Shown here one piece after another: positions 1-64,000 of a DNA stretch of 64,000 bases (positions within the stretch are counted from its first letter, which is position 1; every line of letters starts with the position of its first letter). The notes below the pieces were generated by a model, which made no database searches, was not told where the DNA came from, and saw nothing but the letters and a program-made list of their open reading frames with translations. The position numbers and the translations under genes are program-made. Source of the DNA: an uncultured Clostridia bacterium (GTDB lineage Bacteria > Bacillota > Clostridia > TANB77 > CAG-508); contig CAKPFO010000005.1 of the NCBI GenBank assembly GCA_934153805.1, positions 3,537-67,536 of the forward strand, read 5' to 3'.

Positions 1-172
1 CTTCTTTAACTAATTGTCTTACTATTTGAAACACTATCATTCCGTATAATATTTCTACAACTGACACTTTCATAAATATCCCTATTGAAAATACTATTAT
101 AGTCTCTACAATGTTAAATAGTATACTCGGTAACCAATATAAAATTAATTTTAATGTATTATTCATGTTCAT
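1..172 (-). CDS. hypothetical membrane protein, N-terminal part only (continues past the left edge)
   Basis: ATG at 172 follows a GGAGAG RBS, and the frame is open down to position 1. The translation MNMNNTLKLILYWLPSILFNIVETIIVFSIGIF... is hydrophobic. It is too short in this window to appear in the ORF track. Confidence 0.4.
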   Translation of the reverse strand, partial: MNMNNTLKLILYWLPSILFNIVETIIVFSIGIFMKVSVVEILYGMIVFQIVRQLVKE

Positions 173-239
173 TTCTACTCTCCATCTTCTGTATCACAAA
201 ACCATAAAAATGATTTGATTGGTGGCATATTAACACCTC

Positions 240-797
240 CTAATTAAAAGAATATATAATACCTACTATCACAGAGTATATTGAAAACAAAGTGATAAAT
301 AGAGATATTAAACTTATATTTCTTAATGTAATACTCTTTATCGGCCTTTTTTCATTTTCTTTCGATTTGTCCCATAATACTTTATACTTTTTATACATAG
401 TATTCATTTTTTTATAAAATATGAATGGCATAAACAATAATAACTTACTTATGAGCATCGCAAGATAATAATTTGAATATTGTCCTTTTGATATTGTATA
501 CGATAATGTATATGCAATAGTCATGTATAATATGCTCATAAATATCACAAAAAAATCAGTTATTTGTATTTTATCTTTATATAAAACTCTTAATAATGCA
601 TACATTAGTATTAAAAACACAGTGTAAAATATTACATTATAATTAGGTACAATAATACAAATAATATATAGTATAGTTGTACATATAAATAACAGCTTTC
701 TCTTCTCTTTTAGTCCAAATACCACTATCACATATAAATAATAATATAAGCATTCAGGAATTATTGCACATATTATATCAATTAATATATTTTCCAT
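240..797 (-). CDS. polytopic membrane protein, unknown function
   Basis: 185-aa ORF with several long hydrophobic segments. It lies left of the tentative prophage junction. I recognise no family. Confidence 0.55.
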   Translation of the reverse strand: MENILIDIICAIIPECLYYYLYVIVVFGLKEKRKLLFICTTILYIICIIVPNYNVIFYTVFLILMYALLRVLYKDKIQITDFFVIFMSILYMTIAYTLSYTISKGQYSNYYLAMLISKLLLFMPFIFYKKMNTMYKKYKVLWDKSKENEKRPIKSITLRNISLISLFITLFSIYSVIVGIIYSFN

Positions 798-879
798 ATT
801 CTCTCTCCTTTATCTTTTGTTATTACACTATATTCATATAGTTATATATTTAGAACTATAATTTATTTTTTTATTTTAC

Positions 880-908
880 TTGACATAAAAATCAAATTAT
901 ATTATAAT
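880..908 (+). promoter_or_regulatory. consensus sigma-70/SigA-type promoter
   Basis: TTGACA at 880-885, an exact 17-nt spacer, then TATAAT at 903-908. The -10 box overlaps the candidate att core. Confidence 0.45.
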
Positions 909-914
909 AAAAAT

Positions 915-992
915 GCAATAAGTTTTACTTATGCGTAAAGAAAGAGGAGATAGCCCAAGTCGCAAATAGAGTCTATCTCTTCTTTTCGTTTT
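915..992 (+). ncRNA. candidate small RNA between a consensus promoter and a terminator-like hairpin
   Basis: No ORF is present. There is a 5' hairpin GCAaTAAGT/ACTTATGC. The 3' stem AAGAGGAGATAG (942-953) pairs with CTATCTCTTCTT (973-984) and is followed by TTTTCGTTTT. Confidence 0.25.
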
Positions 993-1085
993 ATTAAAAC
1001 AAGTCTGTTTTTATTGTATCATTATAATATTATTTTTTCAATATCTTTTTTACATTTTTTTAATTTGTCGAAACATGCAAACAAC

Positions 1086-1115
1086 GGATAAAAAGGTAGA
1101 GTCCGAAGACTCTAC
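1086..1115 (-). terminator. rho-independent terminator-like hairpin
   Basis: Perfect 8-bp stem GTAGAGTC/GACTCTAC with a CGAA loop (1096-1115). On the minus strand it is followed by CTTTTTA. Confidence 0.45.
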
Positions 1116-1192
1116 TGTATGTTGAGTTTTTGAACGAATAAAGTTCTCATTAACTATAACGTAAAGTTTAGGTTCTGTCAAGAATTTGTCGA

Positions 1193-1218
1193 AATAAAAA
1201 AAGACTATTGCTAGTCTT
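1193..1218 (-). terminator. terminator overlapping the stop codon of the 2-TM gene
   Basis: Stem AAGACTA/TAGTCTT (1201-1218) has A/T runs on both sides, so it could act in both directions. Confidence 0.5.
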
Positions 1219-1708
1219 TTTTATTTTTTATTATATTTTCTCTCTTTGGATTATATTTTCCATTTGATGCGTTATTGGCTTTTAATATAATTTTTAATAA
1301 TTCTGTTAGATTATCGTTAAATAAATATTTTACTATAATTCTTACTAATACAAATATCTCTGCAATTCCTCCAGTTATAAAAATATTAAATGTAGTATCA
1401 GCATATTTTAAAACATTACACCCTTTTAATACAAAAAATATATTCAACGTTACTAACTGTATTATTAGTATTGCAATTAAAATAATTGCATATCTTCCTT
1501 TTAATTTGGTATCACTTTCTATTTTATCAGCAAATAAATTAGTAATTCTATCATTCATATTCCATTTTTTTGAAACTTCGTCTATAGGTTTTACATCTTC
1601 TTTTGCCTCACTTATTTCATTTTTGGAATTAAACATTCCCATTATAACTTCTTTTAATAATTCATCTTTTTTTTCATTTTTTGCAGGACTTTTATTATAT
1701 TGACTCAT
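1211..1708 (-). CDS. 2-TM membrane protein, translationally coupled to the ImmA-like peptidase
   Basis: 165 aa with a charged N-terminal ~70 aa followed by two hydrophobic helices (YAIILIAILIIQLVTLNIFFVL and FITGGIAEIFVLVRIIV). Its ATG overlaps the upstream stop in an ATGA junction at 1705-1708. Confidence 0.6.
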   Translation of the reverse strand: MSQYNKSPAKNEKKDELLKEVIMGMFNSKNEISEAKEDVKPIDEVSKKWNMNDRITNLFADKIESDTKLKGRYAIILIAILIIQLVTLNIFFVLKGCNVLKYADTTFNIFITGGIAEIFVLVRIIVKYLFNDNLTELLKIILKANNASNGKYNPKRENIIKNKKD

Positions 1709-2202
1709 AATAAACCTAAAATGTCTAATCTTACGGTCATAGCAGAAACCGAAACATCAAACAATTGAGACAGTTCCGTTATTGTATTATTTTCATTATA
1801 TATCTTTTCTAAAAGGGTTTTATTCATAAGTAAAGCTCCTGCAAAATAGTCTACTTCTTTTTCTCTCTCTTTTTCTTCTTCATTTGGTATTCTAAACATT
1901 ATATCAACATGAACATCATCATTTTCTAAAATATCTTTGTGTAAAAAGAAATGACCTATTTCATGAGCTATTGTAAATCTTTGATTTTCTCTTGTATCAT
2001 TTTCATTAACTAAAATTTCAAATTCATTTGTACTTCTATTATATCTTATTGCTCCAGAAATCTTTTTATCCAAGTTTCCTTTGTATACTTTAATATCATT
2101 TGCTTTTGCAATTCCAATAACATCAACAGGAATTTTATACATATCATTTTTTAATAATATACTAGATGTTAATTCTTCTAAACTTTTATTTATTTTGTTC
2201 AT
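1705..2202 (-). CDS. ImmA/IrrE-family (M78, COG2856-like) zinc metallopeptidase
   Basis: HEXXH motif in FTIAHEIGHFFLH, with the size and layout typical of stand-alone ImmA-like peptidases. No HTH domain is fused. Confidence 0.7.
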   Translation of the reverse strand: MNKINKSLEELTSSILLKNDMYKIPVDVIGIAKANDIKVYKGNLDKKISGAIRYNRSTNEFEILVNENDTRENQRFTIAHEIGHFFLHKDILENDDVHVDIMFRIPNEEEKEREKEVDYFAGALLMNKTLLEKIYNENNTITELSQLFDVSVSAMTVRLDILGLL

Positions 2203-2395
2203 ATAAACTCCTCCCCATTAATATTATTTACTACTATATCATTTATTACACCAACATTATATATTAAAAAATTTAATAAATCAATACTTTTTGTTTTATT
2301 TGTATTTTAGCAATATCCGCCAAAAAATCGGCACCCCACAATCGATTTTAAGGCATTTTTATTTCTTGTTAGAGTAATTATATTCCTTGATTTTC

Positions 2396-2424
2396 TTGAC
2401 TTTTGGAGATTTTTCACGTATAGT
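2396..2424 (+). promoter_or_regulatory. promoter for the plus-strand small ORF
   Basis: TTGACT (2396-2401), a 17-nt spacer, TATAGT (2419-2424), then a GGAGG RBS before the ATG at 2463. Confidence 0.45.
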
Positions 2425-2462
2425 ATCAATAAAGAATTATTAAAAAAAGGAGGCTTTTAGAA

Positions 2463-2729
2463 ATGAAATATGATCCAGAAAAAAATGAACTTACACATTT
2501 GATAAAATATAAAGAAAAAGAATTCAATAAAGAAACATTAATAGATGAATTAAAAAATAGGTTTGATGTAAAATCAATTGAAGATGAAAATAATAATCTT
2601 ATAATTACTTTAAATAATAAAAAAGAATATGTATTCAATTATGATGATTCTATTAATGAAAAAATTAAAATCTATGATGTTTATGAATTAGCTCGTGACT
2701 TACCATTAGCAGACACAAATGATAATTAG
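2463..2729 (+). CDS. small acidic hypothetical protein
   Basis: 88-aa ORF with a strong AAAGGAGG RBS. It is divergent from the ImmA-like gene. Confidence 0.55.
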   Translation: MKYDPEKNELTHLIKYKEKEFNKETLIDELKNRFDVKSIEDENNNLIITLNNKKEYVFNYDDSINEKIKIYDVYELARDLPLADTNDN

Positions 2730-2752
2730 AGCAGTACAATTAAGTACTGCTC

Positions 2753-3307
2753 CTAGCTATATGGATTAATACCATTACAATCTTTTTGATATGCAATTAA
2801 ATATTCAAGTATATCATTATAATTTTTAATTATTTTACCTGTATATGGATTTTGTTTTTCTAATAAATATTCTTCATTTATTTTTTCTTTTCCATCTATA
2901 ATATTTTGTAATCTTATTGGATTATTTATAATGCTATTTAAACTTTCTTTATTTGAGTTATCACTTACTTTTTTAAAATTATTTTCTTGTTTTTCTTTAT
3001 TATCTTTTTTTAATATAGATATAAAAAAGCTAATAATAACCATTAATATTGTTATTATTGTCATTATAAAATTTTCTCCACATAAAGCAATAGTAAAAGA
3101 ACTTAATGGATTTTTATTAGCTATACTAGCTCCTATTGCTAATATACAAGCTAATAATATTGTTGTAGGATTATGACCACTTATAAATATATCAATAAAA
3201 TCGCATATTATTATAGCTATTAATCCTATAATAATGCAAATTAAATTTTCTGTAAAAAAACCATAAACTCCTACAATCGAAAATACTAATTCAATAATTC
3301 CTAACAT
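2753..3307 (-). CDS. membrane protein (about 4 TM) with a soluble C-terminal domain that carries a scaffold-like KQNPYTGK motif
   Basis: The likely start is ATG 3307, after a GGGAGG RBS. The N-terminal half is hydrophobic. The C-terminus reads ...EKQNPYTGKIIKNYNDILEYL. Confidence 0.6.
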   Translation of the reverse strand: MLGIIELVFSIVGVYGFFTENLICIIIGLIAIIICDFIDIFISGHNPTTILLACILAIGASIANKNPLSSFTIALCGENFIMTIITILMVIISFFISILKKDNKEKQENNFKKVSDNSNKESLNSIINNPIRLQNIIDGKEKINEEYLLEKQNPYTGKIIKNYNDILEYLIAYQKDCNGINPYS

Positions 3308-3392
3308 TTCTATACCTCCCATATAATATATATTATACAAGATGTATATTGAAAACTTTGTCGAAACTTGTCATATAATACAAAATATTGTT

Positions 3393-6300
3393 TTAATATT
3401 TATATGTTCCATCTTTATAAAAAGTAACTCCAAACAATTTAAGAACTTCTTTTTGTCTTTCCTCTTTATAATTACTCTTTATGTAGTTAACTACTAATTC
3501 TTTTTGATATTTATTTGATGGTTTACAATCTAGTGCATAAAGAATTAATTTTTGAGTATAAGATGCTCCTTGTATGCTATTTATATAATCAAATCTTTTA
3601 GCACTTCCACTTCCTATTATAGATTTTCCATTTTCTGAGCCATCATCTTTTTTATCTGCATTGAACTTTTCATTGTTTTCTGCTAATTTATATTTTAAAT
3701 ATTTATCAATGTTTAATCCGTCTTCTTTATCTTTAAAAAGGTCTTTTACAATAGAATATTTTTTATCTGTATCAGACAATATATAATTTTCATACAATGT
3801 TTGTTTTTCCTTATTACTATAATTTGAACTAGATAAAACTTCTAATTTTTCTTTATCTTTTTTTAAATCTTTTGTTTTAAATTTATAATCATAATAAGAT
3901 TTTGCACTTACACTATTTAATGTTTCTCTTTTCTTTTTATATTCTTTTGAGTCAATTCCTAATACTTCGTATTTAGCTTTAGAATAAGAATCACTTACTA
4001 TTTCATTAATTGTATTAGCTTTCTGTTCATTATTTAATTTCTTATACTCACTATCTTTCATTAGTGAACTTAGTGAGCTTTCTACATATTTTCCTGAAAT
4101 AGTTTGAAATCTATTTCTTTCCTCTGCATTCATAACGATTTTTTTACCTTTATTGTCTATATAATAAGGTGCTGTTCTAGGAAATATAGTCTTATCTCCT
4201 ACATCTTTATAAATATTATATATTTCTTGACCTACTTCACTTAATTTACCTTTATTTACATTGGATGGATTAAACATTACATTCCATAAACTATTATCTC
4301 CTCCATATTTTTGTATTTGATTTCCTAAAGTATCTACAGAAGCAGGTAATGTTTTACTTAATCCTGGTATTTTTGCTTTAAAAGAATTAACTGCACTTTC
4401 TATTGGTTTATCATATTCAAAAGTTGTCCTTTGAGTTCCGTCTATCATATCTGATATTTGTTTGCTAAATGTTGGAATAGCTCTTGCTGGTAAATTTAAA
4501 ACTTGATTAATTATACCTGAAAAAAATCCATCATTATCATTTAATACTTCATTTATAGATTGCAAGAAAGACTGTTCTAATAAAACACTTCCAGCTGTAT
4601 CCATATTCCCAACAATTCCTTCTAATAAAGCCTTATTTTTATCTTCGGAATTAACAATATTAGTCATTATAGATAGATGGGCTGATACAGGTTGAGCCCA
4701 ATCATAAGTAAATGTTTTATCTCCTATTTTTATTGAATAACTACTTATTCCAAGAGAATTTTTCATAAAATTTTTGACGTCTTTATCTTTATCAGGTTCT
4801 CCTGTTGCAATTCCAGCTTTTGCTAAAGCATATGCTACTACATATAAAAAACTACCTGCTGTTGCTTTTCCTAAATTTTGTACAAATTTATGCTGTAATT
4901 GTGCGGCATATTGTCCTGTTTTTAATGAATTTTTCAATTTTACACCTGATACTAATGTATTTACTAAACCTGCTGGAGAATAATCTACTATAGCTTTAGT
5001 TAAATTAGCTGGAGTCTTTGCAAAAGGTATTAGTATATCCCCAAGTCCATAGCTTAATCCTTTCTTTTTCCCAACTTTTCCATTCAAAGCATTTCTTATA
5101 CTTAAAACTGTTTGAGTATAAGCATTATTATCTTGCCAAGTTCTTTGAAGAGCTTCTGTAGTTGCTATATCTATCATTTCTTGTGTAGGTGTTGTAGCAT
5201 TATTTAGAGCTAATTGATTATTAATAGAATTAGTAAAAGTAGCTTCGTAAAAACCTCTATCTCCCACATCTAATGCAAAAGACAATAAACTATCTACTCT
5301 ATTTAAATTCTTACCTATTAAATTTTTATCACTAAAACTTTTACCCTCTCCTATTTCAAATCTATTACCTTCAATGTTTCTTGTATTTACTCCGTTCTTA
5401 AAATCACTATATGACTCATATATACCTTTTCCGAAACCTTTAGAATAACTCTTTATGTTAAAGTTTCCAGTTGTCCTTACTCCTGTTTTTTTAGATATTA
5501 ATTTATCTATTCCAGTAGAAACACTATCACTAAACATATTTACTGGCATAATAACTGCATTACCTAAAACATTTCTTACTTGTGTCTTTGGATTAAATAA
5601 CATAGAAATTCTCATCCAAGTTTTAACCTTTTGCCCAACATTAGAAGGAAGTTTATCTGTTATTAATTTCTGTATTTTTGCAAGTTCTAATTTTTTATTA
5701 TATCCATCTTCCATAGTTGAAACTTTTTGCATAGTCTCTTTTATAAATTCTGTATCTTGTGGAGTTAAATTAAAATCTTTTGCATTTTTATCAATCCAAG
5801 CTTTAGACTTACCATCTACTAACTTATTGTATGCCTCTGTTAATTCACTTTGAGCATAATAAAACATACCTTCAGGAGTTAATCTTGAAAGTATATTATA
5901 AGCCTGTACTGTTTGACCTGCAGTTGTTCCTATATCTCTCATTTTCTTTGCTACTTCTACAGCACTTTGATAATCTCCTGTATCTTGATATTGTTTTAAA
6001 AGTATCCAACCTTTTGCAACATCTTCAGCATTTGCTGATTTACTTTCTTTACAATACCATTTGTTTACTTCTTGTTGTCCATTTTCTTGTAAACTCTTAT
6101 ATGCTTTTTCTAATGTTTGCTCATTAGTTATTCCTTTATAGTATCTAATATTTTCTTCTTTTCCCATTTGTTGTCTTAAGTCTTCATTTAAAAATTTTGC
6201 ATCTGTAACTATATTAGATAAGAAACTACTCTCTCTATTTCCTTTTACATACTTTTTTATTTTTAGTTTTGGAGTTGTACTCGCATCTTCCATAGTTAGA

Positions 6301-8582
6301 TTTGATATTTCTGTTGGATTTAATGTTTTATCTTTTTGTTTTGTATACTCTCCAGTAGCTAAAGTATTATTTGTTTGTTGAGCTGTAGGCAATGAATTAT
6401 TTTCTATTTTCGATGCAACGCTTTGTGTATTATTTTCCCCATTTTGCATAGAATAGTTAGTAGGTTTGACATTTTCATTTGAAAGTGTTATACTATTAGC
6501 AGTAGCATTACTATTAGTATTGTTACTACCAATATTAGATTCATTTGAATCCAAAAAGTTACTGACTCTTGGCAATTGTAGCCTTGCCTCAGTAACTTTT
6601 TTTATTACACCTCTATCAATATCATACAATAAATTTCCATTTTTTATATTGTCTTGCATAAATTTATCATAATTATTTCTTCCATATGCACTTGTCATGA
6701 CATTAGTATTAATAATAATGTCGTTTACCCTTCCTAAACCATCTATTTTTATGCTTGCAATTATTGGTCTATCTTGTTTGTCTGCTAAATATGTAGTTAA
6801 AACAATACTATCATCCTTAGTATTAGACTTTACAACATCTAATGGATTATTTATTGCTTCTGGTAATTGTTTGACTATATCTTCCCCTAAATTGTGATAA
6901 TTTGCACCTACATATTTACCACTTTCATTCATAATCGTATCTAAATGTTTTTGTGTCATTGTAATTGGTAAATCTGGTAGTCCTATATCTTTTAATACTT
7001 GTGGAGTTTTTCCTAATACTAGCATATCTTTTTTAGGAAATGTTCCATTTTTAACTGCATCTATTTGTTTTGAAAAATTGTTGCTATCCTTTTTTATTTG
7101 CATTGACAATTGATTTTGAGCCGTTTTATTTTCTTGCTGAATAATCTGCTGTGTTTGTATATTATTAGTGCTATTTTCTTGTTTATTTGCATTATCTATT
7201 ATGTCTTGTGCTTCTTGTAATCTTAATTGAGCTTCGTCTTCTTTTATATCTGTTTTTTCTTGCATAAATACATTATTTGTAACTAACTCATTCATTTGTG
7301 CATATTTAGATTTTAATTCGCTAGTTAGTTCTGTATTACTTGGATTTTTCTTTAATTCTTTTTTGATGTCTTCTATGTCTTCGTTCAGTAATTCTGCTTG
7401 CGCTTTTACATCAGTTCTTAATCCTGCTTCATTTATTGCTTGAGCTAAATTAAGTTTGTCATTATTTACTATTTGTCCGACTTCATATGCAGAACTTCCC
7501 ATGCCCATTAGTGAAGCAGAAAGAAAAGCTATTCCAAATTGCTCTCCTACTTCTTCCCAGTTCCATTTTTCACTAAATGTAGCACCTCTTCCATTGCTTA
7601 CTTTGTCTATTGCTTTGTCAAACATTTTGTTTAAAGTATATGACGCAATTTCCTCTGAACCTTCAGCTAAACCTTGTACTCCTGTTCTTACAAGTAATTT
7701 TCCAAATCCTGATGAAATTCTGCTAGAGACTGCATTTGACAAACTTCTATCCCATGAACCAACTGGACCAAATAGACCACTTGCTCTTTCTACTGCTGTT
7801 TCTATTGCACCTTGTCCTAACCCTCTTATCCAAGCTTGCGTATTGGTTACTCCTTCTTTACTATAAGATTCATTTAATCCTCCTGCAGAAGCAGTTGAAA
7901 ACATTAGCCCTGTTCCTATTTTAGATGTTAACGGATTCATCTCAAAGGCCATTAACCCTGTAGAATATCCCATACTAGCTAATGTTTCTTCACTTTTATC
8001 TCCTAAAACAGAATTAGGTCTTAAGTCTTTTTGAATATTATCAAACAATTCCTTATTTCTATCTTCCATTGCCGTTTGTCTTATTCTATTAGCCCAATCT
8101 TTATTTCCAGCCCAGTCAACTATTTGTGCAGCAACATGAGTTCCAATATCAGATGCACCTTCTCCTATTCTTCCAATACCTTCAACAAAACTTGCTCCAG
8201 CATTAGCCAAAGTCGAACCTACTGTTTTTGAAACATCTCCAAATTGATATCCATCATCAAAAGCATTTGACGACTTAACAAAACCGCTAGTATCTTTTAT
8301 TGTTTGTTTTGATACTCCTATATTGCTTATAGTATTTTTATTTTGGTCTGTTTCTAAGTTATTCTGTCTGTAACCATATCTATTACTTGCTGTTGGTAAG
8401 CTTACTGTTTGAGGATTTTCTTTTGAAAAATTTGAATTTATATTATTTATTTGTTCTTTTATTTTAGATTTTCTTTTCTGTTCTTGTTCTTTTTGAATTT
8501 CCTCATTTTTCTTGTAATAATAGACATCCTCATATAATTCATCTTTCTCTAATTTATTTAATTTTGAATAATCAAATCCCAT
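3393..8582 (-). CDS. 1729-aa giant multidomain protein (polyvalent or ejection-type protein)
   Basis: Single uninterrupted ORF. It has a Gly/Ala/Ser-rich hydrophobic N-terminal region, a coiled coil and an N/S/T-rich linker. One segment (MTQKHLDTIMNESGKYVGANYHNLGEDIVKQLPEAINNPLDVV...) resembles, from memory, the Barnase/EndoU/RelE-like PBECR nuclease modules of phage and ICE polyvalent proteins. Confidence 0.6.
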   Translation of the reverse strand: MGFDYSKLNKLEKDELYEDVYYYKKNEEIQKEQEQKRKSKIKEQINNINSNFSKENPQTVSLPTASNRYGYRQNNLETDQNKNTISNIGVSKQTIKDTSGFVKSSNAFDDGYQFGDVSKTVGSTLANAGASFVEGIGRIGEGASDIGTHVAAQIVDWAGNKDWANRIRQTAMEDRNKELFDNIQKDLRPNSVLGDKSEETLASMGYSTGLMAFEMNPLTSKIGTGLMFSTASAGGLNESYSKEGVTNTQAWIRGLGQGAIETAVERASGLFGPVGSWDRSLSNAVSSRISSGFGKLLVRTGVQGLAEGSEEIASYTLNKMFDKAIDKVSNGRGATFSEKWNWEEVGEQFGIAFLSASLMGMGSSAYEVGQIVNNDKLNLAQAINEAGLRTDVKAQAELLNEDIEDIKKELKKNPSNTELTSELKSKYAQMNELVTNNVFMQEKTDIKEDEAQLRLQEAQDIIDNANKQENSTNNIQTQQIIQQENKTAQNQLSMQIKKDSNNFSKQIDAVKNGTFPKKDMLVLGKTPQVLKDIGLPDLPITMTQKHLDTIMNESGKYVGANYHNLGEDIVKQLPEAINNPLDVVKSNTKDDSIVLTTYLADKQDRPIIASIKIDGLGRVNDIIINTNVMTSAYGRNNYDKFMQDNIKNGNLLYDIDRGVIKKVTEARLQLPRVSNFLDSNESNIGSNNTNSNATANSITLSNENVKPTNYSMQNGENNTQSVASKIENNSLPTAQQTNNTLATGEYTKQKDKTLNPTEISNLTMEDASTTPKLKIKKYVKGNRESSFLSNIVTDAKFLNEDLRQQMGKEENIRYYKGITNEQTLEKAYKSLQENGQQEVNKWYCKESKSANAEDVAKGWILLKQYQDTGDYQSAVEVAKKMRDIGTTAGQTVQAYNILSRLTPEGMFYYAQSELTEAYNKLVDGKSKAWIDKNAKDFNLTPQDTEFIKETMQKVSTMEDGYNKKLELAKIQKLITDKLPSNVGQKVKTWMRISMLFNPKTQVRNVLGNAVIMPVNMFSDSVSTGIDKLISKKTGVRTTGNFNIKSYSKGFGKGIYESYSDFKNGVNTRNIEGNRFEIGEGKSFSDKNLIGKNLNRVDSLLSFALDVGDRGFYEATFTNSINNQLALNNATTPTQEMIDIATTEALQRTWQDNNAYTQTVLSIRNALNGKVGKKKGLSYGLGDILIPFAKTPANLTKAIVDYSPAGLVNTLVSGVKLKNSLKTGQYAAQLQHKFVQNLGKATAGSFLYVVAYALAKAGIATGEPDKDKDVKNFMKNSLGISSYSIKIGDKTFTYDWAQPVSAHLSIMTNIVNSEDKNKALLEGIVGNMDTAGSVLLEQSFLQSINEVLNDNDGFFSGIINQVLNLPARAIPTFSKQISDMIDGTQRTTFEYDKPIESAVNSFKAKIPGLSKTLPASVDTLGNQIQKYGGDNSLWNVMFNPSNVNKGKLSEVGQEIYNIYKDVGDKTIFPRTAPYYIDNKGKKIVMNAEERNRFQTISGKYVESSLSSLMKDSEYKKLNNEQKANTINEIVSDSYSKAKYEVLGIDSKEYKKKRETLNSVSAKSYYDYKFKTKDLKKDKEKLEVLSSSNYSNKEKQTLYENYILSDTDKKYSIVKDLFKDKEDGLNIDKYLKYKLAENNEKFNADKKDDGSENGKSIIGSGSAKRFDYINSIQGASYTQKLILYALDCKPSNKYQKELVVNYIKSNYKEERQKEVLKLFGVTFYKDGTYKY

Positions 8583-8592
8583 TTTATCTCCT

Positions 8593-9672
8593 CTAATCTA
8601 AATCTAAATATTTTCTTAAGTCTACTCCTAGATTATTACCCCAATTTAATATTTGTTCATTTGTTGCGTCTGGAGTTATTTGTAAGGTAGCATATCGACC
8701 TGCTGGTGTTTTTACAGCTATTACATCATTAGCTAATTTTGTAACTGTATAACCACTATTGTCTGTAAAGTCCCCTGTACCTGTTGTCGTTTTCTTTGAA
8801 GATGATGAACTACCCGAGCTACTAGCTTTTTTTTTAGCAAGTGCAAATTCTTGTCTCCATTGGTCATCTTCTACTGCATCTCTTTCCTTCTGATAATTAA
8901 AGTTTCTATCGCTTATTAATTTGTTGTAATCGTAATTTGCAAAATTCATATAATTGTTTAGTGCATCTTGATATTTTTGATAAGCTAATTCATTTCCGTA
9001 TTTTTGTAATTCCAATTTAGCATTTTCTACATCAGCTAGCAATTCACTTTCTTTTATTGAATATTGTAAATTAGACTCATTTAATTGCTTATTTATATCA
9101 TTTATTGAATTATCTCTATTTGTTTGCAATGTAGCGAGATTGTTTCCATATGCATTTTCTACATTAGCATATGCACTCCCTACTAATCCACTTGTGTTTA
9201 AACCTGCTTGTGATAACTGTTGTTCTACACTTTTCTTTCCTAACATAGAATTTATATAAGCTTGTCTTGCATTATCATTATATGTTTGCATTACATTATC
9301 CTTTTGTGAATTGATTTGATTAGCTGACAATTCTTTTTTTTGTTGAAGAGCTTGTTTTTGTTGTTCTGCTATTTTTTCATACTGAGCAAGTAATGCTTGG
9401 GTATCATTTCCAGTATTTGCAGTTGCATTTTTAGCATATTCTTCTGCTAATTGTTGAGTTGTTTGAGTAGGTGTAGTATTAGTCTGTTGTACTGGAGCTG
9501 TTGTCTGTGTTGCTTGAGCAGTTTGACCTGGTAAATTTAAACTTTTTCCTGCATAAATTCTATTAGCATTTGTTATATATGGGTTCAACCCCATTAATGT
9601 ATTTACATCTGTATTATATCTTTTAGCAATACCACTTAATGTATCTCCACTTTGTATTGTGTATGTTGACAT
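8593..9672 (-). CDS. LysM-domain protein with Q/T-rich linker and coiled coil
   Basis: N-terminal LysM signature [30 protein letters not shown]...GKSLNLPG, followed by a long coiled-coil region and a poly-Ser tract. Confidence 0.7.
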
Positions 9673-9697
9673 ATTTTCCCTCCTATAAAAAATTAAA

Positions 9698-9715
9698 GGC
9701 AGATTTTACTCTGCC
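9698..9715 (-). terminator. hairpin between the endolysin and LysM genes
   Basis: Stem GGCAGA/TCTGCC with T-rich flanks on both strands. Confidence 0.4.
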
Positions 9716-9721
9716 CTTTTA

Positions 9722-10474
9722 TTATCTTAATTTTCTATTTACTATACTTTGAATAGCATTATAATCATATCCTGCTACAGCTAATTTTTCTTTTCTTGAT
9801 GGATTGTTCCCCCATTTCCCTGCGATTACTTCGTCTGCTATTTCTTCGTTTGATTTTTTATTTGAAGTTTCTTTCTTACCTAGTAAAATTTCATTTACTT
9901 TAGCTTGCACTTCATTATATAGAGAACCTAAAGCTTGTTTTCTTGCTTCTCCTACGCCATATTTTCCTGCTATAACTTCATTCGCTAAATCTACTATTGA
10001 TTTTGTTGTTTGAGGTTCTTTATCTTCAATATTTTCAACTGCGTTAACGATTTCACTTAACGGGAAATTCGTTCCAGGACAACTTGTAGCTAAAATTTCT
10101 CTATGACCTCTTATCCATTTTATATTATGTCTTGATTTAATGTCTTTTATTAAATCAATTATAGCTTGTTTTTGTACCTCTGACATTGATTCTTCATTAA
10201 AGTTACCTTCTGCACAAATTCCTATACTTGTACTATTTACACTAGGACAATGAGCTCCTGCCATATTCTCTGGTCTTCCTCTATATACAGAACCATCTTT
10301 TCTTACATAGTAGTGATATCCTATGCCTGCCCAGCCTTTATTTTTATGATAATTGTGTATCGTTTCAACACTTTGTAGTACAGTTACTCCACTATTATGA
10401 AGAACAATTCCTTCAACTTCTTGCATTTTATTATAATTACTATTAAATTGTAAATTTGTTTCTATTATATTCAT
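9722..10474 (-). CDS. endolysin: N-acetylmuramoyl-L-alanine amidase (Amidase_2/PGRP type) with two CW_7-like repeats
   Basis: Motifs GIVLHNSG, GYHYYV and SCPG are present. The C-terminal repeats are EVIAGKYGVGEARKQAL and EVIAGKWGNNPSRKEKL. It lies directly downstream of the holin. Confidence 0.85.
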   Translation of the reverse strand: MNIIETNLQFNSNYNKMQEVEGIVLHNSGVTVLQSVETIHNYHKNKGWAGIGYHYYVRKDGSVYRGRPENMAGAHCPSVNSTSIGICAEGNFNEESMSEVQKQAIIDLIKDIKSRHNIKWIRGHREILATSCPGTNFPLSEIVNAVENIEDKEPQTTKSIVDLANEVIAGKYGVGEARKQALGSLYNEVQAKVNEILLGKKETSNKKSNEEIADEVIAGKWGNNPSRKEKLAVAGYDYNAIQSIVNRKLR

Positions 10475-10684
10475 TTATTTATCCTCCTTATTATAGTTAT
10501 AATTTGAAATACCTAAACAAGTACCTAAAAATGCGTTAAATGCTGTCGCGATTGTTAGCACAATTTTTGTATAAGGTATATTGCATGTATTTCCTATTAC
10601 TCCGTAAAAAGTTATTAATGCTGGTAAAAATATTAATGTTATCCATTTTAATATATCATACATTTTATTTGACATATCTATCAC
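10475..10684 (-). CDS. holin (phi LC3-like family)
   Basis: 69 aa with two TM segments and the pattern MYDILKWITLIFLPALITFYGVIG. It sits immediately upstream of the endolysin. Confidence 0.75.
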   Translation of the reverse strand: MIDMSNKMYDILKWITLIFLPALITFYGVIGNTCNIPYTKIVLTIATAFNAFLGTCLGISNYNYNKEDK

Positions 10685-11013
10685 TTCCTTTCCTTTAAAA
10701 TAATTAAATCTTCATGTATCTCTTGAAAACCTTTAATTGCTCTTTCATCATGCTGTTTAAATTCACTATTTGTATTATCCATGCTCGTTTTTAACAGATT
10801 TAAACTTTCTGCTATATTTCTGTTAGATGCTGATAGCTCACTTAACAATTTATTGTTAGCTTCCTTTTCTTCTTTTCTCTCTTGTCTTGCTTGCTCTTCT
10901 TTCTCTTTTCTATCTTTTCTGTCATAAAAAAGAAACACAATAAAAAGAACTGCCATTACAACAGTTCCTCCATTATTTAGCAATATATCTATAACATTAT
11001 TTGTTTCTTCCAT
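10681..11013 (-). CDS. single-TM coiled-coil protein in the lysis cassette
   Basis: 110 aa with an N-terminal TM segment (GGTVVMAVLFIVFLF) and a K/E-rich coiled coil. It overlaps both neighbouring genes. Confidence 0.5.
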   Translation of the reverse strand: MEETNNVIDILLNNGGTVVMAVLFIVFLFYDRKDRKEKEEQARQERKEEKEANNKLLSELSASNRNIAESLNLLKTSMDNTNSEFKQHDERAIKGFQEIHEDLIILKERK

Positions 11014-11354
11014 TAAATATCCTCCGCCTCTTTATATGTTTCTGTAATCTTTAAATATTCATACGCACTTTCTATTGTCATATTTTCATCATAAGGTATA
11101 TTAATATAATCTGTATCTATGAATACGTTTATTCCATTATTTAAAAGCTCTTGTTCTTCTTCTGTAAGTTCTTCATTATTAGCAGATTTTTTTTGTACTA
11201 ATTGATATTGTTGTTCTTTATTTCTTTGAGCTTCATTAGTATAAGAACTTACTTCTATTGTATTAACTATATTAGTTATTTTATTTAAACTTGTTATTCT
11301 ATGATAATTTAGAACAACTCCATTTTCTAATTCTATTTGTTTTTGTAATGCCAT
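11013..11354 (-). CDS. hypothetical phage protein
   Basis: 113-aa ORF between the fibre and lysis genes. Confidence 0.5.
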   Translation of the reverse strand: MALQKQIELENGVVLNYHRITSLNKITNIVNTIEVSSYTNEAQRNKEQQYQLVQKKSANNEELTEEEQELLNNGINVFIDTDYINIPYDENMTIESAYEYLKITETYKEAEDI

Positions 11355-11367
11355 AATAATCCCCTTT

Positions 11368-13312
11368 CTATCTGTAACCTAGAACTTTATATACTTTGAA
11401 TGTTGTTGAATGATTAGCATTTAGATAATATACTCCTGTATATCCTCTAGTTATTGATTTTCCTGAAAGTTTTAATTGAAGAAAATTAATATATAAAGTA
11501 TCAGAACACTGCGATATTGTCGCCCAACATTCGCTGTCAGAAGCTCTGGTTTTAATTGTTCCAAGGTCAGTATATATTTCTAAATAATCAAAATTGTTTT
11601 TACTTTTAGTTAAAGTAATTGTTCCTGTTGCACCAGACGAATTATCGTATAAAGTTTCATATGTAGGAATTTGCCCCCAATCAGACCAATTGTTTGTGTT
11701 GTCTCTTAAACTTCTATAAAAAATTTTCCCTCTTTGAGAAGTTCCCGTCCAACCTAAACATAGTTGAGACCCACCATTCCCATTTACATTTAAAATATTT
11801 CCAAATTGTGAAGGATAGCCATTATTATAAGCTGTTTGCATTGTAATTCCGCTGTCCAGCATTATTTCTTCCAGTCTCAGCAGTAATGTTTCCTCTATTT
11901 GCTGTACGGCTTGCTATATCTGCTGTTCCTTCTAAGCCTCCTATAAATTTATTAGATTTTAACCTTCCATTAACATTAATGGTGTTCTTTCCTATGTCTA
12001 TAATAGGAAGTCCTTGAGTTACTATCTTTATATTGCTTTCAGTCATTAGCTTGTCTGCTACTACAAATTCAAACTCATATTCTTGTTGAAAATCAAAGTC
12101 TGTTCCTAATGTTGCGGTATATGTAAAACTATTTTGATTTATAGTTGTAGTTACTGTATTGTAATTGTTCCATGTTCCGCCAGCTAGTCTATATCGCCAT
12201 TTTAATGTCAATGTATTAGTTTCTTTCCCAAAGGAATTATTAAAATAGTTTCCCTTTACTGTTGCATTTATTGTATTTGATGTCGTTGAAGTTCTAGCAA
12301 GTGTTATTTCTGTAAATGCTAATTTTATATATTCTATAAGTGTTTTATTTATAATTATATTAGTCGATAAGTTTCTACTATCTATCGTGGAAATAGTAAA
12401 ATTTCCACTTTCTATTGAATTTAATGTAGCTGTTGCAGATGTACTTGATTTTCCATCTCCACATACTACCTTTTGGCTTTTAATTGTTGCATTATTTTTA
12501 GCAGTAGCTGTAATCACTACTTTTGCATTAGAAAAATACTTAACTAATTTGTTTTTGTCTCCAGTTAATGCAATTGTTGTCGCATTTGTATCTTCTACTG
12601 TTGCAGATACTGTCGGATTACTGTTGATTACAAATGCATTAAATGTACATGTCTTTGTTCCAATTAAAGTATCTCCGTTATAAGTTTCGCAACTGATTGT
12701 TCCTTGACCAATTGTTGTATTTGGAATTTGAGAATAAAAAGAAGTTGGAATTGACCAACCTATACTTGTATCGCTTGTTTTATTCGTTATTGTTCCATTT
12801 AAACTACCAAAAGAGTACTTTAAAGTATGTGTAAAACTTGAACTTGCTCTATTAATATTAATTGTTGTTGAACTTCCTATATTTCCATCTGCGCAGGTTA
12901 CACTAGATGCACGAGGTATTGTTGTTAATGTCATTGTTCCATTTGCACTACCACTATAAGGTCCCCATCCATTACCTTGTGCTAAATCTGGTGAGTTTGC
13001 ACTTACACTTACATTTTTGCTTCCATCCGCGTTATGCGTAACTGTTTTACTTGCTGAACCCAAAGTAACAGTATTATATCCACCTAATTTATAAGCTCCT
13101 GTAGTTATAGTATATTCTGTACCATCTATAGTTATCGTATGTGTGGCACTAACACTTCTTGATGCCAACGTTCCACTATAATTTGTATATATCTTTAATG
13201 TTGCTGTAACTACAGAAGTGTTATTCGCTACGTCAACATTACTTTCAGTTACATCTATATAATATTTATAGTACGATGCTTTATTACTTACACTTCCTAC
13301 AAATTCTGCCAT
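11368..13312 (-). CDS. tail fibre / receptor-binding protein; one product only if a +1 shift occurs at CGG 11851-11849
   Basis: ORFs 11825..13312 and 11368..11862 overlap. Skipping C11851 joins ...ETGRNNAGQ to GITMQTAYNNGYPSQFGNILNVNG.... The body is S/T/N-rich and beta-type. Confidence 0.6.
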
Positions 13313-13313
13313 T

Positions 13314-14282
13314 TTATCCTCCTATCCAGTGAATATGAGTTCTTTTTTCACTGCCAGTTGCTCCTTTTATTATTTTTAGAAATCCTAACTCTACCTCTCC
13401 TGTTGCTTTAAAGTTTTCTGTTTCTACTCCATCTTTATCGTATTTAGCTATTTGTTTTCCATATGCATACATATATGTACCTGTGTTATTCATTGTAGTA
13501 GAAAACTCACTATCAGATTTACCAACAGTAACACCATTATCATTTATATCTACCGTTGTATTCTTTACTGTTTTTACTCCATTGTTATTAATTTCATCTA
13601 TTTGTACCTGTAACCCTTTAGCTGTTGTAGTTACTGTAGTTTGTTGTTGCTTTATTAGTTCTAGGTCATCTTTAATTGTCTGGTTTTCTGCTTCTACTTG
13701 TTCAGCAGTCAAATAATTGTTGTTTAATCTTGTTGTAGTTTCAGTTACTTGAGCAGTAATTTGACCTAGATTAGTTGAAATATCAACTGTTCTCTCTGTT
13801 ACTTCATTTATACTATTGTCTATTTCTTCTTTTACTCCGTCTACATATTCGATAGTGCTATAAGATACTTTTTTCTTCCAATCACTCTCTTCATAGCCTT
13901 TTCTTCCTACTGTAGTAACTAATATTTCGCCTTTTTTACCTTCTGGGTGGTCGTCATCAGATTGTAAAATCCACATATCACCAGCATTATAGTTCTCAGG
14001 TTTTGTTAAGTAAGTTTTATTTTTGCTTTCTGCTTCTTGTTTTGCTCCACTTTCAGTTGTCCAATCACTATCTGTATATGTTCCTATTTGCCTGCTAGAG
14101 ATACATGTATATATGATATTTCCATCTATCCATGTGTCTCCAGCGTTGTATGGTGGTTGTGGCTTACTTGAATAATGTTTGCTTATATTTTCAGGAATTT
14201 TTATATTAGATTGTGCTTCTTCTAGTTTTTTATTTAAATATCCAAGATTCACTAAATCTTCATCATATTTTGGTTCTGACAT
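13314..14282 (-). CDS. tail-associated structural protein with a duplicated YNAGD(T/M)WI motif and a coiled coil
   Basis: The likely start is MSEPKYDED (ATG 14282) after AAAGGAG. Assigned by position in the tail/fibre module. Confidence 0.55.
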   Translation of the reverse strand: MSEPKYDEDLVNLGYLNKKLEEAQSNIKIPENISKHYSSKPQPPYNAGDTWIDGNIIYTCISSRQIGTYTDSDWTTESGAKQEAESKNKTYLTKPENYNAGDMWILQSDDDHPEGKKGEILVTTVGRKGYEESDWKKKVSYSTIEYVDGVKEEIDNSINEVTERTVDISTNLGQITAQVTETTTRLNNNYLTAEQVEAENQTIKDDLELIKQQQTTVTTTAKGLQVQIDEINNNGVKTVKNTTVDINDNGVTVGKSDSEFSTTMNNTGTYMYAYGKQIAKYDKDGVETENFKATGEVELGFLKIIKGATGSEKRTHIHWIGG

Positions 14283-14283
14283 A

Positions 14284-16119
14284 TTAATCTCCTTTATAAT
14301 AGCTTCCTTTTGTGTATACAATACTCACTGAATTAAAGTTCATATTAGAAGCTTCATCATTTTCTATGTACAAAGAAAAGAAAGAAAGCTTTTTTGCTTT
14401 CTTTCTTGATATTGTTGTCTTTGGATATATAGAATTAATATATTCTTTGGCTAGTACTTGCTTATTTCCACCTTTTAATCTATAGCCTACTATCAATTTT
14501 GAATTTGTTGGATTGCTAGTTATTGCCACCCTCTTTATGTTCTTTTTATATACAGGGCTATTTAAATCTAACACTACAGAGTTCCATTCCGCTTTTACTA
14601 TCGTTGTATTGTCCATAAAACGATTTACATCATCATCTTCTCTAAATGTGCAAATATTCCCATACTTATCGCCAAAATATAATCTATTATTCCATACAAA
14701 CCATATTTTTACTGGCAAATTAGTCCAAAAAAACCATTCATATTGATAATTGCTATATTTAGAATTGTTAGAATTACTTTTAAACCTGCTATCTGCTACA
14801 TAAACATGGTCATTTATTGCTAAATAGTATTTACCGTCATTGCATATTCCTACTGCATCTTTTAAATTAGTTTCTTGTTTTAATTTATTATCAATATAAT
14901 AGCTTCTATGATATACATATCTTTCGTCTGTTAATGTTGCTGTATTTAATGCAAATACTCCATTATTTGTTAAAATTAAAGGTTCATTTATTAACATATC
15001 ATGTGCATATTGTGAAATATTTCCTTCTCCTTTTGAGCTTCCTTCTATTGGAAATGCTTCTTTTCCATTAAAAGTTGCATAACCTATATAAAAAATAGTA
15101 CTATCTGTATCAGAGACATCTTTTAGAACTGCTAGTTTTCCATCATTTAATCTTATCATTCCTGTTATTGGTATAGTTTCTAATCCAGCCTTTATTACAT
15201 TCTCTACTGGTATATAAGTTATATCATCTATATACGAAAAATTTACGATATTAGGATAATCTACATTACCTGTTAAAAATGCTCTATTGTTATTTCCTGC
15301 ATATCCATAAGCATACATCATTGTACATTTATTTATTTGTGATTTATTTTCATCATTATTCTTTTTAAATTTAATTCTTACATTATCTCTTCCATCTACT
15401 GGTGATTTACCTATTGCAATCAAAAACTTAACTTGTCCTTTTTCTAAATCAACCGTGTAATCGTCATTCTTTGTTTTTGTTACCCATTCTGCATTTTCAT
15501 TTAAAGTCTCTACTAATTCTACTTCATTTATATTATTTTCGTCTAATTGATATATTTTATCTGTTTCCGTACTTGTAAACAAATTGTATCTACTTGCTTG
15601 TAATAAGTTTACACTTTCATACGGCTGGCTTGCTAATCCTGATGGGCTTCTTGCTATCTGTGTTGTAGGAATATATCCTATAGTATCTAGATAATGAACT
15701 CTATTTTCATTTTCTAATAAATCATATACTATTGCTCTCTTTCCATCTAATATTAACAATTTCGAATTGATAACTAATCCTTTTGATTTATTATCTGCAA
15801 GCCCTGTAAGAACTTCTTCATAACTACTAAAATCTGTTTTCATTTCATATAGCTTAGTTCCACAATGTACAATAAAACACTCTCCATTTATAGTATCTAC
15901 GTTCCATATGCCATTAATATTTGCCTTTTGTCCTAAATAAGCTAATACTTTATATCCATTTCTTTTTTCTATAGTTCCATTATTGTTTATAAAATTATAA
16001 CCTTTCGGACTTCTTCTTCTATCTATGTCTGTTATAGATGAAGAAAAATCTACTCCTAAAAATCCACTCAAAATTATTTCATAAGTTGTTGGAGATGAAG
16101 GAACATTAAAACTTGCCAT
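14284..16119 (-). CDS. 611-aa virion (tail or adaptor) structural protein
   Basis: Large ORF between the head-completion and fibre genes. Function is inferred from position only. Confidence 0.5.
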   Translation of the reverse strand: MASFNVPSSPTTYEIILSGFLGVDFSSSITDIDRRRSPKGYNFINNNGTIEKRNGYKVLAYLGQKANINGIWNVDTINGECFIVHCGTKLYEMKTDFSSYEEVLTGLADNKSKGLVINSKLLILDGKRAIVYDLLENENRVHYLDTIGYIPTTQIARSPSGLASQPYESVNLLQASRYNLFTSTETDKIYQLDENNINEVELVETLNENAEWVTKTKNDDYTVDLEKGQVKFLIAIGKSPVDGRDNVRIKFKKNNDENKSQINKCTMMYAYGYAGNNNRAFLTGNVDYPNIVNFSYIDDITYIPVENVIKAGLETIPITGMIRLNDGKLAVLKDVSDTDSTIFYIGYATFNGKEAFPIEGSSKGEGNISQYAHDMLINEPLILTNNGVFALNTATLTDERYVYHRSYYIDNKLKQETNLKDAVGICNDGKYYLAINDHVYVADSRFKSNSNNSKYSNYQYEWFFWTNLPVKIWFVWNNRLYFGDKYGNICTFREDDDVNRFMDNTTIVKAEWNSVVLDLNSPVYKKNIKRVAITSNPTNSKLIVGYRLKGGNKQVLAKEYINSIYPKTTISRKKAKKLSFFSLYIENDEASNMNFNSVSIVYTKGSYYKGD

Positions 16120-16121
16120 AA

Positions 16122-16553
16122 TTAAAATACCTCTTCTATACTTTCTTGATTTTCTATATTAAAATATAGGTCTTGCAATCCTATTTCAAATTCATTTCTG
16201 TATGCTGTAGCTTGTGATATATCATCGTCTTTATATAATTGACTTGCTATATAAAGTGGAATTAATACACATGCATCTGCTGGTAATGTCAATTCATATG
16301 TATCTTCTGTAGAATTGTCTATTTTATCAATTGTAGTTTTTTCGTATTGTCTTTTTTCTTCATTATATTTAAACATGTTCATTACATAAGGTTTTATTCT
16401 TTGTATTGCTTCATTTGCTACTGCTGGCATTGCATTTAAATACCATTTACAATCATCATCTTTTCTTAATTCTTCTAAATCATCTACAGTTGTAGGTTCA
16501 TCTTTTGCAAACATCTTTTGTAGTGATATTATTTGTATTTCTCCCCAAGTCAT
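16122..16553 (-). CDS. head completion / connector-type protein (by position)
   Basis: 143-aa ORF downstream of the capsid genes. Confidence 0.4.
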   Translation of the reverse strand: MTWGEIQIISLQKMFAKDEPTTVDDLEELRKDDDCKWYLNAMPAVANEAIQRIKPYVMNMFKYNEEKRQYEKTTIDKIDNSTEDTYELTLPADACVLIPLYIASQLYKDDDISQATAYRNEFEIGLQDLYFNIENQESIEEVF

Positions 16554-16625
16554 TTAAAATCTCCTTTCACTTTTGCTAGATTCGAACTAACTTATTCCTT
16601 TAAAGTGATATATTGAGCTAGTTTT

Positions 16626-16850
16626 TTATACTAGCCCTGCATTTTTTAGCTGTTCGTAAACAGGAATTGAAACTTCTGTTTCTTCTCCTCTTATTACTTT
16701 TGCATATTTATCATTAATTCCAACAATTACTTCTTTATCTTTTGGATTTAATGAATCAATTGGTATTCTTACTTTTACTTTCTTTTCTTCTATTTTTTTA
16801 GTTTCAGCTTTTGCTTCCACTTTCTTTTCTTCTACTTTATTAGTTGCCAT
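16626..16850 (-). CDS. small K/E-rich head-associated protein
   Basis: 74-aa ORF directly after the major capsid gene. Confidence 0.4.
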   Translation of the reverse strand: MATNKVEEKKVEAKAETKKIEEKKVKVRIPIDSLNPKDKEVIVGINDKYAKVIRGEETEVSIPVYEQLKNAGLV

Positions 16851-16871
16851 TTAAAACAACTCCTTTCTAAA

Positions 16872-16903
16872 AATATATTAAAAGAGGGGCAATTAAGCCC
16901 CTT
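16872..16903 (-). terminator. hairpin after the major capsid gene
   Basis: Stem GAGGGGC/GCCCCTT, followed on the minus strand by a T-rich tract. Confidence 0.45.
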
Positions 16904-16906
16904 AAA

Positions 16907-17872
16907 CTAGGCTTTTACACCTGTTTCAACTCTTACTAATGCCATTGGTTGAGTAATAACTGCTGTGAAACAGTTTTTCCAGCCTGCACTAGCTCTTTGA
17001 TTTAATGGGTCATCTGTACCAGCACTTCCGTTTGGTTTTACAATGATTTCTGGTTTACCAGCTCCACCTTCTAGGTCAATACAATCATAAGAGTCTTTTC
17101 CATAAGCATAAGCTATATGTACATCTATTTTTGTTCCTGCTGTTTCAGAACTATCAACAGTTGCAAGATTAGTTGTTTCAAAGAATTTCATTCCATGCAT
17201 TTTTCCTAATTCGCCTTTTACCATTTGTTCTGGTTTAGCATATTTTGAAACATCAACCCATGCACTATCGCTCATTAAATCATAAGCTATATCTGGGTCT
17301 ATTTGCATATGATAAAAACCGTCTGCAAATCTTTTAGCATTTGCATTTTTTAGTTTTCTTACAATTTTCTTAATGTCATCTGCAGTTAAGTTTTTTACTG
17401 TAGCAGATTCTAGCCCAGCTCTTGTTGTTGCTCCACCAGCAAAATATACGTTAGTTCCTTTAGATAATGCAGTTTGGATTCTATTATCTACAACAACTCC
17501 TGCTTCTTCTCCTAATAGTTCAGAAGCTTCTGTTAATACTGGGTCTATTCCAGTCATTTGTATTAAATCAGAAATTACTATGTAATCTCCTTCTTGTGCA
17601 ACTGTTGCTGTTACAGTTGTAATACTTAAATCATTTCCATCAGGTGTTTTACCTTCTGTTAATGATGCAGATGGTGCAGTTAATGAATTAAATTTTCTAA
17701 AATTCATTGTTCTTCCTGCATTTTTAGGTAATTTTTTCTTTCTTGCATCTTTATAGAAATTTAATTGTGGTAATAATCTTTCTAATAGAGTTCTTTCATA
17801 AAAAGTTTTATCCTCTGCTGATAATTGGTTTTGTCCTGAGACATTTGTTATAACTTGTGTTTTTGTAGCCAT
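16907..17872 (-). CDS. major capsid protein (HK97-fold type)
   Basis: 321 aa, directly downstream of the scaffold. The pattern ...NFRKFNSL...LTEGKTP... resembles the N4-gp56-like capsid family as I remember it. Confidence 0.7.
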   Translation of the reverse strand: MATKTQVITNVSGQNQLSAEDKTFYERTLLERLLPQLNFYKDARKKKLPKNAGRTMNFRKFNSLTAPSASLTEGKTPDGNDLSITTVTATVAQEGDYIVISDLIQMTGIDPVLTEASELLGEEAGVVVDNRIQTALSKGTNVYFAGGATTRAGLESATVKNLTADDIKKIVRKLKNANAKRFADGFYHMQIDPDIAYDLMSDSAWVDVSKYAKPEQMVKGELGKMHGMKFFETTNLATVDSSETAGTKIDVHIAYAYGKDSYDCIDLEGGAGKPEIIVKPNGSAGTDDPLNQRASAGWKNCFTAVITQPMALVRVETGVKA

Positions 17873-17930
17873 TTTACATTCCTCCTTTATTTTTTTATAG
17901 CGATAAAAAAATAGCTACTTCTTTAAGTAA

Positions 17931-18785
17931 CTATTTAAGTTCGCCATCTTTGGCTTTCTTTACATATTTTTCAAATTGTTCACTTGACATACTATTCCAG
18001 TCTATTTCTTGAGGTTCTGTTTCCTCGATAGCTCCTGGTGTAGTCGTGTTATTTGCTACAATTTGTTTAGCAGTTTCGACTGATTTCTTCTCATACTTGC
18101 TTATCAATTTTTGATAATCTTCGTAAATTTGTGCAAGTGGAACCTTTCCTATTTTCCCATTTGCAAACAAATTAAAATCTTCGTCTTTGCTAAGTTCTTG
18201 TAACTTTTCTGCAGAATATCTATCTACAAAATCTCTAGTATCATCTTGATACCATTTGTCTTGTTTTGATTTTTCTTCTGCCTTTACTTTCTCTTCGGCT
18301 TCTTTTCTAGCCCTATCTTTTTGTAATTCTCTGTAATCATTTACAGGGTCTTTACCTTGTCTATCTAACTCAAACATGTCAAGGTATTCTTGTACATCAT
18401 AATCATCTTCAATACTCTTTCCTGTATAAGGATTTTGTTTTCCAATGTAACTTTGTACTTTTCCTTGTTCTAGTCCTTGCTTATACGCTTCTTCTCTAAC
18501 TTTCTCAATTTGCTTTTGAGCTTCTTCTTGAGCTTTTCTTCGAATATTTGCATATTTTGCATTTTCTTCGTTAGATTGTTTTTCTGTCTGTTGTTCCTCT
18601 TGTTTTTCTTCCACTTCTTCTACCTTTTCATCTTGTTCCTGTTCTTCATGTTCTGTAGTTTCTGTTTCAGTAACAGTACTTTCAACTGTTTCTTCTTGTT
18701 CAGCGACTTCAAGATTGTTTGCGCTTTCGTTTACTTCTTCTTCCATAAGTTTTCCTTTCTGTTTTGAGATTTTTGCGCTATTCAC
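17931..18785 (-). CDS. scaffolding protein
   Basis: Highly acidic and coiled-coil, 284 aa, between the portal and capsid genes. It contains GKQNPYTGKSIEDDYDVQEYL. Confidence 0.65.
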   Translation of the reverse strand: MNSAKISKQKGKLMEEEVNESANNLEVAEQEETVESTVTETETTEHEEQEQDEKVEEVEEKQEEQQTEKQSNEENAKYANIRRKAQEEAQKQIEKVREEAYKQGLEQGKVQSYIGKQNPYTGKSIEDDYDVQEYLDMFELDRQGKDPVNDYRELQKDRARKEAEEKVKAEEKSKQDKWYQDDTRDFVDRYSAEKLQELSKDEDFNLFANGKIGKVPLAQIYEDYQKLISKYEKKSVETAKQIVANNTTTPGAIEETEPQEIDWNSMSSEQFEKYVKKAKDGELK

Positions 18786-18829
18786 TGCGAATTTTTATAT
18801 AAAAAAATAACTCTATAAAGAGCTACTGT

Positions 18830-20596
18830 TTATATCGTTGTTTGTTTACCTATATTTTGTGCTGTAGGAGCTGGTGTTTCAGCTTGTCCAATTATTTGCA
18901 TTACATATTGCAATATTTGTGGATTTTGAGCTATCTTTTCGCTTATTTGGGGTGGTAATAGTTTCTTCTTCCTTATTTCTTTAAGCTTTGCTTTAAATGG
19001 CATTGCAGTTTCAGGATATAAATCTATATAGTCATCAAAAGTTATATCTCCTCTTTGTAATGCTTGTTCTAATAAGTTAATACTTAAGCTTTCTGAATAA
19101 GCGCTTCCAGATCCTACATCTATTGTTGTTTCAAAGTCCATGTCTTGATACATTCTTCCATTAAAATTATTTAATTCTTGACCATTTTCATTTTCTACGA
19201 TGTACTCTGTATCAAATGTATAATATGCTTTAAAAAATTGCTCCCACACTTTTGCAATTTTTTCATGGACTCTCCAAAATCTTTTTTGTATATCTTCTAT
19301 AGGAACCTTTGCTTGTGTTTGCAATGCAACTATTGCACTACCACTCATATTTTTTCCTAATACTTCTCCATTGGCTACTTCTGTAGCCCCTGTTACTGTT
19401 CTAGTAACTTCTAGCAATTTATCTGCCATCGTAAGTGGTGTTGTACTAAAGGCTGGAGGATTTAAATATCTAATTCCATCGAAGTTAGGACTATAATCTG
19501 TTATTATTTCTCCAGGTGTATTTGTTATTGTTTTTCCTTGTAAAGCTCTTGGTCTCATCAATACTTTAGGGAATCCCATGTTTTGGCTGGCCATTTGCAT
19601 CATTGCATAATCAAAATTAATTGCTTTTTGAGTAGGAATTAATTGTTCTACTTCTCCTATTCCAAATATACTCTTTTCTCTTTCTTCATGAGAACCAACA
19701 ACTATAGGATATAATGTCATTTTATACTTTGTATGTTCTGCCTTATCTATATCTACTGCTTCTATATCTTCATTAGTCTTATTAGTATCTTCATTTATTT
19801 CAAGTTTTACTTTTTCTGCATCAGGAGTAAGAGGAGTTTCTTCTTGTACTATCATATCTTTTGTACTCTTTATATAATATACTTCTCCATTTTTTCTAAA
19901 GTATCTTGTTAATACTGTTGCATATTCTTCTCCGTCTTGCTCTTCTTCCTCATAATTTTTTTGTCCTTCTTCATCTGATGTAATTAATTCTATTTCTGTT
20001 TTTGATATTCCATTTTTCTCTGCAATTTTCTTTAATGTTTGTACATTTTCTCTGCTTTGTATTATTATCCATTTTTGTTTTTGTTCATCCTTTTGTTTAG
20101 GATTAGCAAAAACTATGTTTAAGCAATCTATAATTTGTCCATTTAAGCCACCATCGAATTTTGCCATCCCAGTTTTACTTTCTTTGTCCCAAAAATAATG
20201 AAATATGTATGTTCCTTTTTTTAAACCGTCTAGTATTGCTCTATCATCTAAATCCTCTTGTTTTATTTCTTTTCTTATATGTGTAGCAAAATTAGTAAAA
20301 GAACTAGCTCCTTGAGTAGCAATTTGTGAAGTTTGCTCGTTATATATAAGTGGTTTATATACTGCAGATATTTTACTTGATAAAATGTTTGCTTTCTTTC
20401 CATTTACAATGAACTTAATTATATTTATAACTGGTCTTGGCATATTCTTTGTTTTTTCTGTTGCTTGTGGCCACTGTCTACCTTCAAAAAAATCTACACA
20501 TGTCTCACAAGTTTCTTTTAACCCTAATTTTCTTTGATAACTTAAACCTTTTTGCCAGTCATCCCATATCTTCCTAGCTAAATCTTCTCTAGTCAT
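18830..20596 (-). CDS. portal protein
   Basis: 588 aa, in the canonical position just downstream of the large terminase. Confidence 0.7.
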   Translation of the reverse strand: MTREDLARKIWDDWQKGLSYQRKLGLKETCETCVDFFEGRQWPQATEKTKNMPRPVINIIKFIVNGKKANILSSKISAVYKPLIYNEQTSQIATQGASSFTNFATHIRKEIKQEDLDDRAILDGLKKGTYIFHYFWDKESKTGMAKFDGGLNGQIIDCLNIVFANPKQKDEQKQKWIIIQSRENVQTLKKIAEKNGISKTEIELITSDEEGQKNYEEEEQDGEEYATVLTRYFRKNGEVYYIKSTKDMIVQEETPLTPDAEKVKLEINEDTNKTNEDIEAVDIDKAEHTKYKMTLYPIVVGSHEEREKSIFGIGEVEQLIPTQKAINFDYAMMQMASQNMGFPKVLMRPRALQGKTITNTPGEIITDYSPNFDGIRYLNPPAFSTTPLTMADKLLEVTRTVTGATEVANGEVLGKNMSGSAIVALQTQAKVPIEDIQKRFWRVHEKIAKVWEQFFKAYYTFDTEYIVENENGQELNNFNGRMYQDMDFETTIDVGSGSAYSESLSINLLEQALQRGDITFDDYIDLYPETAMPFKAKLKEIRKKKLLPPQISEKIAQNPQILQYVMQIIGQAETPAPTAQNIGKQTTI

Positions 20597-20600
20597 TTAT

Positions 20601-20840
20601 TTAATCTCCTTTCACTACTTCTTGTCCTGATATATACTCTTGGTATATGTCTTCTTGATTCTTCAATTTTCTTTCTTGTTTTGGTCCATTTAACCACTCA
20701 TCAAATATCTCAAGTTCTTTCTTCTCGTCTTCTTGACTTTCTTTTTCATTTCTTTTGTTTTGAACTATTTCTAATATATTAGGAACTACAAAAGGTGCTG
20801 TTCCTAATATATAACCTACTATTACTGCTAATAAAATCAT
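20601..20840 (-). CDS. small TM + acidic protein
   Basis: 79-aa ORF with an N-terminal hydrophobic helix. Confidence 0.45.
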   Translation of the reverse strand: MILLAVIVGYILGTAPFVVPNILEIVQNKRNEKESQEDEKKELEIFDEWLNGPKQERKLKNQEDIYQEYISGQEVVKGD

Positions 20841-20849
20841 CTTAACCTC

Positions 20850-22196
20850 CTACCACCATATGTCTTCATCCATATCTTCCGTTTGAAGCTCAAATGGTAA
20901 TTCTTGTTTTTTAGCCATAAAAATAGGTTCTTGTGTCCAATAAACACAAAAACCTCTAATTGCATCCACAGAATGAGTTAATTCGTGTGGTTCATTTGCT
21001 ACATCTCCTATTTTCTTTTCATCGTGTTGTATTTGTGGTAAACATCTAATTAAATTTTTACATGTACTAAATATCTTTAATCTTGATGTATCACAACCTT
21101 GCTCGTCCTTATATACTTTTAGCCACTCTTTCATTTGTAGCCAACCTTGTATTCTATCATTATTTGTTTTATATAAGTCTATGCCACCTTCCGCAAATAT
21201 ATCTGCTGTACTCTTACCTGTTTCTTTGTGTCTGTTCCATAAATCTGGTGGTGCTAAATATATATATATACTTTCATTTGTCATTTCTTTTATCTTATCT
21301 CTTGCTTGAGATACTAATAAGTTACTTTGATAAACTTCTCTAAATATATAAGCATTATTGTTATAATCTACAGCTATCCAATAACCTGCCAACATATCTA
21401 ATCCATAATCCATTACAAAATATATATACCAGTCCTTTGGTATTTCAAAAGGTTCTATTACATGTACATCTCTCTTAAATTCTGTAAAGAATTGCCCTTC
21501 AAATATATCCCAATCTCCATAAAGCATTGCTTTTTTTCTGTCTTCTGGCAAACTTTCTAATGCTTTTACATAGTCTGGGTCGTTTTTCATTATGTATTCA
21601 TTCTCATACACTAATGCTGGTATAAACTCATAATCTTCTGGATTTTCATTTTCTGTATAATCTTTATCAATAAATAATCTTTTTACCCATACATGTCCAA
21701 CTCCTCCAGGATTGCAAGTCAAATACATCCTAGGTTTTATTTCTTTCTTACATTGCCCTGACAATCTGTTACTTTCCTTTAAACAGTTAAATTGGAACTC
21801 CGTAAAGTGTGTAGCTTCTTCAATAAATATTGCTTCATATGCTTGTCCTTGATATTGCAATACATCTGCCTCACTATCACAATATCCTAGCTTAATTCTA
21901 CTACTATTTGGAAATACAAATACTTTTTCTTGTGTATTCCATGTCGCCAATTTGTCTTTTTGCTTACTTTTTAATTCTTTCTGTAATGGTATAACATGGT
22001 TTTCTAATAGCTCTCCATAAGTTCTTCTTAAAAGCAATATTTGTATGCCTGGATAATATAATGCTAACAATATTGCTTTTATTCTTGCTACATATGATTT
22101 TCCTCCACCTCTTGCTCCACCATAGCATGTATATTTTGCTTTACTCTTGCAAAATTCCTCTTGCTTTGGATATAAATTTGGCACTTTATATTCCAT
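20850..22196 (-). CDS. terminase large subunit
   Basis: Walker A-like CYGGARGGGKSY near the N-terminus, with the nuclease half following. It overlaps terS by one base. Confidence 0.85.
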   Translation of the reverse strand: MEYKVPNLYPKQEEFCKSKAKYTCYGGARGGGKSYVARIKAILLALYYPGIQILLLRRTYGELLENHVIPLQKELKSKQKDKLATWNTQEKVFVFPNSSRIKLGYCDSEADVLQYQGQAYEAIFIEEATHFTEFQFNCLKESNRLSGQCKKEIKPRMYLTCNPGGVGHVWVKRLFIDKDYTENENPEDYEFIPALVYENEYIMKNDPDYVKALESLPEDRKKAMLYGDWDIFEGQFFTEFKRDVHVIEPFEIPKDWYIYFVMDYGLDMLAGYWIAVDYNNNAYIFREVYQSNLLVSQARDKIKEMTNESIYIYLAPPDLWNRHKETGKSTADIFAEGGIDLYKTNNDRIQGWLQMKEWLKVYKDEQGCDTSRLKIFSTCKNLIRCLPQIQHDEKKIGDVANEPHELTHSVDAIRGFCVYWTQEPIFMAKKQELPFELQTEDMDEDIWW

Positions 22197-22699
22197 TACT
22201 GTGATAATTCCTCTACTTTCTTATCCATTTTTATATTTATATCTGTATTTGCTGTACTTTCTCCTTTTGCTAATGCTCGTTTATCATACATTGTTCCTAT
22301 TGCTACTGCTAATTCTTTTAAACTATATAATTGCATTCCTGCTATTTTAGAAACTAATGCTTTTTTCTTTGTTTCATTCATTTCTTTTTTGTCTGTCATC
22401 CATATTTCATCTATTATCTCTTCTAACTCATTTTCATGTTCTGTTGCTAAATCTATTCTTTGCTCCATTAAGTTGGTTGCTTTGTTTATTATTCTAGTTG
22501 CTGTTTCTGTAAATTCTTCTTTTTTTTGTATGCATAGTTTTGTAAATTCTTCTTTATCCTTATTCTCTTTAAATATCTTTTCTACTGTCTTAACTGGTAT
22601 ATTTAATTGCCTTGATGTTTCATTAAAATTGTTTGTATTAAACATACTTATCATTATCTTATATATTGTTTCATTATCTGTCTTTTTTCCCCTTGCCAT
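22196..22699 (-). CDS. terminase small subunit (HTH type)
   Basis: 167 aa with an N-terminal HTH-like segment (ETSRQLNIPVKTVEKIF). It lies immediately upstream of terL. Confidence 0.65.
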   Translation of the reverse strand: MARGKKTDNETIYKIMISMFNTNNFNETSRQLNIPVKTVEKIFKENKDKEEFTKLCIQKKEEFTETATRIINKATNLMEQRIDLATEHENELEEIIDEIWMTDKKEMNETKKKALVSKIAGMQLYSLKELAVAIGTMYDKRALAKGESTANTDINIKMDKKVEELSQ

Positions 22700-22846
22700 C
22701 TATTCACCTTCTTTATCCTTAAAACACTCTTTCTTCTTCCTGCAATCTTTGCATTTTCTTTTCATGCATTCTTTGTAATTGAACTTTAATTTTAACTTCT
22801 TATATGTTTCATTGTCTGTTCTCTTTAGTATATCTTCTATTCTCAT
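22700..22846 (-). CDS. small K/C-rich protein (48 aa)
   Basis: The ATG at 22846 forms an ATGA overlap with the upstream stop, and the TAG stop abuts the terS ATG. It is below the ORF-track size cutoff. Confidence 0.35.
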   Translation of the reverse strand: MRIEDILKRTDNETYKKLKLKFNYKECMKRKCKDCRKKKECFKDKEGE

Positions 22847-23040
22847 ACCTGCTCCTTTACTTGCCAACAAAAGGGTTGTTTCTTTCTCTTATTTTTGCAT
22901 ATAAAGTCTTTACACTTTATTGTTGTTACTGTACTAATTTGTTCTATACATAAATCTGCTTTTTTTGTTGTTTCTATTCTGTTTTTACAGTTTTCATTAG
23001 CACAATTTATACATATTTCTCTTTTATATAATTCGCTCAT
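22843..23040 (-). CDS. small Cys-rich (zinc-ribbon-like) protein
   Basis: 65 aa containing CINCANENC and CKDFIC. Confidence 0.5.
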   Translation of the reverse strand: MSELYKREICINCANENCKNRIETTKKADLCIEQISTVTTIKCKDFICKNKRKKQPFCWQVKEQV

Positions 23041-23188
23041 GACATTCTCCTTTGTTTTTAATACTCTCTAAGTAATGATATAGTTATAGAATATTGCACT
23101 CTAGAACTAATCGGCTTATTTTCGATAATTACATCTACTTTTGCCAATCTGCATTCTATGTTATATCACTACTTACAAAGCATTATAA

Positions 23189-23216
23189 AAGAGCTTACCA
23201 TTTCTGATAAACTCTT
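23189..23216 (-). terminator. hairpin downstream of the phage tRNA
   Basis: Imperfect stem AAGAGTTTA/TAAGCTCTT, followed by TTTATAA on the minus strand. Confidence 0.3.
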
Positions 23217-23223
23217 AATAATT

Positions 23224-23299
23224 TGGTTGCGAAGATAAGATTTGAACTTATGACCTCTTGGGTATGAACCAAGCGAGCTGACCTCTGCTCTACTCCGCT
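23224..23299 (-). tRNA. phage-encoded tRNA with anticodon CAT (Met/fMet/Ile2-type)
   Basis: I folded a 76-nt cloverleaf by hand. It has D stem GAGC/GCTC, anticodon stem CTTGG/CCAAG, loop TTCATAC, T arm ATAAG-TTCAAAT-CTTAT and an encoded CCA. Positions 1:72 form an A:A mismatch. Confidence 0.8.
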
Positions 23300-23467
23300 A
23301 TATATTGCACTTGGGCTAACGAGCCATTACTGACTGTGCTTTAAATTCATGACACTAAAGAAAGTTATTAGGGTTTCCTTTCTTTTATTGCTATTATAAT
23401 TATAATATATTAAAAATGCCATTTCTACATAAAAAATACCTAATTTTCACCTAAAAAATACGACATT

Positions 23468-23944
23468 TTATAAATTTATCATTTTTTGAGTTGCTCTTTC
23501 TATTATTTTCTGTATAGCTTTATCACTTCTCGTCTGTCCAAATAGTTTATAATATGTATAATTGCCTATATCTTCATAAGTATTTCCTTCTATGTAATAA
23601 TCTATAAGTATTTCTTTTTCTTTTTTTCGTAACGCCTCTAATCTTATATCGACTTCTTCTATTATTATATTCAATTCTTTTATTTCATTTTCCACTTTGT
23701 CCAGTTGAGCTTTTAAATCTAGCTCTGTGTCTAAGTTATCACTTGCTTTATTTCCTACCTTGTCCGTTATTATATTTTTACTATGTATATCACTATTGTT
23801 CTCATAGCTTGTAACAGACAAGGATACATTTTTAAGGCTTTCAATTTTACGTAGTATACTTTCCTTCTCTCTTAGTTTCAACTTTAATTTTGCCTTATTC
23901 TCTTTATAATTCTTTAATAATAAAATTAATTGTTCTTTAGTCAT
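23468..23944 (-). CDS. putative late-gene transcriptional regulator (ArpU/RinA/sigma-r4-like)
   Basis: 158 aa, in the typical position upstream of the packaging genes. It has a coiled-coil middle, and the C-terminal LIDYYIEGNTYEDIG...IQKIIERATQKM resembles a sigma region-4 HTH. Confidence 0.5.
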   Translation of the reverse strand: MTKEQLILLLKNYKENKAKLKLKLREKESILRKIESLKNVSLSVTSYENNSDIHSKNIITDKVGNKASDNLDTELDLKAQLDKVENEIKELNIIIEEVDIRLEALRKKEKEILIDYYIEGNTYEDIGNYTYYKLFGQTRSDKAIQKIIERATQKMINL

Positions 23945-23957
23945 CCTTTGTACCTCC

Positions 23958-24161
23958 TTAATATTTTCTTAAATTATTCTCTAATGTTGTCAATCTGTTT
24001 TTCATAAAATCCATTCTTCTAGCAATCTCTCCTTTTGACACATTATTGTTGTCTATTAAATTTAATATATCTTCTTGCACTTTTTCTGTTTCATCTACCC
24101 AGTTATATAAAGCTCTTTCTAGCCTATCTTTCTTTTGGGCTATTTTCTTTTCGTTTATCAT
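23958..24161 (-). CDS. hypothetical phage protein
   Basis: 67-aa ORF. Confidence 0.45.
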   Translation of the reverse strand: MINEKKIAQKKDRLERALYNWVDETEKVQEDILNLIDNNNVSKGEIARRMDFMKNRLTTLENNLRKY

Positions 24162-24220
24162 AACTTATCATCTCTTTCTTTTATCTTCGACAAAGTATTT
24201 ATTAGCATTAACTCATTAAA

Positions 24221-24269
24221 CACTTCTGTTCACTTCTGTTCATTCTATTCACTTCTGTTCACTTTTTTG
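24221..24269 (-). repeat. five tandem ~10-bp units (AACAGAAGTG on the minus strand)
   Basis: The plus strand reads CACTTCTGTT CACTTCTGTT CATTCTATT CACTTCTGTT CACTTTTTTG. The array straddles the stop codon of ORF 24249..24602. Confidence 0.8.
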
Positions 24270-24602
24270 TTTATAGTATTGTTTTACTTCTTCTTTGTTT
24301 CCTAAAATTAATGTTTCGTCTTTATCTATATCAAATATTGCTAGTCCTGCTAATTGTTCTGCCATTAAATCTATTATTTTTTCTTTGCCTTCTTGCTGTT
24401 CGAATAATTGCTTTTCTAACTCTTTTATCGTTTCTTCATAGCTAGGTATTATTGATATTTCTAATTCTTCTTTATACTTGTCCCTCTCTTCTGCTATTTT
24501 CATAATAGCTTCAAACAGCCTTTTAGCTTCTCCATTTAATTTTTCAGGTCTAACGTCTTGCATTTCGTCTAGTACTTTTTGTGCTTCTTCATTGCTCATC
24601 AA
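24249..24602 (-). CDS. hypothetical phage protein
   Basis: 117-aa acidic, coiled-coil ORF. Confidence 0.5.
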   Translation of the reverse strand: MMSNEEAQKVLDEMQDVRPEKLNGEAKRLFEAIMKIAEERDKYKEELEISIIPSYEETIKELEKQLFEQQEGKEKIIDLMAEQLAGLAIFDIDKDETLILGNKEEVKQYYKQKSEQK

Positions 24603-24611
24603 ATTGCCTCC

Positions 24612-24947
24612 TTAATCTCCTATTACTTGTTTAAAATCATTTATTATATGCTTTCTAGTTTCTATTTGTGCATTTAATTTATGAATTGATGTTTGATAGC
24701 TCTTTTTATGAAACTCATCTGTAGTATTTCTTCTCATTTTTTCATATCTTTTTACACTCTTATTATCTTCAACATTAAGCTTGTTTAATTCTTCTAGCTT
24801 ATCTCTTATTGTTTGTATTTCATCATATAAATGCGATATTGCACAAATGTCTGTATAGCTTATTTCACATTGTATACATTCATTCAATCTACATTCTTGG
24901 CACTTATTAATTATTTTCTCTATTCTTTGTATTTCTTCTTTGTTCAT
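24612..24947 (-). CDS. hypothetical phage protein
   Basis: 111-aa ORF with a Cys cluster (CQECRLNECIQC). Confidence 0.5.
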   Translation of the reverse strand: MNKEEIQRIEKIINKCQECRLNECIQCEISYTDICAISHLYDEIQTIRDKLEELNKLNVEDNKSVKRYEKMRRNTTDEFHKKSYQTSIHKLNAQIETRKHIINDFKQVIGD

Positions 24948-25034
24948 TTATTTCACTTCCTATTTGATTTCAACTTCCTATTTTTCGTTGTTAGCAAGAA
25001 AATCATTGATACTACTATGTTTGCTTAATTGATT

Positions 25035-25658
25035 TTATTTTCTTTCATTAATTAGTTCTTGTAAAGCACTTATCATTGCTTGTAAACCTTCGTTTGTTTC
25101 ATCATATTTCTCAATATAATTGTCTTGTAATTTTTGATAATGTTCTATCTTATCTTTTACTTTTTTTGGTAGAATTAAGCCTTTAAATTCACTTTGATGA
25201 AACCAGCCATTCTTAAATTTTTCAGTTGTCATTTGTTCTAGCTCTGAAGTTATTGAATTATTATACAATTTTAATTTTTCATTCTCTTTTAATACTCTTT
25301 TATAATCTGATAAAACATTTTGTATAGCTTGTATTTCTTTTTTATAATATTGTATATCTTCATCATTGTCATTTTTTACTTTCATTTGACTATATATTGC
25401 ACTAATACAATCTTCATTTCCTTTTATTATATTTTCTAATATTTTTATATCTTCTTCTATACTATTTTCTTTTTGTGATTTGTTAATTTCTAATTTTTCT
25501 TCATTTATTAAACCAACTTGCCACATTCTAAATAATATATTAGTCAAAACTTTCATTTCTTCTTTGCTATCTTCTATATTAGTTGCATTAAGTAACTTTT
25601 CTTTAGCTTTTTCTATTATTTCAAATCTATTATCTTCACATATATTATTTTCTTCCAC
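25035..25658 (-). CDS. hypothetical coiled-coil phage protein
   Basis: This is track ORF 25035..25700. The more likely start is GTG 25658, after GAGGAGGG. Confidence 0.5.
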   Translation of the reverse strand: MEENNICEDNRFEIIEKAKEKLLNATNIEDSKEEMKVLTNILFRMWQVGLINEEKLEINKSQKENSIEEDIKILENIIKGNEDCISAIYSQMKVKNDNDEDIQYYKKEIQAIQNVLSDYKRVLKENEKLKLYNNSITSELEQMTTEKFKNGWFHQSEFKGLILPKKVKDKIEHYQKLQDNYIEKYDETNEGLQAMISALQELINERK

Positions 25659-25869
25659 TTTTTCCCTCCTCGTAAAATTTTTCTGCTTTATTATAATCAA
25701 TCATTGTAAGTAATTCACACATAGTTTCATAAGACATTTTATTTATTTCTTTCGCAGTTTTTCCTAGCTCAATGCCTCGTGTCATCACCATAGAGTTTCT
25801 TATAACCATAAATAATGCTAATTTATACTTATTTTTCATTTTATTTAATATTTCTTCTCTTTCTTCCAA
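25645..25869 (-). CDS. hypothetical phage protein (TTG start)
   Basis: 74-aa ORF. Confidence 0.45.
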   Translation of the reverse strand: MEEREEILNKMKNKYKLALFMVIRNSMVMTRGIELGKTAKEINKMSYETMCELLTMIDYNKAEKFYEEGKSGRK

Positions 25870-26049
25870 TTAAAACACCTCCTCTTCTAATTCAATAACT
25901 TTTGCTATTTTTGCTCCACATTTAGGGCAATAATTATAACTATTATCTTCTGGTGTTCCATCTTCAAAGCACCATTCTTCTTTACAATTATTACATTCAT
26001 ATACAATATAATCATAATTATCTTGTCTTATAAAATCACATTCTTTCAC
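25870..26049 (-). CDS. small zinc-ribbon protein (59 aa)
   Basis: The GTG start forms a GTGA overlap with the upstream stop. It has two CxxC pairs (CNNCKEE..., CPKCGA). Confidence 0.4.
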   Translation of the reverse strand: MKECDFIRQDNYDYIVYECNNCKEEWCFEDGTPEDNSYNYCPKCGAKIAKVIELEEEVF

Positions 26050-26213
26050 TTAAAACACCTCCTCATCAACACTTTTTTTCCATATTTTTCACAATAACTT
26101 TCACAAAATAAATGTAAAAATTTCCACTTTATAAACGGATTATCTTTTGACCTTTCAATTATTTTTTTGCATTTTGGACACTTAAAATATATTTTTTCAT
26201 CAGCTGTTTGCAT
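26046..26213 (-). CDS. small zinc-ribbon protein
   Basis: CPKCKK motif. The likely start is MQTADEK, after a GGAG RBS. Confidence 0.45.
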   Translation of the reverse strand: MQTADEKIYFKCPKCKKIIERSKDNPFIKWKFLHLFCESYCEKYGKKVLMRRCFK

Positions 26214-26218
26214 TTGTA

Positions 26219-26404
26219 TCACTCCTCTCTCCAATTTTCATCTAGCCATTTATCGAAAATTCTATCTACTGTTCCAATTAGCATTCCACTTATAATTAAA
26301 AGAACGCTATTATCTGTTAAAAGTACAGTTAAAGTTCCTATTACTAATATTAGCAAAATGAATAAAACAGCTTTTATTATTTCTTTCTTCCAATCTTCTT
26401 TCAT
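26219..26404 (-). CDS. small membrane protein
   Basis: 61 aa with two hydrophobic segments. Confidence 0.45.
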   Translation of the reverse strand: MKEDWKKEIIKAVLFILLILVIGTLTVLLTDNSVLLIISGMLIGTVDRIFDKWLDENWREE

Positions 26405-26407
26405 ATC

Positions 26408-26560
26408 TTATTTACTCCTCTCTTCTAATGCTTCAATAAACTCTTTTTGATATTCGCATTCTTCACATTTTTCATTACAAATAGTATATGTTTCTGGAGC
26501 TAGTGGACATATTATATATCCTTGTTCTTCTGCTAATGCGTCTCTCAACCATTGTTCCAT
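26408..26560 (-). CDS. small Cys-containing protein (50 aa)
   Basis: ATG at 26560, with a frame that fills the gap between annotated ORFs. It is below the track cutoff. Confidence 0.35.
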   Translation of the reverse strand: MEQWLRDALAEEQGYIICPLAPETYTICNEKCEECEYQKEFIEALEERSK

Positions 26561-26575
26561 ATCTTATTTACTCCT

Positions 26576-26812
26576 TTACCATTTATTTTCTCTAAAATCC
26601 TTTTCGTTTAACTTTTCTTCCGATAAAGTTTTTATTAATATCTCTTCTAATACTAAATTTTCATAATCACCAGTATTATTAAAATAATGTTGTAATGCTG
26701 TTTTTTTACTTTTATATAATCTTGCAAATCTTATTTCTTTTTTAAACTCTGTTCTACCATATGTAGCATATAATCCTTCTTTATTTTTTATTGCATATAC
26801 TATTTGTTTCAT
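26576..26812 (-). CDS. hypothetical phage protein
   Basis: 78-aa ORF with an AAAGGAG RBS. Confidence 0.5.
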   Translation of the reverse strand: MKQIVYAIKNKEGLYATYGRTEFKKEIRFARLYKSKKTALQHYFNNTGDYENLVLEEILIKTLSEEKLNEKDFRENKW

Positions 26813-26816
26813 ACTA

Positions 26817-27051
26817 TTACTCCTTTACTACTAAATTTGCTTTGATTAAATCGTATAATGTTTCTAATAATATTTGCCCATTATTTCTAATCTGTATCTC
26901 TCTATCTTTAAACCAAATAATAATATACTCTTTATAAAACAAACCGCTTTTTAAATTCTTTAACATATACTTTGTCGTCTATATAATACTCTTGTTTAAA
27001 CCCAAACTTTTCAAGTTCTTTTAAATCTACATCTTCTCTTATTTTTAACAT
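26817..27051 (-). CDS. 77-aa phage protein, readable only with a +1 shift at CGG 26946-26944
   Basis: The ATG at 27051 overlaps the upstream stop. The zero frame reads MLKIREDVDLKELEKFGFKQEYYIDDKVYVKEFKK, then CGG, and stops 4 codons later. The +1 frame continues GLFYKEYIIIWFKDREIQIRNNGQILLETLYDLIKANLVVKE and ends just before the next gene's ATG. Confidence 0.55.
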
Positions 27052-27254
27052 ATCTCCTCCCATTTGTTTGTATAGTCTTTTTTATATCTAACAGCTTTAA
27101 TTTTGAAATTATTACTTTCAGATTCTATATGTTGTTCTAATGCTTTCAAACAACTTATACATATTTTTAAATTCTTATTAGGCAATTTAACTTCTTTTAC
27201 TTCTTCATCTTTATTTAATTCAACTTTACATATATCACAATATCTTTTAAACAT
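27045..27254 (-). CDS. small zinc-ribbon protein
   Basis: CDICK...CISCLK motifs. Confidence 0.5.
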   Translation of the reverse strand: MFKRYCDICKVELNKDEEVKEVKLPNKNLKICISCLKALEQHIESESNNFKIKAVRYKKDYTNKWEEIC

Positions 27255-27256
27255 AT

Positions 27257-27544
27257 CTATTCTCCTCTTAAATCATTCTTCTTCACCAAATCTAATATAA
27301 TGCCGAAATCTATATTAGGTATCATTGCATGTATACGCTCTGCTTTGTATTTCTGTTTAAGTTCTTTTACAATTTTCTTAGCTTCTTCTTTCTCAACTTT
27401 TTTTATTTGAAATCTGTCTTTCCTTGCATCATTACCTATACAATTAAATAGACAAGTATTAGCTCCTTTTTCGGTTGTTTCGCAAATTTGCGGAAATTGA
27501 AACTCTTTTTTGATATCATTCCATATCATGTATCTATATTCCAT
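27257..27544 (-). CDS. hypothetical phage protein
   Basis: 95-aa ORF. Confidence 0.5.
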   Translation of the reverse strand: MEYRYMIWNDIKKEFQFPQICETTEKGANTCLFNCIGNDARKDRFQIKKVEKEEAKKIVKELKQKYKAERIHAMIPNIDFGIILDLVKKNDLRGE

Positions 27545-44675: not shown

Positions 44676-47600
44676 TTAATTAAGATCATCTTCTCCTAAA
44701 TCTGAATCGAAAATTGAATCATCTTCGTCTAATTCTTCAAACAATTCATCTTCATCTGTATCTAGAAGCATTTCTTCTGTATCCTCATCTGCTTCTATAT
44801 AATTGTCCTCTAATTCAGATTCGTCAAGAACATTTTCTCCTACTTTTGCATCTTCGTAATCTATTCCCTCATCAATATGTTCTTTTAATTCTAGTTCTTC
44901 ATTTTGTTCAGAATATAGACGTATATCTAATCCTAAAGATTGAAGTTCTTTAATTAATACTTTAAATGATTCTGGAACTCCTGGTTCAGGAATATTTTCA
45001 CCTTTGACAATTGCTTCATATGTTTTAACACGTCCAACAACGTCATCTGATTTAACTGTTAACATTTCTTGTAATGTGTAAGCTGCACCATATGCTTCTA
45101 GTGCCCAAACCTCCATCTCTCCGAAACGTTGTCCACCGAATTGAGCTTTACCTCCAAGTGGTTGTTGTGTTACTAGTGAGTATGGACCAGTTGAACGAGC
45201 ATGTATCTTATCATCTACTAAGTGATGTAGTTTTAACATGTACATAACACCAACTGTAACTGGGTTATCAAATTTTTCACCTGTACGTCCATCATATACA
45301 ACTGCTTTTCCGTCTTCTCTTAGTCCTGCTTCTTTTAGTAATTCTTTTATTTCTTCGTCTGTAGCACCATCAAATACTGGTGTTGCCACTTTCCAGCCTA
45401 AAGCTTTTGCTGCCATACCTAAGTGAACTTCTAGAACTTGACCTAAGTTCATACGAGAAGGTATACCTTGTGGGTTTAGTACTATATCTACTGGAGTACC
45501 GTCTTCTAAGAATGGCATGTCTTCAACTGGAAGTATTCTTGAAATAACACCTTTGTTACCATGACGTCCGGCCATTTTATCACCAACAGAGATTTTTCTC
45601 TTTGTTGCAATATAACAACGAATTACTTGGTTAACACCAGGTCCTAATTCATCTGAATTATCTCTAGTAAATATTTTAACGTCTACTATTGTTCCAGCTT
45701 CACCATGTGGAACTCTTAAAGATGTATCTCTAACTTCTCTTGCTTTTTCTCCAAATATTGCACGAAGTAATCTTTCTTCTGCTGTAAGTTCTGTTTCTCC
45801 TTTTGGAGTAACTTTACCTACTAATATGTCTCCTGGTCTTACTTCTGCACCTATTCTTATAATTCCGTTTTCATCTAGGTCTTTTAATGTATCGTCTCCG
45901 ACATTTGGAATATCACGAGTGATTTCTTCTGGACCTAATTTTGTATCACGACATTCGCAATCATATTCTTCAATATGTATAGATGTATAAACATCTTCTT
46001 TAACTAATCTTTCGCTAATTAATACAGCATCTTCGTAGTTGTAACCTTCCCAAGTTGTAAAAGCTATTAAAACATTTCTTCCTAAAGCCATTTCTCCATT
46101 TTTTGTAGATGGTCCATCAGCTAAAATATCTCCTGCTTTAACTTTTTCTCCTCTTGTTACAACTGGTCTTTGGTTAATACACGTACCACCATTTGTTCTT
46201 TTGAACTTACGTAACTTATATGTATCTATTTCATTCTTTTTATTACGTACTTTTACTTCGTCTGCTGTTACTTTTTCTACAATACCCTCATTAATTGCAG
46301 TAATTGTAATTCCAGAGTCTCTTGCTGCTCTGTATTCAATTCCTGTTCCAACTATTGGAGATTCTGGCATAAGTAGTGGAACTGCTTGACGTTGCATGTT
46401 AGAACCCATAAGTGAACGTTTAACGTCATCATGCTCTAAGAATGGTATCATAGCTGCTGCTACAGAAACTAATTCTTTTGGTGAAACATCAACATAGTCA
46501 ACTTGTTCTCTATCAACCTCTGTAATTTCTTCTCTATGACGTACACGAATTCTTTTATGTACAAATTTTCCTTCTTCATCTAGTGGTTCAGAAGCTTGTG
46601 CAATTATGTATTTGTCTTCTTCATCAGCTGGCATATATTCTACTATATCTGTTACTTTACCTGTTTCTTTATCTACTTTTCTATATGGTGTTTCAATAAA
46701 TCCATATTCATTTATAATAGCAAATGATGAAAGTGCTGATATAAGACCTATATTTGGTCCTTCTGGAGACTCTACAGGGCAAAGTCTTCCATAATGTGTA
46801 TAGTGAATATCACGAACCTCGAATCCTGCTCTTTCACGAGAAAGTCCTCCAGGTCCTAATGCTGAAATTCTTCTTTTATGTGTAAGTTCAGACAATGGGT
46901 TTGTTTGGTCCATAAATTGTGATAATTGTGAACTTCCAAAGAATTCTCTTATTGATGATGTTATAGGTTTTGTGTTTATTAATGTCTGTGGAGTTACAAC
47001 ATCTAAGTCTTGAATTGTCATTCTTTCACGAACAACTCTTTCAAGTCTTGTTAAACCAATTCTAAATTGATTTTGTAACAATTCTCCAACACATCTAATA
47101 CGTCTGTTTCCTAAATGGTCAATATCATCTACATTTCCTAAACCATGATCTAAGTTTAATAAATAACTAATTGAAGCAATTATATCTTCATTTGTTATAT
47201 GTTTAGGAACTAATTCTTCTTTTCTTTCTTCTAATACTTTGTGTAAATCTTTTGCATCTGTTGTATCTAATATAGATTTTAATACTTCATAATTTACTTC
47301 TTCTTTAAAATGTAAGTCTGAGATATCCACATCTGTTACAACTTTGTGAATATTTACTGTTCCATTTCCTATAATTCTTACTTTTTTGTCATTTACTTTA
47401 ACATCTACAATATTTAAACCAGTATTTTGTATTTCTTCTGCTACATCTGCTGATATAACTGAATCTTTTTCTACAAGTACCTCTCCTGTAGATGGATCTA
47501 TAATGTCTTCAAAAGCAACTAAGCCTGTTATTCTAGTAGCTAAACTTAATTTTTTGTTAAACTTATATCTACCTACTTTTGCTAAATCATATCTTCTTTC

Positions 47601-48389
47601 ATCGAAGAATAATCCATTAAATAAATTTCTAGCAGCATCAACTGTTGGTAATTCACCTGGTCTTAATTTTTTGTATATTTCTATTAAGGCTTCTTCGCTA
47701 GTTTTTATTGGGTCTTTTGCTATAGTTGCAGTAAGTTTTGACTCTTCTCCAAATAATTCTAATATTTGTTCATCTGTTGTAAGACCAATTGCTCTTAATA
47801 AACAAGTTACAGGTATTTTTCTTGTTCTATCTACTCTTGCCCAGAATACATCATTGCTGTCTGTTTCGTACTCTATCCAAGCACCACGAATAGGCATAAC
47901 TGTTGATGTAAAAATCTTTTTACCAGTTTTGTCAAATTCAGATGCATAGTAACATCCTGGTGAACGTACTAACTGGCTAACTACAACTCTCTCTGCACCA
48001 TTAATGATGAAAGTTCCACTCTCTGTCATTACTGGGAAATCTCCAAGATAAATTTCTTGTTCTTTAATTTCTCCTGTTTCACGGTTAATTAAACGAACCT
48101 TAACATGTAATCTTGTAGAATAAGTAGCATCTCTTTCTTTTGCTTCTTCAACTGAATATTTAGTTTTCTCCTCCATGTAATAATCGAAAAATTCAAGAAC
48201 TAAGTTTCCAGAGTAATCTACGATTGGAGATATATCTTTTAAAACTTCTCCTAATCCTTCTTCTACGAACCAATCGTAAGAATCTTTTTGAACCTTAATA
48301 AGGTTTGGCATTTCTATAAAATCGCCAATTTTCGCAAACGTTTTACGTGTGCATTTTTCATGTTTGATATCCTTTACCAAAACAATCAC
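44676..48389 (-). CDS. rpoB: DNA-directed RNA polymerase subunit beta, with an ~80-aa acidic C-terminal tail
   Basis: Conserved blocks are present (e.g. [41 protein letters not shown]). The tail after ...LGLDIRLY is rich in D and E. Confidence 0.98.
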
Positions 48390-48921
48390 TCCTAAATAAA
48401 ATTTAAGCAGATATAAATTTATGGCATTATATGCCTCTTTTGAATAAATATATATTTTGAAAAAAAGTCCTTCTCATATTTTGCTTTCTATATTTGCTTA
48501 CACTTTCCTGCTTATAAAAAGTTTACACCAATATAAAAAACTAATACAATTCCTCTTTTTTTCTAATTTACTTGATTTTGAAATTAGACCACAAAAAGAC
48601 AAACCCGCTTTAATTATTTTTTTCTGCTGGTTCTGCCTTAACTTTTGTTATCCCTTTTTCTAAAATGTTTCTTTTTAATATTAATCAGCCCCTATTTTTA
48701 TATATGTTTGGAGCAGTTTAACATTATGTTCCTCATATGTAAAGCGTAAAACTGCTTATACATTTTTATTATACTGTATTTCTAGTAGGCTTGTCAATAA
48801 AAATTTGAAATATTTTCACTTTATTTTTTGTGTTTCTGTCTTATTTTATGATGTTCTATTTTTAGTTTTTTAATATTTTATCTATATGACTTTCTTTTTT
48901 ATTTTTCAACTTTTACCTCAT

Positions 48922-48967
48922 ATTAAAATTAAAGGTTGGATGTTTTTTTCCAACCTTTAATTTTAAT
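48922..48967. terminator. 19-bp perfect-stem hairpin (bidirectional terminator candidate)
   Basis: ATTAAAATTAAAGGTTGGA-N8-TCCAACCTTTAATTTTAAT, downstream of gene 49035..50453. Confidence 0.55.
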
Positions 48968-49034
48968 GTTTTTATAAATTTTAATTTCAACCACTTTTTA
49001 ATGTATCGCTGTCAAGCGTTCAGTTTTCAGCGTC

Positions 49035-50453
49035 CTATTTTATATAAAGTGCGACCCTGAAGCCGAAGTTCGTGTAAGTAAGGGCTGCATAACCGTAGTA
49101 ACGAAAACATGCAGGGTTAGAACCAAACGCACTGTAGAAGCTGCCACCACGAAGCATGTGTGTGTTTACGTCAAAATTCGTTTTTGAGTAATTACCATAG
49201 CTTGCTACATATGATGCCTCTGTGGTCCACTCCCATAGGTTTCCTGCCACATCATATACATTTTTTCTTTTTGCTTTATCTGATGCTCCTGTTGATAATA
49301 ATACATATGGATAATTTGTAATTCTTGTTCCAGATTTTTGTCCACTAGTTATAGCTTTAAAGCCATCTGTTGTTCCACTTGAATTTACATTTGTGTAATA
49401 TCCTCTATCTAAATTTATTGAAGAATCATTATAGTTTCCCCATGTTCCACTTGATGTGTATTCACTTGAGCTTGCTATATACTGTACCATTACATCCCAC
49501 ATTGTTCCTGTTACTAGCCCGCTAGTTACTGCTCCATTTCCTTTATACATTCTTTTACTCATTTCTATTGCTGTAAAATAGTTTGCATGATACCATGGTA
49601 TTTCATTTGCTTTTGATGTTGGCTTTGCTGTATTTGATACTTTTTCTTTAGTATATACATCTGACTGCCATCCCCAGCTATAAGTACTGTTAGTTGTTGC
49701 AGTTACTGCCTGCATAGGGTTACTAACTTCTGAGTCTCCTAGGCCTGCTTCATACCTTGCTATATAAAATCCACCGTATTTTTCTATTTGTGTTTCCTCT
49801 TCTGCCTCCGTTTGGTCATCCCAACCAGCATTCGCATAATTTGCTCCAAAATTAGTTTTTTTATAGTTTTCTATTGTACATGGTATCCATACAAATTGAT
49901 TACCTTGTAAATCTACTCCTACATCTTTTGCTGTTGTTCCATCATCCTTGTAGCCTGCATATTTATTTTGGTCTTCCTTATTATCTGATATTACTACACC
50001 GGTTGCTTTATTTCCACCTACATAGTAAAATCCATTTGGTACTGGCACTGTTTCTCCACTTCCTGTTGCTACTGCTATTACACTTGCTGTCTTTACTTCT
50101 TTTGTTACTGTTTTTCCGTCTTCTGTTGAAATATATGCAGCAGCCACACTATACCACTCTGCTGGTAATTTTACTTGAGTTCCCATTTCTGTATCTTTTG
50201 TATTTTCTGGCAAACTACCATCTTTTGCCAAGTATGCATTTATTTCATTTAGTTGTTCTTGCTCTACATATTCTTCATTCGCGTATTTTTCTTTAGCAAA
50301 TTTTGCCTTACTAAATAACCCATTATCTCCAAAACCTAAATTAATTGCCACCCCTGCCAAAATAATTAATATAATTATAGTTATAACAAGCGCAATTAAA
50401 GTTATCCCTTTTTGCTTATTTCTTTGTAAAATTTTCACTAAATTTTCCTCCAT
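49035..50453 (-). CDS. pilin-like N-terminal anchor fused to an FGE/SUMF1-type (sulfatase-modifying-factor) domain
   Basis: The N-terminus QKGITLIALVITIIILIILAGVAI is prepilin-like. The C-terminus has GNLWEWT, LRGGSF and GFRVA, which are FGE-sulfatase family motifs. Confidence 0.7.
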   Translation of the reverse strand: MEENLVKILQRNKQKGITLIALVITIIILIILAGVAINLGFGDNGLFSKAKFAKEKYANEEYVEQEQLNEINAYLAKDGSLPENTKDTEMGTQVKLPAEWYSVAAAYISTEDGKTVTKEVKTASVIAVATGSGETVPVPNGFYYVGGNKATGVVISDNKEDQNKYAGYKDDGTTAKDVGVDLQGNQFVWIPCTIENYKKTNFGANYANAGWDDQTEAEEETQIEKYGGFYIARYEAGLGDSEVSNPMQAVTATTNSTYSWGWQSDVYTKEKVSNTAKPTSKANEIPWYHANYFTAIEMSKRMYKGNGAVTSGLVTGTMWDVMVQYIASSSEYTSSGTWGNYNDSSINLDRGYYTNVNSSGTTDGFKAITSGQKSGTRITNYPYVLLSTGASDKAKRKNVYDVAGNLWEWTTEASYVASYGNYSKTNFDVNTHMLRGGSFYSAFGSNPACFRYYGYAALTYTNFGFRVALYIK

Positions 50454-50713
50454 TTTCTTTAGTTTTTACATATCTAATTATCACACAATTATTTTCTAAA
50501 ATCAATAACTTAAATATTACATTTTTATTACAGAAGTCACAGAATAATGGCTATTTAAAATATATACAAAAAATAGTTGAATTATAAGCTTTTCATTACA
50601 TTACTTTGCTTGTGTCACATATCCAAAAGTGCTCCCATACCTTACCCGCATCGCTCCACCATAAAATCCCTTACATAGAAATTTTTTCAAAAATTTTTAT
50701 GCGATTCAAGAAA

Positions 50714-50838
50714 GCTATTAATTTTTAATTAAATTAAGACTGGTGGGGACCGCTTTAGTCTATGTTAATGCGTCAGCATTTACATAGACTTAGTGGGGGG
50801 AGGCTTAATTTAATTAAAAATTAATAGCCTTCCCCCAC
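50714..50838. repeat. nested long palindrome with G-run/C-run insertions
   Basis: The outer 25-bp arms are perfect (50714-50738 and 50804-50828). The inner arms are ~15 bp around a GTCA loop. Two G-rich blocks lie inside, and a C-rich block (CCTTCCCCCAC, 50828-50838) lies outside. Confidence 0.8.
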
Positions 50839-50879
50839 TCATTTTATTTACTTTATCATAATTTAAGCAATCGTTCCAA

Positions 50880-51854
50880 TTATCCCCTAAAAGGTTCTAA
50901 ATTTGCAAGTACCCAACCATGTTCACCAGTAAGAATTATACTATCACAATATTCACATCTACCTGCTGAAGTTATCTTTGTAGGAGCTCCACAATTTGGA
51001 CAATTTGTTGTTTTTATTTCGTCCTCTGCTTGTGTCTTTGTTCCTTTTGTTCTTTCAAATGTTAATTTATAAATTGTATGTCTATCTTCTGTCTTACTTC
51101 CTTCTAATAATTCTTTTGTTGTTGCATCTATTATATAATCTTTCATTGTAGATTTTAGTGCAACCTCTAATATTTCTTTATCTTCTGTAACTCTAAAATT
51201 ATACAAATAAGCATAATCTACAGCAATTCTATCCATTACATTAATTCTATTCGTGTCAATATAACCCTGAACTTGAGATTTATGTTGTTCAAATAATTCT
51301 GGTGTTTCAAACAATCTCATAGGTTCCCAGTCTCTTGCAGTCCAAGCATTTTGTAATTTTACAAATAATTCTTTTGTAAATGATATAAATTTTTCTTCTG
51401 AGAATAACTCATCTACATTAGTAATTTGATTTGCTACTTGTAATGATTTTTCTTTGCTTATTCCTGATGTATTTGTAGTATTAGGTCTATACATGTTTCT
51501 AGGAGCTTTAATTGTTCCTGTTCCTTTATGTTTTTTAGAGTAGACAATAAGTAAAATTATTATAATTATAGCTATTAGTCTTCCTCCATTGCTTCCTAAT
51601 AGTAAACCTATTAAAAATCCTAAATCTCCGCTACTACTTGAGCTACTATAGTCATCCCAATCCCAGCTGCTAGATGAACTACTCCAATCACTATCCCAGC
51701 TTGATGAGCTACCCCAGTCGCTACTAGAACCACTATCATATCTGTCAAAACTACCTACATCAGCAAATGTATAGCTAGAAATTGCTATAACTGTAATTGT
51801 TATTAGCATTATTGCACATTTTTTTAATCTATCTAATTTCATTTTTAACCTCAT
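50880..51854 (-). CDS. Tim44-like domain protein with an S/D/W-rich repeat and a C-terminal zinc ribbon
   Basis: It has a signal/TM segment, SSSDWGSSSSWDSDWSSSSSSWDWDDYSSSSSSGD, a second TM segment, a Tim44-like region, and CPNCGA...CEYC. Confidence 0.6.
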   Translation of the reverse strand: MRLKMKLDRLKKCAIMLITITVIAISSYTFADVGSFDRYDSGSSSDWGSSSSWDSDWSSSSSSWDWDDYSSSSSSGDLGFLIGLLLGSNGGRLIAIIIIILLIVYSKKHKGTGTIKAPRNMYRPNTTNTSGISKEKSLQVANQITNVDELFSEEKFISFTKELFVKLQNAWTARDWEPMRLFETPELFEQHKSQVQGYIDTNRINVMDRIAVDYAYLYNFRVTEDKEILEVALKSTMKDYIIDATTKELLEGSKTEDRHTIYKLTFERTKGTKTQAEDEIKTTNCPNCGAPTKITSAGRCEYCDSIILTGEHGWVLANLEPFRG

Positions 51855-52092
51855 TTCTTATCACTCACATTTTATCTATTCTTTAGTACATTTTCTTTCT
51901 AATATAAGCTTAACTTTATTATTCATTTTTGTCAATAATATATATCTTATTTTGCAATAATATTTAATTCAAAAATTTTAATTTCACAATTCTATAGACT
52001 TTATAATTGTGTTTTAAAATAATGCTAGACAATATCTAAAACTTATAGTAAAATAATATTCGGTTTTATAATATTAACAAAGGAGAATTTTT

Positions 52093-52584
52093 ATGTTTTT
52101 AAAATATTTAGTAGTTTTTTTAGTGTCAATGGTACCACTTATAGAGCTTAGAGGAGCCGTTCCAATCGGACTTAGTCCTTTACTTGGAGATGCCCTTCCT
52201 ATTTTTCCTCTTTACATTACTTGTATTATTGGAAATATGCTTCCTGTTCCTATTATATTTTTCTTTGCAAGAAAAGTTCTTGTATGGGGAGCAGATAAAA
52301 AATATATAGGAAAGTTTTTTAAATTTTGCTTAGAAAAAGGCGAAAAAGGCGGAAAAAAATTACAAGAAAAAGCAGGACGTGGACTATATGTTGCATTATT
52401 TCTTTTTGTAGGTATTCCTCTTCCAGGTACAGGAGCTTGGACAGGAACACTTGCAGCCAGTCTTTTAGATATGGACTTTAAAAAGAGTTCTATTGCTATT
52501 ATGTGTGGTGTCGTTCTTGCTGGTATAATAATGGGATTAGCGTCTGCTGGAGTATTTGGTGCATTAGGAGCATTTATTAGTTAA
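52093..52584 (+). CDS. small multidrug-export-like membrane protein (COG2426 family)
   Basis: Signature PLIELRGAVPIG near the N-terminus, with 4-5 TM segments. Confidence 0.65.
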   Translation: MFLKYLVVFLVSMVPLIELRGAVPIGLSPLLGDALPIFPLYITCIIGNMLPVPIIFFFARKVLVWGADKKYIGKFFKFCLEKGEKGGKKLQEKAGRGLYVALFLFVGIPLPGTGAWTGTLAASLLDMDFKKSSIAIMCGVVLAGIIMGLASAGVFGALGAFIS

Positions 52585-52615
52585 ATTAACAATTAATAAT
52601 CTCAAAAACAATATT

Positions 52616-52678
52616 AATTGGGACTGAGTTATTTTACACCACTTTTCAAAAATGTTGTAAAATAACTCAGTCCCAATT
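52616..52678. terminator. 23-bp perfect-stem bidirectional terminator between convergent genes
   Basis: AATTGGGACTGAGTTATTTTACA-N17-TGTAAAATAACTCAGTCCCAATT. Confidence 0.65.
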
Positions 52679-52749
52679 AGTATAATGTGTATTATTTTTT
52701 CGCAGTTTGCTTTGCCTCTTTTGACCTTTTAAGCTTCTATTAGCTACTT

Positions 52750-54774
52750 TTAAAACTCTATTACTACTTTAAATAAATCTCCATCTAAATGTATTTTAAA
52801 GTTTCCGCCTTGTAATTTAGTTAAGCTTTCTGCTATAGAAAGTCCTAACCCGCTTCCTTCAGTATTTCTTGAAGTTTCTCCTCTTACAAATCTTTGCATT
52901 AATTCATCTGCAGATATATTTAGTTTTTCCTTTGATATGTTTTTCAATTCTATTATTGTCTTATCTTTATTTTTTAAAACATCAACATACACTCTTGAAC
53001 CTTTTAACGCATATTTTACAATATTGCTATACATGTTTTCTATTACTCTATATAAATATCTGCTATCTGCATTTATTATAATTTCCTCTTTTGGCATTTT
53101 TAATATTAGTTCTAAGTTATTTTCTTTGAACTTATCCTCATATTCTCCAGATATTTGATTTATTAATTCTTTTACATTTAATTTTTCAATATTAAGTTTA
53201 ATATTTCCAGAAGATGCCTTTGAAGCTTCTACCAAATCTTCTGTTAGTCTTTTTAGCCTTTGTGATTTTTCATCTAATATTTGTAAGTATTGTTTTGTTT
53301 TTTCATTTGGCATTTCTTCTTTTTTTAATAAATCCACATAATTTATTATTGAGGTTAATGGCGTTTTTATATCATGCGATACATTTGTAATAAGTTCAGT
53401 CTTCATTCTTTCACTTTTCAAACTCTCTTCTACTGCTTTTGTAAGCCCACTAGATATTCCATTAATATACTCTGCTATCTGTTTTAAATCTCTTTCGAAA
53501 TTTGTACAATCTATCTTTACATTTTCTTTTCCTTCGTATATATTTTTCAAAGCATTTGCTATACTACTTAATTGCTTTGTATATTTTAGTAATAGATATA
53601 ATAAGCAAAATACCCAGAAAAATATTAGCGCTACTAATCCAATTCCTGTTTCTATAGTTGATATTAATATACAACTAATTATTATAAAAGCTATATAATA
53701 TATTATAAGCTTTGTAGAAGCTTTTCTGTTCAAAAAAATTACTTCATTTATGCTTTTTATTTTTATTTTTAGCCAATTATAGATTTTATAAATTAACAAA
53801 CTTTTAATTAGAGTACCTGTTTTTATTCTCTTTATTGTAGTTACACCTAATACTGCACAAGCTATATATGCTGTAAAATATCCTGCTAAAAATACTATTT
53901 GTGCATATATTCTATAATTTGAATAATAACTATCAATTCCTGCACATGCAATAAAGCTACTAAATATTATAATTGCCACAGCAATTGCTAAAATTATCTC
54001 ATAGTAGAATTTATCAATTGCATTTAAATATATTCCTTCTTCATGTTTTTTATATCCTATTGACCATATTAAATATACTGCTATTGTAAACAAAAGAATT
54101 ATTGAAACTATCATCATATTTATTGGCAATTTTCCCATTAAACTTACACTATCATATACTCCTTTATCTATAGCCACATTATAATTTTCTTCTGCCTTTG
54201 TGACATTTAGTCCCAAATATATATTATACTCATTTTGTAAGATATCCTCTGTTACTTCAATTCCATACCTATAACTTAATCCATTTTGGCTAATTTGTTC
54301 AAAACTAGTCTCTATTTTTCCATTTTCTTTATACCAATAATATTGATTTGCTTTTAGTTCTTCTATTTTTTTACTATAATCATCAGCTTGAACATTAGTA
54401 TAAACTACTCCATCTTTTCTAATTGCAACATATTCTATATATCCTTCGTTTCTATAATTTCTTTCATAATAAATATTGTTTGATACATTTCTAACTAAAA
54501 CATATCCTGCTCTATAAATTACATCTTCACCATCTAAGTTTTCGTTTCCATCAACATTTAATATTTCTAATCTATTTATTAAATTATGAATACTAGTATA
54601 ATAGTCACCATACACAAATGTATCCGTTTTATAATAATCTTTTTTTGCCAAATCATTTTTATACTGAGTAAAATTCTTTGTGTAAATCATACCCAGCAAA
54701 GATACTAACACTAAAATAGGAATAGCAATATAACATATTATCTTTAGTATACTAGACTTTCTTAACTTTTCCAT
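52750..54774 (-). CDS. sensor histidine kinase
   Basis: H-box NVSHDIKTPLTSI and G-box GSGLGLSIA, with multiple TM segments. The likely start is ATG 54774, after AAAGGAG. Confidence 0.9.
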   Translation of the reverse strand: MEKLRKSSILKIICYIAIPILVLVSLLGMIYTKNFTQYKNDLAKKDYYKTDTFVYGDYYTSIHNLINRLEILNVDGNENLDGEDVIYRAGYVLVRNVSNNIYYERNYRNEGYIEYVAIRKDGVVYTNVQADDYSKKIEELKANQYYWYKENGKIETSFEQISQNGLSYRYGIEVTEDILQNEYNIYLGLNVTKAEENYNVAIDKGVYDSVSLMGKLPINMMIVSIILLFTIAVYLIWSIGYKKHEEGIYLNAIDKFYYEIILAIAVAIIIFSSFIACAGIDSYYSNYRIYAQIVFLAGYFTAYIACAVLGVTTIKRIKTGTLIKSLLIYKIYNWLKIKIKSINEVIFLNRKASTKLIIYYIAFIIISCILISTIETGIGLVALIFFWVFCLLYLLLKYTKQLSSIANALKNIYEGKENVKIDCTNFERDLKQIAEYINGISSGLTKAVEESLKSERMKTELITNVSHDIKTPLTSIINYVDLLKKEEMPNEKTKQYLQILDEKSQRLKRLTEDLVEASKASSGNIKLNIEKLNVKELINQISGEYEDKFKENNLELILKMPKEEIIINADSRYLYRVIENMYSNIVKYALKGSRVYVDVLKNKDKTIIELKNISKEKLNISADELMQRFVRGETSRNTEGSGLGLSIAESLTKLQGGNFKIHLDGDLFKVVIEF

Positions 54775-54799
54775 TTCAATTACTCCTTTCACAATTTTT

Positions 54800-55504
54800 C
54801 TAATCTATTTTTTCTATTTTATAACCTATTCCCCATATAACTTTTAAATATTTAGGTTCTTTAGGATTAATTTCTATTTTTTCTCTTATATGCCTTATGT
54901 GTACAGCAATAATATTATCAGCTCCATAAGCTTCATCTTCCCACACATTTTCATAAATTTGCTCTATTGAATATACTTTTCCTTTATTTTTAGTTAAAAA
55001 TTTTAAAATATTGTATTCTGTAGGAGTCAGCTTTATCTCTACACCATCAACTGTAACCTGTTTTGTATCATCTTTTATTATTAGTTCTCCTGATTTATAT
55101 ATGTTCTTATTTTCATTTTCTTTGTCTGCAATTGAACCTAGTCTTGTATATCTTCTTATTTGTGAATTTACTCTAGCTATTAATTCCATTGGATTAAATG
55201 GTTTTGTAACATAGTCATCCGCTCCATTATTAAGTCCAGAGACTTTGTCATAATCCTCGGATTTTGCTGAAAGCATAATAATTGGAATACTTTTATTTTT
55301 TCTTACCTCATTTGCCACCGTTATTCCATCCATTTTAGGCATCATTATATCTAAAATGATTAAATGTATTTCATTCATTTCTAATTTTTCTAAAGCTTCT
55401 TTTCCATCATAAGCTTTTACTATGTTATATCCTTCTTTACTTAAATAAATTTCTATTGCACTCACAATCTCTTTATCATCATCACACACTAATATATTGT
55501 ACAT
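54800..55504 (-). CDS. OmpR-family response regulator
   Basis: The receiver domain has DD...D (ILDIMMPKMDG) and K. The C-terminal winged helix ends ...LKVIWGIGYKIE. Confidence 0.9.
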   Translation of the reverse strand: MYNILVCDDDKEIVSAIEIYLSKEGYNIVKAYDGKEALEKLEMNEIHLIILDIMMPKMDGITVANEVRKNKSIPIIMLSAKSEDYDKVSGLNNGADDYVTKPFNPMELIARVNSQIRRYTRLGSIADKENENKNIYKSGELIIKDDTKQVTVDGVEIKLTPTEYNILKFLTKNKGKVYSIEQIYENVWEDEAYGADNIIAVHIRHIREKIEINPKEPKYLKVIWGIGYKIEKID

Positions 55505-55593
55505 ATCCTCTTCTTCCTTTCTCTCTGCTATAAGTATAACACAGATTTATTAAATAAAAATAGAGCAATTATTAATTTTTTATTAACAAAAAG

Positions 55594-55617
55594 TCGAAAA
55601 GGGACGCCCCTTTTCGA
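55594..55617 (-). terminator. GC-rich terminator after the AI-2E permease gene
   Basis: TCGAAAAGGG-ACGC-CCCTTTTCGA, followed by a T run on the minus strand. Confidence 0.6.

Positions 55618-64000: not shown

What the first reader, a model, noticed from the sequence alone, without database searches (positions are those of the whole stretch)
3393..9672. LysM protein plus 1729-aa polyvalent-type giant protein located after the endolysin
In a phage with no tape-measure gene, the largest gene (5.2 kb, about 14 percent of the prophage) lies downstream of the holin-endolysin cassette and of a hairpin at 9698-9715, together with a LysM/coiled-coil protein. The giant protein combines a Gly/Ala-rich hydrophobic N-region, coiled coils, an N/S/T-rich linker and a segment that resembles the PBECR (Barnase/EndoU/RelE-like) nuclease modules described for polyvalent proteins that are injected with DNA to counter host defences. 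It could be an ejected internal virion protein or an anti-defence delivery protein. The domain content of the C-terminal ~900 aa is unknown to me.
Basis: partly seen in the sequence, partly recalled or inferred. Interest (0 to 1): 0.62.

Follow-up and report, generated by a model that had tools for sequence, protein, structure and literature searches.

The report
Giant phage ejection protein carrying cargo
The 1,729-residue gene is a "polyvalent" internal virion protein of a short-tailed prophage, most likely packed in the head and injected with the DNA, here carrying a predicted RNase; it belongs to a huge, already described class, not to a new kind of system.

Summary
A 1,729-aa ORF (3393-8582, minus strand) and a 359-aa LysM protein (8593-9672) follow the holin, the amidase endolysin and a terminator-like hairpin. 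The prophage is podovirus-type and Pagevirus-like, with no tape measure.

The giant protein is modular:
- a Gly/Ala-rich helical N-region;
- a coiled coil;
- one swappable cargo cassette, Pfam MuF_C, which belongs to the PBECR clade;
- an N/S/T-rich linker;
- a conserved, all-helical C-terminal module of about 1,000 aa with no Pfam family.

That module occurs in about 9,000 protein clusters. Relatives carry other cargo in the same slot, including ART-PolyVal, ParB, SprT, RadC, GNAT and PBECR3.

A profile of the module matches the gp16-position "internal virion protein D" of some T7-like phages. T7 gp16 itself does not match.

In at least 17 related prophages the gene sits inside the virion module, behind a conserved partner gene. 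The position after the endolysin is a local rearrangement, and the LysM domain is a local addition to the partner.

A near-identical prophage differs by one cassette, inserted exactly at a conserved linker, which is also a recombination breakpoint.

Verdict: a new member of the known polyvalent or ejection-protein class. Packaging and injection are inferred, not shown.

The parts
3393..8582 (-). Giant gene, 1729 aa (P0001): a polyvalent-type internal virion or ejection protein
   Evidence: Uninterrupted ORF. 1223 homologues among the 8000 candidates scored.
7473..8300 (-). N-region, about residues 95-370. It is Gly/Ala-rich and helical, with moderately hydrophobic segments such as 350-368. It is weakly conserved across the family (25-30% identity).
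   Evidence: BLAST map. Helical AF2 model with low pLDDT. Hydropathy. Shared with the second giant protein of the same genome, 75 bits.
7050..7448 (-). Long helices or coiled coil, about residues 379-511
   Evidence: AF2 secondary structure, helices H379-412, H417-436, H448-468 and H473-511.
6444..7100 (-). Cargo cassette, about residues 495-713. It holds the MuF_C (PBECR-clade) domain, a predicted RNase.
   Evidence: Pfam PF18819, E 3.1e-16. pLDDT 80-94. H563, T597, S631, Y633, G634 and Y653 are conserved in 43-47 of 48 distinct cassettes. The block q500-721 moves as a unit in homologues.
7101..7115 (-). Upstream junction motif Q-L-S-M-Q (residues 490-494)
   Evidence: One of only two matches to [YLF]S[LIMVQ][QSTDEN] in the protein. 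The family-wide junction motif is described.
6444..6458 (-). Downstream junction motif N-Y-S-M-Q (residues 709-713), followed by G-E-N-N-T-Q. This is the site of the cassette insertion or deletion and of the recombination breakpoint relative to L056.
6330..6590 (-). Disordered N/S/T-rich linker, about residues 665-751
   Evidence: pLDDT about 30 and no secondary structure. Sequence.
3396..6329 (-). Conserved C-terminal module, residues 752-1729. It is all alpha-helical and 62-70% identical in the closest hundred homologues. It has no Pfam family.
   Evidence: 8985 representative clusters at E<=1e-3. No Pfam or PDB sequence match.
4308..5165 (-). Core of the C-module, about residues 1140-1425. 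It includes PFAKTPANL, the hydrophobic helix 1240-1258 and YSIKIGD..F.YDWAQP. It is homologous to gp16-position internal virion proteins.
   Evidence: Profile HMM: ProddE internal virion protein D 66.9 bits, MW202801 82.6 bits, NATL2A-133 45.3 bits, shuffled controls at most 3.1 bits. tblastn E 3e-6.
3408..3926 (-). C-terminal tail, about residues 1553-1725. This separate sub-module is shared with an LPD38-type giant protein of the same genome.
   Evidence: 34% identity, E 2e-14. Genome search.
8593..9672 (-). Partner gene, 359 aa (P0002): LysM, a Q/T linker, a conserved helical core, a Ser-rich linker and a small C-terminal domain
   Evidence: An ORF directly upstream of the giant gene belongs to the same family in 24 of 42 loci by phmmer and 37 of 42 by jackhmmer.
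9529..9663 (-). LysM peptidoglycan-binding domain of the partner (residues 4-48). It is present only in this sub-lineage.
   Evidence: Pfam E 8.7e-13. In alignment A4 only the window, L003 and L022 have it. The closely related prophage L056, which was not part of A4, also has a LysM partner.
9695..9718 (-). Terminator-like hairpin between the endolysin and the partner gene
2728..2753 (-). Terminator-like hairpin (10 pairs) that closes the unit partner - giant - 195-aa gene
   Evidence: No terminator-like site lies between 3393 and 3340.
2753..3340 (-). 195-aa gene downstream of the giant gene. It is probably co-transcribed and has no homologue at this place in the 50 loci from the genome scan (L002-L051).

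Best explanation
The giant gene encodes a polyvalent internal virion (ejection) protein of a Page-like short-tailed prophage.

Shown:
- The protein is a fixed carrier: an N-region, a C-terminal module of about 1000 aa and a C-tail.
- The carrier flanks a slot that holds interchangeable effector cassettes. In this protein the slot holds one MuF_C (PBECR-clade) domain.
- The core of the C-module is homologous to the largest internal core protein (gp16 position) of some T7-like phages.
- The gene and its upstream partner form a conserved pair that normally lies inside the virion-assembly module.
- Cassettes are gained and lost at conserved Y-S-[IM]-Q...E-N-N-[ST]-Q linkers.

Inferred:
- The protein is made late and packed into the capsid through its conserved modules.
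- It is expelled through the portal and tail at infection.
- Its hydrophobic and Gly-rich helices, together with the partner protein, help to extend a conduit through the thick wall and the membrane of the Gram-positive host. The partner is tethered to peptidoglycan by LysM in this lineage.
- The cargo RNase reaches the cytoplasm with the first DNA and cuts host or defence RNAs before any phage gene is expressed.
For: (1) Architecture. BLAST mapping of 119 homologues shows a conserved N-region, a variable middle and a C-terminal ~1000 aa at 49-99% identity.

(2) Cargo repertoire in 22 diverse members: MuF_C, ART-PolyVal, LPD23, LPD3, PBECR3, ParB_N, SprT-like, RadC, GNAT, nucleotidyltransferase, M78 and DUF6782. 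This is the domain vocabulary of polyvalent proteins (PMC5512222).

(3) Synteny. In 17 of the 50 loci from the genome scan the order is vsp611 - (partner) - giant - g335/tail495, with a portal match further upstream in 12 of them and holin or endolysin matches beyond in a few. This is the slot that gp14-16 occupy in T7. Only the window, L003, L022 and the near-identical L056 have the pair at the end of the late genes.

(4) Homology to internal virion proteins. A profile of 117 non-redundant C-modules scores 66.9 bits on ProddE 'internal virion protein D', which follows tail tubular protein B and internal virion proteins B and C. It scores 82.6 bits on a podovirus MAG protein and 45.3 bits on the cyanophage NATL2A-133 internal virion protein. 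Shuffled sequences reach at most 3.1 bits. The signature blocks (PF.KTP.N, the hydrophobic helix, YSIK.GD) are aligned. BFVD fold search also finds an S-CBP2 internal virion protein, E 8e-6, and many polyvalent proteins.

(5) Link to a virion-proven relative. A second giant protein in the same genome shares the N-region (75 bits), the partner family (106 bits) and the C-tail, but has an LPD38 core. LPD38 giants include Page gp20 and phi24B gp47. phi24B gp47 also carries MuF-C and was found in virions by proteomics (bioRxiv 10.64898/2026.04.10.717836).

(6) Cargo. MuF_C scores above the Pfam cut-off, folds confidently and keeps a conserved His and Ser/Thr residues.

(7) Cassette exchange. Against the near-identical prophage L056, DNA identity jumps from 94.7% to 99.7% exactly at the linker. 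There L056 has an extra 795-nt HExxH cassette flanked by AATAATACNCAAA repeats.
Against: - No direct evidence of packaging or ejection exists for this protein or any close relative. No phage in the collection of 50,697 phage records (isolates and metagenome assemblies) carries a close homologue.
- T7 gp16 itself is not detectably similar, so the link is to gp16-position proteins of other Autographiviridae, whose own roles rest on annotation.
- The AF2 models are weak (mean pLDDT 60 and 53), and PDB fold searches gave nothing significant. The BECR fold of the cargo was therefore not confirmed structurally.
- In this window the gene lies behind a terminator-like hairpin after the lysis genes, in moron territory.
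- This copy carries only one recognisable effector domain.
Confidence: 0.75

Rival explanations
1. It is a packaged cargo carrier only. The conserved N- and C-modules are capsid-targeting or anchoring domains, as in phage P1 Dar proteins or T4 internal proteins. They play no part in building a conduit through the envelope, and DNA entry does not depend on the protein.
For: Polyvalent proteins were defined as injected effectors, not channel formers. The hydrophobic segments are few and only moderately hydrophobic, with a maximum Kyte-Doolittle score of 1.33. No lytic domain is fused, unlike T7 gp16.
Against: The gene is universal and keeps a fixed position in the virion module of a podovirus lineage that has no other candidate ejection protein. 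It is homologous to the largest internal core protein of T7-like phages. Its conserved partner carries peptidoglycan-binding domains in some lineages.
Confidence: 0.15
2. It is a non-packaged late or lysogenic effector, a moron at the prophage end. It is expressed in the cell to fight competing phages or to modify the host.
For: It lies after the lysis cassette and a terminator-like hairpin. It is followed by low-GC accessory genes, including an ImmA-like peptidase.
Against: The same pair sits in the middle of the structural module in at least 17 relatives. A strong RBS and only 49 nt separate it from the endolysin, and no convincing promoter is present. Homology to internal virion proteins also argues against it.
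Confidence: 0.05
3. It is an external tail component, a tape-measure-like or needle/fibre protein, with a decayed nuclease domain.
For: It is large, mostly helical and Gly-rich, as tape measures are. BFVD gives weak matches to 'minor tail' and 'tape measure' proteins at E above 0.1.
Against: The prophage has no tube, sheath or chaperone genes, and its capsid and portal are of podovirus type. The cargo residues are conserved. The diverse enzymatic cassettes in relatives make no sense on an external fibre.
Confidence: 0.05

Closest known systems
Polyvalent proteins of phages and conjugative elements (Iyer, Burroughs, Anand, de Souza, Aravind 2017, PMC5512222)
   Same: It is a giant multidomain protein in a late or virion gene context. 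It carries a MuF-C/PBECR domain. Homologues carry ART-PolyVal, ParB, LPD3, LPD23, SprT, RadC and GNAT domains. The architecture is mosaic and cassette-like.
   Different: This copy has a single recognisable effector. The conserved ~1000-aa C-module and the N-region match no Pfam family, LPD families included. That paper does not mention internal virion, gp16 or ejection proteins.
phi24B gp47 (Stx phage, 2811 aa; LPD5, LPD1, LPD38 and MuF-C), found in virions by proteomics and proposed as an ejection protein (bioRxiv 10.64898/2026.04.10.717836)
   Same: Podovirus host phage, giant size and a MuF-C domain. tblastn links residues 521-672 to the Stx-phage homologues. It has the same proposed role.
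   Different: P0001 has no LPD5, LPD1 or LPD38. Similarity is limited to the MuF_C cassette. The host is Gram-negative.
Bacillus phage Page gp20 (1679 aa, LPD38) with gp19 (NlpC/P60 + SLT)
   Same: The capsid lineage is related (MCP 42% identical). It is a giant gene next to the lysis cassette, preceded by a cell-wall-directed partner.
   Different: No sequence similarity to P0001 by BLAST, hhalign or HMM. The Page partner is enzymatic, whereas the partner here only binds peptidoglycan.
Internal virion protein D (gp16 position) of Autographiviridae: Desulfovibrio phage ProddE, cyanophages NATL2A-133 and S-CBP2, pelagiphages
   Same: The core is homologous over about 300-380 residues, including the PF.KTP.N block, a hydrophobic helix and YSIK.GD. 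The slot in the gene order is the same in most relatives.
   Different: Those proteins carry no effector cassettes. T7 gp16 itself does not match. There is no lytic transglycosylase domain here.
N4 virion RNA polymerase and P1 DarB
   Same: They are giant proteins packed in the head and ejected with the DNA, with enzymatic activity fused to carrier regions.
   Different: The enzymatic content is different and no sequence similarity was detected.

Membership tests
Polyvalent proteins (Iyer et al. 2017) | Contains signature domains of the class (PBECR, ART-PolyVal, LPDs, DdrB-ParB and others) | tested here: met
   MuF_C PF18819, E 3.1e-16. Homologues carry ART-PolyVal, LPD23, LPD3, PBECR3 and ParB_N.
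Polyvalent proteins (Iyer et al. 2017) | Two or more domains of disparate biochemical activity in one polypeptide | tested here: inconclusive
   Only one enzymatic domain is recognisable in P0001. Orthologues have several: P0038 has RadC, ART-PolyVal, GNAT and ParB, and L056 has MuF_C plus an HExxH cassette.
Polyvalent proteins (Iyer et al. 2017) | Encoded with virion or late genes of a phage, or with the transfer genes of a conjugative element | tested here: met
   It lies at the end of the late genes here and inside the structural module in at least 17 relatives.
Polyvalent proteins (Iyer et al. 2017) | Packaged and delivered into the host with the DNA | not testable with these tools
   This needs virion proteomics or an ejection assay. 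The only indirect support is phi24B gp47.
PBECR / MuF_C nuclease domain | Profile match above the curated threshold | tested here: met
   59.8 bits against a cut-off of 27.6.
PBECR / MuF_C nuclease domain | Conserved His near the N-terminal helix and an alcoholic residue (S/T) in a late strand | tested here: met
   H563 is conserved in 43 of 48 cassettes, S631 in 45 of 48 and T597 in 44 of 48. In the model S631 lies in strand 622-634 and H563 just before helix 567-571. Their assignment as catalytic residues is inferred.
PBECR / MuF_C nuclease domain | BECR fold confirmed by structure comparison | tested here: inconclusive
   The PDB Foldseek search with the 760-aa model gave no match at E<=0.001. 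The domain was not searched on its own.
T7 gp16-type internal core / ejectosome protein | Sequence homology to T7 gp16 | tested here: not met
   The C-module profile scores -3.5 bits on T7 gp16. A PDB sequence search gave no hit.
T7 gp16-type internal core / ejectosome protein | Homology to gp16-position proteins of other Autographiviridae | tested here: met
   ProddE 66.9 bits, NATL2A-133 45.3 bits, shuffled controls at most 3.1 bits.
T7 gp16-type internal core / ejectosome protein | Gene lies between the tail-tube genes and the fibre genes | tested here: inconclusive
   Not in this window, where it follows the endolysin. It does in 17 related loci.
T7 gp16-type internal core / ejectosome protein | N-terminal lytic transglycosylase domain | tested here: not met
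   No SLT or lysozyme match. The only wall-related element is the LysM domain on the partner.
LPD38-type giant virion proteins (Page gp20, phi24B gp47) | LPD38 domain (PF18857) | tested here: not met
   P0001 has no match at E<=0.1, and none was found in 22 family members. The second giant protein of the same genome has LPD38 and shares the N-region and C-tail.
Tape measure protein | Long-tailed phage with tube and chaperone genes flanking the gene | tested here: not met
   No such genes are present, and the capsid is Pagevirus-like.

The most novel reading that the evidence does not exclude
The unnamed C-terminal module of about 1000 aa (at least 8,985 clusters, no Pfam family) would be the Gram-positive-host counterpart of the T7-type ejectosome subunit, working with the conserved partner protein. 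The conserved Y-S-[IM]-Q...E-N-N-[ST]-Q linkers would have two roles: joints for recombinational cassette exchange, for which there is DNA evidence here, and proteolytic release sites that free the cargo domains after injection.
Probability: 0.25. Interest if true: 0.6.

Novelty: new member of a known kind. Interest (0 to 1): 0.35.

Why it matters
How short-tailed phages get DNA and early effectors across a thick Gram-positive wall is poorly understood. This family is very common in gut Clostridia and Bacilli prophages. It offers a defined carrier with a plug-in slot for effectors such as RNases, ADP-ribosyltransferases, ParB nucleases and peptidases.

The sequence link between the carrier core and the gp16-position internal proteins of T7-like phages ties the bioinformatic class of 'polyvalent proteins' to the experimentally studied ejection machinery. 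It also marks a large domain family that still has no name. The cassette joint seen here shows how the cargo repertoire turns over between near-identical prophages.

For annotation, thousands of 'hypothetical' giant proteins could be labelled.

Tried and rejected
- PHROGs, NCBIfam, and PDB sequence and profile searches gave nothing for the giant protein. The only hits were low-complexity artefacts such as huntingtin poly-Q.
- Foldseek against PDB, for both AF2 models, returned only generic alpha-solenoid noise.
- Direct comparison with Page gp20 by BLASTP, hhalign and HMM showed no detectable similarity, although the position is analogous. A protein comparison with the alignment failed.
- T7 gp14, gp15 and gp16 do not match the C-module profile. 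The partner and N-region profiles do not match the Page ORFs or the internal-protein gene regions of T7, ProddE, NATL2A-133 and MW202801 that were fetched.
- tblastn with a distant Paenibacillus member found no phage record with a convincing homologue: only MW202801 at E 7e-4 and two short hits in unrelated proteins.
- A search for attachment-site repeats found nothing convincing. The left prophage end is inferred only from L056, where agrB follows the 185-aa gene.
- The junction motif count within P0001 alone, two matches, is what chance predicts (my estimate is about 2). Only the family-wide placement and the DNA breakpoint give it meaning.
- A tape-measure reading was rejected, as set out in the membership test.
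Full report
**Observation**

The window has a G+C content of about 28%. All the genes discussed lie on the minus strand.

ORF listing confirms a 1729-aa ORF at 3393..8582 and a 359-aa ORF at 8593..9672, ten bases apart. Directly upstream are an Amidase_2-type endolysin (9722..10474) and a holin (10475..10684).

Between the endolysin stop and the 359-aa gene lies a 9-bp stem, a 6-nt loop and a T-run. It scores as an intrinsic-terminator-like site and is followed by a strong AGGAGG ribosome-binding site. A second such site, at 2728-2753, follows the 195-aa gene downstream of the giant gene. Partner, giant and the 195-aa gene therefore look like one unit.

**The phage**

The structural genes are, in order:
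- terminase, 20850..22196;
- portal, 18830..20596;
- a 284-aa scaffold-like gene;
- the major capsid protein, 16907..17872;
- a 143-aa gene;
- a 611-aa virion structural protein ('vsp611' below);
- a 335-aa gene ('g335' below);
- a 495-aa tail protein ('tail495' below);
- a 164-aa fibre piece.

The capsid protein is 42% identical to those of the Bacillus megaterium podophages Page, Pony and Pookie. No tube, chaperone or tape-measure gene is present.

The host genome is a 1.57-Mb MAG, 83% complete.

**Anatomy of the giant protein**

Pfam finds one domain, MuF_C (PF18819), at residues 561-653, E 3.1e-16. Iyer et al. 2017 place MuF-C in their phage-BECR (PBECR) clade of predicted RNases.

AlphaFold2 was run with family alignments. 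The results by region are:
- Residues 46-365: helical, low confidence.
- Residues 379-511: long helices.
- Residues ~495-660: a confidently folded alpha/beta domain, pLDDT 80-94.
- Residues 665-751: a disordered N/S/T linker.
- Residues 752-1729: almost purely helical. pLDDT is 70-90 in the first (about 790-980) and last (about 1450-1729) parts and below 50 in the middle.

Hydropathy shows only moderate peaks. The strongest is at 1240-1258 (ATAGSFLYVVAYALAKAGI), and it is nearly invariant in the family.

**Family and modularity**

A search of 5.8 billion proteins gave 1223 homologues among the 8000 candidates scored. Mapping the 119 listed homologues onto P0001 gives this picture:
- The C-terminal ~1000 aa is conserved at 49-99% identity.
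- The N-region, about residues 95-370, is conserved at 25-30%.
- The middle differs from protein to protein.

The C-module alone finds 8985 clusters (50% identity representatives) at E<=1e-3 and 3341 at E<=1e-30 among 1.84 billion representatives. Nearly always it sits at the C-terminus of proteins of 1400-3200 aa. It has no Pfam, NCBIfam, PHROG or PDB sequence match.

Scanning 22 diverse members against Pfam gives the cargo repertoire: MuF_C, ART-PolyVal, LPD23, LPD3, PBECR3, ParB_N, SprT-like, RadC, GNAT, nucleotidyltransferases, Peptidase_M78 and DUF6782. This is the vocabulary of 'polyvalent proteins' (PMC5512222).

**What the C-module is**

tblastn against 50,697 phage genomes gave weak but repeated hits to proteins annotated 'internal virion protein (D)' in T7-like phages. 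These are Desulfovibrio phage ProddE (E 3e-6), pelagiphages and cyanophage NATL2A-133.

I built a profile from 117 non-redundant C-modules, which included 25%-identical Paenibacillus, Cohnella and Oscillospiraceae members from the genome scan. The scores were:

| Target | Bits |
|---|---|
| 1121-aa protein of a podovirus MAG (MW202801) | 82.6 |
| ProddE internal virion protein D | 66.9 |
| NATL2A-133 internal virion protein | 45.3 |
| 180 shuffled controls (maximum) | 3.1 |

The alignments cover the family's signature blocks: PFAKTPANL, the hydrophobic helix followed by GE, and YSIKIGDxxFxY.

In ProddE this protein follows tail tubular protein B and internal virion proteins B and C. That is the gp16 slot.

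T7 gp16 itself does not match, and neither ProddE's protein nor the C-module profile finds T7 gp16 in the PDB.

Foldseek against predicted viral structures returned 31 hits at E<=1e-3. These are mostly metagenomic proteins labelled MuF-C, PolyVal ART, LPD3, LPD38 or nuclease, plus an internal virion protein of Synechococcus phage S-CBP2. TM-scores are low because the models are floppy, so I treat this only as support.

**Genomic context in relatives**

A scan of 185,579 species genomes returned 50 loci. They come from gut Clostridia, Bacilli and 'Tenericutes' MAGs, Christensenella, Paenibacillus and Cohnella.

tblastn with the window's proteins gave three results:
- In 17 loci the order is vsp611 - giant - g335/tail495. 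A portal match lies further upstream in 12 of them, and holin or endolysin matches lie beyond the tail genes in a few.
- In many more loci vsp611 lies upstream of the giant gene.
- Only in the window, L003 and L022 does tail495 come before the pair. The near-identical prophage L056 shows the window's arrangement too.

The giant gene is therefore normally embedded in the virion module, where T7 keeps gp14-16. Its place after the endolysin is a rearrangement in one sub-lineage.

**The partner**

In 42 of 43 loci an ORF ends within a few bases of the giant gene's start. The LysM-less part of P0002 finds 24 of these directly and 37 after iteration.

The alignment shows a conserved helical core with a near-invariant G..SG motif, QKE-rich repeats, a Ser-rich linker and a variable end.

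In that alignment LysM is present only in the window, L003 and L022; L056, which was not in the alignment, has a LysM partner too. One distant member, L043, has what looks by eye like a PG_binding-type N-terminus; I did not scan it.

The pair 'partner plus giant' is the conserved unit, and the wall-binding domains are lineage-specific additions. Page has an analogous arrangement: gp19 (NlpC/P60 + SLT) followed by gp20 (1679 aa, LPD38), next to its lysis genes.

**A second giant protein in the same genome**

Contig C13 carries another podovirus-type module. Its genes are:
- a 193-aa gene similar to the window's 143-aa gene;
- a 627-aa homologue of the 611-aa protein (E 5e-65);
- a 180-aa gene;
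- a partner-family gene (106 bits);
- a 2517-aa giant.

This giant shares P0001's N-region (75 bits) and C-tail (34% identity over about 180 aa). Between them it has LPD23, a zincin and an LPD38-type core.

The N-region, the partner and the C-tail are thus common to two core types. LPD38 giants include phi24B gp47, which also carries MuF-C. It was detected in purified virions by proteomics and proposed as an ejection protein. This is the nearest thing to experimental support.

**Cargo state**

In 48 distinct MuF_C cassettes of the family (20-94% identity), H563, T597, D601, N627, S631, Y633, G634 and Y653 are conserved in 43-47 sequences. This is compatible with the His plus Ser/Thr configuration described for active PBECR domains. 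I could not confirm the BECR fold by structure search.

**Cassette borders**

P0001 has two matches to [YLF]-S-[LIMVQ]-[QSTDEN]: QLSMQ at 490-494 and NYSMQ at 709-713. They bracket the cassette. Two matches is what chance predicts for one protein.

Across the family, however, the motif recurs as N-V-N-T-T-K-Y-S-[IM]-Q-E-S-E-N-N and D-I-R-Y-S-Q-N-N-x-T-W-Q-S-Y-L. It piles up in the 100 residues before the C-module and is almost absent from the first ~500 residues of the C-module, though it recurs in its distal part. An earlier agent of this scan saw the same motif in another genome.

New evidence here comes from the near-identical prophage L056:
- It matches window 1-6406 at 99.7% DNA identity but window 6422-8314 at only 94.7%.
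- It carries an extra 795-nt cassette with a HEFLH motif exactly between those two stretches.
- That cassette is flanked by AATAATACNCAAA (N-N-T-Q) on both sides, while the window has one copy.

The linker is thus a real recombination joint. Whether it is also a cleavage site is open.

**Mechanism**

Shown: the modular carrier, the interchangeable cargo, homology of the core to gp16-slot proteins, the conserved pairing and position, and cassette exchange at the linkers.

Inferred:
- late synthesis and packaging into the capsid;
- ejection through the tail at infection;
- help from the Gly-rich and hydrophobic helices, and from the partner, in bridging wall and membrane;
- early action of the RNase cargo on host or defence RNAs.

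I put 0.75 on the packaged and ejected reading overall, and about 0.5 on the cargo being an active RNase used for takeover or counter-defence. I rank three rival readings lower: carrier without a conduit role, non-packaged moron, and external tail protein.

**Novelty**

This is a new member of a known kind. Several sister windows of this scan hold the same family. Three details add something:
- the huge unnamed C-module and its tie to T7-like internal core proteins, which the 2017 paper does not mention;
- the conserved partner family;
- the DNA-level view of cassette turnover.

Noticed in passing
L057 (G000 contig C13, 10000-27716), giant ORF at 4176-11729: The same genome has a second podovirus-type structural module. 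It holds a 2517-aa giant protein (LPD23, a DUF6782/SprT zincin and LPD38) that shares only the N-region and the C-terminal tail with the window's giant protein. A partner-family gene of 289 aa and a 627-aa homologue of the 611-aa virion protein lie upstream.
   Followed up: partly
window 1-8314 versus L056: A near-identical prophage from another sample is 99.7% identical over window 1-6406 but only about 94% identical over 6422-8314 and 8926-12000. The partner-gene region 8314-8926 is too diverged for megablast. The prophage is therefore a recent mosaic with a breakpoint in the giant gene's linker.
   Followed up: yes
window 2802-2893 and 18385-18476: A 92-nt stretch in the 195-aa gene downstream of the giant gene is 71% identical to a stretch of the scaffold-like gene.
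   Followed up: no
window 3393-9672: Neither gene contains a CGG codon. In the giant gene all 44 Arg codons are AGA or AGG, and the partner gene has one CGA and eight AGA. Other notes on this genome propose CGG-linked +1 shifts, for example joining 11825..13312 to 11368..11862. The giant gene gives no test of that idea.
   Followed up: no
L019 and L038 (contig CALVKK010000001.1, 40861-63275 and 4696-27110): Two copies of the same prophage structural region lie about 36 kb apart on one MAG contig, with identical tblastn coordinates. This is either a tandem double lysogen or an assembly duplication.
   Followed up: no
L047-L050 (Paenibacillus and Cohnella prophages): In the distant members the C-module is split into three blocks, roughly query residues 60-205, 200-555 and 555-800 of the 1000-aa C-module query. 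The first two blocks are separated by inserts of about 150-325 residues, and the second and third by only 20-30 residues. The 'constant' module can therefore also take insertions.
   Followed up: no
L056 17215-17871; window 1-240: In the near-identical prophage an AgrB-like gene follows the 185-aa gene. The left prophage end therefore probably lies at or just beyond the start of the window. No att repeat was found.
   Followed up: partly
L029 (Candidatus Gastranaerophilales MAG) and L023, L025, L039, L042 ('Tenericutes/Mollicutes' MAGs): Close homologues, with 52-63% identical C-modules, turn up in MAGs assigned to very different phyla. This could reflect a broad host range or binning of phage contigs into the wrong MAGs.
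   Followed up: no
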